Part shown: piece after piece, positions 1-64,000 of the stretch
How positions within the stretch are numbered: the stretch's first letter is position 1
How the letters are laid out: each line of letters starts with the position of its first letter
From: Holophagaceae bacterium
GTDB lineage: Bacteria; Acidobacteriota; Holophagae; Holophagales; Holophagaceae
Assembly (NCBI GenBank): GCA_044229575.1
Contig: JBGAST010000016.1
Location: 1,477 to 65,476 of the forward strand
Direction: 5' to 3'
Length of the DNA stretch: 64,000 nt
Translations under genes and position numbers: made by a program
Notes under the pieces: generated by a model
What the model was told of the DNA's origin: nothing
Seen by the model: the letters and a program-made list of their open reading frames with translations, nothing else
Databases searched by the model: none

Positions 1-1172
1 CGGATGCGGTCCTCCAGCCCCTGCAGCACATCCGGGTTGGATTTGGGAACGCCCCAGCCCAGGATGCCCTTCGGGAGTCCGGCCGCGCGCCCCAGCTCCT
101 TTTCCGTCATCGCTTCGTTCCCCTCGAAGCGCAGGGCGGCCAGCTTCACCGGGGCGCCCGGCTTGAGGGTGTACGTGACGCGGACAACCCGGGGCCGCTC
201 CACCGGCCCCTCCAGCACCTCCCGGCGGTGGGACACCAACGGATCAAGGTGGCCCTGGTTGCGCAGGTAGCGGAAGATCCGCCGGTCCCCTTCGTCCAGG
301 AGTTCCGGGCTGTAGCGCTCGGCGCGGGCCAGGGGAGCCAATTCGGCGATGCCGCCAAAGCCCAGGGAACCGCCCTCCGCCTTCAGTTCCACCACCGGTC
401 CCGGATCGGCCTCCAGGTGCAGGGTCCCTCCCTCCGTGAAGCGGAACTCGGCCCTCCACTCGTAGCGGTGGTCCTTCAGGAAGCGCTTCCGCAACCGGGC
501 GAGGGCCTCCCGGCGGAAGGCGAGGGTCCAGAGGGTCCGTCCGGGACGCACCCCGACCACCTCCCAGAGGCGGGCCTCGCCGTAGGGTTCGGCGTGGCCC
601 TCGACGGCGAGCTTGAGGATCCGGGCAGGCGCGCCCCGCCGGATGTCGATCACCAGCCCCGCTCCGCCTTCGGCCTCGGCGATGGAGACCGAAGCCGCGG
701 GAAACCCCGCCGCCCGCAGCACCTGCTCCGCGCTGCTCCGCCAGGCTTCCCGGCGGGCGAGGCCCACGGCGATGCCCCGATGCAGTTCCGGAAAGAGACG
801 CCGGGCGGCGGGGGCTTCCCCGGCACCGTCGTCCCGGAGGGTCCAGCCCCGGAGGCTCGGCCAGGGGTCGAGCCGGAAACGGGCGAGGCCGGAGCCGGGC
901 GTCAGGCTCCCCTGCACGTCGCGGAAGCGGTCCGTGGCCCGCACCGCCGAAAGGGCTATGGCGAAGGAGGCCTCGTCGGTGATCCGCCCGGCGGCGGCGC
1001 GGGCGTAGGCCTGGTCGTCGGAGCTGCCCCCTTCGATCACCAGGGGGAGAGGAGCCTGGGCGGGGACGGGTACAGCTCTCGGCGGCGCCTGGGCCCAGAC
1101 GGCCGTCTGAGCCGCGAGAAGGAGCCCCCCGCGGGCCGACCGGCAGAACGCCCCGCGGGCTGGGGTGCGCAT
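1..1172 (-). CDS. BamA/TamA-family outer membrane protein, N-terminal part with POTRA-like repeats. It is partial because its 3' end lies beyond the window start.
   Basis: My own minus-strand translation from ATG (cat at 1170-1172) reads MRTPARGAFCRSARGGLLLAAQTAVWA (signal peptide). It continues with POTRA-like segments (..VKLAALRFEGNEAMTEKELGRAAGLPKG..) and stays open to position 1. It is absent from the ORF track because the stop lies outside the window. Confidence 0.6.
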   Translation of the reverse strand, partial: MRTPARGAFCRSARGGLLLAAQTAVWAQAPPRAVPVPAQAPLPLVIEGGSSDDQAYARAAAGRITDEASFAIALSAVRATDRFRDVQGSLTPGSGLARFRLDPWPSLRGWTLRDDGAGEAPAARRLFPELHRGIAVGLARREAWRSSAEQVLRAAGFPAASVSIAEAEGGAGLVIDIRRGAPARILKLAVEGHAEPYGEARLWEVVGVRPGRTLWTLAFRREALARLRKRFLKDHRYEWRAEFRFTEGGTLHLEADPGPVVELKAEGGSLGFGGIAELAPLARAERYSPELLDEGDRRIFRYLRNQGHLDPLVSHRREVLEGPVERPRVVRVTYTLKPGAPVKLAALRFEGNEAMTEKELGRAAGLPKGILGWGVPKSNPDVLQGLEDRI

Positions 1173-1187
1173 GGGAGCCGCTCGGGC

Positions 1188-1529
1188 TCAGAAGGCGGCG
1201 AGGGATTCTTCCTCGGTGTCCTTCACATCGAAGACGGAGTGCAGGCTGGTCATGGTGATGAGGCTGAAGATGCGGCTGTTCATGCCGCAGATCTTCAACT
1301 CGCCCCCCTTGTTCTTGATGCTGGTGAAGCAGCCCACCAGCTCGCCCACGCCCGAGGAGTCGAGGTAGCTGACCTTCGAGAAGTTGATGAGCACCTTGCG
1401 GGAACCCTGGTCGAGGGTGGTGCGCACCGCCTCGCCCAGCTCCTGGTCGCCATCCCCCAGGGTGATCTTGCCCTCGGGGTAGAGGATCGTCACGTCGTTG
1501 TGAGTGCGGGTGGTCATTTTCATGGGCAT
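1188..1529 (-). CDS. STAS-domain anti-sigma-factor antagonist (SpoIIAA-like)
   Basis: 113 aa with typical STAS signatures: ..LDQGSRKVLINFSKVSYLDSSGVGELV.. and GGELKICGMNSRI. Confidence 0.85.
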   Translation of the reverse strand: MPMKMTTRTHNDVTILYPEGKITLGDGDQELGEAVRTTLDQGSRKVLINFSKVSYLDSSGVGELVGCFTSIKNKGGELKICGMNSRIFSLITMTSLHSVFDVKDTEEESLAAF

Positions 1530-1637
1530 CCTCGCGGGTTGTTCCGGGAGTGTATCAACCTAAGAAGGCAAGGCAATAGCTCTCACTGATTTCCGCCGCT
1601 ATGCTGCGGGTTCAGCCCAGCCCGAGCGACCCAGCCC

Positions 1638-2369
1638 ATGCCAATCGCCTTTGAACCCACCGTTGGAATGCCCGGCCACATCCTGGCGGTGGACGACCAG
1701 CCGGACAATCTCCGGGTCCTGTCCCTGGAGCTGCGCAACCATCCCTTCATCCTCACCCTGGCCGCCAGCGCGGAGGAGGCCCTGGCCTACTGCGCCCGCC
1801 AGCAGTTCGAAGGCATCCTGCTGGATGTCAGCCTGCCGGGCACGGACGGGGTGGAGCTTTGCAGCCGGATCCGGACCGGCGCTCTGAACGCCCGGACCCC
1901 CATCATCTTCCTGAGCGCCCTGCGGGTCGGGGACGACTGGGTGGCCAAGGGCCTCGGCGCCGGCGGCCTCGACTACCTCACCAAGCCCTACGTCTTCCAG
2001 GAGCTCCTGGCCAAGCTCAAGCTCATGGTGCGCCTCTGCCGACAGGAGCTGGCCCTGGTGAACGAGGCGCGACAGCGCACCCTCCTGGAGGTGGCCGGGG
2101 GGGCCGCCCACGAGCTTGCCCAGCCCCTCGCCACCGCCCGGATCCTGGCGGACCTGCTGGTGGACGGGGGCGGCTCCCTCACGGTCCAGCAGTCCAGGGC
2201 CCTGCGGGACAGCCTGGACAACGCCTGCACCATCCTGCGGAAGCTCCAGGACCTGGACGGCTATGCCACCAAGCCCTACGCCCGGGGCGACATCCTGGAC
2301 CTGAGCGAAGCCGCCCCGGGGGAGACCACGGCCCGTTTCCCCCTCGCCGTGGAGCAGCCCCCCGACTGA
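1638..2369 (+). CDS. Response-regulator receiver domain fused to a HisKA-like DHp helix (H-box HELAQPL), with no HATPase domain
   Basis: REC motifs are present (ILAVDDQPDN, LLDVSLPGTDG, YLTKPY). They are followed by AAHELAQPLATARILADLL. At 243 aa the protein is too short for a catalytic ATPase domain. Confidence 0.8.
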   Translation: MPIAFEPTVGMPGHILAVDDQPDNLRVLSLELRNHPFILTLAASAEEALAYCARQQFEGILLDVSLPGTDGVELCSRIRTGALNARTPIIFLSALRVGDDWVAKGLGAGGLDYLTKPYVFQELLAKLKLMVRLCRQELALVNEARQRTLLEVAGGAAHELAQPLATARILADLLVDGGGSLTVQQSRALRDSLDNACTILRKLQDLDGYATKPYARGDILDLSEAAPGETTARFPLAVEQPPD

Positions 2370-2405
2370 TGCTGGCCTTCCGTTAGACTGGACCTTCGGC
2401 CCCCG

Positions 2406-3539
2406 TTGTCCAGGAGGGCGGCCGCGCGAGGCCCCATGTCGGATCAGCTCCAGCCCCTCTCCCCCCGCCGCAGGACCCGCCAGATCATGGTGGGCAAAGT
2501 GCCGGTGGGCGGAGACGCCCCCATCCCGGTCCAGAGCATGACCAAGACCGACAGCCGGGACGTGGAGGCCACCGTCAGCCAGATCTACAGCTACGCCGGG
2601 GCGGGCTGCGAGATCGTGCGGGTCTCGGTGCCCACCAAGAAGGCAGGCGAGGTCTTCCACGAAATCGTCGCCCGAAGTCCCATCCCCATCATCGCCGACA
2701 TCCACTTCGACTACCGCCTGGCCCTGGTGGCGGCGGACGGAGGCGCCGCCTGCCTGCGCATCAATCCCGGCAACATCGGCGGTCAGGACCGGGTCCGCGC
2801 CGTGGTGGAGAAGGCCGGCGAGAAGGGCATCCCCATCCGCATCGGCGTGAACGGCGGCAGCCTGGAGAAGGACCTCCTGGAGAAGTTCGGCACCGCCACC
2901 CCGGAGGCCATGGTGGAGAGCGCCCTGCGCCACCTGGAAATGCTAGAGAAGGAAGGCTTCACCAACACCAAGATCAGCCTCAAGGCCAGCGACGTGGTGC
3001 GCACGGTGGCGGCCTACCGGCTGCTGGCGAAGCAGGTGGACTATCCCTTCCACCTGGGCGTGACGGAGGCGGGCACGCCCTTCGGCGGCACCATCCGCAG
3101 CAGCATCGGCATGGGCATCCTCCTGGGCGAAGGGATCGGCGACACCATCCGCGTCTCGCTCACCGGCGACGGCGAGGAGGAGTGCCGGGTGGGCCACGAG
3201 ATGCTGCGGGCCCTGGCGCTGCGGGAAGGCGGCATCCGCATGGTGAGCTGCCCCAGCTGCGGCCGGGTGCAGATCGACCTGAACCGGGTGGCCAACGAGA
3301 TCGAGGCGGGCCTCAAGGCCATCAACCACGAGGGCATCACCTACGCGGTCATGGGCTGCGTGGTGAACGGCCCCGGGGAGGCCAAGGACGCGGACCTGGG
3401 CGTGGCCGGCGGCGCCGGCGAGGGCCTCATCTACCGCCGTGGCGAGCTGATCCGCAAGGTGAAGGAGGAGGACCTTGTCCCCGCCTTCCTGGAGGAGGCC
3501 CGGAAGTACAAGCTGGAACTCGAGACGGCCGGTGCCTGA
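2406..3539 (+). CDS. ispG: 4-hydroxy-3-methylbut-2-en-1-yl diphosphate synthase (MEP pathway)
   Basis: Full-length IspG/GcpE-like sequence (VPVGGDAPIPVQSMTKTD.., RINPGNIG.., SCPSCGR.., GCVVNGPGEA). The true start may be the internal ATG at 2436. Confidence 0.95.
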   Translation: MSRRAAARGPMSDQLQPLSPRRRTRQIMVGKVPVGGDAPIPVQSMTKTDSRDVEATVSQIYSYAGAGCEIVRVSVPTKKAGEVFHEIVARSPIPIIADIHFDYRLALVAADGGAACLRINPGNIGGQDRVRAVVEKAGEKGIPIRIGVNGGSLEKDLLEKFGTATPEAMVESALRHLEMLEKEGFTNTKISLKASDVVRTVAAYRLLAKQVDYPFHLGVTEAGTPFGGTIRSSIGMGILLGEGIGDTIRVSLTGDGEEECRVGHEMLRALALREGGIRMVSCPSCGRVQIDLNRVANEIEAGLKAINHEGITYAVMGCVVNGPGEAKDADLGVAGGAGEGLIYRRGELIRKVKEEDLVPAFLEEARKYKLELETAGA

Positions 3540-3555
3540 GGCGGAGTCCAGGCCG

Positions 3556-3948
3556 ATGGAGTCCGCCGTGTGGAAGCTCTGGATGCTGGACCATCCCTTC
3601 CTCGTGCTCTTCGTCTACCTCTGCGTGGAGGCCCTGCTGCCGGTGCGCTTCCAGCCCAGTGCCTGGCTCGCCCGCGCCGCCATTCGCGGCTACCAGGTGG
3701 CCCTCAGCCCGCTCCTGGGCGGCGCGTGCAAGTTCCACCCCAGCTGCAGCCACTATGGCCTCGGCTGCGTGCGCACCCACGGCACCCTGAAGGGCGGGAT
3801 CCTCACCACCATGCGCCTCATCCGCTGCTCGCCCCTCACGGAGGGCGGCGTGGATCCCGTGCCGGACAAGCCTGAGAGCGCCGCCTGCCCGCGCTGCGGC
3901 ACGAAGCATCCGGGGCCGCTGGATCCCGCACCCTTCGCGGTGAAGTAG
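3556..3948 (+). CDS. yidD: Membrane protein insertion efficiency factor YidD, with an N-terminal hydrophobic extension
   Basis: YidD signature: YQVALSPLLGGACKFHPSCSHYG...GTLKG..LTTMRLIRCSPL..GGVDPVP. I chose the start at ATG 3556, inside track ORF 3475..3948. Confidence 0.85.
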   Translation: MESAVWKLWMLDHPFLVLFVYLCVEALLPVRFQPSAWLARAAIRGYQVALSPLLGGACKFHPSCSHYGLGCVRTHGTLKGGILTTMRLIRCSPLTEGGVDPVPDKPESAACPRCGTKHPGPLDPAPFAVK

Positions 3949-3968
3949 GACAAGGCCTGCTCGCTTCC

Positions 3969-4016
3969 GTTTTCCAGAATCTTAATTAATCTATTTTCTA
4001 TTTTTCCGCATTGAGT
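3969..4016 (+). promoter_or_regulatory. AT-rich island (promoter-like) in an otherwise GC-rich region
   Basis: The sequence GTTTTCCAGAATCTTAATTAATCTATTTTCTATTTTTCCGCATTGAG contains the palindrome TTAATTAA. No such AT-rich stretch occurs in the flanking genes. Confidence 0.4.
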
Positions 4017-4257
4017 AGCACTGGGAATCTTGGCTCCGGCGGCCTTCCGCCCCTGGAGTTCCCATGCTGTTCCTCTTCGTCGGCACCGTCCTGGTCATGC
4101 CCCCCTGGAACCTCTGGGTGGTCTAAGGCGCACCCGGACCGGAGGCCTGGTCCGGTTCCGCGACCTCGCCAAGCGACATGTCCGCACGCCGTTGCCGGCA
4201 GCGGCCCGGCCTCCGGGATCTTTGACCCCGGCGGCTACCCCCTCTCTGGAGTCCCCG

Positions 4258-4488
4258 ATGTTCCTGCTTTCCCTCGCCGCGGGCCTCGTCATGACCGCGG
4301 GCCACCTCTGGATGGCCTGGGAGGCCTGGGAGCAGGAGGGCCTGCTCTGGGGCCTGCTGGTCCTCCTCATCCCGCTCGCCGGGCTCTTCTTCTGGTGGCG
4401 CACGGACTTCGACAGCCGCATCCGCAAGGCGGGAATCCTCTACCTCGTGGGGTACGGCCTGAACCTCGTCTTGGCGGTGGTGGGGTGA
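4258..4488 (+). CDS. Small hypothetical membrane protein (2-3 TM helices)
   Basis: The hydrophobic 76-aa tail of ORF 4030..4488 starts at MFLLSLAAGLVMTAG. The upstream part of that ORF is Arg/Pro-rich and looks non-coding. Confidence 0.5.
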   Translation: MFLLSLAAGLVMTAGHLWMAWEAWEQEGLLWGLLVLLIPLAGLFFWWRTDFDSRIRKAGILYLVGYGLNLVLAVVG

Positions 4489-4512
4489 AGCCTTGTACGG
4501 CGGCTCACGGGT

Positions 4513-6012
<1,500 letters not shown>

Positions 6013-6115
6013 CTCCTCTTCGTCCTGGTCCCGGGAAGCCTGAAGTGTATCGAAGGCCTTCGCGGCTTCCAGTCCCGGGCCCCAGGTCTAGACTGGAGCT
6101 TTCCCTGGATGGACC

Positions 6116-8950
6116 ATGCATCGCATTCCCGCCCTCTGCCTCCTCCTCGCGGCGTCGACCTGCCTCGGCGCCCAGAACGCCGGCCGGGAGCGCCCCGACC
6201 ACGCGGAGCGGCGGGAGGAGGCCCTGCTGGCCTGGAGCGGCGGGCGGCCCAGCCTCGCCTACCTGGACTTCAAGGCGCGCCTGGCCGCGAAGGAGGTCGA
6301 GGCCTGGCGCCCCCTCTTCGCCCGGAACGCGGCGGCCGCGGCGGGTCCGGTGTGGCGCAACCTGGGGCCCTTCCACCAGACCGTGCTGCGCACGGCGCCG
6401 GACAACGACGGCGGCCGCATCACCTCCCTGGCGACGCATCCCACGGACCCCAGGATCCTCTACCTCGCCACCCAGTCCGGCATCTACCGCTGCGCCGACG
6501 CGGATCCCGCCGCCGCGGGCGACTGGACCTGGGAGTCCCTGGGGGACGCCCTGCCCTCCAGCAGCGCCGCGGGCAACCTCAGCATCGGCGCCATCGCCCT
6601 CAGCCCCGCGGATCCCAGCACGCTCTACGCCGGCATGGGGGATCCCTTCGGCACCGACTCCCGGGGCTTCTACGTCAGCCATGACGCCGGCGCCTCCTGG
6701 AGCGCCGGGGTGATGCTCGGCGGCGCCACCCGCACCCTGGACCTCCTCGCCCTCAACGCCAGCGTCATCCTGGTGGGCACCAATGCCGGGCTCTGGCGCA
6801 GCACCGACGGCGGCGCCACCTTCGCGAACCTCAACCTCGGAGGAAGCACCTCGGGCTCCGCCTGGTCCATCCGCGCCGTGACCGCGTCGGACCTGGTCTG
6901 CACGCGGAATGGCCAGATCTTCTGGAGCGCCGACCAGGGCGCGAGCTGGACGGCGGCCGCCCTGGATCCCTCCGTGACGGCCCTGTCCCCCGCCCGCATC
7001 AGCGTGGAGGTCACGCCCGCCAGCGCCAGCCGCGTGTGGGGCCTCTGCAACCAGGGCGGCAACGTGGCCCGCGGCCTGCTGAGGAGCAACGACAAGGGGC
7101 ACAGCTGGACCTTCGTGGCCGCGCCCGCCCAGGCGGGCGGCCTCTTCCAGGGCAGCGGGTGGAACGGGGACCCCACCAATCCCGGCAATCCCGACATGCC
7201 CTACGACGGCGGCCAGGGCACCTACAACCAGGGCCTGGCGGTGGATCCCGCGGATCCCGACAAGCTCTTCGTGGGTTCCAACCTCGCCCTCTACCGCACC
7301 CAGAACAGCGGCGGCTCCTGGGAACAGGTCACCCACTGGGCGGGCTTCACGCGGGTCTACAGCCACGCGGACCTCCACGCCACCGCCTGGTCCAAGGCGG
7401 GCCCCAAGACGCTCTTCCTGGGCAGCGACGGCGGCCTCGGGATCCTGCGCCAGCCGGACCGCGCCACCATCCCCAGCGCCCCCTGGGACGTGCGGGTGCA
7501 AAGCGATCCGTCCTTCCTGGACCACCGGCGCAACAAGGGTTTGGCCACCCAGCTCATCTACCACCTGGGCTCGACCCCCGCCGCGAGCCCCGCGGACGCG
7601 AGGCACCGCATCACCGCCGGCCTCCAGGACAACGGCATCATCGTGCGCACGGACGAGGGCCAGGGCATGGCCCAGAGCGGCTTCTTCCCGGAAGCGGTGC
7701 AGGCCAACGGGGACAGCCTGGCCGGGGACGGCTTCGGCACCGTCATCCACCCGGTGAACGGGGACCTGATGCTGGGCGTGGAGCAGTTCAACTTCACCTT
7801 CCGCTCCGCCAACGGCGGCGCCACCTGGGCCCTGTCCCAGGCCGGCCTGCCCACGCCCGGCAACAGCACCCTCTGGCCCTTCCTCTCCCGGCTCGTGCTG
7901 GGCGGCGCCGATCCGACGGGCAACACGGTGTACACGCCCGGGCGGACGGGGGTCTGGAGGAGCACGGACTTCGGCCAGACCTGGGCCGCGGTGCCCATGA
8001 CCGGGTACAACCCTTCCTTCATCATTCGGAACATGGCGGCGGCGAAGAGCGACGGCAGCTCCCTCTGCGTCGTCACCGGCAGCAGCACCGGCTTCATCAC
8101 CACCAACGGCGGCGCGGCCTGGAGCCAGTTCGGCACGATCCCCAATTCCGGGTCCGCCTTCAGTTCCGCCTGGTTCGACACCACCGACGCCAGCACGCTC
8201 TACGTGGCCTCGGCGGCGGTCAGCGCGACCTCCAACCACCTCTGGCGCAGCGCGAACCGGGGCGCCTCCTGGACCGCCCTGGACAGCGCCGCCAACGGCT
8301 TCCCCTTCGGCGTGCCGGTGCACGTGGTGCAGAACGCCCCCTGGGACCGCAACGAGCTCTTCGCCGGCACGGACCTGGGCCTCTACCGCAGCGCGGACGG
8401 CGGCGCCTCCTGGGCCCGCTATGGCGCCGGCCTGCCCCTCGTGGGCGTCCGGGACCTCTACGTGGATCCCGGCGGCGCCTTCCTGCGGGTGGCCACCTGG
8501 GGGCGCGGCCTCTGGGAGCTCAACCTCGCCGCCCCGGTCCTGGCGGTCACCCCCGAGGCACCGGAAACCGACTCCGGCGCCACCGTGCAGTTCAGCGCCA
8601 CCCTGGGCGGCGCGCCCACCACGGCGGTGGCCTGGAGCGTCCAGGAGGGCGCCGCCGGGGGCAGCATCAGCGCTGCGGGGCTCTACACCGCCCCGGCGGG
8701 GGCCGGCACCTTCCACGTGGTCGCCGCGGAGGCCGGGAACCCCGCCAACACCGCCAGCCGCGCCGTGAAGGTCTGGCGCGGCGCCGACGCGGACGGCGAC
8801 GGCACCGTGGACGTGCTGGACCTGGCCCGCCTGGCCCGCGCCTTCGGCGCCGCCAGCGGCCAGGCCCTCTTCGACGCCGCGGCGGACCTTGACGGGGACG
8901 GCCTGGTGGGCGATGCGGACGCGGCGCGGCTGCTGGCGCGGATCCAGTGA
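6116..8950 (+). CDS. Secreted BNR/Asp-box beta-propeller protein with a C-terminal Ig-like (Big_2-type) domain and a dockerin-type Ca-binding repeat pair
   Basis: The signal peptide is MHRIPALCLLLAASTCLGAQ. About 10 Asp-box motifs of the SxDxGxTW type are present (SHDAGASW, STDGGATF, SADQGASW, SNDKGHSW, STDFGQTW, SADGGASW and others). The C-terminus carries DADGDGTVDVLDL...DLDGDGLVGDADA. Confidence 0.8.
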   Translation: MHRIPALCLLLAASTCLGAQNAGRERPDHAERREEALLAWSGGRPSLAYLDFKARLAAKEVEAWRPLFARNAAAAAGPVWRNLGPFHQTVLRTAPDNDGGRITSLATHPTDPRILYLATQSGIYRCADADPAAAGDWTWESLGDALPSSSAAGNLSIGAIALSPADPSTLYAGMGDPFGTDSRGFYVSHDAGASWSAGVMLGGATRTLDLLALNASVILVGTNAGLWRSTDGGATFANLNLGGSTSGSAWSIRAVTASDLVCTRNGQIFWSADQGASWTAAALDPSVTALSPARISVEVTPASASRVWGLCNQGGNVARGLLRSNDKGHSWTFVAAPAQAGGLFQGSGWNGDPTNPGNPDMPYDGGQGTYNQGLAVDPADPDKLFVGSNLALYRTQNSGGSWEQVTHWAGFTRVYSHADLHATAWSKAGPKTLFLGSDGGLGILRQPDRATIPSAPWDVRVQSDPSFLDHRRNKGLATQLIYHLGSTPAASPADARHRITAGLQDNGIIVRTDEGQGMAQSGFFPEAVQANGDSLAGDGFGTVIHPVNGDLMLGVEQFNFTFRSANGGATWALSQAGLPTPGNSTLWPFLSRLVLGGADPTGNTVYTPGRTGVWRSTDFGQTWAAVPMTGYNPSFIIRNMAAAKSDGSSLCVVTGSSTGFITTNGGAAWSQFGTIPNSGSAFSSAWFDTTDASTLYVASAAVSATSNHLWRSANRGASWTALDSAANGFPFGVPVHVVQNAPWDRNELFAGTDLGLYRSADGGASWARYGAGLPLVGVRDLYVDPGGAFLRVATWGRGLWELNLAAPVLAVTPEAPETDSGATVQFSATLGGAPTTAVAWSVQEGAAGGSISAAGLYTAPAGAGTFHVVAAEAGNPANTASRAVKVWRGADADGDGTVDVLDLARLARAFGAASGQALFDAAADLDGDGLVGDADAARLLARIQ

Positions 8951-8969
8951 GCGGAGCCGTCGGCCCCGG

Positions 8970-9206
8970 CTAGTGCGCGTCCTGCACGGAGAAGGCGTCG
9001 GTGCGGCCCTGGGTTTCCACCACGTGGCCGCTGCGGCGCAGGCGCAGGGTGTGCTGGACCGTCTGCATGCAGGTCATGAGGGGCAGGTCGAGGCCCAGGC
9101 GCCGCAGGTCCTCGCCCGTGAACCAGGCGGTGCCGGCGGCGTCCTTCCGGGCCTGGTGGTCGGCCAGGATGATTTCGGTGGGGCTCAGGGTCGCGGCGCT
9201 GCTCAT
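8970..9206 (-). CDS. Hypothetical small protein (78 aa)
   Basis: This is the only non-shadow ORF in the gap between two convergent/divergent genes. There is an AGGAA about 5 nt upstream of the ATG. I recognise no family. Confidence 0.35.
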   Translation of the reverse strand: MSSAATLSPTEIILADHQARKDAAGTAWFTGEDLRRLGLDLPLMTCMQTVQHTLRLRRSGHVVETQGRTDAFSVQDAH

Positions 9207-9271
9207 GGGGGTTCCTGACGCGCGAGGACCGGCCTCCCGCTGATAAGTTTGAATAGCACAACGGAGGCTGC

Positions 9272-10012
9272 GTGGCGAATTGGCGGAACAACGCCCTGTG
9301 GGGATTCTTCACCCTGATCTGGGCCGTGGTCTCGGTGATGGGCATCGTCCTGGGCATCCTCCTGGCCGCGCCCTTCCTCGGCCCCCGCCGGGCCTTCTTC
9401 ACCGTGGGGCCCTGGTGGGCGCGCCAGATGTTCGCCGTCTGCGGCATCTCCTGCGACGTGCGCGGCTGGGAGGCCCTGCCCGAGGCGATCCGGAACGGGA
9501 AGCAGCCCGTGATCTTCATGAGCAACCACGAAAGCCAGCTGGACCCGCCCCTCCTCATCGGCGCCATCCCGGTGCCGGCGGTCTACATCGCCAAGAAGGA
9601 GGTGAAGTACATCCCCTTCGTGGGCTGGGCCGCCATGTGCGCCGGCGTGATCTGGATCGACCGGGGCAACCACGACAAGGCGATGGCCAGCATCCGCGAA
9701 GCCGCCCGGAAGGTCCACGGCGGCCGCAACGTGGTGATCTTCCCCGAAGGCACCCGCACCCGCACCGGGGAGCTGCTCCCCTTCAAGAAGGGCGGCTTCA
9801 ACCTGGCCCGTGAGGCGGAAGTCTCCATCGTCCCCGTGGCGACCGTCGGCGGCTTCCAGACCCTGCCTCCGGGCGCCAAGGGGGTCCGCCCGGGGCGTTA
9901 CGTGGTGAGCTTCGGGGAGCCTGTGGACCCCGCGGCCTTTCCGGAGCGGGACGGGCTGATGGGGGAGGTCCGGGCCCGCATCGCAGCCTTGATCCAGGCG
10001 GCCCGGGCCTGA
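9272..10012 (+). CDS. plsC: 1-acyl-sn-glycerol-3-phosphate acyltransferase
   Basis: The HX4D motif (NHESQLD) and FPEGTRT block are present, with an N-terminal TM helix. It has a GTG start with GGAGG 4 nt upstream. Confidence 0.9.
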   Translation: MANWRNNALWGFFTLIWAVVSVMGIVLGILLAAPFLGPRRAFFTVGPWWARQMFAVCGISCDVRGWEALPEAIRNGKQPVIFMSNHESQLDPPLLIGAIPVPAVYIAKKEVKYIPFVGWAAMCAGVIWIDRGNHDKAMASIREAARKVHGGRNVVIFPEGTRTRTGELLPFKKGGFNLAREAEVSIVPVATVGGFQTLPPGAKGVRPGRYVVSFGEPVDPAAFPERDGLMGEVRARIAALIQAARA

Positions 10013-10016
10013 ATCC

Positions 10017-12641
10017 TCAGCCCTTGAAGGCGGGATCCTGGGCGGCGACCTTCCGCTTGCCGGGGTGGAGCCGGTCCGCGAGCTCCAGCAGGGACTGGGC
10101 CTCGGCCCGGCCGCCCAGGGCGGCGAGGGTCCGGGCCATGAAGTAGAGGTTCACGCTCATGACCCGGCGCTCGTTGTGGAGCTTCCGGCTCCAGTCCACG
10201 CCGACCTGCTTCTGGGCGAAGGGCACGTAGATGGCCGCGGTGGCGGCGAGATCCTTCCGGGAGGCCGATCCCAGGCCGCTGAGGAGCACGCTGCTGCTGT
10301 GCTCGGGGGCCCAGGCGTCCTTCAGCGTCCGGGAGAGCTCGTCCACGGTGGCGGAGTCCCCGCGCAGGGCGGCCCCGTAGGCGAGCAGGCTCCGGAGCAC
10401 GTTGGAGCCCGGATTCATCTCCAGGCCTGCCTGGATCATGGCGTCGGCCTCCGCGCCCCGCCCGCTCCAGATCAGGGCGTCCGCGCCGGTGACATAGACG
10501 TATTCGGCCGTGGGCTTGAGGGCGATGGCGCGGCGGGCATGCTCCACGGACCCGGCCAGCGAGCCATCGTTCTGCAACAGCACCGCGTAGCGGTGGTGGG
10601 CCTGCCAGCTGTTGGGATCGAGCTGGATGGCCTTCTCGAAGTAGCGCTGGGAGGCGATGTGGTTCTCCGCCCCCTCGAGGCCGGCGAAGGCGTCGCCGAG
10701 GACGTTGTAGGCCAGGCTGTTGCCGGGATCGAGGCGAATGGCCTGGAGGGCCGCCTGGCAGGCGCCTTCGATGTTCCCGGTGCGCAGCAGGATGGCGGAC
10801 AGGCTGCGGTAGGCCTGGGGGTAGGCGGGATCGGTCTCGATGGATTTCCGCGCGTGGGCCTCGCCTTCCTTGAACAGCTTCTGGGCCTCCGCGAAGTGGC
10901 CCTGCCCGAGGGAGCGGTCGCTGGCGATCTCCGACAGGGCCCAGGCCAGGCCTGAGTGGGCCGGCGCGTAGCCGGGCTCCAGCCGCAGGGCGTCCTCGAA
11001 GTACTTCTTCGCCTGGAGGAAGGCTTCCATGTTGCCCTGGGTCAGGTAGGCGTCGCCCTTGGCGAAGGCCTCCCTCGTGCGGGGATCATGGGCCCTGGAC
11101 TGGATGCCGGTCCCTTCCCCGAGCCCCATCTCCCGGGGCAGCCGGGTGCGCAGTTCGTCCTCCAGCTCGAGGATCTCGGCGAGGGGGCGCTCGGAGTTGA
11201 ACTGCTGCACGAGGGCCCCGCTGCCGGCTTCGAGGACCCGGACGCCGAGCCGGACCCGGTCCCCGACGATCAGGTAGGTTCCCGTGACCAGCTGGTCCAC
11301 CTTCAGGGTCCGCCCCAGCTCCGACACGCTGGCAAAGGCCTGTCCGGGCTGGCCTCCGAGGCTGCGCATCGCTTCCAGCACCCGGGCTCGGTCCACCACC
11401 ATCACGTCGTTGCGCGCCACTAGGCTGCTGGCCATGGCGTCGGCGAAGCTGGTGCTGATCCAGGCCCTGCCGGGATCGGGCATGAGCTGTTCCAGGGGCA
11501 GCACCGCGATGGACTTGCGGCCCTTGGAGAAATCGGTCCCCGACGCGGCCCTCGCCTCCGCCAGCCCGCCCGAGGGGCGGCGCAGGAGGGCGAACATGCC
11601 CCCGGCCGCCAGCAGGGCCACGACCCCGCCGAAGGCCGCGATGCGGAGCCAGGAGGAACGCGGCGCCGCCAGGACTGGGGAGCGCAGGGTGGACATGGCT
11701 TCCGGCGCATCCAGGGCCACCAGCACGTCCTGCATGGCGGGGAAGCGGGAGGCCGGGAGCTTGGCCATTAGCCGTTCCACCGCCGCCACGAAGCCGGGGG
11801 CAAGGTCCGGCCGCGCGCTCCGGAGGGAGCCCGGCTCGTCCTTCACCACCGCGAAGAGGGTCTCCACGAGGCTGCCCCTCAGGAAGGGGTGGTGGCCGGT
11901 GGCCAGCTCGTAGAGCACGACCCCCAGGGAGAACTGGTCGGAGGCGGGCCCGACCTCGTAGCCGTTCGCCTGCTCCGGGCTCATGTAGGCGGGGGTCCCC
12001 TGGCTGTAGCCCGGCGCGGTGCGCTCCACCAGGGTGGCGAAGTGGCCGGTGGGCAGGCCCCCGGCTGTGGCCGCGGAGGGCGGGCCGGGGGCGGGCTCGC
12101 TCCCATGGCGCCGGGCGATGCCGAAGTCGAGGATCTTCACCGCGCCGTCGGCGTTCAGCACCAGGTTCTCGGGCTTGATGTCCCGGTGCACGATGCCCTT
12201 GAGGTGGGCGTGGGCGAGGGCGCCGCCGGCCTGCCGGGCCACCTTCATGAGCCAGTCGGCATCCTTGCGCTCGGGGACGAAAGCCCGCAGGGTGCGCCCT
12301 TCGACGAACTCCATGGCGATGAAGGTGGTGCCCTCCACCTCGCCCGCCTCGAAGATCGTCGCGATGTTGGGGTGGTGCAGCTGGCAGGCGGTCTTCGCCT
12401 CGATGAGCATGGCCCGGCGCCGGGACTCGTCGGCGTCCTTGAGCAGCTTCAGGGCCACCACCCGCTCCAGACGCAGATCCATGGCCTTCCACACGGAGCC
12501 CATGGCCCCTTCGCCCAGGGGTTCTATCAGCCGGTAGGAACCGAAGGTCTGCGGGGAATCGTTCAAGAGGCGCTCGCGGATCCCAGTATAGGGCCCACTG
12601 GTAGACTCCAGGATTTGGACGGAACCGCCTGGATCGATCAC
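10017..12641 (-). CDS. Ser/Thr protein kinase (Hanks type) with a TM helix, a periplasmic domain and C-terminal TPR repeats
   Basis: Kinase motifs are present: GEGAMGSVWKA, VALKLL, HRDIKPENL, DFGIA, GTPAYMSPE. A hydrophobic helix (IAAFGGVVALLAAGGMFALL) and multiple TPR units follow. The start is uncertain. I chose GTG at 12641 because the track ATG at 12863 would overlap the divergent gene by about 190 nt. Confidence 0.88.
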   Translation of the reverse strand: MIDPGGSVQILESTSGPYTGIRERLLNDSPQTFGSYRLIEPLGEGAMGSVWKAMDLRLERVVALKLLKDADESRRRAMLIEAKTACQLHHPNIATIFEAGEVEGTTFIAMEFVEGRTLRAFVPERKDADWLMKVARQAGGALAHAHLKGIVHRDIKPENLVLNADGAVKILDFGIARRHGSEPAPGPPSAATAGGLPTGHFATLVERTAPGYSQGTPAYMSPEQANGYEVGPASDQFSLGVVLYELATGHHPFLRGSLVETLFAVVKDEPGSLRSARPDLAPGFVAAVERLMAKLPASRFPAMQDVLVALDAPEAMSTLRSPVLAAPRSSWLRIAAFGGVVALLAAGGMFALLRRPSGGLAEARAASGTDFSKGRKSIAVLPLEQLMPDPGRAWISTSFADAMASSLVARNDVMVVDRARVLEAMRSLGGQPGQAFASVSELGRTLKVDQLVTGTYLIVGDRVRLGVRVLEAGSGALVQQFNSERPLAEILELEDELRTRLPREMGLGEGTGIQSRAHDPRTREAFAKGDAYLTQGNMEAFLQAKKYFEDALRLEPGYAPAHSGLAWALSEIASDRSLGQGHFAEAQKLFKEGEAHARKSIETDPAYPQAYRSLSAILLRTGNIEGACQAALQAIRLDPGNSLAYNVLGDAFAGLEGAENHIASQRYFEKAIQLDPNSWQAHHRYAVLLQNDGSLAGSVEHARRAIALKPTAEYVYVTGADALIWSGRGAEADAMIQAGLEMNPGSNVLRSLLAYGAALRGDSATVDELSRTLKDAWAPEHSSSVLLSGLGSASRKDLAATAAIYVPFAQKQVGVDWSRKLHNERRVMSVNLYFMARTLAALGGRAEAQSLLELADRLHPGKRKVAAQDPAFKG

Positions 12642-12673
12642 CAGCCCCGCGCGGCCACCCCTGGAGCCAATCC

Positions 12674-13381
12674 GTGATCGAAGACTTCCCCCGGAATCCC
12701 TACGCGCCACCGGAGGCGCCCCTCGAGCTCCAGGCAATGGAGACCGAGGGCCTGCGGCCCATCCCCTTCGAGGATGTGGACGCCGTCCCGGCCTTCTGGC
12801 GGCGGGTGGGAAGCATGTTCCAGATTCTTTTCCAACACCCATATGAATTGGTGGACCGGACACACGTCACGGAGAACCTCGGGGCGCCCCTTCGATTCGC
12901 GCTGCTCTTCAGCCTCCCGATTACCGCGATGATGGCCGCCATTGGCGTACTGATTGGTGTGTTGGGTGGAATCGCAGCAAGCCAGGACAAGAATGCACCG
13001 CCGTTTGCAGTCTTCGTTGGGATGGGGGCGTTCTACACGGTCGTGATGCCGATGATGGCGATCATTGGGTTTTTCATTGGCGGGCTCATCAACCACGGCT
13101 GTCTTTGGCTCTGGGGTGGTCTCCGGCAAGGTTACGGCCTGCGCCAATCCATTCGTTTACACGGGTACTATCTGGGCTTCTTCCTGCTCTTCTACCTAAT
13201 ACCCATCCTGAACATTTTCGTCCTGCTGGCAGGGCCGGCCTTTCTGGGGCTTGCCTTGGCGCGCCTCCACCACACGGACCGTTGGCGCGGAGTGTGCGCG
13301 GCCTATACACCGCTTGGCTGCTGCTGCGGGGCCTACATCGCCTTCTTCGCCATCGCCATCGCCGCGGGTGCCTTCAAGTAG
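12674..13381 (+). CDS. Yip1-like multi-pass membrane protein
   Basis: A soluble N-terminus is followed by about 5 TM helices. The architecture resembles Yip1-domain proteins and the second Yip1-like gene at 41522. The local G+C looks lower than in the neighbouring genes. Confidence 0.6.
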   Translation: MIEDFPRNPYAPPEAPLELQAMETEGLRPIPFEDVDAVPAFWRRVGSMFQILFQHPYELVDRTHVTENLGAPLRFALLFSLPITAMMAAIGVLIGVLGGIAASQDKNAPPFAVFVGMGAFYTVVMPMMAIIGFFIGGLINHGCLWLWGGLRQGYGLRQSIRLHGYYLGFFLLFYLIPILNIFVLLAGPAFLGLALARLHHTDRWRGVCAAYTPLGCCCGAYIAFFAIAIAAGAFK

Positions 13382-14012
13382 GATCCGCCCCCAACCAAGC
13401 GTTCACCGCCGCCACAACGCCATCGGCCTTCAACACCCGGTGCACCGCGCCCGCCTCCAGGGCGGCCACCTCGTCCCACGTCTCCAGGCGCCGGAAGAGC
13501 CGGGTCGCGCCCTCCTCGCCGAGAATCTCCGGCAGGCGCACGGTGCCACCGAAGCCCGTGAGGATCCCGTGCCTCGCCGCGGGGTGCCGCAGCCGCAGGC
13601 CCGCCACCGCCCAGCGCTCCTGGCCGTGGAGGGCGAGGTCGCAGCCGCCGCCCATGGCCGCGCCGCTGACCACCGTCAGGGACCGCCACCCGCGCCAGAG
13701 CAGGTGCTCCATGACCCGCTGGCCCTTCCGGGCGAAGGGATCGGCGCCGAGGGCGTCCAGGGCCAGCACCTCGTGGAGGTCGGCGCCGGCGCTGAAGTGG
13801 CAGGGCCTGCCCGCCATCCAGGGCGCTCCGCTCAGGGCGATCCGGGCCTTGCCCTGGCCGCGCAAGCCGCCGAGGAGCCGGTCCAGGGCCTCCAGCGTGG
13901 CCATGGTCAGCCGGTGCAGGCCATCCACGGAGTCCAGCCCGATCCAGGCCCAGTCCCGCCCCTCCCACAGGACGAGGGACGTGGTCCCTTCGAAGACCCG
14001 GCGCGGTTCCAT
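13374..14012 (-). CDS. Enoyl-CoA hydratase/isomerase (crotonase) superfamily protein, short form
   Basis: Crotonase oxyanion-hole motifs FSAGADL and GAAMGGGCDLAL are present. Its start overlaps the miaA stop (TGATG). Confidence 0.75.
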   Translation of the reverse strand: MEPRRVFEGTTSLVLWEGRDWAWIGLDSVDGLHRLTMATLEALDRLLGGLRGQGKARIALSGAPWMAGRPCHFSAGADLHEVLALDALGADPFARKGQRVMEHLLWRGWRSLTVVSGAAMGGGCDLALHGQERWAVAGLRLRHPAARHGILTGFGGTVRLPEILGEEGATRLFRRLETWDEVAALEAGAVHRVLKADGVVAAVNAWLGADPT

Positions 14013-14890
14013 CAGATCCCCAGCCTCTCAAAGGCGGCCGCGAGGGTCTCGCCGTCCGGATCCCAGCTGAGCATCCCCGGGAGCTGGTTGCGGAACCAGG
14101 TGGACTGGCGCTTGGCGTAGGCCTGGGTGGCCTGGACGATGCGGTCCTGGACCTCGGCCTCCGGGAGGCCTTGGGCCAGCAGGAGGTCGTAGCCGAGGGG
14201 GCGCAATGCCTCCAGATCGGGACCGGCCCCGGCCTCCTTCAGCCGGCGCGCCTCCTCGGGCCAGCCCGCGGCGAACTGGGCCGCCACCCTCGCCGCCACC
14301 CGCTCCCGCTGCCGCTCCCGGGTGGGCTGCACCAGGAGCACCTTCCAGTCCGCCGGAACCGGCGCCACGCCGCGGAGCAGGAGCGAAGGCCGGCCTCCGG
14401 TGGCGAGATGCAGCGCCAGGGCCCGCTGGATGCGCGCCAGGTCGTTAGGGTGGAGTTCCTCGGAACGGGCCGGATCCACGGTCCGCAGGTAGCGATGGAG
14501 GCGGCGGGGACCCAGCCGGGCGCCCAGGGCGCGGACCTTGCCCACCAGGGCGGGAGACACCTCCGGAAGGGCCGTGAGCTGGTTCCAGATGCCCCGCAGG
14601 TAGAGCCCCGAGCCGGTGACGAGCACGGCTTCCGGGAGGGCCTGCAACCACCCCCGCACCGCCTCGCCGAAGTCCGCCGGATTGGGCCGGGTGGCCAGGG
14701 GCAGAAGGCCATAGCCCATGTGGGGGACAGCGCCCTGCTCGGCGGGGGACGGCTGGCCGGTGCCGATGGCGAGCCCCGACAGGGCCTGGAAGGGATCGCC
14801 GTTGACCACGGCACCCTGGATGCGGCGCGCCACCGCCACGGCGAGGGCGGACTTCCCCGAGGCCGTGGGACCGAGGATGGCGATCTGCAT
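14012..14890 (-). CDS. miaA: tRNA dimethylallyltransferase
   Basis: The P-loop is GPTASGKS, and MiaA-like sequence extends over the full length (..VPHMGYGLL.., ..YAKRQSTWFRN..). Confidence 0.92.
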   Translation of the reverse strand: MQIAILGPTASGKSALAVAVARRIQGAVVNGDPFQALSGLAIGTGQPSPAEQGAVPHMGYGLLPLATRPNPADFGEAVRGWLQALPEAVLVTGSGLYLRGIWNQLTALPEVSPALVGKVRALGARLGPRRLHRYLRTVDPARSEELHPNDLARIQRALALHLATGGRPSLLLRGVAPVPADWKVLLVQPTRERQRERVAARVAAQFAAGWPEEARRLKEAGAGPDLEALRPLGYDLLLAQGLPEAEVQDRIVQATQAYAKRQSTWFRNQLPGMLSWDPDGETLAAAFERLGI

Positions 14891-14933
14891 CCTTCGAGCC
14901 TATCTTGGTCCCGGCATCCCCAGGGGAGGTCCC

Positions 14934-15320
14934 ATGCTCCCGCTCGTGTCCGCCCTCGTCCTCCCGTCCCTGCTCGCCCTGGGCGCCGCCCAGGAGCCCC
15001 GGCCCCAGCAGCCCGCCCTCCGCTTCCAGAAGTCCCTCCGCCTCCCGGTGAAGCCGAAGCCCGTGATGGCGGCGGCGCCGCAGAAGGCCCAAGGGCGCCC
15101 CGGCGCGGTGGTGGAGGTCTTCGGGGATTCCAGGGCCCTCGAAAGCGTCCGCGAACAGACCCTGCGGGAATTCGGGGAGTGGCTCATCGCCAACCGCTTC
15201 CAGGGCGCCGCCTTCGTGCCGGCCCTCCGGCCCGCCTTCATGAGCACGGCCTCCTGGGAGCAGAGCCACCCCGGCGGCTTCACCGTCGCTCCCCTGGCCC
15301 CGGTGGGGTGGGGCTACTAG
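14934..15320 (+). CDS. Secreted hypothetical protein, paralogue A (WLIANRF / HPGG motifs)
   Basis: ATG at 14934 is preceded by GGGGAGG. The signal peptide is MLPLVSALVLPSLLALGAAQ. It shares WLIANRFxG and HPGG...GW blocks with the next gene. Confidence 0.55.
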   Translation: MLPLVSALVLPSLLALGAAQEPRPQQPALRFQKSLRLPVKPKPVMAAAPQKAQGRPGAVVEVFGDSRALESVREQTLREFGEWLIANRFQGAAFVPALRPAFMSTASWEQSHPGGFTVAPLAPVGWGY

Positions 15321-15383
15321 CCGGAGCGGCGGCCACGAAAGCGCGGGGCGGGAACCAAGGGTCCACCGCCCGCACGGGAGGAC

Positions 15384-15761
15384 ATGCTCCCCCTGGCGCC
15401 TCCGGCCCTCCTCCGTCCCGCCGACGATCCCTCGCCCCTGCAGGCCGTCCTCCTGGACTTCCAGGCCTGGATCGCCCGGGAATCCGCCCGGGGCGTGCCC
15501 TTCTGGAATCCCATGCGGCCGCCGGTGAGGACGGCCAGGACGGAGCTGCCCGGCGCGACGGTGGTGGTGTGGGGCGACTACCCGCCCCTGGAAACGGAGA
15601 CCCAGGAGGTGCTGCGCCTCACCGTGGCCTGGCTCATCGCCAACCGGTTCAACGGGCGCGTCATCACCGGCACCCCCGTGCCCACGCCGGAGAACTGGCT
15701 CGCCACTCATCCCGGCGGGAACCGCATCCCCGGCAACGTTCCCCTGGGTTGGCGGCGCTGA
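15384..15761 (+). CDS. Hypothetical protein, paralogue B (WLIANRF / HPGG motifs)
   Basis: 125 aa that align with the previous gene: PGATVVVWGD..VAWLIANRFNG..THPGG..PLGW. Confidence 0.55.
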   Translation: MLPLAPPALLRPADDPSPLQAVLLDFQAWIARESARGVPFWNPMRPPVRTARTELPGATVVVWGDYPPLETETQEVLRLTVAWLIANRFNGRVITGTPVPTPENWLATHPGGNRIPGNVPLGWRR

Positions 15762-15766
15762 GGAGC

Positions 15767-16111
15767 TCAGGCTCTGGGATCCATGAGCCGGGGGAGCAGG
15801 GCCGCCGCCAGATCCCGGGCCAGGCTCGCGGCCTGGAGGGCATGGTCGAAGGCCGTTTCGGGCTCCTGCCGGGGCGAGAGCAGAGCATCGCACTGGTCCC
15901 GCAGGGTGCGTACCGCGCCGCCGGGATCGGGAAGCTCCCGTTCCGCCGCGGCCTCGAAGATGGCCATGAAGCAGGCCAGGGCATCGCAGGCCGACGTGAT
16001 CCCCGCCGCCGGATTCCGCTGGTCCGCATGGAGGGCGTAGGCCGCCGCCAGGAAGCGGAGGCCATCCTCGAAGCGGGACTGGAGGGTGCCGGGGGGACCG
16101 GAGGCGGCCAT
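15767..16111 (-). CDS. Hypothetical small helical protein (114 aa)
   Basis: This is the protein-like C-terminal part of track ORF 15767..16816 (MAASGPPGTLQSRFEDGLRFLAAAYALHAD...). The rest of that ORF is antisense shadow of the + strand gene. The start is uncertain. Confidence 0.35.
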   Translation of the reverse strand: MAASGPPGTLQSRFEDGLRFLAAAYALHADQRNPAAGITSACDALACFMAIFEAAAERELPDPGGAVRTLRDQCDALLSPRQEPETAFDHALQAASLARDLAAALLPRLMDPRA

Positions 16112-16192
16112 GCCTCCATCCAAGCACAGCCGGGGACGGTTGGCACTCAACGGCAGCGGGGAGGGCCCGTAGGCCACGGAGGAGACCTCCCC

Positions 16193-16861
16193 ATGCGCCC
16201 CCTGCTCTGCCTCCTCGCCGCCTCCGTCCTGCTCCAGGCGGACAGCCTCACGGACCTGAAAGCCGCCCTGAAGAACCTGCCCGCCCGGCAGCCCGTCCGC
16301 CTGAATGTGGTGCAGAAGGGCTGGGAGGAGGAGGGCGGCAAGCGCGAGGCCCTGGACGAGACCTTCACCGTCGCGGACGGTGCCGGGGGCGTCCGCGTCG
16401 ACGGGAAGCAGGCCCGGAATTCCCGGAAGGGTGTGCAGACCGGCGAGAACGGCGGCTCCGGCTACGTGCGGCCCCAGGAGGAGCTCCTGGACGCCCTCGC
16501 CGAGGCCCGGCTCCTGGAGGAGAAGGCCGACACCTTCGAAGGGCAGCCCGTGCGGCGGCTGCGCCTGGCCCTGGATCCGGACCTGGACGCGGACACCAGG
16601 TCCCACCTCAAGCGCGCCGTGGCGGAAGGCACGGTCTGGGTCGGCGCCGATGGCCTCCCGGTGGCCTGGCAGCGCAACCTGGAGCTCAAGGTGCGCGTGA
16701 TGCTCGTCTTTTCCATGGACATGAAGCTGGAGGTCCACCGGCGCTTCCTGCGCCACCGGGACCGCCTGGTGGTGGTCGCGGAGTCCGTCGACGTGAAGGG
16801 CAAGGCCATGGGCCACGCTTTCGCGGCGGAGAGCCGCGCCGTGGGCAGCCTCGTCCCCTGA
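16193..16861 (+). CDS. Secreted hypothetical protein, paralogue of 20866..21612 (possibly a LolA-like/lipoprotein-sorting-like fold)
   Basis: The signal peptide is MRPLLCLLAASVLLQA. It shares N-terminal (AD.L.DLKAAL..LP) and C-terminal (W.G.DG.P.A....RRF....DRLVV.A.SV) blocks with 20866..21612. Confidence 0.65.
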   Translation: MRPLLCLLAASVLLQADSLTDLKAALKNLPARQPVRLNVVQKGWEEEGGKREALDETFTVADGAGGVRVDGKQARNSRKGVQTGENGGSGYVRPQEELLDALAEARLLEEKADTFEGQPVRRLRLALDPDLDADTRSHLKRAVAEGTVWVGADGLPVAWQRNLELKVRVMLVFSMDMKLEVHRRFLRHRDRLVVVAESVDVKGKAMGHAFAAESRAVGSLVP

Positions 16862-16883
16862 GCCCGGCGCCCCCGGGCCCCGG

Positions 16884-18260
16884 TCAGCAGACGCCCCTGC
16901 CCTCCGGCGCCACGGCGTATTCCCCGGTGAAGCAGGCGTAGCAGAAGCCCTGTCCGCCCTGCCCGTCCCGCACCGCCACCTGGAGGTCCTCCAGGGTGAG
17001 GTAGCCCAGGCTGTCGGCCTCGATGAAGGCGCGGATGGCCTCGTTGTCCCGGGAACTGGCGATGAGCTGCTCGCGGCTTGGGGTGTCGATGCCGTAGAAG
17101 CAGCTGTGGGTCGTGGGCGGGCTGGAGATGCGCATGTGCACCTCCTTGGCGCCGGCGGCCCGCACCATCTCCACGATCTTCCGGGAAGTCGTGCCCCGCA
17201 CGATGGAGTCGTCCACCAGCACCACCCGCTTGCCGTCGAGCAGGTCCCGCACCGGATTCAGCTTCACTTTCACGCCGAAGGAGCGGATGGACTGGGACGG
17301 CTCGATGAAGGTGCGGCCCACGTAGTGGTTGCGGATCATGCCGAAATCGAAGGGGATGCCGCTGGTCTCCGCGTAGCCCAGGGCGGCGCTGACCCCGCTG
17401 TCGGGCACCGGCACCACGAGGTCCGCCTCCACGGGATGGCGCCGCGCCAGCAGGCGGCCCATCTCCCGGCGCGTGCCCATGACGCTGCGGCTGAAGACGT
17501 TGGAATCGGGCCGGGCGAAGTAGACGTGCTCGAAGACGCAGGGCTTGGCGACCACCCGCTCCCGGGGGAAGCGGGACTGGACGTCCGCCCCCTTCACGAT
17601 GACCACCTCACCGGGTTCGACCTCGCGCTCGTACACGGCCCCCACCAGGTCGAAGCCGCAGGTCTCGGAAGAGAAGGCCCAGCCCTCCCCGAGGCGGCCC
17701 ATGGCCAGGGGCCGGAAGCCGTGGGGATCCCGGGCGGCGAGGAGGGCATCCTCCGTCAGGATCAGCAGGGAGAAGGCGCCTTCGCAGACCTTGAGAGCCT
17801 CCACCACCGCGTCTTCCACGGTCCCGGCGTCGGCGCGGTTGATGAGGGCGAGGATGACTTCGCTGTCGCTGGGGCTGGTGAAGGTGTGGCCTTCGGCGAT
17901 GAGGCGGTCCCGCAGGGCGGCGGTGTTGGTGAGGTTGCCGTTGTGGCAGAGGGCCACCTGCCCGAAGCGCCCGTGGATGAGGAAGGGATGGGCGGCGGAG
18001 GCCACGTTGCCCCCGGTGGTGCTGTAGCGGGTGTGGCCGATGGCGGCATCGCCGGGGAGGGAATCCAGCACCGGCTGGCTGAAGATGTCCGCCACGTAGC
18101 CCTGGGCCTTGTGCAGGTGAAGGCCCTCGCCGTCCCGGGAGCAGATGCCCGCGGCCTCCTGGCCCCGGTGCTGGAGGGCGTAGAGCCCCAGGTAGGTCTG
18201 GCGGGAGGCTTCGAACAGCTCCGACACGCCGAAGACCCCGCATTCGTCCTTGAAGGGCAT
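16884..18260 (-). CDS. purF: Amidophosphoribosyltransferase (purine biosynthesis)
   Basis: The N-terminal nucleophile context is MPFKDECGVFG. PurF-like sequence runs the full length, including the PRTase motif VVLVDDSIVRGTT. Confidence 0.95.
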   Translation of the reverse strand: MPFKDECGVFGVSELFEASRQTYLGLYALQHRGQEAAGICSRDGEGLHLHKAQGYVADIFSQPVLDSLPGDAAIGHTRYSTTGGNVASAAHPFLIHGRFGQVALCHNGNLTNTAALRDRLIAEGHTFTSPSDSEVILALINRADAGTVEDAVVEALKVCEGAFSLLILTEDALLAARDPHGFRPLAMGRLGEGWAFSSETCGFDLVGAVYEREVEPGEVVIVKGADVQSRFPRERVVAKPCVFEHVYFARPDSNVFSRSVMGTRREMGRLLARRHPVEADLVVPVPDSGVSAALGYAETSGIPFDFGMIRNHYVGRTFIEPSQSIRSFGVKVKLNPVRDLLDGKRVVLVDDSIVRGTTSRKIVEMVRAAGAKEVHMRISSPPTTHSCFYGIDTPSREQLIASSRDNEAIRAFIEADSLGYLTLEDLQVAVRDGQGGQGFCYACFTGEYAVAPEGRGVC

Positions 18261-18351
18261 GGCGCCTCCGAATCGTCCAGTTTAACGGTTCCGCGGGACT
18301 GGGGCCATTTGCGGTGGCGCGCGCCAGGTTCCCGGGACCGACCCGGCGTGA

Positions 18352-20730
18352 TCAGATCTCGTCAAGCCCCGCCATGAAGGCTTCCCGTTCCTCCCCGGGG
18401 GGTTCGACGCTGAGGGCGAGATCCGCGGCCCGCAGGGCCTCCGCCATGCCCAGGGCCAGCAAGGCCCGGAAGGCCAGAATGCGGATGGCGGCGGGTTCGC
18501 GGCTTTCGCCGAAGAAGCCCTTCTTCCGGACCAGCAGCGCCTCCAGGGCCGGGATCGCCATCGGCGAGCCCAGCTTGCCCAGGATCTCCACGGCCTTCTC
18601 CCGCACCCGCTCCTGGGCCGGCTTGAGGCGGCCCCGGGCCCGGCAGAGCTCCACCAGCGCGGGCACGGCATTCTTCGCCTTCATGTCCGCCAGGGCGAAG
18701 AGGACCTCCATCTGGGTGGCGGGATCCCGGTGGGTGAGCAGGGGAATGAGGGCCGCTTCCGCCTGGCGGCCGCCCCGGCGCCCCACCGCCAGCACGGCGG
18801 CGCGCACCACCCGAGGATCGGGATGCTGGAGGGTGGCCAGCAGCTCCGGCAGGCTTTCGGGACTCGCGATGTCCCCGAGGATGACGAGGGCGTTGCGCAC
18901 CACGAACCATTCGGAAGACTTCAGGGATTCCAGCAGCGGCGCCTCGGCGGTCTGGCCGCAGTCCTTCAGCGCTTCCAGGAGTCGGCCCCGGCGGCTCCGG
19001 TCCTTCTCCTCCCAAAGCCGCTCCACCAGGTGGCTGGAGGCCCGGGACCCGAGCATGCGCAGGTAGGGATGCACCCGCACCGCCGCGGCTTCCCGGTCCA
19101 GCTGGAAGAGCTGCACCAGCACTTGGTCGATGCGTTCGGGGCTGCCCAGCCGGTCCAGCAGTTCCCGGCTGGCCTTCTCTTTCCACGGGGCCGGCAGGCT
19201 CAGTTCCGTCACGATGTCCTGCAGCCCGGCAAAGAGGGATTCGGCCCGCTCCGGACTCCCCTCCTGAACCCAGAACCACAGCAGGTGTTCCACCCCCAGG
19301 GAGAACCAGTGGTGCACCTCCGGATCCTTCTCCCGGCCGTAGGCGCGGGCGAGGATGTCCATCACCTCCTTCATCACCGGGGCGGGCATGCCGGGGATGT
19401 CCACCCAGTCAGCGATGGCTTCGAAGGCCTTGGCCACCGCGGCCCGGCGGGCGACCGCGGGAAAGGCGAGGCCCATGGCGAAGCGGTTGAGGAGGCGGAG
19501 GAAATCCTTCGCTCGCCCGGCCTCCAGCAGTTCCCGCAGAAAGGCCAGCACCTTCGCCACGGGCATCTCGAAGAGGAGCTGGCCCTCCATCAGCTTGGCC
19601 AGCTTCTGCTCAAGGGAAAGCCCGTCCCAGGTGAGCACCTCGACCAGCTCTGAGAGCTGGGCATCGGACATGCCCTTGGTCCGCAGGACGTCCACCAGGT
19701 GGGCTGTCCACTGGGAGGGATTGGGGCTGAGGCGTTTGAGGGCCACGGCGGTTTCCCCCAGGTCCTCGTCGCTGAGGGCCCCGCGCTGGTAGAGGTCCAC
19801 CAGGCTGTCGACGCCCTGGTGCCCCGCCAGCCGGCCGAAGAGCTGCCGGAGCTGGCTGGAGCCGAGGCTGCCCACGCTGCGGAACAGCCCCATGCGCTGC
19901 TCGGTGCCGAGGGAGGAAAAGGCCTGGTTGACCACCCCCTGGGTCAGGGGCTGGGCGCCCTGGCGGTCCAGGCCGGCCTGCTGGAGAAAGTTGCCCAGCC
20001 CGCTCAGGTCGGCGGCCGCGCCCAGGCCTGGGCCGAGGGAGAGGAAGTAGTCCCGGAGGCGGGCGGCGAGTTCCGCCAGGCCCACCCGGCTTTCCCCCGC
20101 GCCGGAGCCCCCGGGGGGCGCGGGGGGGCCGTCCGGCTTCCCGGGACCCGCCGGAGCCGCGGAGGGCGGGCCCGCCCCGGTGGGCTCCAGGGCGGGAGGA
20201 AGGGCTTCGGGCCAGGCGGGGGCGAGGCTCCCCACGTGGGTCCGGGGCCGGCCCTCCGTTCCGTGGGCCAGGGTTTCCAGCAGGGCCGCCACCACCTCCC
20301 CACCCTCCGTGACTTCCTCGAGCCGGGTGGCGACGATCCGGAGATGGGTGACATGCCGGTCCTGGAGGATTTTCGGAGCGCCGCCGGCCTCGCGGACCTG
20401 GAAGGGTTTCAGGCTCAGCAGGGCCAGCAGGGCCTGCAGTTCCTCCCCGGTGGCGCCGGGATGGAGGAGGAGGGCATGCACCTGGCGGTCCTCGAGGAGG
20501 GCCGCCAGGGCCTTGACCTGGAGGTTCTGCACGTCCTCCTGGACCTTGTCCACGAAGATCCGCCCGTGGCGTGTGGCGATCTGGACCTGGGTTCGCTTCC
20601 CGAGGAAGTCGGCATAGCCCTCCTGCAGGCACTCCAGCGACTGGGCCCAGTGGGGATGGCTCGGACCGTACAGCTGGTAGGCCCGGAGGGACTTCATGAG
20701 GGATTGGATGAAATCGGGGAAGGACGGCAT
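18352..20730 (-). CDS. Large HEAT-repeat protein (792 aa) with an uncharacterised N-terminal region
   Basis: The C-terminal third has repeated HEAT/PBS-lyase-like units (WFVRNALVILGDI..PELLATLQHPDPRVVRAAVLAVG..LIPLLTHRDP..). The N-terminus has no motif I recognise. Confidence 0.8.
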   Translation of the reverse strand: MPSFPDFIQSLMKSLRAYQLYGPSHPHWAQSLECLQEGYADFLGKRTQVQIATRHGRIFVDKVQEDVQNLQVKALAALLEDRQVHALLLHPGATGEELQALLALLSLKPFQVREAGGAPKILQDRHVTHLRIVATRLEEVTEGGEVVAALLETLAHGTEGRPRTHVGSLAPAWPEALPPALEPTGAGPPSAAPAGPGKPDGPPAPPGGSGAGESRVGLAELAARLRDYFLSLGPGLGAAADLSGLGNFLQQAGLDRQGAQPLTQGVVNQAFSSLGTEQRMGLFRSVGSLGSSQLRQLFGRLAGHQGVDSLVDLYQRGALSDEDLGETAVALKRLSPNPSQWTAHLVDVLRTKGMSDAQLSELVEVLTWDGLSLEQKLAKLMEGQLLFEMPVAKVLAFLRELLEAGRAKDFLRLLNRFAMGLAFPAVARRAAVAKAFEAIADWVDIPGMPAPVMKEVMDILARAYGREKDPEVHHWFSLGVEHLLWFWVQEGSPERAESLFAGLQDIVTELSLPAPWKEKASRELLDRLGSPERIDQVLVQLFQLDREAAAVRVHPYLRMLGSRASSHLVERLWEEKDRSRRGRLLEALKDCGQTAEAPLLESLKSSEWFVVRNALVILGDIASPESLPELLATLQHPDPRVVRAAVLAVGRRGGRQAEAALIPLLTHRDPATQMEVLFALADMKAKNAVPALVELCRARGRLKPAQERVREKAVEILGKLGSPMAIPALEALLVRKKGFFGESREPAAIRILAFRALLALGMAEALRAADLALSVEPPGEEREAFMAGLDEI

Positions 20731-20865
20731 GGTGGTCCCCCCCAGAGCCTAGCGCAGCCCCGGGGCGCGGGCTTGAAAAAGGGGCCGTGCAAAGCGGTAC
20801 CAGGGGGGCGGCCGCTTCCCCACTTCGCGGTTCCTGGGGACCCGCATCCTTGCGATGCTTCCAGG

Positions 20866-21612
20866 ATGGTTCCGGTCCGCTTGGCCCTGCTCGCCCTCGC
20901 CGCCGCCGGCGCCCTGCGCGCCGACGGGCTGGGGGACCTCAAGGCGGCCCTCCAGCGCCTGCCGGGCAGTGCCGCGGTCAAGGGCACCGTCGAATTGCGG
21001 ATCAGCCGCCAGACCCTGGAGGACAAGAAGCCCGTCCTCACCCGCGGCCACGCGACGGCCCGGGTGGAGGACGGGCCCCGGGGGCTCCAGCTCGCCTTCG
21101 CCCGGGAGGACCTGCAGCACGCCACCGCCGAGGGCCGCGCCCAGTTCGCGAATCCGGAACGGCCCGCCCCCCACCGCGTGGGCCTGCGGGAGGCCGATGC
21201 CCTGGACGTTGCGGAGCTCCTGAACCACGGGGAGGCGCTGGCCCGCTACCTGGACAAGGCCTCCCTGGTGGAGGAGCGCCGGGAGGCCTGGAACGGCAGA
21301 CCCGCCCGGGTCATCGTGCTCAAGGTGGATCCGCCCCTGCCCCGGAGCCAGCGCCGCTACCTGAAGAAGGTCGAGGTGGACGCGCGGATCTGGATCGGCG
21401 AGGACGGGGCGCCCCTGGCGCTGAGCTACAAGGCCACCTACAGCGGCAGCCGCTTTTTCATCACCTTCAAGGGCAGCATCCAGGAGGAGCGGCGCTTCGC
21501 GGTGCTGGGGGACCGGCTCGTGGTCCTCGCGCGCAGCGTGGAGGAGGCCGCCTCGGGCTTCGGATTCTCCTACACCAACCAGCGCAACGCGACCTTCACC
21601 CCGGAGCGGTGA
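20866..21612 (+). CDS. Secreted hypothetical protein, paralogue of 16193..16861
   Basis: The signal peptide is MVPVRLALLALAAAGALRA. It shares sequence blocks with 16193..16861. Confidence 0.65.
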   Translation: MVPVRLALLALAAAGALRADGLGDLKAALQRLPGSAAVKGTVELRISRQTLEDKKPVLTRGHATARVEDGPRGLQLAFAREDLQHATAEGRAQFANPERPAPHRVGLREADALDVAELLNHGEALARYLDKASLVEERREAWNGRPARVIVLKVDPPLPRSQRRYLKKVEVDARIWIGEDGAPLALSYKATYSGSRFFITFKGSIQEERRFAVLGDRLVVLARSVEEAASGFGFSYTNQRNATFTPER

Positions 21613-21633
21613 GGCGCCGGGAGGCCGGGTTCT

Positions 21634-22317
21634 TCAGCGGCCCACCACCTCCGCGGCGGCGGGACCTTCCTCCTCCGAAGCCGGCGGTTCCACGGGCTCG
21701 GCTTCGCCGTCGGCCCAGCGCTTGAGGGTGGTGAGGAGGGAGGTGCCGTTCTCCGGCGGCGCCGGCCGGCCCGGCAGGTTCACGGCCTCCAGGTGCAGTT
21801 CCACGCTCTCCACGTCGCCCCGGTCGAAGCGGGCGCTGAGGTCGCAGAGCACCAGCTCCTTGGGCGCGATCTCCACCAGGTAGGCGAAGGCCTTCACCCC
21901 CGGGGGCACGGCCACCTTCCACACGGGGCAGGCCCGGCCCTGGAAGCGGAGGGCGTAGGATTCAGGGAAGGTCTGCGGCGAGGGTCCCGAGAAGAAGAGG
22001 AGGCGCTCCGCCCGCGCCAGGAGCGGCGCCTGGGCGTAGGGCGTGCCCCGTTCCCGCTCGGCCTCCAGGCGCCAGCCCCCCAGGCGCCGCTTCTTCACCT
22101 TGTTCACTGACGTGGTGGGCGGCGTGGGCAGCAGCAGGAAGCTCGCCTCCTGCATGGGCTCGCCTTTGAGCTTGAGGAGGATGCGGTAGCGCAGCCCCGT
22201 GCGAGCCAGGGGACGGGCCGTGGCGCCGCCCTCCGTCCACCCGGGAGGCCCGCCCAGCAGGGCGAGCAGCGCGGCGGTTCGGATCAAGGACAGGGGCATG
22301 AGGCCCCAGGATGCCAT
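21634..22317 (-). CDS. Secreted hypothetical protein
   Basis: An N-terminal signal-like segment (LIRTAALLALLGG) is present and the composition is non-shadow. The alternative start is MPLSL at 22299. Confidence 0.55.
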   Translation of the reverse strand: MASWGLMPLSLIRTAALLALLGGPPGWTEGGATARPLARTGLRYRILLKLKGEPMQEASFLLLPTPPTTSVNKVKKRRLGGWRLEAERERGTPYAQAPLLARAERLLFFSGPSPQTFPESYALRFQGRACPVWKVAVPPGVKAFAYLVEIAPKELVLCDLSARFDRGDVESVELHLEAVNLPGRPAPPENGTSLLTTLKRWADGEAEPVEPPASEEEGPAAAEVVGR

Positions 22318-22331
22318 GTCAGGATGCGGGG

Positions 22332-22976
22332 ATGCCCCTCTGCTTCGACCTTGACGGCACCCTCGGTACCTTCGGCTGCGGCTATCTGCTGCTCCGGGAG
22401 GCCCTGGGGGAGCTCTGGGGCGCGGCGCCGACCCGGGACGAGTTGCGGGCCTGCGCGGGGAGCACAGACTGGGAGATCGTGGACGAGCTGCACCGGCAGC
22501 GCTTCGGCGCGGCGCTCTCCCCCGAGGCCTACGGGGCCTTCGAGGCCGCCTGCCTCGCTCGCTTCGAGGCGGCCTTCCACCCCCAGGTGCAGGACCCCGT
22601 GGGCTTCCAGGGCATCCTCGAAGGCCTGCACCGCCTCCTGGATCGGGGCCACCGGATCTGGCTGGTGAGCGGCAACACGCCCCGCACCCTGGATTTCAAG
22701 GCCGCGCGGCTGGGCATCGATGACCGCATTCCCCGCCTGGGCAGCGTGCCGGGCCTGAACCGCGCCGGCCTCATCGCCCGCGCCCTGGAAGGCTGCCCCG
22801 GACCGCACCTCTACGTCGGCGACCGGCCCCATGACCGGGAGGCCGCGCGGGAGGCGGGAGTGCCCTTCCTCGCCATCGGCGGCGGCGTGGAGGGGGAGCA
22901 CCCGAGGCTCGGGGTAGACGCGGAGGCGCGGCATCTCGTGGAAGCCGTCGAACGGTTGGTGGGTGCCCGCGAGTAG
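22332..22976 (+). CDS. HAD-superfamily hydrolase (phosphoglycolate-phosphatase-like)
   Basis: HAD motifs are present: I FDLDGTL, II LVSGNT, IV YVGDRPHD. I chose the start at ATG 22332. Confidence 0.8.
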   Translation: MPLCFDLDGTLGTFGCGYLLLREALGELWGAAPTRDELRACAGSTDWEIVDELHRQRFGAALSPEAYGAFEAACLARFEAAFHPQVQDPVGFQGILEGLHRLLDRGHRIWLVSGNTPRTLDFKAARLGIDDRIPRLGSVPGLNRAGLIARALEGCPGPHLYVGDRPHDREAAREAGVPFLAIGGGVEGEHPRLGVDAEARHLVEAVERLVGARE

Positions 22977-22987
22977 GACCGGGGCCC

Positions 22988-23674
22988 TCAGGGGCCCTCC
23001 ACGGCCGGATGGGCGAGGCGCCGCGCCGCTTCGGGACTGCCACCCTCCGCGGCCCGCTTCAGCCACTCCCGGGAGGCCGCCTCATCCCGCACGCCACCCT
23101 CCCCGGTCCGAAGCATCTCCGCGAGCAGCAGCATGGCGGGCAGGTGTCCGGAGGCGGCGGCCTTCGCGAACCACACCCGCGCCGCCAGGCCGTCCAGGGC
23201 CAATCCCCAGGCGCCCCGGCGATAGGCCTGGGCCAGCTCGAAGGCGGACTTCGCATCGCCTGCCTCGGCGCGGGTCATGAGGCGCTCCACGCGGGAGCCC
23301 CGGCGCCGCGAGCGGCTTTCCCGCCACAGCCAGAACAGCATCGAGGCCGCGGCGAGACCCAGGGCCACCGGCAGCGCGAGCACCAGCGAGGGGTCCGTGC
23401 CCGCGGGCCCCAAGGTGGTGGCGACGGTCCAGACACACCACGCCGGGAGGATCACGAAGACCAGCAGCAGCAGGGCCAGGGCGAGGACCACGAGGCACCA
23501 CACCGTGGCCTGGAACCAGCGCTCCCGCGACCGCTCCACCAGCCAGTCGGGCACTTCCGCATCCGGAGCGGTGAACAGGGCGATGTCCAGGGCGAGGCTC
23601 AGCGCCCTGCCTAGGATCCCGGAAGCCAGCTCGAAGCCCATGGAACCAGTGTCGCCGGGATCCGCGGTCCTCAC
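22988..23674 (-). CDS. Membrane-anchored Sel1-like (SLR/TPR) repeat protein
   Basis: TM helices are followed by Sel1-type repeats (..AKSAFELAQAYRRG..AARVWFAKAAASGHLPAMLLLAEML..EWLKRAAEGG..). Confidence 0.75.
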   Translation of the reverse strand: MRTADPGDTGSMGFELASGILGRALSLALDIALFTAPDAEVPDWLVERSRERWFQATVWCLVVLALALLLLVFVILPAWCVWTVATTLGPAGTDPSLVLALPVALGLAAASMLFWLWRESRSRRRGSRVERLMTRAEAGDAKSAFELAQAYRRGAWGLALDGLAARVWFAKAAASGHLPAMLLLAEMLRTGEGGVRDEAASREWLKRAAEGGSPEAARRLAHPAVEGP

Positions 23675-24861
23675 TCCTCCTGGGTGGAATCCAGCTCGGC
23701 CATTCGGGCCCGGGCCCCCGCGTGGCCAGCCTCCGCCGCCCGCAGCAGCCAGGCGTCGGCGCCCTTGGGATCCTTGAAGCCGCCGAGATCCCAGCGGAGC
23801 AAGGCGGAAAGCTCCACCATGGCCTCCAGGTGCCCCTTCTGGGCCGCGAGGCCCAACCAGCGGCGGGCTTCCGCGGGATCCTTCGGCACCCCATCGCGGC
23901 CCTGGAGGCAGGCCATGCCCATGTGGTAGGCCGCCTCCGGATCCCCGGCCCGGGCGCGATCAAGGTGGCGGCGGACCGCGAGGCCCGGGCGGTGATCCCG
24001 GCGCATCCGCCACGCCAGGGGCAGCAGCATCGCCAGGGCCACCAGCAAGGGCACCATGAAGATCCCGCCGAAGAGGAAGGGCAGCAGGAGGAGGGTGGCC
24101 ACCGTCCCGGCAACCAGGAGGATCGCCGTCCAGCCGATGAGGGGAAGCAGGGGCCGGACCCCGGGCCCCTCGAACCAGGCGGCGGCGAAATCGCTCGCCT
24201 GGCCCATGGTCCGCACCAGGACGTCGGGCTCCGCCTCCCCCGCCCGGCCCCGGGCGGCGCTGCGCCGGGGCAGGGGATCCGCGCCGGTGGCCCCCAGGCG
24301 GGCCTCCCACCGCGCCGCCTCTTCCCGGGCCTCAGGGTCCTCCTTCGTCCGCAGGGCGGCGGCCAGGGCCGCCATGCAGGCCCCGGAACCGGCGGTGGCT
24401 CCGCGCCGGAGCCAGGTGAGGGCGCCGTCCGGGTCCGGGGTCCCGTGGACACCCCAGTGGAGGCCCTCCGCCACCCAGTACATGGCTTCGGGCAGGCCCG
24501 CCTCCGCCGCCCGCCGGAACCGGGCCGCGGCGGCCTCCTTGCCCCCGGCGCCCCAGCCGCCCTCCCAATAGAGCAGGCCCTCCTCGAGGAGGCCTTCGGG
24601 ATCGCCCGTGCGGGCGGCTTCGGTGATGAAGGCGCGGGCGAGGGAGCCGCGGTGGGCGCGCCGGGCCCAGGCGATCCAGGCCAGGGCCGGGCGGGAGAGA
24701 AAATGCGCCTGGACCCGCCGCAGGGAGAGTTCGAGGAAGCCGAGCAGGGCGGCCCGGGAGCCTTCGCTCCAGGCCAGGGCGAGGAGCAGCCCGGGCAGCA
24801 CGAGGACAAGGAGGCCGAGGAGAACGCTGTTCAGGTACGACATGCGGCACCATGGTGGCAT
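23671..24861 (-). CDS. Membrane-embedded Sel1-like repeat protein. Two SLR blocks are separated by TM helices.
   Basis: Sel1 repeats lie on both sides of a central TM pair. There is a 4-nt overlap with the downstream Sel1 gene. The alternative start is 24843. Confidence 0.75.
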   Translation of the reverse strand: MPPWCRMSYLNSVLLGLLVLVLPGLLLALAWSEGSRAALLGFLELSLRRVQAHFLSRPALAWIAWARRAHRGSLARAFITEAARTGDPEGLLEEGLLYWEGGWGAGGKEAAAARFRRAAEAGLPEAMYWVAEGLHWGVHGTPDPDGALTWLRRGATAGSGACMAALAAALRTKEDPEAREEAARWEARLGATGADPLPRRSAARGRAGEAEPDVLVRTMGQASDFAAAWFEGPGVRPLLPLIGWTAILLVAGTVATLLLLPFLFGGIFMVPLLVALAMLLPLAWRMRRDHRPGLAVRRHLDRARAGDPEAAYHMGMACLQGRDGVPKDPAEARRWLGLAAQKGHLEAMVELSALLRWDLGGFKDPKGADAWLLRAAEAGHAGARARMAELDSTQEE

Positions 24862-25711
24862 GTCCGCTCACCTGCTTTCCGCCGCCGAACTCCGCGAGGG
24901 CCTCGACGCCTTCCTCCTCCTGGACGCGCGGCCCCGGCCCGAGTACGACCTGGGGCACCTCCCCGGCGCCCGGCATGCTGACTTGGAGAGGGATCTCAGC
25001 ACGGCCGCCCGGGCGGGCCACGACCCGGCCCGGGGCGGCCGGCATCCCCTTCCCCCCCTCCGGACCTTCTGCGCCACCGTCGGCGCGTGGGGCATCGGGC
25101 CGGGCAGCCGGGTGGTGGTCTACGACGGCGCCGGCGGGGCCAATGCCGCGGCCCGGGCCTGGTGGATGCTGAAGTCCCTCGGTCTGGAACACGTGCAGGT
25201 GTTGGACGGCGGACTGCAGGCCGCCTTGGAGGCGGGCCTCGAACTGACCACCGAGCCGCCTCTCTTCGCCGATGCGGAGCCCTTCCCAGCGGCCCGCTGG
25301 CATTCCCCCGTGGCGGAGCTGGACATCGTGGAGCAGCTCGCGCGGCACCCGGACTGGAAGGTGCTGGACGTGCGCTCCGGCGAGCGCTTCCGCGGCGAGT
25401 CGGAGCCCTTTGATCCTTCCGCGGGCCACATCCCCGGCGCCCTCAACCAGCCCTACACCGACAACCTCGGCCCCGACGGACGCTTCAAGTCCCCGGACGA
25501 ACTCCGCGGCCTCTACGGAGAGCTCCTGGGGGGGCTCCGGCCCGACCACCTGGTGGTGCACTGCGGCAGCGGCGTCACGGCCTGCCACACCCTGCTGGCC
25601 CTGGCCCAGGCCGGCTTCCAGGGCGCGGACGGCAGCGCCCCGGCACTCTACGTGGGCAGCTGGAGCGAGTGGTGCCGCAGCGGCAAGGCGCAGGCGACGG
25701 GCGGATCCTGA
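24860..25711 (+). CDS. sseA: Rhodanese-domain sulfurtransferase (3-mercaptopyruvate/thiosulfate type)
   Basis: Two rhodanese domains are present, with active-site loop HCGSGVTACH. Candidate starts are 24860 or 24842, and both overlap the 5' end of the divergent Sel1 gene. Confidence 0.88.
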   Translation: MSAHLLSAAELREGLDAFLLLDARPRPEYDLGHLPGARHADLERDLSTAARAGHDPARGGRHPLPPLRTFCATVGAWGIGPGSRVVVYDGAGGANAAARAWWMLKSLGLEHVQVLDGGLQAALEAGLELTTEPPLFADAEPFPAARWHSPVAELDIVEQLARHPDWKVLDVRSGERFRGESEPFDPSAGHIPGALNQPYTDNLGPDGRFKSPDELRGLYGELLGGLRPDHLVVHCGSGVTACHTLLALAQAGFQGADGSAPALYVGSWSEWCRSGKAQATGGS

Positions 25712-25750
25712 AGCCTCGGGAGGGCTTCCGCCGCGCGGCCTCGGGCCCCT

Positions 25751-26965
25751 GTGCGAAGCTTGTGGATGGGACCTGCCGCACTCCTGCGCCGCGCCGCCTC
25801 GCCCTGGCGGGGGCTGGAAGGGCTGCCGCGGGCGGTCTGGATCCTGTCGGCGGCGACCCTGCTCAATCGCGCGGGCACCATGGCCCTGCCCTTCCTGGTG
25901 CTCTACCTGCACAAGGGCCTCGGGCTGCCCGCCGCCCGGGCGGGCCAGGCCTTCATCGCCTACGGCCTCGCAGCCATGGTGGCCTCGCCCCTGGGCGGCT
26001 GGCTGGCGGACCGGGTGGGCTACCTGCGGGTGATGGTGATCTCCCTGCTGGCCTCCGGAGCCCTGCTCTGCCTGCTGCCCTTCCTGTCCGCCTGGATCGC
26101 GATCCTGGGCCTCACCCTGGCCTGGTCCCTGGCGGCGGAGGCCTTCCGTCCCGCCAGCATGGCCATCCTCACGGACCTGGCGCCGGTGGAGCAGCGGAAG
26201 GCGGTCTTCGCCCTCAACCGGCTGGCCATCAACCTGGGGATGAGCGTTGGGCCCGCCATCGGCGGCTTCCTGGCGGTGCATTCGTTCAAGGCCCTCTTCT
26301 GGCTCGACGGGATCACCAGCGTCCTGTCGGGCCTGGTGATCCTGGTCTTCGTCCGGGTCCGCGAATCGCGCCATGTCCATGGCCCAGAGACGGGCTTGGA
26401 AGCCCGGCCCTCCGCGTGGCGGGACCGCCGCTTCCTCTTCTTCCTCTTCGCCGCCCTGCCGGTGCTGGTGGTCTTCTTCCAGCACGAAGGGCCGCTGCCG
26501 GTGTACCTGGTGCGGGACCTGCACTATCCCGAATCCTTCTACGGCCTGCTCTTCACGGTGAACACCCTTCTGATCGTGGCCATCGAGGTGCGCCTCAACC
26601 TCGCCACGGCCCACTGGCCCCACCGCCGCACCTTCGCCCTGGGCTCCGTGCTCTATGCCCTGGGCTTCGGCGCCCTCGCCCTCACCCACAGCCGCGCCGG
26701 CGTGCTGGCCACGGTGGTGGTGTGGACCTTCGGCGAGATGGTGCTGCTCCCGGCCTTCAGCGACTACGTCGCCCACGTCGCCCCGCCGGCCCGGCGCGGG
26801 GAATACATGGGCGTCTGGGGCCTCGGCATCGGGCTGGCTTTCGCCTTCGGCCCCTGGCTGGGCACCTGGATGCTGGACCGCTTCGGGACCGTCCTCCTGT
26901 GGTCGGCCATGGGGGGCCTGGGCGCCCTCTCCGCCCTGCTCCTCGGCCGGATCAAGGCTTCATAA
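25751..26965 (+). CDS. MFS transporter
   Basis: About 12 hydrophobic helices are present, plus the MFS motif-A-like sequence GGWLADRVGYLRV. Confidence 0.85.
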   Translation: MRSLWMGPAALLRRAASPWRGLEGLPRAVWILSAATLLNRAGTMALPFLVLYLHKGLGLPAARAGQAFIAYGLAAMVASPLGGWLADRVGYLRVMVISLLASGALLCLLPFLSAWIAILGLTLAWSLAAEAFRPASMAILTDLAPVEQRKAVFALNRLAINLGMSVGPAIGGFLAVHSFKALFWLDGITSVLSGLVILVFVRVRESRHVHGPETGLEARPSAWRDRRFLFFLFAALPVLVVFFQHEGPLPVYLVRDLHYPESFYGLLFTVNTLLIVAIEVRLNLATAHWPHRRTFALGSVLYALGFGALALTHSRAGVLATVVVWTFGEMVLLPAFSDYVAHVAPPARRGEYMGVWGLGIGLAFAFGPWLGTWMLDRFGTVLLWSAMGGLGALSALLLGRIKAS

Positions 26966-27353
26966 GCTCCCGCCTGTCCACCAGGAGCCAGGCCTTCCCC
27001 TTCCACCGGGCTTCCCGGGGCTCGAACTGGATCTCCGAAGGCTTGAGCTCCTTCGGCTTCCGCTTTGGATCCGAGGTGAAAAGGAAGACCTGCTCGATCT
27101 CGCGGAAGGCCTCCTGGCCTTCCGGGAGCATGACGTAGCGGGCGAGGTACTGGCCGTCGAAGGCGTAGACCTCGTACATGTAGTGGCGGCAGTCCACGTC
27201 CGCCACGGCATGGGAAGCGCCGCGGAGCCATTCCGGGCTGCCCGGCGCAGAGCGGAAGGGGGGGGTGGCGCCGACATGGCGGGACCCGTCCGGTTCGGGC
27301 TCCACGGGCTGGACCGTGGAGATGAGCGCGGGGAGCAGGAGCAGGGGAAGCAT
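26952..27353 (-). CDS. Small secreted hypothetical protein (133 aa)
   Basis: This is the protein-like tail of track ORF 26952..28940, starting at MLPLLLLPALISTV (signal peptide). The remainder of that ORF is antisense shadow of rocD. Confidence 0.5.
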   Translation of the reverse strand: MLPLLLLPALISTVQPVEPEPDGSRHVGATPPFRSAPGSPEWLRGASHAVADVDCRHYMYEVYAFDGQYLARYVMLPEGQEAFREIEQVFLFTSDPKRKPKELKPSEIQFEPREARWKGKAWLLVDRRELMKP

Positions 27354-27395
27354 GCGGATCCTCTCGAGGAGTTCCAGGGTCCCCGGTCCGAGGCG

Positions 27396-27436
27396 CTGAA
27401 ATCTGTAAATTCTTGTGAATTTATCGACAAGACATG
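27396..27436. promoter_or_regulatory. AT-rich divergent promoter region with an inverted repeat upstream of rocD
   Basis: The sequence is CTGAAATCTGTAAATTCTTGTGAATTTATCGACAAGAC. The inverted repeat CTTGT-N10-ACAAG lies at 27412-27431. Confidence 0.4.
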
Positions 27437-27581
27437 CCGGGTACCAAGCCTTGCGAGGCTTTCCAGGGGACTCGGCTCCCACCGGGTGGTGTCCCAACCG
27501 GCGCGTTGTGAAGGGGGTCACGGGAGCCCACCGGGGGTCCAGGTTGCGGCGTAGGATCCCTGGGTTGGGCCCCGGGGCGGA

Positions 27582-28832
27582 ATGGCCACGGAACCCTTTC
27601 CACCAGGAGCCGCCATGACCACTGGAACCTCCGCCGCCCAGGCCCTCATCGATCTGGAATCCCGCTACGGGGCCCACAACTACCATCCCCTGGACGTGGT
27701 GGCGGAACGGGGCGAAGGCGTCTTCCTCTGGGACGTGGAGGGCAGACGCTACATGGACTTCCTGGCGGCCTACTCGGCGGTGAACCAGGGCCACAACCAT
27801 CCGCGCATCGTGCAGGCCCTGGTGGCCCAGGCCCAGCGCCTCGCCCTCACCAGCCGCGCCTTCCGCAACGACCGCTTCCCGCCCCTGCTGGAGAAGCTCT
27901 GCCGGCTCACGGGCTTCGACAAGGCCCTCCTCATGAACAGCGGCGCCGAAGCCGTGGAGACGGCGCTCAAGGCCATGCGCAAGTGGGCCTACGACGTGAA
28001 GGGCATCGAGTACCCGAAGGCGGAGATCATCGTCGCCGACGGCAACTTCCACGGCCGCACCACCACCATCGTGGGCTTCTCCACGGATCCCGACAGCACC
28101 AGCCGCTTCGGCCCCTTCACCCCCGGATTCAAGATCGTCCCCTACGGCGACCTCGCCGCCGTGGACGCCGCCATCACCTCCAACACCGCCGCCATCTTCA
28201 TGGAGCCCATCCAGGGCGAGGCCGGCGTGCTCATCCCGCCGCCGGGCTTCCTCAAGGGCCTGCGCCAGATCGCGGACCGGCACGGGATCCTGCTGGTGCT
28301 CGACGAGATCCAGTCGGGCCTGGGCCGCACCGGGAAGCTCTTCGCCTTCGAGCACGAGGGCATCCGCCCGGACGCCATCACCATCGGCAAGGCCCTGTCG
28401 GGCGGCCTCTACCCCGTGAGCGCCTTCCTGGCCGGCGACGCGGTGATGGACGTCTTCACGCCGGGCATCCACGGCTCGACCTACGGCGGGAATCCCCTGG
28501 CCTGCGCCGTGGCCACCGCCGCCCTGGACGTGCTGGTGGACGAAGGGCTCGTGGACCACGCCGCGGAGCTGGGCGTCCACCTGGAGACCCGCATGAAGGC
28601 GTTGGCGTCGCCCCGGGTGAAGGCCGTGCGGGTGCGCGGGCTGTGGGCCGGCGTGGATCTGGTGCCGGAGGCCGGCGGCGCCCGCAAGTTCTGCTACCGG
28701 CTCAAGGACCGCGGCATGCTCTGCAAGGACACCCACGTGAACACCATCCGCCTCGCCCCGCCCCTGGTCATCACGCGGGAACAGCTGGACTGGGCGGTGG
28801 ACCAGCTGGAAGCGGTGCTCGCCGAGGACTGA
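27582..28832 (+). CDS. rocD: Ornithine--oxo-acid aminotransferase
   Basis: Class-III aminotransferase with OAT-type blocks (AAYSAVNQGHNHP, LTSRAFRND, DEIQSGLGRTGK, GSTYGGNPLA). The start may be ATG 27615. Confidence 0.92.
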   Translation: MATEPFPPGAAMTTGTSAAQALIDLESRYGAHNYHPLDVVAERGEGVFLWDVEGRRYMDFLAAYSAVNQGHNHPRIVQALVAQAQRLALTSRAFRNDRFPPLLEKLCRLTGFDKALLMNSGAEAVETALKAMRKWAYDVKGIEYPKAEIIVADGNFHGRTTTIVGFSTDPDSTSRFGPFTPGFKIVPYGDLAAVDAAITSNTAAIFMEPIQGEAGVLIPPPGFLKGLRQIADRHGILLVLDEIQSGLGRTGKLFAFEHEGIRPDAITIGKALSGGLYPVSAFLAGDAVMDVFTPGIHGSTYGGNPLACAVATAALDVLVDEGLVDHAAELGVHLETRMKALASPRVKAVRVRGLWAGVDLVPEAGGARKFCYRLKDRGMLCKDTHVNTIRLAPPLVITREQLDWAVDQLEAVLAED

Positions 28833-28850
28833 CACCCGGCGGAGCTGCGG

Positions 28851-28875
28851 GAAGGGCGCCCGGCGGGCGCCCTTC
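28851..28875 (+). terminator. GC-rich hairpin downstream of rocD
   Basis: The hairpin is GAAGGGCGCC-cggc-GGGCGCCCTTC, located 19 nt after the rocD stop. The same sequence recurs at 49250. Confidence 0.6.
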
Positions 28876-28938
28876 TCCGCTTTGAGGCCCGGCGGGCCCG
28901 GCCTAGAATGATCGATTCCCGTCCCGCAGGAGCCCGAC

Positions 28939-30024
28939 ATGACCTACCGCCATCCCGACTTCAAGGCCTTGGGCCTGGATGGGGTTCCCGAATGCCGCTT
29001 CGAGCCCGCGCCCAAGGACACGACCTTGCCGGACGGCTTCATGAGCACCACCAACTTCCCCACCTACGTCCATGTCGGTGGCTCCTGGCGCATGCCCGAG
29101 ATGCCCCGCATGGATTCCCACCTCGTGTGGGACCCCGCCGCCGGGCGCCTTCTCACACGGGAGTTCCGCCTCGTGAAGCGGGGCGACCTCGTCGCCGTGG
29201 CCACCAAGGAGGATGGCACCGAAGGCGTGCTGGTGTGGGACAAGGGCTTCCAGGACGAGCCCGACGAGACCGCCGACGAAACCTTCGGCTTCATGAGCTC
29301 CGAGGTGAGCCGCGAAAAGCCCGTGAACTACGAGGCCATCTTCAAACAGTTCTTGGACAACCGGGGCGACAAGGGCCGCATCCTCTGGGTCATCGGCCCC
29401 GCCCTGGTGCACGCCCGGGGCCGGGAGGCGATGGAGTGGCTGATCCACCACGGCTTCGCCCACTGCGTGTTCACCGGCAACGCCGTGGGCGTCCACGACG
29501 TGGAGGCGGCGCTCTTCGGCAGCACCCTGGGCATGAAGAAGGACGGCACGCCGGAGGTGGGCGGCCACGCCTACCACATGCGCGCCATCAACGAGATCAA
29601 GAAGGCCGGCTCCATCAAGGCCCTGGTAGATACAGGAAGGGTGCGGGACGGCATCATGCACGCCCTCACCGTCACGGACACTCCCTACATCCTGGCGGGC
29701 TCCATCCGGGACGACGGGCCCCTTCCAGAAACCCTCACCGACGCCCTCCAGGCCCAGGGCGCCATGCGGGAGCACACCGCCCAGGCCACCATGGTGGTGA
29801 TGGTGGCCACGGCCCTGCACAGCATCGCCACCGGCAACATGCTGCCGACCTTCTGCCTCAAGCCCGACGGGCAGATCCACGAGATCACGACGATCTGCGT
29901 GGATCAGACCGAGTTCCTCGTGGGCAAGCTGAAGGACCGGGGGACGCACCAGGCCTTCGGGGTGGTGACCAACGCCCAGGATTTCATGCGGCTGATCCAG
30001 CTGGAATTGATGGCAAGGATCTGA
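28939..30024 (+). CDS. LOR/SDH-region family protein (TIGR00300-like), putative ornithine cyclodeaminase / ornithine-ammonia cyclase-type enzyme
   Basis: 361 aa resembling the conserved LOR/SDH region family as I remember it. It lies immediately downstream of rocD. The family label is from recall and is not verified. Confidence 0.6.
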   Translation: MTYRHPDFKALGLDGVPECRFEPAPKDTTLPDGFMSTTNFPTYVHVGGSWRMPEMPRMDSHLVWDPAAGRLLTREFRLVKRGDLVAVATKEDGTEGVLVWDKGFQDEPDETADETFGFMSSEVSREKPVNYEAIFKQFLDNRGDKGRILWVIGPALVHARGREAMEWLIHHGFAHCVFTGNAVGVHDVEAALFGSTLGMKKDGTPEVGGHAYHMRAINEIKKAGSIKALVDTGRVRDGIMHALTVTDTPYILAGSIRDDGPLPETLTDALQAQGAMREHTAQATMVVMVATALHSIATGNMLPTFCLKPDGQIHEITTICVDQTEFLVGKLKDRGTHQAFGVVTNAQDFMRLIQLELMARI

Positions 30025-30098
30025 GGGCAGAGACCTCACGACTTTCCTGGGGTACGGCTTAGCCCAGAAAATCGGCGTCTGCTGGGAAAAAACAGCAT

Positions 30099-30131
30099 GA
30101 AAAATCCGATGGAAAATCCATCGGGTTTTTC
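30099..30131 (+). terminator. Intrinsic terminator-like hairpin after the LOR/SDH-like gene
   Basis: The hairpin is GAAAAATCCGATGG-aaaa-TCCATCGGGTTTTTC, with A- and T-tracts on both sides that make it potentially bidirectional. Confidence 0.7.
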
Positions 30132-30258
30132 ATGGAAATTGAGGCCTGGATTGAGGTTGCGCCTTATGCGTATCCTGGGTTCGCCGCGTCCACCCAGCGC
30201 GGTTACAAGCCGCCTGAAGCACCCTGCAACTCCTTCGTCCACACGCCAGGAGGCGATC

Positions 30259-33255
30259 ATGCCGCAATCACCCATCTCGAGGCTCAAGGGTCTGCTCCGG
30301 GGAGGCCTCCTCCTCGCACTGGCGATGGCGGGAGCACCCGGCCAGGCCCAGGCACTCACCAACGGGAATTTCGAATCCCCGTACGTGGCCCCCAACATTG
30401 ACGGCTGGCTCAAGACTCGATTCCTGAACTTCGGGCTGGTGGGCGCCACCCCCTACAACGGCACCAGCATCGTGAGAAGCGCGGGGGGCACCGACAAGAC
30501 GGACGTCCTCAGCACCCTGGCCGGTTCCGAGACCCAGGTCGACGTGGACCTCGGGGCGGCCCAGTCCCTGCGCTGGCCCAAGTTCGGGACCAGCTGCGCC
30601 CTGGTGAATCCCCAATCCTCGAGCTTGTACGGGCTGGCTCGCAACGGGAACTCCATCAAGCAGACGTTCACCCTCGACGCCAGCATGCTGGATGCCCTGG
30701 ACGGCAGGCTCCACATCCGCTTCGCCTTCGCCCCGGTGCTCCAGAACCCCGGCCACGCCGTCTCCCAGCAGCCCTTCTTCTATATCGGGGTCAAGGACAT
30801 CTCGAAGGCCAGCGTGGTCCTCTACGACAACCTGAACTTCTCCAACCAGCCCGGCAGCCCCTGGAAGACCACCGGCGGCATCGTTTACACGGACTGGCAG
30901 ATCAAGGACATCGCCCTCGACCCGGCGGTGTACCTGAACGACACCATCGAGATCGAGTTCCTGGGCGCCGGCTGCTCCCTCGGCGGGCACTGGGGCAAGC
31001 TCTACGTGGACGGAATCGCCGCCCAGATCCCGGGGCTCTGGATCTCCGTATCCTCGACGCCCACCAACGTGCCGGTGGGCGGCCACATCTTCTACACCTA
31101 CACCGTGCGCAACACCGGCGCCACCACGCAGACGAACGTGGAGATCAACGCCATCGTGCCGGTCAACACCACCTTCTTCGCCCTCTCGGACGCCGGCGGA
31201 CGGCTGAGCCAAGCCGGCGGGGTCATCGCGACCACCCTGCCCTTCCCCTCCGGCCACACCATGGCGCCGGGGGACACCTACACCTTCGTCGTGGACGTCA
31301 CGGTCAACGCCGGCACGCCGGCGGGCACCGAGATCACCAGCGGGAACTACTACGCGAAGGCCGACAACTACGGCTCCCTCTACGGCTCCCCCGTCAAGAA
31401 CTACGTCAACGGCACCGGGACCGACCTCGCGGTGTCCCTGACGCCCTCCCTGGTGGGCTGCAACACCGTATACACGGCGACCATCACGAATACCGGCGCC
31501 ACCGCCAGCCAGGCCCAGGCCTCCCTGCCCCTGCCCGCCGGCACCAGCCTCGTCGCGGCCTCCACCACCCTCGGCCTCGTGACCGGTGCCAATCCCGTCG
31601 TGGCCAACCTCGGCGACATGGCCAGCGGCGCCTCGGCCACCTTCACGGTCACCGTGCGTCCCACCACGACGGCCGCCGTCTCCGGCACCGTCACCGTGTC
31701 CGGCAACTTCGTGGACACGGTCCCTGCGAACGATTCGTCCACGGCCGCCATCGCGAACCCCCTGGGCGGCCCGGCGGTGAACATCACCACCCAGCCCGTG
31801 GGCGCCACCATCATCCAGGGTTCCACCCACGCCATGAACGTGGTGGCCCAGGACGGCTGCGGCGGCTTCACCTACCAGTGGTACCTGAACGGCGTGCTCA
31901 TCCCCGCCGCCACGGCGTCCACCTACACCACTCCGGTCCTCGCCGTGGGCACCTACAACTACACGGTCCGGGTCACCGAGGGCTCCGGCTTCTACGTGTT
32001 GAGCAACGTCGCCACCGTGGTGGTCAGGGATCCCCTCGTCACCGTCGGACCGCTCACCAACGGCAGCCTGGACGTGAGCACGCCCTCCCCCGCCTCGGTC
32101 CCCACCGGCGGCACCACGAGCTTCACGTTCAACGCCGCGCCGGGCTACCACGTCGCCTCCATCTCCGGCTGCAGCGGGCCCCTCTACACGAACACCTCCA
32201 ACGCGGTGGCCAGCTATACCTACACCACCGGCGCCATCACCGGCGACTGCACCGTGTCGGCCACCTTCGCCATCAACAGCTACCAGGTGACGGGTTCCGC
32301 CGGCGCCAATGGCACCCTGGACGTGACCACGCCCTCCCCGGTCAGCGTGAATCACGGGAACACCACGAGCTTCAAGTTCAACGCCGCGCCGGGCTACCAC
32401 GTCGCCTCCATCTCCGGCTGCAGCGGGCCCCTCTACACGAACACCTCCAATGCGGTGACCAGCTATACCTACACCACCGGCGCCGCCACCGGCGACTGCA
32501 CCGTCTCGGCCACCTTCGCCATCAACGTCTACCAGGTGACGGGATCCGCCGGAGCCAACGGATCCCTCGATCCGGGCACGCCCTCCCCCGTCGCCGTTCC
32601 CCACGGAAGCACGACCAGTTTCACGTTCAACGCCAATCCCGGCTACCACATCGCCACCATCACCGGGGGCTACGGTTCCCCCTACCTGAACACCTCCAAC
32701 GCGGTGAGCACCTACACCTACACCACCGGGCCTGTGGTCTCGGATTGCACCGTCGCCGCCACCTACGCGGTGAACCTCCTGCTGAGCTTCACGCCGGCCT
32801 CCGGCCGGCCCGGAACCGTGGTCATCCTGTCGGGTTCGGACATCGCCAGCGTCATCGCCGTGTCCTTCAACGGCGTCCCCGCCACCTTCACCCAGCTCTC
32901 CCCGACCCAGGTGAGCGCCGTCGTCCCCGCGGGGGCCACCACCGGTCCCATCTCCGTCACCAACTCGGCGGGGCTGGTCCAGATGACGTCCCCCTTCACC
33001 GTTCCCCTGGCGGCGCCGCGCATCCTCTCCTTCTCGCCCAACGCCGGCGCGACGGGCACGATCGTCTTCATCAACGGCGTGAACCTTGGCGGCACGATTT
33101 CCGTCGCCTTCAACGGCACCGCGGCCACCTTCACCCAGGTCTCCGCCACCCAGCTGAAGGCCACGGTTCCCGCGGCCGCCACCACCGGGCCGATTTCCGT
33201 CACCACACCCGGCGGAACCACCTCCACGGGCACCGTGAAGTTCAAGAAGCTCTGA
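30259..33255 (+). CDS. Large secreted surface protein. It has an N-terminal lectin/CBM-like region, DUF11-type repeats, 3 InlB-B-repeat-like units and 2 IPT/TIG domains.
   Basis: ATG at 30259 is preceded by AGGAGG. The signal peptide ends GAPGQAQA. Two DUF11-like segments are present (YTVRNTGATTQTNV.., TATITNTGATASQ..). Three 83-aa repeats and two TIG-like units follow (SFTPASGRPGTVVILSG.., SFSPNAGATGTIVFING..). Confidence 0.85.
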   Translation: MPQSPISRLKGLLRGGLLLALAMAGAPGQAQALTNGNFESPYVAPNIDGWLKTRFLNFGLVGATPYNGTSIVRSAGGTDKTDVLSTLAGSETQVDVDLGAAQSLRWPKFGTSCALVNPQSSSLYGLARNGNSIKQTFTLDASMLDALDGRLHIRFAFAPVLQNPGHAVSQQPFFYIGVKDISKASVVLYDNLNFSNQPGSPWKTTGGIVYTDWQIKDIALDPAVYLNDTIEIEFLGAGCSLGGHWGKLYVDGIAAQIPGLWISVSSTPTNVPVGGHIFYTYTVRNTGATTQTNVEINAIVPVNTTFFALSDAGGRLSQAGGVIATTLPFPSGHTMAPGDTYTFVVDVTVNAGTPAGTEITSGNYYAKADNYGSLYGSPVKNYVNGTGTDLAVSLTPSLVGCNTVYTATITNTGATASQAQASLPLPAGTSLVAASTTLGLVTGANPVVANLGDMASGASATFTVTVRPTTTAAVSGTVTVSGNFVDTVPANDSSTAAIANPLGGPAVNITTQPVGATIIQGSTHAMNVVAQDGCGGFTYQWYLNGVLIPAATASTYTTPVLAVGTYNYTVRVTEGSGFYVLSNVATVVVRDPLVTVGPLTNGSLDVSTPSPASVPTGGTTSFTFNAAPGYHVASISGCSGPLYTNTSNAVASYTYTTGAITGDCTVSATFAINSYQVTGSAGANGTLDVTTPSPVSVNHGNTTSFKFNAAPGYHVASISGCSGPLYTNTSNAVTSYTYTTGAATGDCTVSATFAINVYQVTGSAGANGSLDPGTPSPVAVPHGSTTSFTFNANPGYHIATITGGYGSPYLNTSNAVSTYTYTTGPVVSDCTVAATYAVNLLLSFTPASGRPGTVVILSGSDIASVIAVSFNGVPATFTQLSPTQVSAVVPAGATTGPISVTNSAGLVQMTSPFTVPLAAPRILSFSPNAGATGTIVFINGVNLGGTISVAFNGTAATFTQVSATQLKATVPAAATTGPISVTTPGGTTSTGTVKFKKL
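32038..32784 (+). repeat. Three tandem 249-nt (83-codon) coding repeats inside the surface protein gene
   Basis: The anchor AACGCCGCGCCGGGCTACCACGTCGCCTCCATCTCCGGCTGCAGCGGGCCCCTCTACACGAACACCTCCAA recurs at 32131 and 32380. Those two copies are almost identical. A more diverged third copy lies at 32629. The period is 249 nt. Confidence 0.85.
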
Positions 33256-33271
33256 TTTCCTCCTGAACCGC

Positions 33272-33297
33272 AAAGGGCCGCTTCGCAGCGGCCCTTT
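33272..33297 (+). terminator. Intrinsic terminator after the 30259..33255 surface protein gene
   Basis: The hairpin is AAAGGGCCGC-ttcgca-GCGGCCCTTT followed by GTGTT. Confidence 0.7.
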
Positions 33298-33909
33298 GTG
33301 TTGCGGATGGACGAGGGCCCGAAGCGGGACCCGCTGCACGCGCCGGTTCGGCCCCCTCCCGACCCCGCGGAAGCCCGGGGGCGCCAATTCCGCAGCAGCC
33401 CGCCGGGGCTGGATCGGCGTGCGCCGGATGGGCCGGAGCACCTTTGTGCGGGTCCTGGAGGACCGCCGCCATCCCTCCCTTCTCCGAGACCCGGCAGGTG
33501 GAGCCCCACGGGCGACGTCCTGGCCGCGGGTCGGCCCAACCCGGAAGGCCCACGATCCGCAGGCGCTCCTGGGAGCTATCCGCCGAGGCCTCCTTCCTCC
33601 GTCCCTCCGCCGGTCGGCGCTGGACTGTTCCAACCCTTCCGGAGTCCATTTCGATACAGCATCTGGAGGACCACGGCCGCCGGTTTCCCGCGACCATCTC
33701 CAGCATCTCGACGACTCTTCATGCCGGTGGGGCTTCGGAAGGCCCTACGGAAGCGTCCAGAGGGTCTCCAGGGTTCCAGTGGGGCCGGTCGAGCACCCCC
33801 CCCCAGCACCCCATGCCGGCGACGCTGCCCCGGAGATCCAGCCCCTGGCCCGGCGCCCGGGCCGCATGGTCCCCGGGTTCGAGGGTTCCGCCAACCACCC
33901 TGGGGGGTA

Positions 33910-34371
33910 TCAGGCCGACGCGATCGGATCACCCACGCGCAATTCCCCTTCGCTCAGGATTTCGCAACGCAGGCCACCCCGGTGGATGAGCCCCGGGAGG
34001 ATGGCGGGCAGTCCCGTGGCCTCCGCCAGGCCCTTGCAGGGCTCGCAGAACCTCACTCCGCGCAACCGTACAGCGCCCACGGTGAATTCCCGGTCCACCA
34101 GGTGGTTCAGGGCGACCCCTTCGGTGACCAGGTTGCGGCGGGCGAGGCCGGGTTCGACCTGCAGGTCCAATTCCCGCTCCAAGGCCTCCGGGGCCTCCAA
34201 CTCGATGAGGGTGCATTCCCGTCCGGTACCGGGCTTCCCGGAGTAGGAGCCGGTGCCGAGCTGGTACCGGTCCCCGGCCAGGCCGAGGCCGGGCAGGGCG
34301 CGGACGGCCTCGACGGCCTGCATCGGCGCGCCCGCGGCGCCGGAGATGTGGATGGACACGAGCCGTCCCAT
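33910..34371 (-). CDS. MOSC-domain protein
   Basis: MOSC-like sequence is present (..GLAGDRY..RECTLIE..RRNLVTEG..C.PC..). I chose the start at ATG 34371, which has a GGAGG upstream. Confidence 0.8.
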   Translation of the reverse strand: MGRLVSIHISGAAGAPMQAVEAVRALPGLGLAGDRYQLGTGSYSGKPGTGRECTLIELEAPEALERELDLQVEPGLARRNLVTEGVALNHLVDREFTVGAVRLRGVRFCEPCKGLAEATGLPAILPGLIHRGGLRCEILSEGELRVGDPIASA

Positions 34372-34440
34372 GGGACCTCCTTCCGAAAGCATCCGGGAGG
34401 CGGCTTCCCCGGGCAATCGCCTTGGCGGGTCGTCCACAAG

Positions 34441-34470
34441 AAAAGGCCGCCGAGTGCTCGGCGGCCTTTT
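34441..34470 (-). terminator. Intrinsic terminator after the giant repeat lipoprotein gene
   Basis: The near-perfect palindrome AAAAGGCCGCCGAG-tg-CTCGGCGGCCTTTT lies 21 nt downstream of the stop at 34491. Confidence 0.75.
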
Positions 34471-34490
34471 CCAGCAAGGGATTTGTAGGA

Positions 34491-37400
34491 TCAGGGGGTC
34501 CGGATCTGGAACGTGGCGGTGGCCAGCGTGCCGGCCGGGTTCTGGACCGTCAGGGTGTAGGTACGGGTCGTGGCCGGCGTGGCGGGCGAGGTGACGACGA
34601 GGACGTCGCCGTTCGCCACTGTCCAGGTCGTCCCGACACCGTCGATGACCCTGCCCGTGGTGTTGCCGGTGAAGGTGAACGTCAGGGGCACCGGGGTGCT
34701 GACCGGCACCACGAAGGGGCTGGGGCCAGGGCCGGTGATCGTGGCGGTGGGCAGTTCCCAGACGATGACCGTGCGCGTGGTATCCACGGTCGCCGTGCCC
34801 TGGGTCAGCCGCAGCGTGTAGCTGTAGAGGCCGTAGGGGGGGACCACCAGGCTGACAGGTACCGCGGTACCCGTGCCCGGGCTCGTGACGCCCGGATAGA
34901 TCGTCGTCACGGTCCCGCCGTCGTCGGTCTGGAGGATGTCGGCGTTTCCGCTCGCATCCAGGTTGAACACCCAGTTCATGAAGATCGAATCCCCCACGCT
35001 GACTACGGCGGGCGAGACCGTGAAGCTGCTCGAGAAGGGCAGCGCCAGGACCGTGACCGTGGCCGTGGTGATGGCGACGGTGCCGGCGGCATTGGTGACC
35101 GCCAGGGTGTAGGTGGTGGTGACGGTGAGGGTGACGTTGTAGGAACCGCCATTCACCACGTTCCCGACGCCACTCGAGATGGTGCCGCTGCCGTTGGAGA
35201 AGGTCGGCACCAGGACGCTGGTCTGGCCGGCGTTGATGGTGGCCGGCGTGGCGACCAGGCTGGTGGCGATGGGCGCCGGGACCACGGTGACGGTCACCGT
35301 CCGGGTGGCGGTGATGGTGCCCGAAGTGACCGTGAGGGTGAACGTCGTCGTGGTCGCGAGGGCCGCGCTGCTGATGGGCACGCCCGACGTGACCGCACCC
35401 ACGCCGTTGTCGATGGAGCCGGTGGCGCCCGCGGCGAAGATCGCGAGCAGGCTCGTGGTGGACCCGGCAGTGACGACCGCGGGCGTCGCCGTGAAGCTGC
35501 TGGCCAGGGGCCCGGCCAGGACGGTGATGATGCGCTGGGCCGTGGCGATCGCCCCGGCGGCGTTAGTCACCGTCAGCTGGTACACGGTGGTGGAGATGGG
35601 GAGGACGGCGTAGGAATTACCGGTGAGCACCGTGCCCACCCCGAGGTTGATGACGCCGTTGCCGCCCGTGAAGATGGGCTGCAGGTCGGTGCTCTCGCCG
35701 GCGGTGATGGTCGTGGCGCTGGCGTTCAGGGTGGCCGTGGGCGCCGCGACCACGTCGACGGTGACGGTCTGGAGGGACGTGGTACCGGCCGCGTTGGTGA
35801 CCAGCAGGCTGTAGGTGACGGTGGTGCCGACCGCGGCTGCGGTCGGGGTGACCAGCACGGGAGTGCCCGAGGTAGGCGTGGCCGGCAGCTGGGCTCCCGT
35901 GAAGGAGTTGGCCGAGCCGGTGAGGCCGTTCACGGCGGTGCCGTTGGTGAAGAGGGCCGTCAGGTTGATGGAGTCGCCGACGGTGATGATGCGGCGGCTG
36001 GCGGTTAGGCTGATGGCGTTGGGTCCGGACACCACGGTGACGGTGGCCTGGGTGATGGCCGTGTCGCCGGCGGCGTTGGTCACCGTCAGCGTGTAGGTGG
36101 TGGTCGCGATCGGGGTGACGGGATAGCCAGCGCCTGTGATCACGATCCCGACCCCGTTGCTCACGACGCCGTTGCCGTCGGTGAAGGTGGGCGTGAGGGT
36201 CGAGGATTGGCCGGAGGTCACCAAGGCGGGAGCCGCGACCAGGCTGGTGGCGACGGGCGCCGCCACCACCACGATGGGCAGGGTGCGGGTGACCGTCTGG
36301 CCGGCAAGGTTGGTCTCGGTGAGGGTATGGGTCTGGGTGCCCACCGTTCCAGGGATGTAGGGAATGGGGGATCCGCTGGTGGGGACGATGGGGGAGGCAG
36401 GATTGCCCAAGGCATCGCCGTGGGTGATCTCATTGCCGGCGACGGCGGGGGTCGGGTTGCTGAACACCGCGGTCAGGTTGGTCACGGTGCCGACGGTCAC
36501 GGGGTTCCTGGAGGCCGTGAAGCTGGTGATGGTGACCGGCTGCACCACGATCAGGGTGCGGACCGCGGTGAGGACCTGGCCGGTGCTGTCCGTGACCCTG
36601 AGGGTGTAAGTCGTGGTGGTGCCCGGGGACACGGCATAGGCCTGGCCGCTGGTGACGGTGCCGATGACCGGGGTGATGGTGCCCACGGCATTGATGCCGC
36701 CGCCGAAGACCGGCAGCAGGTTGGCGCTTCCGCCCGCGGAGATGGTGTCGGCGGGGGCGGAGGTGGTCAGGGTCGCCGTCAAGGGAGGCACGGCATTGAC
36801 GTCCACCGCGAAGGCGGGGGCCGTGGTGCAGCTGGAGCCCGCGGCGTTCACCACGGTGCAGGTCAGGGTCAGGACGCCCACGCCCGTGGTGGTGCCAGCG
36901 GTGTAGGTGATCTGGTTCGTGCCCTGGCCGGCGGTGATGGTGCCGTTGGTGATGTTCCAGTTGTAGGTGGAGCCGACCTGGGACGGGACGGAGGCGACGT
37001 GGCCGGGGGTGCCGGCGAAGACGGCGGCCTCCCCGGTGACGGTGCAGACCGGGGGCGCCACGACCCGGATGGCCGCGGTCCCCGTGGCCGTGCCGCCGGG
37101 GCCGGTCACCACGAGGGTGTAGATGAAGGTGCCGGTGGCGACGGGGGTGACGGTGGTGGAGGTGCCGGAGGCCGGGGCCGCCGGGAGCTCGGCGCCGGAG
37201 AAGGAGCCGGCGGGGCCCGTGAGGTTGCTGGCGGTCCCGTTGATGTAGCTGGTCAGCAGCTGGCTGGTCCCGCCCAGGGTGATGACCGCAGGAACCACCG
37301 TGAAATTGGTGATGGAGGGCGGCTGCACCACGGTGATGGTCTCGGCGTCGGAGGCCGAGGTGCCCGCGCCGTTGGTGACCGTCAGGACGTAGGTGGTGGT

Positions 37401-40400
37401 GGCGATCGGGCTGAAGGTGTAGGCGAGGCCGTTGACCACGACGAAGGAGCTGCCGCCGCCGCTGAGGACGCCGACGCAGTCCGGACCGCCGGTCCAGTTC
37501 GGGGTCAGGGTGACGCTCTGGCCCACGTTGATGGAGTTGGTGGAGGCCACAAGGTCGACGGCGGTGGGGGCCGCCACGATCTTCACGAGCACGCCCGTGG
37601 TGTGGGTGACGCCCGCGCCGTTGTCGGCGGTGAGAGTGAAGATGCGGTCGCTGCTGTTCGTCCCGTCAAGCACGACGGGGAAGGGCACGCCGGTCTGGAG
37701 GGTCGGCGTGGCGCGGGGCGTGCCCGTGTCGGTGGCGACGGAGGAGGTCACGTTGGCGGAGCCGCCCACGGGGAGGGTGAAGATGGCGTTCAGGTAGATC
37801 GTGGCGCCGGCGGTGGCGACCAGGCGGTCGGACACGAGGGCCTGGGCGAAGGGTCCGGCGACCACGAAGATCGTCTGGGAAGCCGAGGCCTGCCGACCGG
37901 CGGCATTGGTGACCGTCAGGGTGTAGGTCGTGGACAGGGTTGGCGAGACCACGTAGCTCGAGCCCGACACCACGGGCCCGACGCCGTTGTTGATGGCGCC
38001 AGTGCCGTTGGTGAACACCGGGGCGAGCGTCGCGCTCTGGCCGGCGGTGATGGTGTAGGGGAAGGCGGCCGGGACGGTGACATTCAGGACCGCGGTCGGG
38101 GCCGGCACCACCGTCAGGTTCGTGGTGGTGGTGTAGGTGGTGGGCGTCGCGTTCGTGACGGCCAGGGTGTAGGTGTAGATGCCCGCGGAAACCGGTGCCG
38201 AGACGACGGACTGCGGGGTGCCGCTGGTCGGTGCGTAGGCGTTGGGCGCCAGGAAGGCGCCGCCGTTGCTCGTCACCGCGGCGGTGGTGGCGTTGCTGAA
38301 GATCGCGTAGAGCTGGGTGGTGTCGCCTTCCGTGATGATGTTCGGCTGGAAGTAGAAGGCCTGGGCGAAGGGACCCGCGAGCACCGTGACCGTGAGGCTC
38401 GCGGTGGCCGTCGTGCCGACGGGGTTGGTCACCGTCAGGACGTAGGTCGTGGTGGAGGTCGGGGAGACCGGGTAGGCCTGGCCCGAGGTGACGGTACCGA
38501 TGCCAGCGATGACGCCCGTGCCGTTGGTGAAGGTGGGGGTCAGGCTGGTGGTCTCACCGAGGGTGATGGGGTTGTTGGATCCCGCGGTGATGGCGAGGCC
38601 CGCGGTGGGGACGCCGTAGACGGTCACCGTGACGCCATGGGTGGAGGTCACGCCGGCGCTGTTGGTGACGGTGAGGGTGTAGACATAGGTCCCGACCGCC
38701 GTGGGGGTCACGGGGAAGGGCACGGCGTTCAGGGGCGCGATGGGAGCCGCGAGGCCGCTGGTGGCCGCGTTGGGGCTGGTGCAGACCACGGAGGCGGTGC
38801 CCCCGGTGCCGATGGTGAAGTAGGCGGTCAGGTAGGACGTTCCGCCCACGGTGATGCCCACCGGGTTGGCCGCCAGGGCTGCCGCATTGGGGCCGGTCAG
38901 CACGACCACGGTGTGGACCACCCCGGTGGTGGCGCCGATGGAATTGGTCACCGTCAGGGTGTAGGTGGTGGTCTGGGTGGGCTGGACCGCGTAGGCGGAA
39001 CCGCTGAGGACGCTGCCGACGCCGGGGGTGATGACGGCGGTGCCGCCGGAGAAGGTCGGGGTCAGGAAGGTGGTGTCCCCGGCCGTAATGGGGTTCACCG
39101 AGGAGGTGAGGCTCGTCGCCGTGGGCAGGCCCACCACGAGGATCGTCACCGAGCGGTTCACGGACACGAGGGCCGCGTTCGTCACCGTCAGGGTGTAGGT
39201 GGTGGTGGCGATGGGGTTCACGAAGAGGGAGACGCCGCTCGTGACCGGGACGCCGCCGGCGGGGAAGGGCGGCGAGCTGCCGCTGGGAGGCGCGGTGATG
39301 ACGCCGTTACCTCCGGAGAAGATGCCGATGAGCTGGGAGAAGTCGCCGGCGGTGATGGTGGAGGGGAAGGCGATGAAGCTCTCGATGACGGGATCGCCGA
39401 CCACGTGGACCGTTAGGATGCGGGTGACGAAGTCGCCGGCGGGGTTGGTCACCGTCAGGGTGTAAGTCGTGGTTTCAAGCGGGTTCACCGTGTAGGAGTT
39501 GCCGCTGATGACCGAGCCCACGCCGCCGATGAAGCCGCTGCCGTTGGCGAAGACCGGCAGGAGCTGGACCGGGCTGCCGCCCGCAACGGGGGGAGGCGTC
39601 GGGGGATTCGAAGTGAAGCTGGCGATGGACGGGGGCGGCACCACCGTGACGACGGTGCCCGTGGTGGCCGAGGCCCCGGCGGGATTGGTCACCGTCATCG
39701 TGTAGGTGGTGGTGACGGGAGGCGTGACCAGGTAGGGCACGCCGTTGAGCACGGCGCCGACCCCGTTGTCCACGATGGCGGTGCCGCTCGTGAACGTGCC
39801 GATGAGGCGGGAGGAGTTGCCGATGGTGATGATGGGCGGGATGGAGACCAGGCTGATGCCCGTGGGGGCTTCCACCACCTTGACCGTCGTGGAGAGCTGG
39901 ACGAAGGTGCCCGCCGCGTTGGTGACCGTCAGGAGGTAGGAGGTGGTCACGGTGGGAGAGACCCGGACTGGGATGCCGGACAGGATGGGACCGATGCCGC
40001 TGACCGCGCCGGTGCCGCCGGCGAAGACGGCCACGAGGTTGGTGCTGTTTCCGACGGTGATGGTGGCCGGCTGGCCCGCGAAGCTCGTGATCACGGGCGT
40101 CGTCACGACGTTGATGGTCGCGACCGCGCCGGAGGTGCCACCCGCGAGGTTCGTGACCGTGAGGATGTACGTCGTCGAGACCGCGGGCGAGACCGTGAGG
40201 GGAATGCCGTTCACCGGGTTCAGGGTGCTGGCGTTGACGCTGTTGGTGATGACGGCGGACCCGGACGTGAAGGTCGCGGTGAGGTGGGCGCTTTCACCCA
40301 GCGTGATGTAGGGGCGGTCGGTGGTGAGGCTCACGTTGGAGGGGAAACCCACCACCGTGACGGTGACCGCGTTGATGGCGGTGTTCCCGGAGGCGTTGGT

Positions 40401-41162
40401 CACCGTCAGGACGTAGGTGGTCGTGGAAGAAGGGCTGACCGCGGTCCCGATGCCGGAGCCGACGGGGCCGATGCCGTTGTTGATGACGCCGTTCCCGCCG
40501 GAGAAGGTGTAGTTCAGCGTGGAGCTGGCGCCCTGGGAGATCGTGGCCGGGTTGGCTGAGAAGGAAGTGATGACCGGGACGTTCTGGACCGTGATGATCA
40601 CGCCCTGGGTGACGGTGGCGCCGGCGGCGTTGGTCACGGTGAGGGTGTAGGTCGTCGTCGCCGTGGGGGAGACGAGGAAGGGGACGCCGCTGACGGGGAT
40701 GACCGTGGTGGGGCCGGCGCTGTTGGACACCACCGCCGTGCCGCCGGTGAAGGTGGCCGTCAGGGCCACGCTCTCACCGAGGGTGATGGTGGATTTCGCC
40801 GCCGTGAAGGAGACGTTCGAGATGGGGGGCACCACCGTGATGGTCAGCGCCCGGCTGGCCGTGGCGTTGACCGCGTTGGTCACCGTGAGGATGTAGGTGG
40901 TCGTCTGGGTCGGCGAGACCGCGATGGGCTGCCCGCTGGGCACCCCGCCCACGCCGGGCGTGATGGCGCCGGTCCCGTTGGCATAGACCGCCGTGAGGTT
41001 CGTGCTCGCGCCCTGGGCGATGGTGTTCAGGCTCGCGGTGAAGCTGGTGATGGACGGTTCGGGGGGTGGCGGCGGGGTGCCACCGCCTCCGCCGCCGCAG
41101 GCCACGACGAGCGCCATGAGGGCCAAAGAGAGGACGGTCAGGAACCTGGTGACGGCGCGCAT
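34491..41162 (-). CDS. Giant lipoprotein (2223 aa) made of about 26 tandem Ig-like repeats of about 85 aa
   Basis: The start is at MRAVTRFLTVLSLALMALVVAC (lipobox), followed by a GGGGGGTPPPPPEP linker. A repeating unit then ends in TTTY(T/V)LTVTN(A/P)AG. I counted about 26 such motif occurrences. Confidence 0.9.
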   Translation of the reverse strand: MRAVTRFLTVLSLALMALVVACGGGGGGTPPPPPEPSITSFTASLNTIAQGASTNLTAVYANGTGAITPGVGGVPSGQPIAVSPTQTTTYILTVTNAVNATASRALTITVVPPISNVSFTAAKSTITLGESVALTATFTGGTAVVSNSAGPTTVIPVSGVPFLVSPTATTTYTLTVTNAAGATVTQGVIITVQNVPVITSFSANPATISQGASSTLNYTFSGGNGVINNGIGPVGSGIGTAVSPSSTTTYVLTVTNASGNTAINAVTVTVVGFPSNVSLTTDRPYITLGESAHLTATFTSGSAVITNSVNASTLNPVNGIPLTVSPAVSTTYILTVTNLAGGTSGAVATINVVTTPVITSFAGQPATITVGNSTNLVAVFAGGTGAVSGIGPILSGIPVRVSPTVTTSYLLTVTNAAGTFVQLSTTVKVVEAPTGISLVSIPPIITIGNSSRLIGTFTSGTAIVDNGVGAVLNGVPYLVTPPVTTTYTMTVTNPAGASATTGTVVTVVPPPSIASFTSNPPTPPPVAGGSPVQLLPVFANGSGFIGGVGSVISGNSYTVNPLETTTYTLTVTNPAGDFVTRILTVHVVGDPVIESFIAFPSTITAGDFSQLIGIFSGGNGVITAPPSGSSPPFPAGGVPVTSGVSLFVNPIATTTYTLTVTNAALVSVNRSVTILVVGLPTATSLTSSVNPITAGDTTFLTPTFSGGTAVITPGVGSVLSGSAYAVQPTQTTTYTLTVTNSIGATTGVVHTVVVLTGPNAAALAANPVGITVGGTSYLTAYFTIGTGGTASVVCTSPNAATSGLAAPIAPLNAVPFPVTPTAVGTYVYTLTVTNSAGVTSTHGVTVTVYGVPTAGLAITAGSNNPITLGETTSLTPTFTNGTGVIAGIGTVTSGQAYPVSPTSTTTYVLTVTNPVGTTATASLTVTVLAGPFAQAFYFQPNIITEGDTTQLYAIFSNATTAAVTSNGGAFLAPNAYAPTSGTPQSVVSAPVSAGIYTYTLAVTNATPTTYTTTTNLTVVPAPTAVLNVTVPAAFPYTITAGQSATLAPVFTNGTGAINNGVGPVVSGSSYVVSPTLSTTYTLTVTNAAGRQASASQTIFVVAGPFAQALVSDRLVATAGATIYLNAIFTLPVGGSANVTSSVATDTGTPRATPTLQTGVPFPVVLDGTNSSDRIFTLTADNGAGVTHTTGVLVKIVAAPTAVDLVASTNSINVGQSVTLTPNWTGGPDCVGVLSGGGSSFVVVNGLAYTFSPIATTTYVLTVTNGAGTSASDAETITVVQPPSITNFTVVPAVITLGGTSQLLTSYINGTASNLTGPAGSFSGAELPAAPASGTSTTVTPVATGTFIYTLVVTGPGGTATGTAAIRVVAPPVCTVTGEAAVFAGTPGHVASVPSQVGSTYNWNITNGTITAGQGTNQITYTAGTTTGVGVLTLTCTVVNAAGSSCTTAPAFAVDVNAVPPLTATLTTSAPADTISAGGSANLLPVFGGGINAVGTITPVIGTVTSGQAYAVSPGTTTTYTLRVTDSTGQVLTAVRTLIVVQPVTITSFTASRNPVTVGTVTNLTAVFSNPTPAVAGNEITHGDALGNPASPIVPTSGSPIPYIPGTVGTQTHTLTETNLAGQTVTRTLPIVVVAAPVATSLVAAPALVTSGQSSTLTPTFTDGNGVVSNGVGIVITGAGYPVTPIATTTYTLTVTNAAGDTAITQATVTVVSGPNAISLTASRRIITVGDSINLTALFTNGTAVNGLTGSANSFTGAQLPATPTSGTPVLVTPTAAAVGTTVTYSLLVTNAAGTTSLQTVTVDVVAAPTATLNASATTITAGESTDLQPIFTGGNGVINLGVGTVLTGNSYAVLPISTTVYQLTVTNAAGAIATAQRIITVLAGPLASSFTATPAVVTAGSTTSLLAIFAAGATGSIDNGVGAVTSGVPISSAALATTTTFTLTVTSGTITATRTVTVTVVPAPIATSLVATPATINAGQTSVLVPTFSNGSGTISSGVGNVVNGGSYNVTLTVTTTYTLAVTNAAGTVAITTATVTVLALPFSSSFTVSPAVVSVGDSIFMNWVFNLDASGNADILQTDDGGTVTTIYPGVTSPGTGTAVPVSLVVPPYGLYSYTLRLTQGTATVDTTRTVIVWELPTATITGPGPSPFVVPVSTPVPLTFTFTGNTTGRVIDGVGTTWTVANGDVLVVTSPATPATTRTYTLTVQNPAGTLATATFQIRTP

Positions 41163-41521
41163 GGGGCCCCCTTGGAAGGGAATTACGGGTGTGAGGGTGT
41201 CACGTGGGGTGAGGCCCTTAATAGACCTGGGAAGGGAAATCCCTGTCAACCCGGATTTTTCGTTTGGCCTTGCAATAAATCGACACACTGCCCCCCCAGA
41301 GAAAGATGGATCCTTGCAGTTGCCTGACATCTTTCCTCCCAGTCCGGGCTCGCCGCAGTGCCGGGATTCGTCCTGCGAACAGGGTCCGGCCAGAGCCCCC
41401 CCACGGCCTCGCCCGACGCCCCGGCCCACCCCCCCGCTCGCCGGGCCATAGGCCCCGGTCGCCGGGCCTCGCGATCCAGGATCCCAGCCCCGCTGTTAGG
41501 TTCACCTCCACGGAGGCTTCC

Positions 41522-42277
41522 ATGAGCGAGCACACCCCGACCCCACCGGAATCCGAACTCTTCGGCGGCACCCCCGCCCCGGCCAAAGTCCATCCTCCGG
41601 GCCTCCTCGACCAGCTGACGGGCGTCTTCACCGAGCCGACGGCCCTGTTCACGAAATTGCGGACCGCTCCGTCCTGGATCCAGGCCACGGTCCTCGTCAC
41701 CCTCTCGGCGCTGGTGGTCACGATCATCTGGGTCATGAAGGTGGACGTGGACGCCATGATCCGCCCGGCCCTGGAAGCGAATCCCAACATCCCTGCCGAG
41801 CAGGTGGACAAGATCGTGGAGATGCAGGGCAAGTTCATGCCGGTGATCGCGCCCATCGGCGTGATCGTGGCCATGTGCGTCGCCACCTTCCTCCCGGCCC
41901 TGGTGTTCTTCCTCCTCGGCCGGAAGGGCAGCGAGGACGGTGCCCCGAACTACATCCAGGCCCTGAGCGCCACCGCCGTGCCGAACCTCGTGATCATTCC
42001 CCAACAGATCGTCGTGGCCCTGATGTGCGTCCTGAAGCCCGTGGGCGGCGCATCTCCCGACAAGCTGTCCCCGACCTCCCTCGGCTACTTCCTAACGGTG
42101 GAAAACGCCAAGCTGGGCGCCCTGCTGCGCCACATCGACCCCTTCTTCATCGGCGTCTACGTGGTCACCTACCTGGCCCTGCGCAACCTGCTCCGCCTGA
42201 AGCCCGGCTACGCCCTGGCCGGCACTTTGCTCTGCGCCGCGACGACCCTGGGCTTCCGCCTCCTCGGAGCGAAATGA
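41522..42277 (+). CDS. Yip1-domain membrane protein
   Basis: I chose the start MSEHTPTPPE at 41522. There are five hydrophobic helices. The stop overlaps the start of the next gene. Confidence 0.7.
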   Translation: MSEHTPTPPESELFGGTPAPAKVHPPGLLDQLTGVFTEPTALFTKLRTAPSWIQATVLVTLSALVVTIIWVMKVDVDAMIRPALEANPNIPAEQVDKIVEMQGKFMPVIAPIGVIVAMCVATFLPALVFFLLGRKGSEDGAPNYIQALSATAVPNLVIIPQQIVVALMCVLKPVGGASPDKLSPTSLGYFLTVENAKLGALLRHIDPFFIGVYVVTYLALRNLLRLKPGYALAGTLLCAATTLGFRLLGAK

Positions 42278-43536
42278 TGGCCACCAAGGGCCAGAAGCTC
42301 GCCCTCGCGGGCGGCGCCCTGGCGGTCCTCGTGGTCCTTGGCGTCGTCTTCGGCGGCAACAAGGAGGACCCCGACGCCTACTCCTGGGACACCATCACCC
42401 GGGGCTCCCTCCGGGAGACCATCAGCGCCAGCGGCGAGATCCAGGCGGTCCGCAAGGTGAACGTCGGCACGTCGGTGGCGGGCGAGATCAAGTCCATCCA
42501 CGTGAAGGACGGCCAGGACGTGAAGGCCGGCGACCTGCTGGTGAGCATCGACCAGGAGCGGCTGCGCTCGGAGCTGAACCGCACCGAAGCGGCCCTGGAC
42601 GCCAGCCGGAAGGAGGCCGCGCGCATGGAGGCCGCCATGAAGCGCTCCCGGGAATCGAATCTGCGCAATGAAACGCTGTTCAAGCAGGGCCTCATCAGCG
42701 ACGAGGCCTGGCGCCAGGACAACCTGGCCCGGGAGAGCGCCGAACTGAGCTGGCAGGCCGCCCAGGCCGGCGTGGCCCAGAGCCAGGCGAACCTCGTCTC
42801 CATGCGGGATTCCCTCAGCAAGACCGTGCTGCGCGCCCCCATCGACGGCCGGGTGACCTCCCTCAAGGCGGAAAAGGGGGAGACCGCGATCCCCGGCGTG
42901 AGCAACCTGCCCGGCGCCACCCTCATGGTCATCTCCGACATGAGCGAGCTGATGGCGGAGATCAAGGTCAACGAGGGCGAGGTGGTGCGCACGAAGGTCG
43001 GGCAGACCGCCCAGGTCACCGTGGAATCCCTGCCGGGGCGGGTCTTCCAGGGCCGGGTCGCCGAGGTCGCCACGGGGAACGAGGGGGTCGGCCAGGACGC
43101 GAACATGTACAAGGTGAAGGTGGCCCTCGACATGAAATCCGCCGACGTGGGCCGGCTTCGGCCGGGCATGAGCGCCCGGGCGATGATCCTCACGAGCGAG
43201 GCCCGGGACGTGCTGCGGGTGCCCCTGCAGTCCGTCCTGGAGCGCGAAGGCACGGCGGAGGAGGCCCAGAAGCAGGGACTGCTGGCCCCGGCCTCCCGCT
43301 CCGTGGTGATGGTCGCCAAGGCGGGCCGCGCGACGGAGCGGGCCGTCATCACCGGCATCGCCAACAACCAGTTCTTCGAGGTGAAGGCGGGGCTCGCGGA
43401 AGGCGAGCAGGTCCTCACCGGTCCGGTCCGCAAGCTGAAGGACCTGAAGGACCGCGCGGCGGTGAAGCTCAAGGCCAAGTCGGACACCCAGACCGACGAG
43501 GAAGCGAAGAAGCGGAAGGCCGGAGGCAAGGCCTGA
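42274..43536 (+). CDS. Efflux periplasmic adaptor subunit (MacA/HlyD family)
   Basis: An N-terminal TM anchor is followed by a lipoyl/barrel-sandwich motif (GEIKSIHVKDGQDVKAGDLLVSID), a coiled-coil hairpin and a beta-barrel region. Confidence 0.88.
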   Translation: MMATKGQKLALAGGALAVLVVLGVVFGGNKEDPDAYSWDTITRGSLRETISASGEIQAVRKVNVGTSVAGEIKSIHVKDGQDVKAGDLLVSIDQERLRSELNRTEAALDASRKEAARMEAAMKRSRESNLRNETLFKQGLISDEAWRQDNLARESAELSWQAAQAGVAQSQANLVSMRDSLSKTVLRAPIDGRVTSLKAEKGETAIPGVSNLPGATLMVISDMSELMAEIKVNEGEVVRTKVGQTAQVTVESLPGRVFQGRVAEVATGNEGVGQDANMYKVKVALDMKSADVGRLRPGMSARAMILTSEARDVLRVPLQSVLEREGTAEEAQKQGLLAPASRSVVMVAKAGRATERAVITGIANNQFFEVKAGLAEGEQVLTGPVRKLKDLKDRAAVKLKAKSDTQTDEEAKKRKAGGKA

Positions 43537-44759
43537 TGGACGCCCGGGAGCCCTTGTCCGCCGCGGTCCGGGCCCTCCGGGCCAACAAGATGCGCTCGGC
43601 CCTCACGGCCCTCGGGATCATCATCGGAGTCGCCTCCGTGATCATCGTGGTCAGCCTGATCCAGGGCCTGAAGGGCAGCGTCCTGAAGCAGATCGAGAAG
43701 GCGGGCAGCCAGACCCTCGTGATCCGTCCCGTCTTCCCGACGGACATGCCGTATCCGGAGTTCACCAAGATCAAGAACAAGGACCTGACCCTGGAGGAGA
43801 TGCGGGCCCTGGGCCACGCCGTCCCCCAGATCACCCAGCTGACGCCCCTCTTCTTCAATGGCGGCGAGGCGAAGGCGGAAGGCAAGAGCGCGAGCGTCAC
43901 CGTGATCATGACTGACGAGACCTACCTGGAGCTCAACAGCGTGAACCTCACCGCGGGCCGGAATTTCGTGCCCTCCGACCTCCGTCTGGGGAACAAGGTC
44001 GCCATCATCGGGCCGCGGGTGATCGAGAAGCTGGGCCTCAGGGGCAAGCCCCTGGGCCGCGCCCTCACCCTGTCCGGGATGAGCCTGGAGGTCATCGGAG
44101 TGCTGGAGGAGCAGGGCTCCTCCCTGGGCAACGACCAGGACTCCTACGTGCTGATCCCCCTCACCACCGGGCGCTCGACCCTCACCGACGCCCAGCGCCG
44201 GCAGCTCTTCTTCCAGGCCCGCATCGATCCCCGCCTCAGCGCCGACGACGGGGCCGCCCTCGTGGAGGACGCCCTGCGCCGCATCAAGGGCCTGAAGGGC
44301 AAGGAGCCCAACGGCTTCCAGGTCTTCAGCCCCAAGCAGATCACCGGCATCATCAGCGGCATCACCTCGGCCATCACCACCGTGGCCGGCGGAATGGTGA
44401 GCATCGCCCTGCTGGTGGGCGGCATCGGCATCATGAACATCATGCTGGTGAGCGTGACGGAACGGACCCGGGAGATCGGCGTGCGCAAGGCCGTGGGCGC
44501 CAAGCGCAAGCACATCCTGGCCCAGTTCCTCATCGAGGCCGCCTTCCTCTGCCTGGCGGGGGGCGCCCTCGGCATCGCCCTGGGCTACGTGGGCGGCGCC
44601 TTGCTGGGCAAGGCCCTTTTCGGGACCTACGGCACCGTGCCCCTCTGGGCGGTGGTGAGCGCCTTCGCGGTGCCTGCGGCCATCGGCCTCATCTTCGGCC
44701 TCTACCCCGCGGCCAAGGCCTCGAAGCTGGATCCCATCGAGTCCCTGCGCTACGAGTGA
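43536..44759 (+). CDS. MacB/FtsX-type ABC transporter permease (no fused or adjacent ATPase)
   Basis: MacB-like N-terminus (LRANKMRSALTALGIIIGVASVI), a large periplasmic loop and a C-terminal FtsX domain (ERTREIGVRKAVGA) are present. Its ATG overlaps the upstream stop. Confidence 0.9.
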   Translation: MDAREPLSAAVRALRANKMRSALTALGIIIGVASVIIVVSLIQGLKGSVLKQIEKAGSQTLVIRPVFPTDMPYPEFTKIKNKDLTLEEMRALGHAVPQITQLTPLFFNGGEAKAEGKSASVTVIMTDETYLELNSVNLTAGRNFVPSDLRLGNKVAIIGPRVIEKLGLRGKPLGRALTLSGMSLEVIGVLEEQGSSLGNDQDSYVLIPLTTGRSTLTDAQRRQLFFQARIDPRLSADDGAALVEDALRRIKGLKGKEPNGFQVFSPKQITGIISGITSAITTVAGGMVSIALLVGGIGIMNIMLVSVTERTREIGVRKAVGAKRKHILAQFLIEAAFLCLAGGALGIALGYVGGALLGKALFGTYGTVPLWAVVSAFAVPAAIGLIFGLYPAAKASKLDPIESLRYE

Positions 44760-44807
44760 TCCGGCGGGGCGCGGGGAGAGCCTCCCCCGCCCCGCCGGAT
44801 CAGGCCT

Positions 44808-46844
44808 TCACTTCGCTTCCAGGGCCGCCTTGCGGGCCTTGATCACCGCGTCGGCCTCCCGGCCTTCCATCTCCTGGAGGTGGTCGAACTTCCAGGCGAA
44901 GGTGCCGACCCCCAGGGTGAGGGAGCGCAACTCCACGATCAGGTCGTGCATCTCGCTCTGGGGCAGGAAGGCGTTCACCACGTCCCAGCCCTTCCAGCCC
45001 TCCTTGGCGTCGAAGCCCAGGATCTGCCCGCCGCGGCGGCCGGTGACCAGGCGCTGGGCCTTGGCGGTGTGCTCGCTGGGCACGCTGATCTCCACGGACA
45101 CGATGGGTTCCAGGAGCACCGGCAGGCAGTGGGGCATGCCGTCGGTCATGGCCACGCGGGCGGCGGCCTTGAAGGCCATGTCGCTGCTGTCCACGGTGTG
45201 GTAGCTGCCGTTGGTGAGGGTGACCGCGATGTCCACCACCGGGAAGCCGAGGGGGCCCTGCTTCAGGTAGTCCTTCACGCCGTTGTCCACGGAGCTGAAG
45301 TACTGGCGGGGCACCACGCCGCCCACGATGGTCTCGGCGAATTCGTACCCTGAGCCCCGGGGGAGGGGCTTGATGTCCAGGTACACGTCGCCGAAGGCGC
45401 CGTGCCCGCCGGACTGGTGCTTGTAACGGCCGTGCTGGTTGACGGGCTTCCGGATGGTCTCCTTGTAGGGCACCTGGGGCCGCTCGGACTTCACGTCCAG
45501 GCCGAAGCGGTTCTTGAGGCGGTCCAGGGCGTTCTTCAGGTGGATCTCCCCCTGGCCCCAGAGGAGCTGCTCGTGGGTGTCGGCATTCTGCTCCACGCTG
45601 AGGCTCGGGTCCTCCTCGCAGAGCTTGTGCAGCGCTCCGCTCAGCTTCACCTCGTCGCCCATCTTGGTGACCTTCATGGCGATGCAGGTGAAGGGCTGGA
45701 GGGGCGCCGGCCAATCCAGCTCGGGGGCGCGTCCGGTGGCGACGGTCTGGCCGGTGACGGCCTCCTCCAGGCGGCCCAGGGAGACGACCTCTCCCACGGC
45801 GGCCTTGGCGACCTTCTCCTGCTTCGCCCCCATGAGCCGCATGATCCCGTTGAGGCGCGCGCCGTTCAGGGTCGCGCCATCGGGGATCTCCCCACGCCAG
45901 ATGCGCGCCAGACTCTGCTTCCCCACATGGGGGGCGTGGATGGTCTTGAAGATCTGGGCCAGGGGTTCGCTGCCCGCCGGCACGCCCACCCTCGCCGCGG
46001 TGGCGGCGGCCTCCGGGGCCTCGTCCCGCAGGGCCTGCAGCAGGCGCTTGATGCCATGGTCGCCTTCGGCGCTGCCAAAGAAGACCGGGACGATGAGGTC
46101 CTGCTCCAGGTCCTTCTTGAGGTTCTCGGAGATCTCCTCCGCGGGCGGATTCACGTCCCCGAGCAGCTCCTCCATCAGATGGTCGTCGAAGTCCGCCAGG
46201 CGCTCCAGCATCTCCTGGCGCGCCGCGTGCTCTTCGGGCAGCACGCCTTCGGGAAGCTGCATGAGGTCCGCGTCCTCGTGGCCCTTGTATCCGTAGGCGT
46301 GCTCGCTCACCAGGTCCACGAAGCCCGTGATGACGCCGTTCTCCTTGAGGGGGATCTCCCGGAGGATCAGGGGCCGGGAGCTGATGGCCTGGAGCCCGGC
46401 GAGGGTTTCGCTGATCTTCGCGTCGCCGCCGGGGTCCACCTTGTTGATGAACAGCACGTGGGGGATCTTGCGCTCGTCGAGGAACTGCAGGATCGGCGCC
46501 ACCGTGGGCGCCTTGTGGGGCTCAGGCTCGGCCACCACCACCGCCACGTCCACCACCAGCAGCGCGTTCATGGCGTCCTGGGTGAATTCCACGGAGCCCG
46601 GGCAGTCGATGAAGGTCCAGCTTTCGCCCAGGTAGGCCGCGGAGGCGACGCTGAGCTCCACGCTCATGCCGCGGTTCTTGGCCTCGGCGGAGCTGTCGCC
46701 CACCGAGTTGTGCTCCTTGACCGAGCCCTTCTTCGGGATCGCTCCGCACTGCAGGAGGATCGCCTCCAGGAGCGAGGTCTTGCCGCTGAGGTAGGGTCCG
46801 ACCAGGGCCGCGGCCCTGGGTCCGGAGGGGGCAATGCCCGTCAT
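44808..46844 (-). CDS. Elongation factor G paralogue (EF-G-like GTPase) with atypical switch II
   Basis: The G domain has GPYLSGKT (P-loop), DCPGSVEF (in place of DTPGHVDF) and NKVD. EF-G domains II-V are recognisable. I chose the start at 46844. Confidence 0.9.
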   Translation of the reverse strand: MTGIAPSGPRAAALVGPYLSGKTSLLEAILLQCGAIPKKGSVKEHNSVGDSSAEAKNRGMSVELSVASAAYLGESWTFIDCPGSVEFTQDAMNALLVVDVAVVVAEPEPHKAPTVAPILQFLDERKIPHVLFINKVDPGGDAKISETLAGLQAISSRPLILREIPLKENGVITGFVDLVSEHAYGYKGHEDADLMQLPEGVLPEEHAARQEMLERLADFDDHLMEELLGDVNPPAEEISENLKKDLEQDLIVPVFFGSAEGDHGIKRLLQALRDEAPEAAATAARVGVPAGSEPLAQIFKTIHAPHVGKQSLARIWRGEIPDGATLNGARLNGIMRLMGAKQEKVAKAAVGEVVSLGRLEEAVTGQTVATGRAPELDWPAPLQPFTCIAMKVTKMGDEVKLSGALHKLCEEDPSLSVEQNADTHEQLLWGQGEIHLKNALDRLKNRFGLDVKSERPQVPYKETIRKPVNQHGRYKHQSGGHGAFGDVYLDIKPLPRGSGYEFAETIVGGVVPRQYFSSVDNGVKDYLKQGPLGFPVVDIAVTLTNGSYHTVDSSDMAFKAAARVAMTDGMPHCLPVLLEPIVSVEISVPSEHTAKAQRLVTGRRGGQILGFDAKEGWKGWDVVNAFLPQSEMHDLIVELRSLTLGVGTFAWKFDHLQEMEGREADAVIKARKAALEAK

Positions 46845-46964
46845 GAGTGCCTCCAAAAAGTGCTGGTCTGGGTGGGTGAAGTTTATTGGGGAATCCCAAG
46901 GTGGCAAGCGTTAAGAGGCCGCGGGCCCTTGCGGGCCGGGACCGGCAGGCGCCAGGATGCCGCC

Positions 46965-48353
46965 ATGCCTTTCCTTCCGACCTGGGCCTGGATCCTGGCG
47001 GGCCTGTTCGCCGCCCTGGCGGCGGCCCGCGCCGCGCGCTCCCGGCTGCGCAGGTCCTTCTTCCGCCTAGCGGTGAGGACCCGCCGGGAGCTCGGCGTGA
47101 AGCTGAACCCGGTGACCTTCACCCGCAAGCAGAAGCTGAAGGCGGAGCTCCTGGAGGACCGGGAGCTGCAGGCGTTCGTGGCGCGCCGGGCGGCGGAGAC
47201 GGGGCAGGACGAAAGCGCCCTCTGGGCGGATGTGAACGAATATCTGGAGGAGATCATTCCTGCCTTCAAGCTGCTCACCACCTACCGCTACGGGAGACGG
47301 GTGGCCGGGGCGCTGCTGCGCGGGCTCTACCGGGTGCGCGTCGGGCGCAGCGCCGAAGCTGAATTGAACCAGATCCCCCGTACGGCTTCGGTGATCTATG
47401 TCATGAACCACCGCAGCAACGCGGACTACGTGCTGGTGGCCTTCCTCCTGGCCAACCGCGTGGCCCTCTCCTACGCCGTGGGGGAATGGGCCCGGGTGTG
47501 GCCCCTGGAGCGGATCTTCAAGAGCTTCGGCTCCTTCTTCATCCGCCGGAACTTCCGGGACCCGCTCTACCACGAGGTGCTGGAGCGCTACGTTCAGCGC
47601 GCGGTGGTAGCGGGCGTCACCCAGGGCATCTTCCTCGAAGGGGGACTGAGCCGGGACGGCGCCCTGCTGAAGCCCAAGCTCGGCCTCCTGGACTACATGG
47701 CGCGCGCGAAGGCGGACCTCGTGTTCGTCCCCGTCGGCCTCAACTACGATCGCGTCCTGGAGGATGTGAGCCTCACGGAGGAAGCCTCCCGCGGGGAGGC
47801 TCCCCGGACCCGGGCCGGGACGCGAGGCAAGCGGCCGTCCTCCCTGCGCCGGACCGCGTTCTGGATCCTGGGCCTGGTCCTGCGGGGCGCGACGGGGCGC
47901 TTCCACCGCATGGGCTACGCGGTGGCGAATTTCGGTCCGCCCGTCCCGGCCCGGGACTACCTGCCCGAAGGCTTCGCGGCCCTCGGATGGGAGCAGCGCA
48001 AGCCGCACCTCGAAGCGCTCGCGGCGCGGCTGATGGCGGCGGTCGGCGCCGAGATACCGGTGACGCCAGTGGCCCTGGTGGCCTGGGCCTTCCAGAGCCT
48101 CGGTCCGGGCCCCGTCGCCGTCCCCGAACTGGAGGCCGCCTGCGGGGCGCGCTTCAGCGAAGCCCGGGACCGGGGGCTGCCGGCCTACCTGGCGCGGGGG
48201 GAGGCCGCCCGCGCCGTGGCCATGGGCATCCGCATCCTGGCCCTCCGGGGCATCCTGCTGGAGCGGGACGGCACGCTGCGCCCGGCGCCGGGACGGGAGG
48301 CCCTGCTGGACTACTACGCCGCCAGCGTGGCCCACCACTTCCCGCCGGGCTGA
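46965..48353 (+). CDS. Glycerol-3-phosphate/lysophospholipid acyltransferase (PlsB-like GPAT family)
   Basis: An N-terminal TM helix is present, with HX4D motif NHRSNADY and FLEGGLSRDG block. I chose the start at ATG 46965, inside shadow ORF 45402..48353. Confidence 0.8.
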   Translation: MPFLPTWAWILAGLFAALAAARAARSRLRRSFFRLAVRTRRELGVKLNPVTFTRKQKLKAELLEDRELQAFVARRAAETGQDESALWADVNEYLEEIIPAFKLLTTYRYGRRVAGALLRGLYRVRVGRSAEAELNQIPRTASVIYVMNHRSNADYVLVAFLLANRVALSYAVGEWARVWPLERIFKSFGSFFIRRNFRDPLYHEVLERYVQRAVVAGVTQGIFLEGGLSRDGALLKPKLGLLDYMARAKADLVFVPVGLNYDRVLEDVSLTEEASRGEAPRTRAGTRGKRPSSLRRTAFWILGLVLRGATGRFHRMGYAVANFGPPVPARDYLPEGFAALGWEQRKPHLEALAARLMAAVGAEIPVTPVALVAWAFQSLGPGPVAVPELEAACGARFSEARDRGLPAYLARGEAARAVAMGIRILALRGILLERDGTLRPAPGREALLDYYAASVAHHFPPG

Positions 48354-48449
48354 GGACGCGTCCTCCCTCGGCTATTCCGAACGGACCTCTCCGGATTAGC
48401 TGGCTGAACGATCCCGCGCCCTTCCGTATCCTGCGGGAGGAGGTGCCCC

Positions 48450-49232
48450 ATGGCGCGGATGGACGAAGTGGACTATCGGATCCACGGCGAGGACCTGCAG
48501 TTCGTGGAGATCGAGCTGGACCCCGGCGAGGCCGCCATCGCCGAACCCGGCGGGATGATGTACATGGATCCGGGGATCGCGCTGGATACGGTGTTCGGGG
48601 ACGGGTCGGGGCAGGACCAGGGTTTCATGGGCGCGCTGCTGGGGGCGGGCAAGCGGCTCCTGACCGGCGAGAACATCTTCACGACGGTCTTCCACAACGA
48701 GGGGAAAACGAAGCAGGTGGTGGCCTTCGCCGCGCCCTACCCGGGCCGCATCATGCCCCTCGACCTGGGGGACCTGGGCGGCGAGCTCATCTGCCAGAAG
48801 GACAGCTTCCTCGCCGGGGCCAAGGGCGTGAGCCTCGGCATCGCCCTCAATCGCCGCCTGGGGGCGGGTCTCTTCGGCGGGGAGGGCTTCATCCTCCAGC
48901 GCCTCAGCGGCGACGGCCTGGTCTTCATCCACGCCGGTGGCATGATCCTCGACCGGGTGCTGCAGCCCGGGGAGACCCTGCGGGTGGACACGGGCTGCAT
49001 CGTGGCCATGCAGCCCTCGGTGCGCTACGACATCCAGCTGGTGAGGGGCGTCAAGAGCGCCCTCTTCGGCGGCGAGGGCCTCTTCTACGCCACCCTGACG
49101 GGACCGGGCCGGATCTGGCTTCAGAGCCTGCCCTTCTCCCGCATGGCGGACCGAATCCTCGCCGCCACCCGCCACCGCCAGGAGGAGGGTTCCGTGCTCG
49201 GCGGCGTGGGCCGCATCCTCAACGGGGGCTGA
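48450..49232 (+). CDS. AIM24 / TIGR00266 (DUF124) family protein
   Basis: Characteristic family layout: ..GEAAIAEPGGMMYMD.., FGGEGFILQRLSG.G.VFI.A.G.., FGGEGLFYATLTGPG.IWLQS. Confidence 0.85.
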   Translation: MARMDEVDYRIHGEDLQFVEIELDPGEAAIAEPGGMMYMDPGIALDTVFGDGSGQDQGFMGALLGAGKRLLTGENIFTTVFHNEGKTKQVVAFAAPYPGRIMPLDLGDLGGELICQKDSFLAGAKGVSLGIALNRRLGAGLFGGEGFILQRLSGDGLVFIHAGGMILDRVLQPGETLRVDTGCIVAMQPSVRYDIQLVRGVKSALFGGEGLFYATLTGPGRIWLQSLPFSRMADRILAATRHRQEEGSVLGGVGRILNGG

Positions 49233-49249
49233 GCCTCCCCGGAACGCGG

Positions 49250-49274
49250 GAAGGGCGCCCGGCGGGCGCCCTTC
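49250..49274. terminator. GC-rich hairpin between convergent genes, same sequence as at 28851
   Basis: The hairpin is GAAGGGCGCC-cggc-GGGCGCCCTTC followed by CTTTTCC. It lies between the stops at 49232 (+) and 49298 (-). Confidence 0.6.
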
Positions 49275-49297
49275 CTTTTCCTGCTTGAGGCACGGCG

Positions 49298-50443
49298 CTA
49301 CTGGGAGACCGCGAAGGCCACCCGGTCGTTGCGCACGCGCTCGAGATCCAGGATCTTCACCGTGGCGGTGCTGCGGTCCTCGCTGTAGGTCAGGGAGTAG
49401 TGCTCGTCCTTCACCAGCGAGCCGGGGATGACGTTCACTTTGCCGATCTTGGCGATCCCCATCTCCACCGCCTTGATGGTGATCACGGCGTCGCCATCCA
49501 GGGCGAGGTCCCGGTCAAACTTCGCGGACTTGGCGTTGGGGCCCATGCGGTCCTTGGCGAAGATGGGCACCACGATGACGCCCTCCGCCTCCAGCTTCTT
49601 CCGCTCGCCGACCAGGTAGTGCATGGAGTTGAGCTTCGCCTTCTGCTGGGTGGAGAGGGTGGTCAGGCCGTTCACCTGGTCCATCAGCCCGGTCTTCTCC
49701 GTGCGCAGGGCCTCGATGTCCGCCTCGATCTTGGTCTTGGTGACGATGAGGCCGTCCACCTTCTGTTGCAGCTCGTCGGCCATCTTCTTGGCGTCGTCCC
49801 GCTCGCCTTCCAGCTTCTGCTTGGCCTGCTTGGTGGCCTCCGTGGGGCTGATGTCGGCCTTGCCCTGGGCCACGGAGGAGCCGTACTTGCCGTTCACGTA
49901 GAAGTGGTAGACCTCCCAGCCCGGCTTCAGCTCTTCCAGGATGTGGGTCTTGGCGATCAGCTCCTTGGCCTGCTCCTCGTCCACGCCGCGCTTGCGCAGG
50001 AAGCGCAGGGCCATGGCGTAGTGGTTGTCGCCGTCCTTGGCGACCTCGGGGCGGGGCAGCAGGGAGCGCACGCCGGCCAGCTTCTTGTTCAGCACCGCGA
50101 TCTCGGCGTCCTTGTCCAGGATCACCTGGAGCAGGTCGCCGGTGCCCGTGCCCTTCTCCTCCTTCAGGCGCTTCTCGAGGAGGGCCTTCTGCTCCGGGCT
50201 GAGCTGCATCGTTTCGGGGTTCGGCTTGGCGTCCGGCATCTTCGCGGCGTCCGCGGCCTTGGCCTGGGCCTGGGCGGCCCCCTGGATCTGCTGCTGGATG
50301 GCCTGGGCCTCGTTGGCCTTGGCCGCCAGGGTCTGCACCTGCTTGTCCTCCTGCGGCTTCCTGTCGCAGGCGAGCGTCGTGATCAGGAGGGCGGGGGCGA
50401 GGAGGCCCGGCAGGGCCCATCGGGTGAATTTGGTTCGGTTCAT
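49298..50443 (-). CDS. Coiled-coil lipoprotein, hypothetical
   Basis: The start MNRTKFTRWALPGLLAPALLITTLAC includes a lipobox. Long Gln/Lys/Glu/Ala heptad-like stretches are followed by a globular C-terminal domain. Confidence 0.6.
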   Translation of the reverse strand: MNRTKFTRWALPGLLAPALLITTLACDRKPQEDKQVQTLAAKANEAQAIQQQIQGAAQAQAKAADAAKMPDAKPNPETMQLSPEQKALLEKRLKEEKGTGTGDLLQVILDKDAEIAVLNKKLAGVRSLLPRPEVAKDGDNHYAMALRFLRKRGVDEEQAKELIAKTHILEELKPGWEVYHFYVNGKYGSSVAQGKADISPTEATKQAKQKLEGERDDAKKMADELQQKVDGLIVTKTKIEADIEALRTEKTGLMDQVNGLTTLSTQQKAKLNSMHYLVGERKKLEAEGVIVVPIFAKDRMGPNAKSAKFDRDLALDGDAVITIKAVEMGIAKIGKVNVIPGSLVKDEHYSLTYSEDRSTATVKILDLERVRNDRVAFAVSQ

Positions 50444-50611
50444 GGCGGTCTCCAATGAAGGTCCAACTCGTGGATGTCTCCATTGTCGTCCAGGCTTCCC
50501 GCCCCGCCAAATGAGCGACTTCAGCCCCTCCGAGCCCCCGAAACCGCTGGCCGAATGGAAGGGCTGCATGGCTTTGACATACCTGTGACGAAGGCGCCCG
50601 ATGAACCGGTT

Positions 50612-51097
50612 TCAGGGCTCGAAATAGCCGTACAGGTAGGCGCTGACCACCGTGTCCGAGCTGCCCGCGTTGACCTTGGTGACCCGGAGCTCGACCTGGG
50701 TGCCGGCCGCGAAGCTGATGCCCGTGGTGAACTGCTCCCCGTAATCGAAGGAGGCCAGGGAGCCCTGGGTCGGGACGCGGACCATCTTCTGGTAGGTGGA
50801 GTTGTGCACGCCCGAGGTGGAAAAGCCGAGGCTGAGGTCGACGCCGTAGGAGCCGGTGAACCAGTAGCGGATGCCGGTCACCACAAACTTCTGCCCGGGC
50901 GGCACCACGATGTTGGAGCTCACCGGGAACTGCTGGATGTACGCGCCGTTCTGGAGCTGGTTCCAATAGAAATTGGCGGAGCCATAGACCTGGTTGCGGC
51001 GGAACACCACCAGGTTGGCGGCCGGGGCGGCCTGGGCGGACACGATGGGGAGCGAAACCAGGGCGAGGGCCATGGCGCGGGTCAGGAGGCGGGTCAT
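50612..51097 (-). CDS. Small secreted beta-rich hypothetical protein
   Basis: The signal peptide is MTRLLTRAMALALVSLPIVSAQA. The composition is non-shadow and rich in aromatic residues and Gly/Ser. Confidence 0.6.
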   Translation of the reverse strand: MTRLLTRAMALALVSLPIVSAQAAPAANLVVFRRNQVYGSANFYWNQLQNGAYIQQFPVSSNIVVPPGQKFVVTGIRYWFTGSYGVDLSLGFSTSGVHNSTYQKMVRVPTQGSLASFDYGEQFTTGISFAAGTQVELRVTKVNAGSSDTVVSAYLYGYFEP

Positions 51098-51213
51098 GGG
51101 AGTCTCCGGGGAAGGATGGCCCAGCCTAGGTCCTTCCGGCGGAAAGGGCCTGGACCACTTTCCAATCTCGCCTTCAGACCAGTGCCACGTAAGATCGAGG
51201 GGCTGGAGAGACC

Positions 51214-52572
51214 ATGCCGAAGATCGTCCGCATCGCCAATGGCCAGGGCTTCTGGGGGGACAGCATCGACGCCCCGGTGCGCCTCATCGAGTACGGGAGG
51301 ATCGACTACCTGAACCTCGACTACCTGGCGGAAGTCACCCTGTCCATCATGCAGAAGCAGAAGCGGAAGAATCCCGCGCTGGGCTACGCCACCGATTTCG
51401 TGGATCTCATGGCCCGCACCCTGCCGATGCTCAAGGCCAAGGGCATCCGCGTCATCGCCAACGCCGGCGGCGTGAATCCCGAGGCCTGCCGCACGGCCAT
51501 CCTCGAGGTCGCGAGGAAGCTCGGGGTGAAGGGCCTGAAGATCGCCACCGTGACCGGCGACGACGTCATGGGCCGGCTCGAGGAGTTCAAGGCCGCGGGC
51601 CTCCAGCTCGCCAACATGGACACCGGCGCGGGCCTCTTCGACGAGGAGCTGGAGATCATCAGCGCCAACGTCTACATGGAGACCGCGTGCATGGTGGAGG
51701 CCCTCGCCACCGGCGCCGACATCGTGCTGACGGGCCGCTGCACGGACCCCGGCCTGACGCTGGCGCCCCTCATCCACGAGTTCGGCTGGAAGGCCGACGA
51801 CTGGAACCGCCTCGCCGCGGGCACCATCGCGGGCCACATCCTGGAGTGCGGCGCCCAGTCCACCGGCGGCAACTTCTCCCGCTGGTGGGAGGTGCCGGAC
51901 CTCTGGAACGTGGGCTATCCGATCGCGGAAGTCAGCGAGGACGGCACCTTCGTCATCACCAAGGCCGAAGGCACCGGCGGCATGGTCACCGTGGACACCG
52001 TCAGCGAGCAGCTGGTCTACGAGATGGGGGATCCCGAGAACTACATCACCCCCGACGTGGTGGCGGACTTCACCTCCATCCGGCTGCGCCAGGAGGGCCC
52101 GGACCGCGTGGCCGTGAGCGGCATCCAGGGAAGGCCCAAGACGCCCTTCCTGAAGGTGAGCGGCAGCTACCTGAAGGGCTACAAGTCCACGGGCCAGCTC
52201 ACCCTGCCGGGGCCCCGTGCCCTGGAGAAGGCAAAGCTCTGCGCCGACATCGTGTGGAAGCGCCTGGAGGCCGCGGGCTGCGTGTTCGAGCACACGGACG
52301 CCGAGTTTCTGGGCGCCAGCACGGTGCACAAGGGCATCGCCTTCGAGCCCGCCGACCCCTCGGAGATCGTCCTGCGCCTGAGCGTCAAGGATCCCGACAA
52401 GCGGAAAGTGGAGCGCTTCGGCCGCGAGCTGGCGCCCCTCGTCACCGCCGGACCCGCCGGCGTCACCGGCTTCGCCGGGGGCCGGCCCAAGGCGCAGGAG
52501 ATCGTCGCCTACTGGCCCGCGCTGATCCCCCGGGAGCTCATCACATGGGCCGTGACGGTGGAAGAGGTCTGA
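51214..52572 (+). CDS. AtuA-like / DUF1446 family protein
   Basis: The N-terminus is VRIANGQGFWGDS, and the full-length similarity pattern is typical of the acyclic-terpene-utilisation AtuA family. Confidence 0.8.
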   Translation: MPKIVRIANGQGFWGDSIDAPVRLIEYGRIDYLNLDYLAEVTLSIMQKQKRKNPALGYATDFVDLMARTLPMLKAKGIRVIANAGGVNPEACRTAILEVARKLGVKGLKIATVTGDDVMGRLEEFKAAGLQLANMDTGAGLFDEELEIISANVYMETACMVEALATGADIVLTGRCTDPGLTLAPLIHEFGWKADDWNRLAAGTIAGHILECGAQSTGGNFSRWWEVPDLWNVGYPIAEVSEDGTFVITKAEGTGGMVTVDTVSEQLVYEMGDPENYITPDVVADFTSIRLRQEGPDRVAVSGIQGRPKTPFLKVSGSYLKGYKSTGQLTLPGPRALEKAKLCADIVWKRLEAAGCVFEHTDAEFLGASTVHKGIAFEPADPSEIVLRLSVKDPDKRKVERFGRELAPLVTAGPAGVTGFAGGRPKAQEIVAYWPALIPRELITWAVTVEEV

Positions 52573-52779
52573 ACCGGACCTCCGGGCCCGTTTGCCCGCA
52601 TCGAGATCACAACGCGGCTTCCCGAAGGGGCTCCGAAGGGCCCGGTCCGGAGGACCCACAGCCAGTAGTGGCGCGTGTTCCGGCCTGGAGGCGCCGGCCT
52701 GCGTCCACTCCTTCGCCCGGTTCCCCGCCCAAGCCACTTGTGACCAAGGTAACTCGGGTTTGACGTTCAAGAGGTGAAT

Positions 52780-53085
52780 ACTGGTGCGGTGAAGCCAGAC
52801 CTGGTTTCACCTTCTTCAAGGAGAAGATCCAAGGCGGGGGAAACTGTTCCATCCCTCCTGCCGGAAGCGCGAAGGGGGCCTCCCCAACGCAGGGCCACGA
52901 GAATCGGCCACGGAAGTCCACCAAAGGAAAAAAACAGAAAGGTCCTTGACCCTGGCCGTGGCCTGTCTGGATTCTAGACAAACTCATCCTATTGCCTATT
53001 TTTTTCTAGGGAGGTTCCGCATGCACAAGCGATTCCGGGTCATGCTGGCCGCGCCGCTGGGGCGGTTCGCGAGCGGAGGCACCCC
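52780..53085 (+). promoter_or_regulatory. Lower-GC upstream region of the porin-cytochrome operon (promoter/leader)
   Basis: Contains a hairpin GGTGAAGCCA-gacc-TGGTTTCACC (about 52789-52812) and an A-run GGAAAAAAACAGAAAGG. It also contains TTGACC, TCTAGACAAACTCATCCTATTGCCTATTTTTTTCTAGG, and a 22-codon uORF with its own GGGAGG. Confidence 0.45.
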
Positions 53086-54474
53086 ATGAAACTGAGCACC
53101 CAAGCGCTCCTGATCGCCGCGCTGGCGTCCACCCCGGGCTGGTCCCAGGACTTCAGCCTGTACAGCACCACCATCGCCCAGATGTGGAAGCAGGATGCGC
53201 CGGGCTTCGACAAGGCCACCTTCGCCCCGGCTACCCAGTTCCTCGGCCTCGATGTCACCAACGTGGGCCGGGACGGCCTGTCCCTCCACCTCTTCGGCTG
53301 GGGCCGGGCCGATCTGGCCGACCAGTCCCTGCCGGAAAGCAAGACCACCGGCGAGCTGACCTACGGCTACGTCCGCTACCGCTTCCAGCAGGCCAACGCC
53401 GAGATCAAGGCCGGCCGCTTCACCGTCAACCAGGGCGTGGCCATCGAACAGGTGGACGGCGTCAGCGCCCAGGCCGACCTCCGCGGCGGCTTCACGATCT
53501 CCGCCTTCGGCGGCCGGCCGGTCCTCTACAAGACCCGGGACGCCGTGACCCAGAAGGACTACGACTTCCAGCGGGACTTCATCTTCGGCACGCGTTTGGG
53601 GCTGAGGATTCCGAAATACGGCGAAGTGGGCCTCTCCTACCTCCAGGACGGGACCAAGGCCGCCAAGGACCTGCCGATCCCGTCGGCCATCGACTACACC
53701 CGGGAGCAGCTGGGCCTGGACATCCACTTGACCCCGCACGCCGCCTTCGACTTCAGCGGCCGGACGGTCTTCGACCTGGCCGACCGCGCCCCGGCACCGG
53801 GCAGCAACGCGGAAAAGCCTTCCAAGATCGCCGAGCACGACTACAGCGCGACGGTGAAAGTGGCCTCGTCGGTCGCGATCTCCGGCACCTTCACCGAGCG
53901 CAACTTCCAGGCCTTCTTCGCCGGCACCAACCTGCCTTCCCTCTTCCGTTCCGTGGAGAAGGACAAGCACCGCGCCTACGGCGGCAGCGTGACCGTCGGA
54001 TCCGGCGGCCCCCTGGAGTTCGTCGCCGACTACCGGCACACCTCCCGCGAGACCTTCGGCGATTCCAACCGCTTCGGCGGGGATGTCCGCTGGACCCTCG
54101 AGAAGCAGAAAATCCAGTCCGGTTTCGGCTACCACCGGGTGACGGCCTCCGATGCGAAGCTGGTGGATTCCGCCACGCCCTCCTACAGCCTGGCGCACCA
54201 CGAAGTGCGGGCCTGGGTCATGGCCGAGAAAGGCAAGCTGACCGCGACCCTGGACGGCGTCCTCCATTCGTACGACGACAAGAAGAACCCCTTCCTCAAC
54301 GGCCGGACCTCCATCTTCGAAATCGTGGGTTCGCTGGGCATGCAGGCCTCGTCGAACCTCCGGATCTCCGGCGACCTCAGCTACGCCGCCAACGCCCTCT
54401 TCAAGAAAGAGGTGCGCGGGCTCCTGCGGGCTGAATACCGGTTCGTCTCGGCGAAAAAGGGAGGCGGCAAATGA
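53086..54474 (+). CDS. Outer-membrane beta-barrel (porin-like) protein, first gene of the multiheme cytochrome operon
   Basis: The signal peptide is MKLSTQALLIAALASTPGWSQ. There are many amphipathic alternating beta-strand segments (GELTYGYVRYRF, GFTISAFGG, FIFGTRLGLRI, EVRAWVMAE, LLRAEYRF). A GGAGG lies upstream of the start. Confidence 0.75.
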   Translation: MKLSTQALLIAALASTPGWSQDFSLYSTTIAQMWKQDAPGFDKATFAPATQFLGLDVTNVGRDGLSLHLFGWGRADLADQSLPESKTTGELTYGYVRYRFQQANAEIKAGRFTVNQGVAIEQVDGVSAQADLRGGFTISAFGGRPVLYKTRDAVTQKDYDFQRDFIFGTRLGLRIPKYGEVGLSYLQDGTKAAKDLPIPSAIDYTREQLGLDIHLTPHAAFDFSGRTVFDLADRAPAPGSNAEKPSKIAEHDYSATVKVASSVAISGTFTERNFQAFFAGTNLPSLFRSVEKDKHRAYGGSVTVGSGGPLEFVADYRHTSRETFGDSNRFGGDVRWTLEKQKIQSGFGYHRVTASDAKLVDSATPSYSLAHHEVRAWVMAEKGKLTATLDGVLHSYDDKKNPFLNGRTSIFEIVGSLGMQASSNLRISGDLSYAANALFKKEVRGLLRAEYRFVSAKKGGGK

Positions 54475-54944
54475 CGCGCAGCAAGGTATTCCTCTCGTCC
54501 GTCCTCGCCCTCTTCCTGGGCGTCCTCACCGCCTGCTCCGTCCTTTCCCCGGAGACGAGCTTCGCGCCGACCCATCCGGAAGCCCTGGGCCAGGGCCGGC
54601 CGGTCTGCTCCAGCTGCCACGGGGACGAGGCCATGAAGGGCGGCCTCAAGACCTACGCGGCCCTGGACCATACGCCGGGCTTCGTGAAGAACCATCGCTA
54701 CCAGGCGAACCAGGACTCGAGCACCTGCGCCTCCTGCCATAGCCAGTCCTTCTGCTCGGACTGCCACGGCGGGAAGGTGCCCATGACCCCCGCCACGAAG
54801 TGGGGCAACCGCCCCGACCGCGACATGCCGCACCGCCCGGGCTACCTCTCCATCCACCGCATGGACGGAAAGCTCGACCCCGCGGGCTGCTTCAAGTGCC
54901 ACGGCCGCGCCAACAACGACAAATGCACGGCTTGTCACCGCTAA
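54471..54944 (+). CDS. Pentaheme c-type cytochrome lipoprotein (157 aa)
   Basis: The lipobox is LGVLTAC. Five CXXCH motifs are present (CSSCH, CASCH, CSDCH, CFKCH, CTACH). The start overlaps the barrel gene stop (ATGA). Confidence 0.9.
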   Translation: MTRSKVFLSSVLALFLGVLTACSVLSPETSFAPTHPEALGQGRPVCSSCHGDEAMKGGLKTYAALDHTPGFVKNHRYQANQDSSTCASCHSQSFCSDCHGGKVPMTPATKWGNRPDRDMPHRPGYLSIHRMDGKLDPAGCFKCHGRANNDKCTACHR

Positions 54945-54954
54945 GGGGCCGCAC

Positions 54955-55593
54955 ATGCGCATAGACACGATCACGATTCGCAGTGCCGCTTCGATGTTCA
55001 AGGCCGTGTGTGCGGTCGCCTTCGCCCTGCTCCTCGGGGGCTGCTCGACCAGCAACACCCAGTCCACCCAGCTCAGCCCCAAGGGCGAACACCCGGCTGG
55101 CTGGCTGCAGACCCACTACGCGGAATTCATCAAGAACCCGGACCAGTGCCGGACCTGCCACGGCTCCACCACGGATCCCAAAGCGGCCGGCGGCATCGCC
55201 AACGTCAGCTGCTTCTCCTGCCATCCCCACGGCCCGAGCCATGCCCCCGGCTGGGAGGCCCCCGGCCAGCACGGCCGCCTCGGCGCCCAGGCGGCCCCCG
55301 GCGTGACCGCCGGCTTCGCCTACTGCGCGAAGTGCCACGGTTCCACCTACAACAACGGGCCCGCCGTCTCCTGCATGACCTGCCACACCAAGTCGCCGCA
55401 CCCGAGCCGTCCCTGGGTGGGCACGTCCGCCTCCGCGCCCAGCCACACCATGACCGACGCGGCCAACGCGCCTGAATGCGTCAAGTGCCACGCCGACGGC
55501 GCCAACTCGACCCTGAAGCCGACGACGCCGGCGCCGCCGGGGACGATCCCGGGCTGCTTCAACAACACCATGTGCCACGGCCGGAGCTTCTGA
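54955..55593 (+). CDS. Multiheme c-type cytochrome lipoprotein (212 aa) with 5 canonical CXXCH motifs plus one C-X5-CH
   Basis: The lipobox is ALLLGGC. The CXXCH motifs are CRTCH, CFSCH, CAKCH, CMTCH and CVKCH, and the C-terminus carries CFNNTMCH. Confidence 0.9.
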   Translation: MRIDTITIRSAASMFKAVCAVAFALLLGGCSTSNTQSTQLSPKGEHPAGWLQTHYAEFIKNPDQCRTCHGSTTDPKAAGGIANVSCFSCHPHGPSHAPGWEAPGQHGRLGAQAAPGVTAGFAYCAKCHGSTYNNGPAVSCMTCHTKSPHPSRPWVGTSASAPSHTMTDAANAPECVKCHADGANSTLKPTTPAPPGTIPGCFNNTMCHGRSF

Positions 55594-55643
55594 TGCGCGA
55601 ATCCCAAGAATCCCCAAACAAACCAACCATAGGAGGACAACGT

Positions 55644-58388
55644 ATGCATCGCAAACCTCTGAAGGTGCTCTGCGGGTTGGTTGCAACCGCCGCTGCCGCC
55701 TTCCTGCTGATCAGCTGCCGGGGCTCCGCAGGCCAGACCGGACCGGCCGGCGCGAACGGGACCAACGGTACCAACGGAAGCAACGGGTCCAACGGCGCGA
55801 CCTATGCCATCGACGCCACCACCCTCTCTCCCGAGGAATGGGGAGAGCTCAGCCTGAAGGGCACGGTCACCAGCGTGAGCGCCGGCGCCTCCACGGTCGT
55901 GAACTTCAAGGTGACGGAAGGCCACAATGTCCCGGTCAAGGGGCTCGGCTTCACGTCCAAGGCCTCCACCGCCGCCTTCGCCGGCTACGCGAACATGGCC
56001 TTTTCCATCGCCAAGCTCGTGCCCGGGACCAGCGGCAGCCCGAGCACCTGGGTCAACTACATCGTGACCGGGAACCCCACCGCCGCGGCCCCGACGACCT
56101 GGGTTCCGGGCCGTCCGAGCACCGACAACATCGGCACCCTGGTGGACAACGGCGACGGCACCTACAAGTACACCTTCCGCCGGGACATCACCCAGACCCA
56201 GGCCCTGCTGGACGCCTATACCTACACCGGCAACAACATCAAGGCCGACCTCGGTGACGTCAGCTACCAGTCCAACTTGACCCACCGGGTCACGGTCTAC
56301 GTTGGCGGCAATGCCCGCGGCACCAGCACCAACACCGCCGACGGCTCCAACAGCGGCGTCCCGGCCATCCGCGTCAAGTTCCCCGCGAACTTCTTCTACG
56401 ACTTCATCCCCGCCACCGGCCAGCCCGTGGGCGCCGCCAACGAGCAGCGCGAGATCACCCAGGTCTCCACCTGCTTCACCTGCCACGCCAAGTTCGAGTT
56501 CCATGGTGAAGGCCGCCAGGACACCAAGTACTGCGTCGTGTGCCACACCGACCAGCGCAAGTACGGGAATCCGGAAGCCACCACCACGCCGACGGGCTAT
56601 GACATCGTGGCCGGGCAGCGGAAGATCCAGAACCACGCCGTAGGCGACTTCGTCAACCTGGTCCACCGCACCCACATGGGCGAAGAACTGAAGAAGGATG
56701 GCTACCAGTACGCCGGCGTGTACTTCAACCACGTCACCTACCCCCAGGACCACCGGAACTGCGTGAAGTGCCACACGGCCAGCACCAGCACCCCCCAGGG
56801 CGACAACTGGTTCAACAAGCCCAGCCGCTTCGCCTGCGGCGCCTGCCACGACCAGGTCAAATGGGAGACCGGTGAGCACCATGCCGGCGGCCCGGCCTTC
56901 GCCGACAACCAGTGCGCCCAGTGCCACGACGCCGCGGCCATCAAGACCTACCACATCCCCGTCCTGCCCCCGAACCCGCTGAACGCGTGGAACGTGGCAT
57001 CCGGCGGCAACAACAACACCAACGCCTCCTACGTGGCGGCCTTCGCCAACAACCTGCCCCCCGGCGCCAGCAAGGTGACCTGGGACCTCAAGAGCTTCAC
57101 CTTCAACAGCAGCGGCAAGCCCGTCGTCACCTTCCGCTTCATCAAGGACGGCGCGCCGGTGGTCTTCAACACCTACCCCGCCAAGCCCGAGATGATGGAC
57201 AACTTCGTGGGCGGCCCGAGCATCTACATCGCCTTCACCGTGCCCTACGACGGGATCCAGTACCCCGCTGACTGGAACGCCACCATCAGCACCTACCTCA
57301 AGAACATCTGGCGCGGGGACGGCAAGGACGCCAACGGCGGAAACCTGCAGGCCGCCGCAAAGGCGACACTGACGGGTCCTGACGGCAGCGGCTACTACGC
57401 CCTGACCTTCACCGACGCCATCATCCCCCCCACCGCGGGCATGCTCAATGCCGGCATCGGCTTCACCTACGGTCTCAGCGCCACCCAGCCCCTGACCCAG
57501 ACCAACGTCCCGGGCTACCCGTACACCCCCCGCGTCCCCAACACGCCGGGCACCGGCCAGGGCGGGCTCGCGGTTCCGGCTCCCAACGTCACCAAGATGG
57601 TCAGTGGCACTCTGCCCGCCGGCTTCGACACGGCCCAGGCGACGACGCCCCGCCGCACTATGGTCACCACCGCGAAATGCAATGATTGCCACGGCGCCCT
57701 GGGCGTCTTCACCGCCAAGACCTACCACGCCGGCCAGCGCAACGACGCCCAGGCCTGCGAGTTCTGCCACAACGGCCAGCGGGTCAACAGCGGCTGGGGC
57801 GTCAACACCAAGGACTTCGTCCACGCCATCCATGGCGCGGGCAAGCGCGTCAACAAGTACTCGTGGGAAGCCTCCGCGGGGTTCAAGTACTGGACCATCA
57901 CCTACCCGAGCGTGCTGAACAACTGCGAAGCCTGCCACGTGCCCGGCTCCTACGACTTCGGCAACACCACCAACGCCGGCGAAGTGCCCAACCTGAACTG
58001 GACCACCGTCGCCACCGGCACGGTGCCGAATCCCGTGAATGTCGTCATCACGGGCAACGAGCCCATTCCGGGAACCTACTGGTCCCCCTTCGTCACCGCC
58101 GGCGCGGTCTACGGCAGCGGCTTCTCCTATAGCGCGAACACCGGCGTTTCCACGCCGGCGGCGCCCACCACCCTGGTGAGTTCCCCCTATGTCGCGGCCT
58201 GCTCCAACTGCCACGACACGCCCATGGCCCTCAACCACATGAAGGCCAACGGCGGCTCCTTCTACGTGCCCCGCAGCAGCGTCATGAACGCCCAGACCGG
58301 CGCCCTCATCAACGCGGAGCAGTGTTTCCTCTGCCACTCCGCCGGCAAGATCGCGGATACGCAGAAGGTGCACATGAACTTCAAGTAA
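55644..58388 (+). CDS. Decaheme c-type cytochrome lipoprotein, OmcA/MtrC-like (914 aa)
   Basis: AGGAGG lies upstream of ATG 55644 and the lipobox is AFLLISC. By hand count, ten CXXCH motifs start at residues about 277, 297, 373, 398, 424 and 679, 705, 761, 853, 894. That gives two pentaheme blocks, each preceded by a roughly 250-aa heme-free domain. Confidence 0.9.
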   Translation: MHRKPLKVLCGLVATAAAAFLLISCRGSAGQTGPAGANGTNGTNGSNGSNGATYAIDATTLSPEEWGELSLKGTVTSVSAGASTVVNFKVTEGHNVPVKGLGFTSKASTAAFAGYANMAFSIAKLVPGTSGSPSTWVNYIVTGNPTAAAPTTWVPGRPSTDNIGTLVDNGDGTYKYTFRRDITQTQALLDAYTYTGNNIKADLGDVSYQSNLTHRVTVYVGGNARGTSTNTADGSNSGVPAIRVKFPANFFYDFIPATGQPVGAANEQREITQVSTCFTCHAKFEFHGEGRQDTKYCVVCHTDQRKYGNPEATTTPTGYDIVAGQRKIQNHAVGDFVNLVHRTHMGEELKKDGYQYAGVYFNHVTYPQDHRNCVKCHTASTSTPQGDNWFNKPSRFACGACHDQVKWETGEHHAGGPAFADNQCAQCHDAAAIKTYHIPVLPPNPLNAWNVASGGNNNTNASYVAAFANNLPPGASKVTWDLKSFTFNSSGKPVVTFRFIKDGAPVVFNTYPAKPEMMDNFVGGPSIYIAFTVPYDGIQYPADWNATISTYLKNIWRGDGKDANGGNLQAAAKATLTGPDGSGYYALTFTDAIIPPTAGMLNAGIGFTYGLSATQPLTQTNVPGYPYTPRVPNTPGTGQGGLAVPAPNVTKMVSGTLPAGFDTAQATTPRRTMVTTAKCNDCHGALGVFTAKTYHAGQRNDAQACEFCHNGQRVNSGWGVNTKDFVHAIHGAGKRVNKYSWEASAGFKYWTITYPSVLNNCEACHVPGSYDFGNTTNAGEVPNLNWTTVATGTVPNPVNVVITGNEPIPGTYWSPFVTAGAVYGSGFSYSANTGVSTPAAPTTLVSSPYVAACSNCHDTPMALNHMKANGGSFYVPRSSVMNAQTGALINAEQCFLCHSAGKIADTQKVHMNFK

Positions 58389-58441
58389 TGTCCCCCGGGG
58401 GCGCGCCTCGCCGGACCCCCGAACTCAAGCTGGAAGCAGGA

Positions 58442-58474
58442 CGAAGAACCCGGGCCCCCTGCCCGGGTTCTTCG
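58442..58474 (+). terminator. Hairpin terminating the cytochrome operon
   Basis: The hairpin is CGAAGAACCCGGG-ccccctg-CCCGGGTTCTTCG, about 55 nt after the decaheme gene stop. The T-tract is weak. Confidence 0.55.
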
Positions 58475-58564
58475 CGTTCCGGACCCGGGCGCGGCCGGCG
58501 CACTGTGATCCCGGCACCGCGGGCCCGTGCGAAACTCTGCCTGGACGAAATCTGGAGGTGAAGG

Positions 58565-58975
58565 ATGAACCACGGCGTTCTCAAGCCCATCCTCGTGGCC
58601 ATGGCCCTGCTCTGCACGGGCCCGGCCTGGAGCCAGGACACGAAGAAGAAGGCCGCGCCCCCGGCCGCCCCGGCCCCCAGCGCGACGGACCTGAATCCCC
58701 TGATCGCTGCCCAGTCCAAGGCCCGCTCCAAGGCCCTCAAGGCCGAGAAGAAGAAGCAGAAGACGATTCCCGAGGCCCAGCGGGTGGATATCAACAGCGC
58801 CACCAAGGAGGAGCTGATCAAGCTGCCGGGGGTCAGTGAAGCCTATGCGGCGAAGATCATCGCCGGCCGCCCGTACCTCACGAAGATCCACCTCGTGACC
58901 CACGATGTCCTGCCCTACGCGGTGTACACGTCCATCAAGGGGCGCATCATCGCCCGGCAGAAGGGCGTGAAGTAG
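58565..58975 (+). CDS. ComEA-like helix-hairpin-helix DNA-binding protein, secreted
   Basis: A signal peptide, a Lys/Ala/Pro-rich linker and the HhH motif VDINSATKEELIKLPGVSEAYAAKIIAGRPY are present. Confidence 0.8.
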   Translation: MNHGVLKPILVAMALLCTGPAWSQDTKKKAAPPAAPAPSATDLNPLIAAQSKARSKALKAEKKKQKTIPEAQRVDINSATKEELIKLPGVSEAYAAKIIAGRPYLTKIHLVTHDVLPYAVYTSIKGRIIARQKGVK

Positions 58976-59039
58976 TCCGTCCCGAGCAACCCTTCCGGTG
59001 CCGGGGCGCCTACCATGGTCTCCGGTTCCCGGAGTCCCC

Positions 59040-60386
59040 ATGCGCTGCGCCCTGCCCTTCCTGACCGCCGCCCTCCTGCTGCCCACCGACCTGTCGGCCC
59101 AGGCCGCCCGCCACCCCCGCGTGGAGGCCCTGGCCGCCGGCGTGGACGCCGCCCGCCTCCAGGCCGCCGTGGGGAGGCTGGTGGCCTTCGGGACCCGGCA
59201 CACCCTGTCCGAGACGGCCTCGGACACCCGGGGCATCGGCGCCGCCCGGCGCTGGCTGGCGTCGGAATTCCAGGGGCTGGCGAAGCTGCCGGGCTCCCGC
59301 CTCCAGCCCCTGGAGGAGCGCTTCACCGTGGAACCGGGTCCGCGGGTCCCCAGGGCCACCGAGCTGGTCAACGTCGGCGCCGTGCTGCCGGGCACCGACG
59401 CGGCGCGCGCCAAGGAGGCCATCGTCCTCACCGGCCACTACGACAGCCGCGCCAGCAACCCCCTGGACGGCGTCTCCGACGCCCCCGGCGCCGTGGACGA
59501 TGGCAGCGGCACGGCCCTGATGCTGGAACTGGCGCGGGTCCTGGCCGGGGAGAAGCCCGCCGTCGCGATCTACTTCGTCGCCGTCGCCGGGGAGGAGCAG
59601 GGCCTGCTCGGCTCCACGCACCTGGCGAAGCGGCTCAAGGAGGAGGGCGTCACCGTGCTGGCCATGGTCAGCGTGGACATCGCCGGCAACACGGAAGGCC
59701 AGGATGGCGTGAAGGACAACGTCACGGCGCGCCTCTTCAGCGAGGGCGTGCCCACGGGGGAGAGCGAGGCCCAGAAGCGCCTGCGGGAGGCCGTGGGGGG
59801 CGAGAACGATGGCGGCGCCCGGGAGTGGGCCCGCTACATCAAGCGCGTGGGCGAGCGCTACGTGGAGAACCTGGACTTCTGGCTCATGCTGCGCCGGGAC
59901 CGCCTCGCCCGGGGCTCGGACCACACGGCCTTCAGCCGGCAGGGCTTCCCGGCCATCCGCCTCAGCGAGACCCACGAGCACTACGACCGCCAGCACCAGG
60001 ACGTGCGGGTGAAGGAGGGCCGCGCCTACGGCGACGACCTGGTCCACTTCGACGCCGCCTACACCGCCAAGCTGGGCCGAGCCCTGCTGGCGGCCGCCTG
60101 GCACCTCGCCCATGCCCCGGCGGCGCCGCGGGACCTGATCCTCGGTGGCGCCGTCAGCCCCGATACGAAGCTGCGCTGGACCCTTCCGAGGGACCCCCGG
60201 CTGGCTGGCCTCGTCCTCTACCGCCGCCGCGCCGACGCCCTCCACTGGCAGCGCGTCCGGCGCGTGCCCACGGGGGAAAGCCTCGTCCTCAAGGATGTGG
60301 TCCCCGACAACGAGGTGTTCGCCCTCGCCACCGTGGATGCCGAGGGGAACGAAAGCCTGCCGGCCTATCCGTCGAAGCTGGAATGA
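59040..60386 (+). CDS. M28-family metallopeptidase (aminopeptidase), secreted
   Basis: The signal peptide is MRCALPFLTAALLLPTDLSAQA. M28 metal-ligand blocks HYDS, GAVDDGSG and AGEEQGLLGS are present. Confidence 0.85.
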   Translation: MRCALPFLTAALLLPTDLSAQAARHPRVEALAAGVDAARLQAAVGRLVAFGTRHTLSETASDTRGIGAARRWLASEFQGLAKLPGSRLQPLEERFTVEPGPRVPRATELVNVGAVLPGTDAARAKEAIVLTGHYDSRASNPLDGVSDAPGAVDDGSGTALMLELARVLAGEKPAVAIYFVAVAGEEQGLLGSTHLAKRLKEEGVTVLAMVSVDIAGNTEGQDGVKDNVTARLFSEGVPTGESEAQKRLREAVGGENDGGAREWARYIKRVGERYVENLDFWLMLRRDRLARGSDHTAFSRQGFPAIRLSETHEHYDRQHQDVRVKEGRAYGDDLVHFDAAYTAKLGRALLAAAWHLAHAPAAPRDLILGGAVSPDTKLRWTLPRDPRLAGLVLYRRRADALHWQRVRRVPTGESLVLKDVVPDNEVFALATVDAEGNESLPAYPSKLE

Positions 60387-60392
60387 GGCGGG

Positions 60393-60806
60393 CTACTTCG
60401 TCCGCACGCCCATGAGGATGTAGGCCGGATCCGCCTTGGCGCCGGCCTTGGGGATGGGCACCACAACTTTCGGGGAGAACATCTCGCCGTGGATGAAGAC
60501 AGTGAGGGAGGCCGCTTCAGCCGGCATGAGGGTGGTGGTCTCGAAGGTGTCCATCATCTGGGGGGTGCTGGCCTTGATGTCGTAGGCGCCGCCGGCTTCC
60601 CGGGACATCGCTTCCACCTGCTTGAAGCCCGCGCCCGCGGACTTGATGCGCAGGCGGATGGTCCGGGCATCCATGCGCTCCACCAGCACCACGGCGCCGA
60701 TGCCGGGCTGGGCCTTCAGTTTCGCTTCCAGGGTGGCGACGGCGTCGGTCCAGGGATCGGCCTGGAGGGCGACGAGGGCGGGCGCGAGGAGCAGGGCGTG
60801 GATCAT
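60393..60806 (-). CDS. Small secreted hypothetical protein
   Basis: The signal peptide is MIHALLLAPALVALQA and the composition is non-shadow. Confidence 0.5.
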   Translation of the reverse strand: MIHALLLAPALVALQADPWTDAVATLEAKLKAQPGIGAVVLVERMDARTIRLRIKSAGAGFKQVEAMSREAGGAYDIKASTPQMMDTFETTTLMPAEAASLTVFIHGEMFSPKVVVPIPKAGAKADPAYILMGVRTK

Positions 60807-60858
60807 GGGATCTCCTTCTTCCGGAAGCTGGGTGGCTTCAGCATGGCGGGAGTTCCCG

Positions 60859-61815
60859 TCACTTCAAGGCCTTCAACCAGGCGGCCAGGGGGGAGAGGTC
60901 CGCCATGGGGGTGTCGTCGCCGTAGGTGGAGGCCGCATTGGCCCCGCTGAGGTCGGCCCGGGGCCGCGTCTCCCGCTTGAGCAGATGGTTGGCGTCCTTC
61001 ACCTCGATGACCGGGGGCTTGAAGCCCTCGGGAAGCCGCTCGGGCTTCCAGGTCTGCACGTCCTTGTCGCCCCAGGCCAGGGCGCAGGGCACGCCCACGC
61101 GCTGGGCCAGGGCCAGGGGTTCCAGGTCCAGGGTGGCGCGCACGAAGCCCAGGGACTCCTTGGCCATGAGCGCCTTCCCCAGCTTCACCAGGGCGGGAAA
61201 GATGTCCGGGCCCCCCTCCGGCGTGGGCTGGCCGGCGCGGATGGCGGCATAGACCGAATCCATGTAGGCCAGGTTGGCCTTGGCCGTCGTCTCGGGGAGC
61301 TGCAGCCTGAGCTGGGCCTGGATGGTCTTCGCCATGCTCGCCGCCGGCGGCTCCAGGAGCAGCAGGGCGTCGGCGTCGGCCCAGGCCAGCAGGGCCAGGA
61401 GGGCGCCCTCGCTGTGGCCGATGAGGAGGAGCTTCCTCCCCTTCGCTTCCGGCTGGGCCCGCGCCGCCGCCAGGGCCGCGCGGATATCGCCCACCTGGGC
61501 GTCCAGGGAGATGTCCAGGGTCGGGTCCTTCGAGCCGATGAAGCGCTTGTCGTAGCGCAGGCTGCCGATCCCCTGGCGCTGCAGCCAGGCCGCGAAGTCG
61601 CGGCCCCCGGAGCTCGCCGGCAGCAAGGGATTCGACCAGTTCCGGTCCGTGGGCCCGCTGCCCGCCACCAGCACCGCGAAGTACCCATGGCCCGTTGCGG
61701 CGCGGACGCTGCCCTTCAGGGGGAAGGCGTTGAAGCCTGGGAAGGCGAGGTCCCGATCCGGAGTGGAAGTCGGCGGAGCGGGCGCCTGGATGGCGGGGGG
61801 AAGCTGGAGCAACAT
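60859..61815 (-). CDS. Alpha/beta hydrolase
   Basis: The nucleophile elbow is GHSEG, with the typical alpha/beta-hydrolase length and layout. Confidence 0.8.
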   Translation of the reverse strand: MLLQLPPAIQAPAPPTSTPDRDLAFPGFNAFPLKGSVRAATGHGYFAVLVAGSGPTDRNWSNPLLPASSGGRDFAAWLQRQGIGSLRYDKRFIGSKDPTLDISLDAQVGDIRAALAAARAQPEAKGRKLLLIGHSEGALLALLAWADADALLLLEPPAASMAKTIQAQLRLQLPETTAKANLAYMDSVYAAIRAGQPTPEGGPDIFPALVKLGKALMAKESLGFVRATLDLEPLALAQRVGVPCALAWGDKDVQTWKPERLPEGFKPPVIEVKDANHLLKRETRPRADLSGANAASTYGDDTPMADLSPLAAWLKALK

Positions 61816-61860
61816 GGAACCTCCACCCCCAGGATGCCGTGGCGGGTCCGCCGGTGCCGA

Positions 61861-62457
61861 TCACTTCTCGATGAGCACCGGTGTCCCGAGGGGGCAGGCC
61901 ACCCAGAGCTCCTCGATGGCGTTGTCCTCCAGGGCCACGCAGCCCCAGGTCCAGTCGCGGCTCGCCCCGTGGCCGTGGATGCCCACGAGGCCGCCCAGTT
62001 TCGTGTCCCAGGGGGGGCGCGCCTTCCGGCGGTGGGCGTCCAGGATGGCGGCGTGCTGGGCCTTCGAGATGAGGCCTTCCTTCAGGCCCCGGGCCGCGTC
62101 CTCGGGCTGCGGGTAGCTGAGCCCCAGGAAGAGGTGGTACTTGCTGATGTCGTTGCGGGTGCAGATATAGAGCCGGCCCTCCGGGGTCCGGTGATCCCCT
62201 TCGCCGACCTTGTCCAGCTCCGGCGCAGCACCGAGGCCCACGGGATAGGATTGGATGCGCTTCCCCGAGGCCCATAGTTCCAGGCGGTGGGCCACCTTGA
62301 AGACGCGCAGTTCCGTGTCCTTGAGCGGAAAGGCCACGGCAGCGGCGGCGGCCAGCGTCCGCACCCTCCCTTCGGCCGCCCGGAGCTGCTGCGGGGTGGG
62401 ATTGGCCGGCGCCATCACGGCGCCCATAAATCCAAGGAGGAGGCCAAGGGCCCTCAC
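61861..62457 (-). CDS. L,D-transpeptidase (YkuD) family protein
   Basis: The YkuD catalytic region is GIHGHG...WTWGCVAL. I chose GTG at 62457, which overlaps the upstream stop (GTGA) and yields signal peptide MRALGLLLGFMGAVMA. The upstream part of the track ORF looks non-coding. Confidence 0.8.
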   Translation of the reverse strand: MRALGLLLGFMGAVMAPANPTPQQLRAAEGRVRTLAAAAAVAFPLKDTELRVFKVAHRLELWASGKRIQSYPVGLGAAPELDKVGEGDHRTPEGRLYICTRNDISKYHLFLGLSYPQPEDAARGLKEGLISKAQHAAILDAHRRKARPPWDTKLGGLVGIHGHGASRDWTWGCVALEDNAIEELWVACPLGTPVLIEK

Positions 62458-63233
62458 ATCGGGTGCGCGAGCTTGAAGATGCTGAAGGACGCGCCGCCGG
62501 GCTCCTGGAGGGCGGCGAAGCGGCCCACCTTCTCGATGTCCATGGGCTCCTGGTGCACCCTCGCGCCGAGGGCCTTGGCCTTGGCGGCGCTGGCGTCTAC
62601 GTCCTCCACCATGAAGTAGGGGTTCCAGTGGGGCGGGATGTGCTCGGCGCCGGGCCAATCGGGCTTGAACATTCCGGCGAAGGGCTGCCCGTCGCCGATG
62701 CACGCTTCCGTGTAGGTCATGCCGCCGCCCGTGCCGCGCTTGAGGGTCCAGCCGAAGAGGCCCCGATAGAAGGCCTCAGCGGCGTCCAGGTCCCTGGTCA
62801 GGAGTTCCGTCCAGCAGAGGGCGCCGGGTTCGTTGAAGACGCCGGCGCCGTGGTGGGAGCCCGATTGCCAGACGGCGAAGACGGCGCCGGTGGGATCCTG
62901 GATCACCGCCATGCGCCCGATGCCTTCCACGTCGAAGGCCCCCATGAGCACCGTCCCCCCCAGTTCCTTCGCCTTCTCCGCCGCGGCTTCGGCACTGGCC
63001 ACCTGGACGTAGCAGGTGAAGTGGGGCGGCCCCTGCTCGGGACTGGCGGGAAAGCCCCCGCCCACGTCCAGCCCGCCGAGCCGGAAGATGGTGTAGCTGC
63101 CCATGGCGGCGGGCATGTCCTCCGCGGTCCAGCCCAGCAGGTCCGCGAAGAAGGCCTTGGAAGCCGCCATGTCCGAACTGGCCAGCTCGATCCAGCAGAA
63201 CTGTCCGACGGGTGCGTAGGTGGGTTCGGCCAT
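62454..63233 (-). CDS. VOC (glyoxalase/bleomycin-resistance/dioxygenase) family protein, two-domain
   Basis: Two tandem VOC modules are present (..FCWIELASSD..FFADLLGW.. and ..LCWTELLTRD..FYRGLFGW..). Confidence 0.85.
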   Translation of the reverse strand: MAEPTYAPVGQFCWIELASSDMAASKAFFADLLGWTAEDMPAAMGSYTIFRLGGLDVGGGFPASPEQGPPHFTCYVQVASAEAAAEKAKELGGTVLMGAFDVEGIGRMAVIQDPTGAVFAVWQSGSHHGAGVFNEPGALCWTELLTRDLDAAEAFYRGLFGWTLKRGTGGGMTYTEACIGDGQPFAGMFKPDWPGAEHIPPHWNPYFMVEDVDASAAKAKALGARVHQEPMDIEKVGRFAALQEPGGASFSIFKLAHPM

Positions 63234-63315
63234 GGCGCGCTCCTGGGAAGGGCGGTCAGGCTAGCAGGTGTCATCTGGAGGTCTCAATGCCCTCCCGCCC
63301 TTGGAAGGAATGAAC

Positions 63316-64000
63316 CTACCCCAGCTGCCCCAGATCCTCCGGCCCGGCGATGGCCATGGTTGTCACTTCGATGCCCGCCTCCTTGGCCTGGCGCTTCACC
63401 AGGCCGCTCAGCACCTTGCCGGGGCCGAGCTCGAGGAAGGTGGTGACGCCCTCCTTCAGCAGCAGGGCCAGGGTGGCCTCCCAGCGCACGGCGCCGGGGA
63501 TCTGGCGGAGGAGGCCGTCCCGCAGCAGCTCTGGATCGCTCACCACGACGGCGTCCACGTTGTTCACGAGGGGGCAGATCGGCGCCCGGACGTGCAGTGC
63601 CGCCAGGAGGGGCGCCATGGCTTCCTGGGCGGGTTCCATGAGGGGCGAATGGAAGGGCGCGCTCACGGGGAGCTTCATCATCTTGCGGCCGCCCTTGGCC
63701 TTGGCGGCCTCCAGGGCGGCGTCCACGGCCTCGGCGTGGCCGGCGATGACGATCTGGCCGGGGCCGTTGTAGTTGGCGGCCACGGCGATCTTCCCGGTGG
63801 CCTTCGAGCCCTCCTCGCAGGCGGCCTGGACATCCTCCGCGGCCATGCCGAGGATCGCCGCCATGGCGCCGACGCCCACGGGCACCGCCGCCTGCATGGC
63901 GCGGCCGCGCTCGCGCACGGTCTTCACCGCCTCGGTGAAGGAGAGGGCGCCGAGGGCCACCAGGGCCGAGTATTCGCCGAGGGAATGGCCGGCGGCAAAA
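63316..64000 (-). CDS. fabD: Malonyl CoA-ACP transacylase. It is partial because its 5' end lies beyond the window end.
   Basis: FabD sequence is present, including GHSLGEYSAL (read from 63961-64000) and VSAPFHSPLM. The frame is open to the window edge. Confidence 0.92.
   Translation of the reverse strand, partial: FAAGHSLGEYSALVALGALSFTEAVKTVRERGRAMQAAVPVGVGAMAAILGMAAEDVQAACEEGSKATGKIAVAANYNGPGQIVIAGHAEAVDAALEAAKAKGGRKMMKLPVSAPFHSPLMEPAQEAMAPLLAALHVRAPICPLVNNVDAVVVSDPELLRDGLLRQIPGAVRWEATLALLLKEGVTTFLELGPGKVLSGLVKRQAKEAGIEVTTMAIAGPEDLGQLG

Follow-up and report, generated by a model that had tools for sequence, protein, structure and literature searches.

A conserved Holophagaceae porin-cytochrome operon that resembles ExtEFG and carries an OmcA/MtrC-family decaheme cytochrome

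Organization of the operon

The window is a 64,000-nucleotide stretch of a contig from a Holophagaceae bacterium (JBGAST010000016.1). Four tightly packed genes on its forward strand encode an outer-membrane beta-barrel and three multiheme cytochromes, denoted cytA, cytB and cytC, and are followed by a hairpin. The locus contains the following features:

52573-53085, no strand assigned: upstream spacer of 513 bp, GC content 0.60-0.62 versus 0.67-0.70 in the genes
53021-53089, + strand: upstream open reading frame of 22 codons, MHKRFRVMLAAPLGRFASGGTP, with a strong Shine-Dalgarno sequence; its TGA overlaps the ATG of the barrel gene
53086-54474, + strand: barrel, 462 aa, signal peptide, no cysteines; ExtE-family outer-membrane beta-barrel
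54471-54944, + strand: cytA, 157 aa, five CXXCH motifs, lipobox LTAC; ExtF-family pentaheme lipoprotein, about 135 aa when mature
54955-55593, + strand: cytB, 212 aa, lipobox LGGC; a single ExtG N-terminal module
55644-58388, + strand: cytC, 914 aa, ten CXXCH motifs, lipobox LISC; OmcA/MtrC-family decaheme lipoprotein
58442-58474, + strand: GC-rich hairpin 54 nt past the cytC stop codon, with a perfect 14-bp stem and a 5-nt loop

The barrel and cytA genes share an ATGA overlap (54471-54474), and gaps of 10 and 50 nt separate cytA from cytB and cytB from cytC. The layout as an operon, the sizes of the four products, the three lipoproteins, the heme-motif counts and the hairpin were all read correctly in the original prediction. 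Five heme sites are in cytA, five CXXCH motifs and one CX5CH motif in cytB, and ten in cytC. Of the 20 to 21 sites proposed earlier, the higher number is favored, because the invariance of the CX5CH motif indicates that it is probably the sixth heme site of cytB. The window contains no multiheme reading frame besides those of the operon.

The spacer, which had been described as about 500 bp of lower-GC DNA, probably contains the promoter and leader of the operon. A sigma-70-like match at 52975-53002 (TAGACA-16-TATTTT) is weak and awkwardly placed relative to the Shine-Dalgarno sequence, and an Rfam search of the spacer returned no match. Position 53021, given earlier as the first coordinate of the module, is the ATG of the 22-codon upstream frame, and the barrel begins at 53086. 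The upstream frame, its Shine-Dalgarno sequence and the ATGA junction are common to seven related loci that align without gaps. The frame lacks codon-position bias, so there is no sign that its peptide is under selection; it may serve as a leader coupled to the barrel gene in translation. The hairpin is found in both the minimum free energy and centroid folds. It was not called by the terminator scan because it lacks a U-tract, and it probably either stabilizes the mRNA or marks where the operon ends on the 3' side.

Structure and relatives of the beta-barrel

Residues 1-462 of the barrel align with residues 1-431 of ExtE of G. sulfurreducens (GSU2726) with 38% identity and an E-value of 3e-95. 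ExtE, which is GSU2726 in PMC7399161, is grouped there with ExtB in one porin family. Searches of Pfam and NCBIfam with the barrel gave no match at E <= 1, and a profile search of a PDB library including the MtrB-containing entry 6r2q was empty at E <= 10. The barrel family has 435 and 315 related clusters. Comparison of the barrel profile with that of an OmbC-like barrel gives an hhalign probability of 87% and an E-value of 4e-6, and the identity to Omb-type barrels, about 24-28%, is limited to the N-terminal half.

The AlphaFold2 model of the barrel has a pLDDT of 72 and 22 strands, but the number could be 20-22, because the first strand is modeled with low confidence. The best query coverage and query-normalized TM-scores in a Foldseek search were obtained with barrels of 22-24 strands. 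With about 22 strands in the model, the barrel is not much smaller than that of known conduits in the respect that counts, contrary to the earlier view, and the concern about a small barrel falls away. TonB-dependent receptors with 22 strands enclose a plug of about 150 residues, so the roughly 135 residues of mature cytA could fit inside the barrel.

Multiheme cytochromes

cytA and ExtF are both 157 aa long and share 49% identity (E-value 2e-58). All five CXXCH motifs, five additional histidines and the lipobox cysteine are invariant in 79 of 79 orthologs, including ExtF. cytA is thus predicted to carry five bis-His hemes and to be very heme-dense. It also aligns with the N-terminal five-heme part of an OmaC-like octaheme cytochrome (28% identity, E-value 8e-18), with heme and distal-histidine positions in register, although the pairwise E-values of the cytochromes may be somewhat flattered by the shared CXXCH motifs. 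The AlphaFold2 model of cytA has a pLDDT of 57, which is too low for use. In Pfam and NCBIfam, cytA and cytB have only weak matches to Cytochrome_C7 and c3 families.

cytB is homologous to the N-terminal part of ExtG (residues 1-209, 55% identity, E-value 3e-65) and 42% identical to the second repeat of ExtG. The true start of cytB may be Met14 (54994). In addition to its five CXXCH motifs, cytB contains the sequence CFNNTMCH (CX5CH) at residue 201. The same five-plus-one set occurs in 56 of 56 short cytB orthologs, in which six extra histidines and the lipobox Cys30 are also invariant. It is therefore probable that cytB is a hexaheme cytochrome and that CX5CH is a real heme site.

A good-quality Shine-Dalgarno sequence, AGGAGG, is positioned just ahead of the cytC start at 55644. 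A longer reading of 970 aa from 55476 overlaps cytB and lacks a signal peptide, and was rejected. The assignment of the terminal cytochrome to the OmcA/MtrC type holds: cytC scores 432.7 bits against TIGR03507 (curated cutoff 209.3 bits) and covers model positions 6-672 of 672. Two stretches of cytC match PF22113, which represents domains II and IV of MtrC/MtrF (E-value 4e-45), and the best PDB match is MtrF (3pmq, E-value 3e-23), with both pentaheme domains aligned. The hemes are arranged as five plus five, in residues 277-428 and 679-898. The lipobox, L-I-S-C25, is found in all 45 full-length orthologs scanned, and in cytC the lipid cysteine is followed by a (G-x-N)n tether. Mature cytC has no cysteines beyond those of the heme motifs and the lipid attachment site, and therefore lacks the domain III disulfide of Shewanella homologs; a spare cysteine pair is also absent from 43 of 44 orthologs. 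This CX8-15C disulfide is conserved in all Shewanella clades and gates flavin binding (PMC4486940). cytC has no similarity to ExtG.

Conservation of the operon

The barrel-cytA-cytB core was found in 79 loci. Automatic scoring identified the complete arrangement of barrel, cytA, short cytB and adjacent decaheme in 38 of 56 assessable loci; two more, L017 and L033, share it on inspection, which raises the count to at least 40. All of these loci are in Holophagaceae genomes, including that of Geothrix fermentans DSM 14018, and the operon is the form typical of this family. The loci nearest to the one in the window are likewise all from Holophagaceae, in agreement with the Geothrix-like host proposed earlier. 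The recurrence of the gene order in dozens of independent genomes is more than chance. The cysteines and histidines of the heme sites are all invariant, together with an equal number of distal histidines. In every scored locus the barrel stop codon overlaps or abuts the start of cytA (distance of -1 nt in 49 loci, -4 in 20 and 0 in 4), and the barrel was never seen without cytA where enough DNA was available.

The barrels form two clades. The first, which includes the barrel from the window, is entirely from Holophagaceae and is associated with a short ExtG-type gene and an OmcA/MtrC gene. The second is associated with long ExtG-type genes, and contains Holophagaceae paralogs (25-35 hemes) and barrels from Geobacter and other Desulfuromonadales, ExtE among them. 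In these sister loci, the third gene encodes the same N-terminal module within a protein of 9-35 hemes, and no OmcA/MtrC gene follows. Therefore, a separate OmcA/MtrC lipoprotein appears to have taken over the role of the ExtG extension in the operon studied here. The exceptions to this complementarity are locus L069, which has an eight-heme ExtG-type gene together with an OmcA/MtrC gene, and three loci with a short gene and no decaheme within the DNA examined. In most loci the decaheme gene still lies next to cytB, 47-228 nt away. The identity of cytC ranges from 30 to 80% and falls into two distinct classes, versus 45-71% for the barrel, and cytC is duplicated in tandem in L019, L017 and L033.

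A conduit of the ExtB/E family was reported from a Holophaga genome in 2020 (PMC7399161), and a Holophaga metagenome-assembled genome described in 2024 has up-regulated extEFG homologs and an expressed mtrF homolog (PMC11748539).

Proposed mechanism and alternative explanations

Judged from its sequence, the operon encodes a real, conserved conduit for extracellular electron transfer, which bears out the original proposal of a co-directional porin-cytochrome operon spanning the outer membrane. It is very likely the Holophagaceae (Geothrix-like) version of ExtEFG, in which the third cytochrome was shortened and an OmcA/MtrC surface decaheme was added. How the complex assembles, which side each cytochrome faces, which way electrons flow and what they reduce are inferred as follows. 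The ExtE-type barrel of about 22 strands would serve as a sheath, into which cytA would be inserted from the periplasmic face. cytB would cap the outer mouth of the barrel or dock there, so that cytA and cytB together would form an 11-heme wire through the membrane. Electrons would pass from cytB to cytC, which may be held on its flexible Gly-x-Asn tether and reduce Fe(III) or Mn(IV) oxides, humics, shuttles or electrodes.

To our knowledge, there is no lipoprotein sorting rule for Acidobacteriota, and since all three cytochromes have lipoboxes, sequence alone does not show which side each of them faces. In Geobacter, ExtF was predicted to be an outer-membrane lipoprotein on the outside and ExtG to be periplasmic (PMC6148476), which is the opposite of the orientation proposed here. 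A reversed complex, with cytB as the periplasm-facing entry point for electrons and cytA as the outward lipoprotein touching cytC, would follow that prediction, and a long ExtG with 25-35 hemes could in principle bridge the periplasm, where multiheme 'wires' have been discussed (PMC11492766). This orientation is nevertheless somewhat unlikely. The invariant lipobox cysteine of the ExtG family argues against a soluble periplasmic protein, and cytA is homologous to OmaC-like cytochromes, the periplasm-side partners in Omb/Oma/Omc complexes; Liu et al. reportedly assigned this position to OmaB in the OmaB-OmbB-OmcB complex in 2014. The porin-Oma-Omc gene order also puts the third gene product at the surface, and loci with the long ExtG extension mostly lack OmcA/MtrC, a family known from the cell surface, and vice versa. 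The same complementary loss of the extension suggests that electrons are passed directly to cytC. It weighs, along with the adjacency kept in most loci, against the unlikely case that ExtE, ExtF and short ExtG are complete by themselves and cytC is a loosely associated, co-transcribed and non-stoichiometric surface reductase, as OmcA is to MtrCAB. The greater variability of cytC relative to the core, its tandem duplicates and its long flexible tether are consistent with such loose association, as are the transient complexes of OmcA and UndA in Shewanella (PMC4486940), and the explanation differs from the preferred one only in the tightness of binding.

A conduit working inward, which would take up electrons from Fe(II), reduced humics, cathodes or partner cells without export, is improbable. 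Porin-cytochrome conduits can be bidirectional (PMC8258643), and bis-His hemes and sequence set no direction, but extEFG supports metal-oxide reduction (PMC6148476) and OmcA/MtrC proteins are terminal reductases in Shewanella. The cultured Geothrix species that carry the locus, moreover, are known as Fe(III) reducers. It is hardly credible that the barrel is an ordinary solute porin located beside periplasmic cytochromes by chance. Its Foldseek matches are generic (MOMP, AlgE, OprD and similar) and it has no family annotation, but solute porins have 16-18 strands, fewer than modeled here, and both the homology to ExtE and the constant junction with cytA contradict a chance association. The original prediction was of a new conduit type that fits neither the Mtr nor the Pcc architecture and uses two lipidated pentahemes in place of the periplasmic decaheme; read as a type unrelated to Mtr, Pcc and Ext, it has a very low probability. 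The barrel, cytA and cytB lack a confident Pfam or NCBIfam family, and the exact four-gene composition was not found described in the literature searched. However, the first three genes are full-length collinear homologs of extE, extF and the N-terminal part of extG, which refutes an unrelated origin, and there is also distant homology to OmbC and OmaC, in addition to the Holophaga conduit already reported. By descent, the two small cytochromes are no replacements of MtrA but correspond to ExtF and to the opening module of ExtG. Placement of the cluster in a characterized conduit family, an outcome that the original prediction had named as refuting it, thus largely applies with extEFG, but not completely, because ExtG is cut to one module and an OmcA/MtrC gene was added.

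Implications

Geothrix and Holophaga are common reducers of Fe(III) and humics in soils, sediments, wastewater and bioanodes. The operon provides a concrete, family-wide candidate for their electron pathway across the outer membrane, which the type strain Geothrix fermentans, available in culture, also carries and which is tied to a conduit family genetically tested in Geobacter. Genes of the ExtB/E and mtrF types in Holophaga were previously flagged by annotation pipelines and in two metagenomic papers, and the operon does not define a new class. In the operon, a non-Mtr porin-cytochrome core appears to be coupled to a terminal cytochrome of the MtrC/OmcA type, and the same core bears extensions of 9-35 hemes elsewhere.

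It is possible, although we propose it only tentatively, that across Holophagaceae the hexaheme ExtG module is an adaptor on the Omb/Oma-related ExtE-ExtF core that physically docks the OmcA/MtrC decaheme. In that case, terminal reductases at the surface would act as plug-in cassettes that can be swapped across phyla and between conduit families that are otherwise unrelated. Members of the ExtG family would be surface lipoproteins composed of a barrel-docking N-terminal module and a variable extracellular wire, which contradicts the periplasmic location published for ExtG. Heme c would truly be attached at C-X5-CH, and the OmcA/MtrC clade of cytC would work without the flavin-gating disulfide. 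For ExtEFG of Geobacter, the predictions are that ExtG is lipid-anchored and docks through its N-terminal module, and that ExtF is an Oma-like partner on the periplasmic side.

Comparison with known electron conduits

The operon shares with MtrCAB/OmcA a terminal OmcA/MtrC-family decaheme lipoprotein with two pentaheme domains and, as proposed here, the principle of a heme wire within a barrel that supplies a decaheme at the surface, with 20 hemes in MtrCAB versus 21 in the operon. However, Pfam and NCBIfam searches identified neither an MtrB/PioB-type barrel nor an MtrA/DmsE decaheme in the operon, as had been predicted. The membrane wire of MtrCAB is one soluble decaheme, whereas the operon encodes two lipoproteins with five and six hemes. 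MtrC is about 240 aa shorter than cytC, which differs from it in the Gly-x-Asn tether and lacks the domain III disulfide conserved in Shewanella (PMC4486940).

The OmbB-OmaB-OmcB (Pcc) clusters likewise have the gene order porin, inner cytochrome, outer lipoprotein cytochrome, in support of the Pcc-like order noted earlier. OmaB/C are soluble octahemes, whereas cytA is a lipidated pentaheme, and neither cytB nor cytC has significant similarity to an OmcC-like dodecaheme. The homology to Omb and Oma proteins is only distant, and therefore indicates a shared superfamily with Pcc and not membership; ExtE and ExtF appear to be distant relatives of OmbB and OmaB. ExtABCD, as described (PMC6148476), has the same pattern, in which the barrel ExtB is followed by the pentaheme lipoprotein ExtC and then by ExtD, a lipoprotein cytochrome of larger size, but includes an additional periplasmic dodecaheme, ExtA.

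The closest system is ExtEFG of G. sulfurreducens (GSU2726-2724), a described and genetically tested conduit that supports the reduction of Fe(III) and Mn(IV) oxides (PMC6148476). The Geobacter locus was identified as extEFG by two features: its YedY-like and Hox hydrogenase neighbors, which fit the published description (PMC6148476), and its position downstream of three omb/oma/omc-like genes, whose products have 403, 231 and 768 aa and contain 0, 8 and 12 CXXCH motifs. Both systems consist of a barrel, a 157-aa pentaheme lipoprotein whose gene overlaps the barrel stop codon, and a lipobox-bearing multiheme cytochrome, and each of the three has its homolog in the other system (38%, 49% and 55% identity). 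The barrels are of similar size, with 21 transmembrane strands predicted for ExtE (PMC6148476) and about 22 modeled here. In contrast, ExtG has 691 aa and 13 CXXCH motifs, and the operon retains only its first module, about 210 aa long; its C-terminal region of about 480 aa is without counterpart in the operon and is unrelated to cytC. ExtEFG has YedY-like and Hox hydrogenase genes downstream, which do not follow the operon, and lacks the OmcA/MtrC-family decaheme gene present here after cytB. Its host belongs to another phylum, and ExtE to a separate barrel clade. Only the fourth gene, cytC, is foreign to extEFG, and the operon joins known parts in a conserved hybrid instead of encoding a machine of a new kind.

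Operon organization and flanking sequences

The candidate conduit is encoded by four ORFs on the + strand, and the protein lengths, heme motifs, and junctions given for them in the original prediction agree with those found here. The junctions are, in order, an ATGA overlap, a gap of 10 nt, and a gap of 50 nt.

Features of the operon (window positions)
53021-53089, + strand: upstream ORF of 22 codons (MHKRFRVMLAAPLGRFASGGTP), strong GGGAGG Shine-Dalgarno, TGA overlapping the barrel ATG
53086-54474, + strand: barrel, 462 aa, signal peptide, no Cys
54471-54944, + strand: cytA, 157 aa, lipobox L-T-A-C22, five CXXCH
54955-55593, + strand: cytB, 212 aa, lipobox L-G-G-C30, five CXXCH and CFNNTMCH at residue 201
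55555-55578: C-X5-CH of cytB, residues 201-208, consensus C-F-N-N-T-L/M-C-H
55644-58388, + strand: cytC, 914 aa, lipobox L-I-S-C25, ten CXXCH as 5+5
55749-55796: Gly-x-Asn repeat, cytC residues 36-51; also in Geothrix fermentans DSM 14018 (L019 10644-13328)
58442-58474: hairpin, perfect 14-bp stem, 5-nt loop, without U-tract

Position 53021, previously taken as the start of the module, is the ATG of the 22-codon upstream ORF, and the barrel starts at 53086. The upstream ORF has the same length, frame, Shine-Dalgarno, and ATGA junction in the related loci L003, L061, L004, L005, L006, L026, and L039; Geothrix fermentans-type loci lack it. In locus L009, the motif GGAGGTTCCGCATG of the upstream ORF is itself the start of the barrel. 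Because a codon-position test of the 22 codons detected neither bias nor a coding signature, the ORF may serve in coupling or as a leader rather than encode a functional peptide.

The GC content of the 513-bp upstream spacer is 0.60-0.62, compared to 0.67-0.70 in the genes. An Rfam search of the spacer returned no match, a promoter scan identified a single weak promoter-like site, and a terminator scan found terminator-like sites only at chance level. The operon stands alone, since the 64-kb window contains no further multiheme ORFs. A longer, 970-aa reading of cytC was rejected.

Homology to ExtEFG of Geobacter sulfurreducens

A search with the barrel of Geobacter argillaceus as a query identified the G. 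sulfurreducens 'Outer membrane channel' AAR36098.1. In strain PCA, the corresponding locus encodes a barrel of 431 aa, a protein of 157 aa with a start codon that overlaps the stop of the barrel gene, and a multiheme protein of 691 aa, followed by a YedY-like molybdopterin oxidoreductase and a Hox-type NiFe hydrogenase. Immediately upstream are three omb/oma/omc-like genes, whose products are 403, 231, and 768 aa long and have 0, 8, and 12 CXXCH motifs. The gene order and neighbors match the published description of extEFG (PMC6148476), and the locus is therefore extEFG, GSU2726-2724 (PMC6148476), in which ExtE is GSU2726 (PMC7399161). The window barrel matches ExtE over its full length (E 3e-95, 38% identity), CytA matches ExtF (E 2e-58, 49% identity, 157 aa each), and CytB matches ExtG residues 1-209 (E 3e-65, 55% identity; 42% for the second internal ExtG repeat). 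CytC has no similarity to ExtG. Because these pairwise comparisons are unambiguous, the cluster is identified by homology as extE-extF-(first module of extG)-omcA/mtrC.

A further match of CytA is to the first five hemes of the OmaC-like octaheme encoded beside extEFG in Geobacter (E 8e-18, 28% identity); in this alignment, four of its five CXXCH motifs are in register, as are four distal histidines. The barrel profile matches the OmbC-like barrel (hhalign probability 87%, E 4e-6). ExtE and ExtF thus fall within the wider Omb/Oma superfamily. The Pcc-like gene order remarked on in the original prediction reflects real common descent, as indicated by these Omb/Oma-level matches. Membership of the operon in the MtrCAB group was rejected.

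The signal peptide of ExtG (L082, G. sulfurreducens, 11777-13852) ends with L-W-G-C. Since this cysteine aligns with the invariant lipobox cysteine of the CytB/ExtG family, ExtG is probably a lipoprotein, though it was published as periplasmic. We count 13 CXXCH and several CX3-5CH motifs in ExtG, and the published figure is 12. In the G. argillaceus locus (L075), the third gene has 20 CXXCH motifs, and the gene for the ExtE-like barrel is directly preceded by a 9-CXXCH cytochrome ORF (223-1995; 590 aa as called, start uncertain). A similar 'additional decaheme upstream of extE' is mentioned in a footnote of PMC6148476.

Predicted structure of the barrel

The barrel has no match in Pfam or NCBIfam, and its alignment, used as a profile against the PDB, gave no hit at E <= 10. 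It has 435 relatives in the database, all annotated as 'hypothetical' and belonging to Holophagaceae or Geothrix wherever named, and there are 315 clusters at the 50% level. The AF2 model built from a 35-sequence alignment (pLDDT 72, pTM 0.68) has 22 strands, the first of which is low-confidence. The published prediction for ExtE is 21 transmembrane strands (PMC6148476). Foldseek matches of the model are generic outer-membrane barrels, informative on size class alone, and MtrB is not within the top 50. The best query-normalised TM-scores are those of 22-24-strand barrels (FepA 0.54, Cir 0.52, PapC 0.50), whereas 16-18-strand porins score 0.30-0.41. According to the model, the barrel is short because of short loops and not because of few strands. 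The 8-14-strand barrel raised earlier as the case against a conduit does not apply to a 22-strand model, and the reading of the barrel as an ordinary solute porin was rejected.

At the C-terminus of the barrel (54430-54471), the usual terminal aromatic residue is not the last one. Behind a conserved Y-R-F comes a conserved tail, ...K-G-G-x-K, in which K458, G459, and G460 do not vary among 35 sequences. The C-terminus of ExtE, S-G-K-G-A-A-K, is similar.

Heme sites of CytA and CytB

Pfam and NCBIfam searches with CytA and CytB produced only weak generic c7/c3 matches and no useful assignment. The PDB profile matches were marginal (MtrC domain II, E 0.013; ACIII subunit, E 0.004) and were not relied upon, and the AF2 model of CytA from database homologs (pLDDT 57) was too poor for a fold search. 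All 79 CytA orthologs, including ExtF, contain five CXXCH motifs, and their ten cysteines, five proximal histidines, His 35, 67, 75, 121, and 129, and the lipobox cysteine are invariant. Since five additional histidines are invariant alongside the heme motifs, the alignment indicates that mature CytA, with its ~135 residues, carries five hemes, all bis-His.

Five CXXCH and the C-X5-CH are present in 56/56 intact short CytB orthologs, in which six further histidines and the lipobox cysteine are also invariant. The C-X5-CH occurs twice in ExtG (L082 residues 201 and 330). The match of six distal histidine ligands to six sites suggests that the non-canonical C-X5-CH motif attaches heme c, as the sixth site of CytB, which would bring the operon to 21 hemes. 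The second heme position is CXXCH in CytB; the long forms of Holophagaceae have CX4CH there, and ExtG has approximately CX9CH. The CytB/ExtG family thus seems to tolerate non-canonical heme-motif spacings.

CytC is an OmcA/MtrC-family decaheme

CytC matches TIGR03507 over the whole model with 432.7 bits (cutoff 209.3) and PF22113 at 4e-45, and both of its pentaheme domains align with MtrF (3pmq). By these matches, it is an OmcA/MtrC-family decaheme. Shewanella MtrC is ~240 residues shorter. In Shewanella OmcA/MtrC, a CX8-15C disulfide in domain III gates flavin binding (PMC4486940). CytC lacks this disulfide, and its mature form has no spare cysteine; the spare pair is missing from 43 of 44 orthologs. 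Right after the lipid-anchored cysteine, all 44 OmcA/MtrC orthologs at the locus have a collagen-like Gly-x-Asn repeat, mostly G-T-N, the length of which differs between genomes. The repeat may be a flexible tether fixing the distance to the membrane.

CytC is far more variable than the barrel-CytA-CytB core. Its orthologs fall into two classes of identity to the window protein, ~30-43% and ~45-80%, compared to 45-71% for the barrel. These classes suggest cassette-like replacement of the decaheme, in agreement with the non-orthologous replacement of outer components reported for Ext clusters (PMC6148476). Two OmcA/MtrC decaheme genes follow the core in G. fermentans (L019 10644-13328 and 14108-16888) and in some further cultured species of Geothrix; L017 and L033 likewise have a second copy.

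Distribution of the cluster

The genome scan identified 79 loci. Among them are that of G. fermentans DSM 14018 (L019; NZ_AUAU01000008.1, around 70-87 kb), those of seven further cultured species of Geothrix, and three more distant ones, from G. argillaceus and from one MAG each of Desulfuromonadales and Geobacter. The architecture was scored on the 56 loci with sufficient downstream DNA. Automatic scoring assigned barrel, cytA, short single-module cytB, and an adjacent decaheme to 38 of the 56, and L017 and L033 were added on inspection. The third gene is long in nine loci, with 8-35 CXXCH motifs and an N-terminus corresponding to the CytB module, and these loci usually have no OmcA/MtrC gene downstream. 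The neighbor-joining tree of the barrels has two clades. One, exclusively from Holophagaceae and including the window, combines the short third gene with OmcA/MtrC; the other has the long third gene and contains second copies from those same Holophagaceae genomes (25-35 hemes) and the Geobacter and Desulfuromonadales loci, ExtE among them.

Several Holophagaceae genomes have a locus with the short third gene and OmcA/MtrC together with a second, paralogous ExtE-ExtF locus. The third gene of the latter encodes a giant lipoprotein, in which a CytB-like N-terminal module is followed by ~284-aa repeats and the CXXCH motifs number 25 or 35.

Giant third genes of paralogous loci
L070: 9883-13380
L071: 9887-14692
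L073: 9838-13383
L079: 9897-13400

Relation to described conduits and proposed arrangement

The ExtEFG conduit has been described before and is supported genetically (PMC6148476). For Acidobacteria, the first likely porin-cytochrome complex to be reported was a conduit of the ExtB/E family from a Holophaga MAG (PMC7399161). Expression of extEFG and mtrF homologs was reported for a Holophaga MAG, in which extEFG was up-regulated where cable bacteria were abundant (PMC11748539), and putative novel conduit genes were mentioned for Geothrix MAGs (PMC6344600). The searchable literature refers to the Geothrix/Holophaga four-gene cluster only in passing (PMC7399161, PMC11748539, PMC6344600); we found in it no explicit account of the combination of one-module ExtG with OmcA/MtrC, of the family-wide conservation of the cluster, or of its relation to the long-ExtG paralogs. 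The proposed new type of conduit resolves, by pairwise homology, into known ExtEFG parts plus OmcA/MtrC. From the sequence comparisons, the cluster is real and conserved, but it is no new conduit type. It merits experiments in G. fermentans.

The homologies of the parts, the conservation of hemes and ligands, the synteny, and the complementary distribution of long ExtG and OmcA/MtrC are observed properties of these loci. CytA would be positioned inside the barrel sheath, which it would enter from the periplasm, as its relative OmaB does, and CytB would be lipid-anchored in the outer leaflet and docked at the barrel mouth. CytC on its Gly-x-Asn tether would be the terminal reductase. In the main alternative, the sidedness is reversed, as first predicted for ExtF and ExtG (PMC6148476). 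We rate it lower because the lipobox is invariant in the ExtG family, CytA is homologous to Oma, and the ExtG extension and OmcA/MtrC are nearly exclusive in their distribution. The preferred arrangement, with CytA in the sheath and CytB at its mouth, can be compared to the MtrCAB structure, in which the ten hemes of MtrA span MtrB: the predicted five hemes of CytA and six of CytB would be a comparable number.

Follow-up and report, generated by a model that had tools for sequence, protein, structure and literature searches.

A nine-triplet Gly-X-Y tether follows the lipid anchor of an OmcA/MtrC-family decaheme cytochrome in a Holophagaceae genome

The window analyzed here, a 64,000-nt stretch of one contig from a Holophagaceae bacterium, carries at positions 55644–58388 a gene for a c-type cytochrome lipoprotein of the OmcA/MtrC family (914 aa plus stop; TIGR03507), referred to below as the decaheme; this gene and all other features located in the text lie on the plus strand. 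Inspection of the sequence places a ribosome-binding site, GGAGGA (55632–55637), 6 nt 5′ of the ATG at 55644, and this start is backed by the N-termini of homologues, which align with the predicted one. A longer open reading frame (970 aa), opening at the ATG at 55476, was discarded, as it overlaps the upstream gene, has no signal peptide, and extends beyond the methionine equivalent to 55644 at which homologues begin. As read from the sequence, the protein starts with a lipoprotein signal peptide, MHRKPLKVLCGLVATAAAAFLLIS, plus the lipidated Cys25 (together 55644–55718; lipobox L-I-S-C within LLISC), and this cysteine is invariant in a 70-sequence alignment. Past the stop codon by 54 nt lies a perfect 14-nt inverted repeat with a 5-nt loop (58442–58474); a consensus terminator scan 3′ of the gene gave no call and no T-run follows the hairpin, which is possibly a transcript end or a stabilizer.

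Three genes precede the decaheme gene and one of interest follows it. The first encodes an outer-membrane β-barrel of 462 aa with about 22 strands in its AlphaFold2 model (53086–54474), the second a 157-aa lipoprotein with five CXXCH motifs (54471–54944; the first 4 nt are shared with the barrel gene), and the third a lipoprotein of at most 212 aa, in which a C-terminal CX5CH accompanies five CXXCH motifs (54955–55593), while the downstream gene (58565–58975) encodes a secreted helix-hairpin-helix (HHH_3) protein of 136 aa. The barrel has no Pfam or NCBIfam match and is confined to Holophagaceae/Geothrix; by Foldseek it matched porins, TonB-receptor barrels, ushers and MtrB. The same barrel and pair of pentaheme lipoproteins precede the decaheme gene in approximately 25 Holophagaceae/Geothrix loci, and an HHH_3 homologue is found 3′ of the large decaheme gene in most of the Holophagaceae and Burkholderiales loci examined.

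The decaheme gene is the only one of TIGR03507 type in the genome, which is 99% complete. Across that genome the best match to the mtrA model (TIGR03508) scored 25 bits against a cut-off of 192, and the mtrB model (TIGR03509) was unmatched, the latter being a weaker negative because this model also matched none of 14 control genomes. Beside Burkholderiales homologues, many of which directly adjoin mtrA and mtrB, both genes were readily detected. To judge by gene content, the MtrC-type protein of Holophagaceae would dispense with MtrA and MtrB and operate next to another kind of barrel and two pentaheme lipoproteins.

The decaheme is unexceptional within the well-known OmcA/MtrC family. It scores 432.7 bits with the TIGR03507 model (cut-off 209.3), residues 82–910 aligning to profile positions 6–672 of 672, and PF22113 matches two stretches of it (4.3e-45). 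The CXXCH motifs fall at residues 277, 297, 373, 398 and 424 and again at 679, 705, 761, 853 and 894, giving two blocks of five, each preceded by about 250 heme-free residues, so that the counts and coordinates in the first-pass annotation, made from the sequence alone, agree with ours. Conserved histidines outside the motifs provide ten candidate distal ligands (H287, H341, H344, H413, H437, H695, H727, H730, H865 and H910); H413, which is outside both the invariant list and the at-least-90% list from the alignment, pairs with His289 of MtrF. Judged by conservation, these ten residues would be heme ligands. An AlphaFold2 model of the protein (pLDDT 86.5, pTM 0.79) was searched with Foldseek, and the top 15 matches were all OmcA, MtrC or MtrF (E 9e-14 to 2e-28); matches to these three at E 1e-20 to 1e-28 had TM-scores by target length of 0.56–0.69, and identity was only 15–18% in structural alignments to the Shewanella cytochromes. 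The MtrC/OmcA architecture proposed earlier is thus borne out by significant matches to both profile and structures, and the model predicts four domains in the order β-rich I, pentaheme II, β-rich III and pentaheme IV; the staggered cross of the hemes is only inferred, because the AlphaFold2 model contains none.

By secondary structure in the model, Domain I spans approximately residues 54–265 (55803–56438) and Domain III approximately residues 441–665 (56964–57638), and spacing comparison with MtrF makes them about 70 and 80 aa larger, respectively. Insertions are also present in the pentaheme domains, with 41 aa between hemes 2 and 3 in Domain II (56439–56963) and 52 aa between hemes 8 and 9 in Domain IV (57639–58385). 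The first-pass annotation had attributed the extra length to enlarged non-heme domains, which holds for about 55% of it and overlooks these two heme-domain insertions. Its expected size of 650–750 aa for OmcA/MtrC proteins was too narrow, since the UndA chain in the PDB has 874 aa and hundreds of annotated homologues have 860–1000 aa. Those homologues form a large, already annotated subfamily, found in Holophagaceae/Geothrix and Burkholderiales, to which the decaheme belongs. Over its full sequence past residue 25, the decaheme has no Cys outside the CXXCH motifs, as is likewise the case for 65 of 70 subfamily members; Domain III is free of Cys and therefore cannot form the CX8-15C disulfide that in Shewanella-type clades serves there as a redox-linked flavin switch (PMC4486940).

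Two residues past Cys25 begins an uninterrupted run of nine G-X-Y triplets (residues 27–53; 55722–55802), the order after the cysteine being R, then GSA GQT GPA GAN GTN GTN GSN GSN GAT. The seven triplets placed by the first-pass annotation at 55731–55796 are the core of this run, and the RGSA that it skipped is already in register. When the 30-residue linker was shuffled 100,000 times, nine triplets never arose, and in six frames of the 3.85-Mb genome the only other run of at least eight triplets was a 51-triplet collagen-like open reading frame on a different contig. A rough regex census of candidate lipoproteins in the genome found a long G-X-Y run in this protein alone, the other Gly-rich linkers being poly-Gly. 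The X and Y positions are rich in Thr, Ser and Asn, with Pro at 1 of 18. In the AlphaFold2 model of the monomer the tether is disordered, with pLDDT below 50 at residues 13–52. At the DNA level, Tandem Repeats Finder reports a degenerate 9-bp tandem repeat inside the tether (55755–55795; AAC GGN ACC/AGC/TCC; AACGGGACC ×4.6, 81% matches), whose five Gly codons are GGG, GGT, GGA, GGG and GGC. The N-G-T/N-G-S repeats, which are absent from proteobacterial homologues, could by their sequence be glycosylation sequons or deamidation-prone sites. A PDB search with the N-terminus alone was uninformative: every match was either a collagen peptide or an engineered Gly-Ser/Gly-Thr linker, at E >0.1.

We examined the same segment across the family. 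Of 107 subfamily proteins with a lipobox, 92 have at least seven uninterrupted triplets; Gly occupies Cys +2, +5 and so on to +23 in 61–96% of sequences (96% at +2), compared with 3–24% elsewhere, and 78 of 96 runs keep one and the same register relative to Cys. The residue at Cys +1 varies among G, R, N, K and D. Triplet number ranges from 5 to 13 among homologues, most gaps in the aligned tether being whole triplets; the run counts 9, 9 and 10 triplets in the three nearest relatives, at 93%, 81% and 82% identity. A homologue in the cultivable Geothrix fermentans DSM 14018 is 69% identical. The X and Y residues turn over completely between clades: tethers of Holophagae type have T/A/S at X and N at Y (52%), and those of proteobacterial type have P at X (50%) and A/T/P at Y, with GPAGPQGPTGPPGPP runs that reach 13 triplets. 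In 11 of the 107 relatives (about 10%) a Pro/Thr-rich linker of equal length, lacking G-X-Y, takes the place of the tether. Measured on alignment columns of the 70-sequence subset, the median distance from Cys to the invariant Phe88 was 65 residues for the 11 members without a clean run, which mostly have Pro/Thr/Gly-rich linkers, and 62 residues for the 59 with one.

Nor is the tether peculiar to this protein: 4–5 triplets in the same register are also present in Shewanella, namely in MtrF (SACGGSDGDDGSPGEPGKPP), in MtrC of both S. baltica and S. oneidensis, and in OmcA, and a CGGSDG start is common to Shewanella and proteobacterial homologues. That the tether is universal in the OmcA/MtrC family was considered and rejected, given a Burkholderiales MtrC paralogue of about 750 aa with poly-Gly/Pro-Thr linkers. 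The first-pass annotation would have read loss of the stretch among close orthologues as the mark of a neutral linker; upon alignment, it proved to be kept in close and distant orthologues alike. Taken together, the alignments indicate that the three-residue Gly spacing, in its fixed register from Cys, has been inherited and kept by selection within the family. A literature search on collagen, lipobox or linker together with MtrC or OmcA found no paper describing the tether, several of its hits dealing with the unrelated Neisseria MtrC or “mtRC”, and the MtrC N-terminus is unmentioned in the Cell 2020 MtrCAB paper.

We consider it fairly probable that the decaheme is a lipid-anchored surface cytochrome acting as the terminal reductase of an electron conduit, with the G-X-Y segment as a monomeric, extended and flexible spacer. 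Electrons would pass from the periplasm to the small cytochromes housed in the barrel, then to the decaheme and on to Fe(III) minerals or humic substances; surface localization, heme loading and this electron path are what we infer from homology and gene order. The nine triplets past the lipidated Cys would form an extended spacer of roughly 8 nm when fully stretched (estimated at about 0.3 nm per residue), which would keep the bulky folded cytochrome attached to the membrane yet free to reach the conduit and rest on it. In favor of this reading, the linker is of nearly equal length with or without G-X-Y and is disordered in the model; on this view the functionally conserved property would be length and extended character as opposed to triple-helix formation. 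Shewanella MtrC is a 1:1 partner of MtrAB, and its anchor reportedly serves only to keep it at the cell surface (PMC8415449), although this 1:1:1 stoichiometry is only an analogy for the Holophagaceae genome, which has no MtrA or MtrB. A preprint reports that in E. coli roughly one in two outer-membrane lipoproteins begins with a disordered linker, which is important for their sorting (10.1101/2021.01.05.425367). Against a plain spacer, a flexible linker has no obvious need of Gly at every third position, and the strictness of the period, shared by Shewanella and Acidobacteriota, is a hint that it may serve some structure, for example a triple helix or a polyproline-II helix packed on a partner.

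The E. coli observation also counts toward reading the post-Cys segment as a sorting or export signal, by which lipoprotein transport or a type II secretion system would deliver the protein to the outer face of the outer membrane. The register fixed to the lipidated Cys, the near-constant Gly at +2 and the shared CGGSDG start are what such a signal might look like, and the genome encodes, on another contig, a GspD-family type II secretion system secretin (369.5 bits, cut-off 351.35). However, the period is wholly absent in a tenth of relatives, the residue at +1 varies, and Shewanella still secretes soluble MtrF and OmcA deprived of the lipobox region (residues 1–22 and 1–32, respectively; PMC6929479), so we regard this explanation as unlikely.

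An equally improbable account takes the run for neutral low-complexity sequence that arose and changed in length through slippage of the 9-bp repeat, with the period as a by-product of the repeat unit instead of a product of selection. The tandem repeat is indeed present, homologues differ mostly by whole triplets over the full range noted above, and X/Y residues are repetitive within lineages (GTN, GPA, GAT, GAP). Yet the repeat is degenerate and its five Gly codons are of four different synonymous kinds, from which it follows that it is old and not actively slipping, and the triplet counts of the closest relatives mean that the run is not hypervariable. Also against slippage are the fixed register in most runs, the poly-Gly composition of other Gly-rich lipoprotein linkers in the census, and the non-repetitive Shewanella tethers, in which the period is held without any DNA repeat (for example GSD GKD GED GKP GVV).

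A true collagen-like triple helix, in which three lipidated chains would wind into a short rigid stalk holding a decaheme trimer (30 hemes) some 8 nm above the membrane, appears still more doubtful. The strict Gly period, in register from Cys across phyla, is what it would require, the proteobacterial GPAGPQGPTGPPGPP runs are truly collagen-like, and precomputed annotations assign the Pfam Collagen model to two homologues. N-terminal lipid tails, moreover, stabilize short collagen-model peptides, which counts in its favor. On the other side, a Thr/Ser/Asn-rich and Pro-poor X/Y composition has low triple-helix propensity, and with Thr/Ser/Asn at X and Y and a single Pro the helix is unlikely in the tether studied here. 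Nine triplets are few, the Pfam Collagen model (PF01391) gives the protein 18.5 bits, or 22.1 bits when the whole genome is scanned, short of its cut-off of 27.2, and no adjacent trimerization domain is evident in the AlphaFold2 model. The Pro/Thr linkers of the same length in some relatives, the Shewanella tethers, which are too short for a helix, and the 1:1 partnership of MtrC with MtrAB, analogy though it is here, all point the same way. We give a similarly low likelihood to the broader proposal that the post-Cys G-X-Y segment throughout the family (4–5 triplets in Shewanella, 7–13 in the subfamily) is a lipid-nucleated triple helix or another polyproline-II bundle. Oligomerization or mineral binding, suggested in the first-pass annotation, is less likely for a tether of Thr/Ser/Asn type.

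The decaheme itself adds little new biology, being one more annotated OmcA/MtrC-family protein from an iron-reducing lineage (Holophagaceae/Geothrix). The small general point lies in the post-anchor segment, usually treated in this family as a featureless linker or removed for crystallography, which has a strict three-residue Gly period shared between Shewanella and distant phyla and expanded in Holophagaceae. If the period is structural, it bears on the spacing, orientation and packing of cytochromes at the cell surface, and if the triple-helix or polyproline-II reading were true, stalked trimers would change models of surface electron transfer and cytochrome packing; if it is not structural, the tether is a family-specific flavor of lipoprotein linker.

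For comparison with known systems, we used Shewanella MtrC, MtrF, OmcA and UndA (PDB 4lm8, 6qyc, 6r2q, 3pmq, 4lmh and 3ucp), which share with the decaheme the TIGR03507 match, 5+5 CXXCH motifs, four-domain fold, lipoprotein signal peptide and G-X-Y register from Cys. By contrast, the decaheme exceeds MtrF in length by about 275 aa, which are spread over all four domains (Domain I of UndA is similarly large), has nine triplets as opposed to 4–5, and lacks the Domain III disulfide, in a genome without mtrA or mtrB. Bacterial collagen-like proteins (PF01391) include streptococcal Scl1/Scl2 and Bacillus BclA; uninterrupted Gly-X-Y is common to these and the tether, although the latter has only nine triplets, almost no Pro, no charged pairs and no recognizable trimerization domain. 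The N-terminal linkers of Gram-negative outer-membrane lipoproteins (10.1101/2021.01.05.425367) resemble the tether in having about 30 disordered residues from Cys to the first folded domain. The tether likewise conserves length despite changing chemistry, but generic linkers do not place Gly strictly at every third residue.

Geobacter porin-cytochrome conduits with small lipoprotein cytochromes are of the ExtABCD/ExtEFG type, and the likeness to them is one of layout, a barrel gene being followed in one operon by genes for small multiheme lipoproteins. Here, by contrast, the outermost component is an OmcA/MtrC-family decaheme and not a Geobacter-type cytochrome. Homologues of the ExtABCD/ExtEFG type have been reported as expressed in Holophaga and Geothrix MAGs (PMC11748539). 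The “Group 4-type” MtrC of Burkholderiales (Baker et al. 2022, mBio, PMC8805035) belongs to the same large subfamily (860–960 aa, 41–46% identity) and has the same post-Cys G-X-Y tether, Pro-rich there and Thr/Ser/Asn-rich here. As in our window, an HhH gene lies directly downstream of it, which has been reported for Aquincola and Niveibacterium (PMC8805035), and the HhH proteins of the window and Aquincola are 61% identical. Group 4-type MtrC adjoins mtrA, mtrB and often a cymA-like gene, whereas the Holophagaceae decaheme is accompanied by an unrelated 462-aa barrel and two pentaheme lipoproteins.

The window ORF at 55644-58388 (+) encodes a 914-residue decaheme lipoprotein cytochrome, with GGAGGA 6 nt 5′ of its ATG and a signal peptide ending in the lipobox L-I-S-C25. 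Because its N-terminus (MHRKPLKV...) agrees with the starts of the closest homologues, we accepted 55644 as the correct start and rejected an alternative ATG at 55476. The ten CXXCH motifs fall at residues 277, 297, 373, 398 and 424 and at 679, 705, 761, 853 and 894, just where the first-pass annotation had placed them, and the OmcA/MtrC-like identity that it proposed was borne out: TIGR03507 (OmcA/MtrC family decaheme) scored 432.7 bits against a cut-off of 209.3 with nearly the whole profile covered, PF22113 (MtrC/MtrF domains II/IV) matched twice, and PDB sequence searches returned MtrF, MtrC, OmcA and UndA. For an AlphaFold2 model built from 70 homologues (mean pLDDT 86.5, pTM 0.79), the best 15 Foldseek matches in the PDB were all OmcA, MtrC or MtrF, with E values of 2e-28 to 5e-20 and TM-scores by target length of 0.56-0.69 for full-length chains. 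This is the sole TIGR03507 gene in its genome; the closest named relatives among the matches listed are Holophagaceae MAGs at 74% identity and Geothrix species at 50-69%, which places the organism in the Holophagaceae (Acidobacteriota). A protein search gave 799 matches, and the best 120 of these came from Holophagaceae/Geothrix, Burkholderiales (Rubrivivax, Aquincola, Ramlibacter), MAGs labelled Steroidobacteraceae, Myxococcaceae and others, many already carrying the name 'OmcA/MtrC family decaheme c-type cytochrome'. The protein is a further member of a known, already annotated kind.

A length of 914 aa is typical of a large subfamily (860-1000 aa), and the expectation that family members measure about 650-750 aa did not hold: the best 120 of the 799 matches were mostly 860-1010 aa, and the UndA PDB chain has 874 residues, with its domain I aligning over the entire domain I of the decaheme protein, so large family members were known before. 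Residue numbers read from alignments with MtrF put the excess at about 275 residues in all. The interval from Cys25 to heme 1 is 252 residues versus 170 in MtrF (+82, about 12 in the linker after the Cys and about 70 in domain I), heme 5 to heme 6 (domain III) spans 255 versus 175 (+80), heme 2 to heme 3 spans 76 versus 35 (+41), heme 8 to heme 9 spans 92 versus 40 (+52), and each remaining interval is within +7. Because of these differences about 55% of the excess is assigned to the non-heme domains, which upholds part of the claim that those domains are enlarged, but both pentaheme domains also carry an insertion.

Directly after Cys25 and Arg26 comes a tether of nine uninterrupted G-X-Y triplets (GSA GQT GPA GAN GTN GTN GSN GSN GAT; residues 27-53, nt 55722-55802), of which the seven triplets first recognized at 55731-55796 are real and form the core. 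Shuffling the 30-residue linker 100,000 times never gave nine triplets, and a six-frame scan of the 3.85-Mb genome (69.4% GC) found one other run of at least eight, which together argue that the tether did not arise by chance from composition. That other run, on contig C74 of the same genome and thus outside the window (about 56486-56945, +), is a 454-codon open frame with 51 uninterrupted triplets of the GAT/GPT/GPI type; it exceeds the Pfam Collagen cut-off and is the only truly collagen-like protein of the genome. Among 68 candidate lipoproteins in a rough census of the genome, Gly-rich linkers were poly-Gly and a long G-X-Y run occurred in the decaheme protein only. In the window, the lipidated Cys of a 2223-aa Ig-repeat lipoprotein at 34491-41162 (-) is followed by a poly-Gly linker (CGGGGGGTPPPPPEP), and ten other predicted lipoprotein genes genome-wide show the same; these linkers are 5-11 residues long, and Thr/Pro often comes next.

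Retention of the stretch in orthologues, put forward earlier as a check, was confirmed among 107 subfamily proteins with an intact N-terminus: 92 carried at least seven uninterrupted triplets right after the Cys (range 5-13), and 11 had period-free Gly/Thr/Pro-rich linkers. Gly occupied positions +2, +5, +8 and so on to +23 from the Cys in 61-96% of sequences, versus 3-24% at any other position, and 78 of 96 runs shared a common register from the Cys. The X and Y residues are wholly replaced between clades, with X being Thr (36%), Ala (23%) or Ser (10%) and Y Asn (52%) in the Holophagae-type group, versus X being Pro (50%) and Y Ala, Thr or Pro in the proteobacterial group; gaps in the aligned tether are predominantly of whole triplets. 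The Holophagae-type tether of the window contains at 55749-55796 (residues 36-51) N-G-T/N-G-S units, that is, repeated N-X-S/T sequons and Asn-Gly dipeptides, that are missing from proteobacterial homologues; no other sequence deamidates spontaneously as readily as Asn-Gly. At the DNA level, a 9-bp repeat (AACGGGACC; 4.6 copies, 81% matches) spans 55755-55795. Its degeneracy, its varied Gly codons (GGG, GGT, GGA, GGG, GGC) and the 9, 9 and 10 triplets of the closest relatives, at 93%, 81% and 82% identity, make the array look like an old, stable one and not like one still undergoing slippage, which bears on the earlier question whether its length varies.

Nor is the tether a peculiarity of this protein, as had been supposed. 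In sequences from the PDB searches, Shewanella MtrF (...SACGGSDGDDGSPGEPGKPP), S. baltica MtrC (...TGCGGSDGNDGNPGEPGGEP), S. oneidensis MtrC (...TGCGGSDGNNGNDGSDGGEP) and Shewanella OmcA (GSDGKDGEDGKPGVVGV) also have short tethers of 4-5 triplets with Gly at the matching positions +2, +5, +8, +11 and +14, which makes it an old trait of much of the OmcA/MtrC family, expanded about two-fold here. We rejected the idea that it is universal in the family, since poly-Gly/Pro-Thr linkers take its place in the second MtrC paralogue of Burkholderiales, of approximately 750 aa. The tether is real and conserved, and it is apparently undescribed, with no description found in the literature searched.

The genes around the cytochrome suggest its setting. 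Upstream on the same strand, at 53086-55593 (+), lie three genes. The first (53086-54474) encodes a 462-aa protein without a family match; its model is an all-beta barrel with some 22 strands, and it matches porins, TonB-receptor barrels, ushers and MtrB. The second (54471-54944), whose start lies 4 nt inside the barrel gene, specifies a 157-aa lipoprotein carrying five CXXCH motifs, and the third (54955-55593) a lipoprotein no longer than 212 aa in which five CXXCH and one CX5CH occur. Counted with the decaheme protein, these two cytochromes bring the total to 20-21 hemes. Gene order and homology suggest a path in which electrons would pass from the periplasm through small cytochromes in the barrel to the decaheme protein and on to an extracellular acceptor. 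A promoter scan over 6.4 kb gave two matches, one per strand at the same place (0.2 in shuffles), the sole plus-strand match being sigma-70-like (TAGACA, 16 nt, TATTTT) at 52975-53002 (+), about 85 nt 5′ of the barrel gene. Downstream, 54 nt past the decaheme stop, a perfect 14-nt inverted repeat with a 5-nt loop (58442-58474) is not a canonical intrinsic terminator, since it lacks a T-run. Beyond it, the gene at 58565-58975 (+) encodes a small secreted helix-hairpin-helix (HhH) protein (HHH_3, ComEA/PsbU-like); in most loci of Holophagaceae and Burkholderiales, such a gene comes directly 3′ of the one for the large decaheme (e.g. L004, a homologue locus, 10762-11064), and the window and Aquincola products share 61% identity, above the approximately 45% of the cytochrome. 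The gene's presence, and that alone, has been mentioned beside a 'Group 4-type' mtrC in Aquincola and Niveibacterium (Baker et al. 2022, PMC8805035). The order barrel, cytochrome, cytochrome, decaheme, HhH recurs in about 25 Holophagaceae/Geothrix loci, and that of Burkholderiales is (cymA-like), decaheme, HhH, (second mtrC), mtrA, mtrB, many homologues there directly adjoining mtrA and mtrB. Geothrix alkalitolerans, G. campi and G. fermentans DSM 14018 (loci L006, L007 and L008) have a decaheme copy, 67-69% identical, with the barrel, small-cytochrome and HhH genes all absent within 5 kb; in G. alkalitolerans a second copy adjoins a full module (L026), and just one copy occurs in the genome of the window. 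Elsewhere, that genome encodes a GspD-family secretin, and an 'mtrF' homologue was expressed in Holophaga and Geothrix MAGs in a metatranscriptome study (PMC11748539).

Most likely the tether is a monomeric, extended, flexible spacer that would keep domain I at a distance from the lipid anchor, roughly 8 nm for 27-29 fully extended residues at about 0.3 nm each. This reading is favored by AlphaFold2 pLDDT below 50 at residues 13-52, and by a spacer length that is kept without the period, the distance between the Cys and the invariant Phe88 having a median of 62 residues in the 59 of 70 aligned homologues with G-X-Y and of 65 in the 11 without a clean run (mostly Pro/Thr/Gly-rich). Composition points the same way, with one Pro in 18 X/Y positions, no charged residues, and a Pfam Collagen score of 18.5 bits against a cut-off of 27.2. 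It is also consistent with many Burkholderiales homologues adjoining mtrA and mtrB, taken with the 1:1 ratio of Shewanella MtrC to MtrAB, where soluble MtrC without the lipid site gave an indistinguishable complex and the anchor, the authors concluded, mainly restricts MtrC to the surface (PMC8415449), and with disordered N-terminal linkers being common in outer-membrane lipoproteins and important in sorting (10.1101/2021.01.05.425367). A spacer leaves unexplained why Gly recurs exactly at each third residue in a fixed register, which gives room for three rivals. That the tether is a sorting signal seems improbable even so, and we give equally little weight to a mutationally maintained neutral repeat, against which stand the old, stable look of the 9-bp array and the nearly constant triplet number in the closest relatives. 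A collagen-like or other polyproline-II assembly fares slightly worse still, given the single Pro and the sub-threshold Collagen score. The tether is not unique to this protein, and a role beyond spacing it from its anchor would be conjecture.

Set beside the Shewanella Mtr system, the decaheme protein has no Cys outside its heme motifs after Cys25, as is also the case in 65 of 70 subfamily members, and therefore lacks the domain III CX8-15C disulfide, which all Shewanella clades conserve and which gates the binding of flavin (PMC4486940). Its own genome (99% complete) gave no MtrA match above 25 bits and no MtrB/PioB match, the latter being the weaker negative in that the MtrB search also matched no control genome, whereas in the Burkholderiales homologues mtrA and mtrB are readily seen alongside the decaheme gene.
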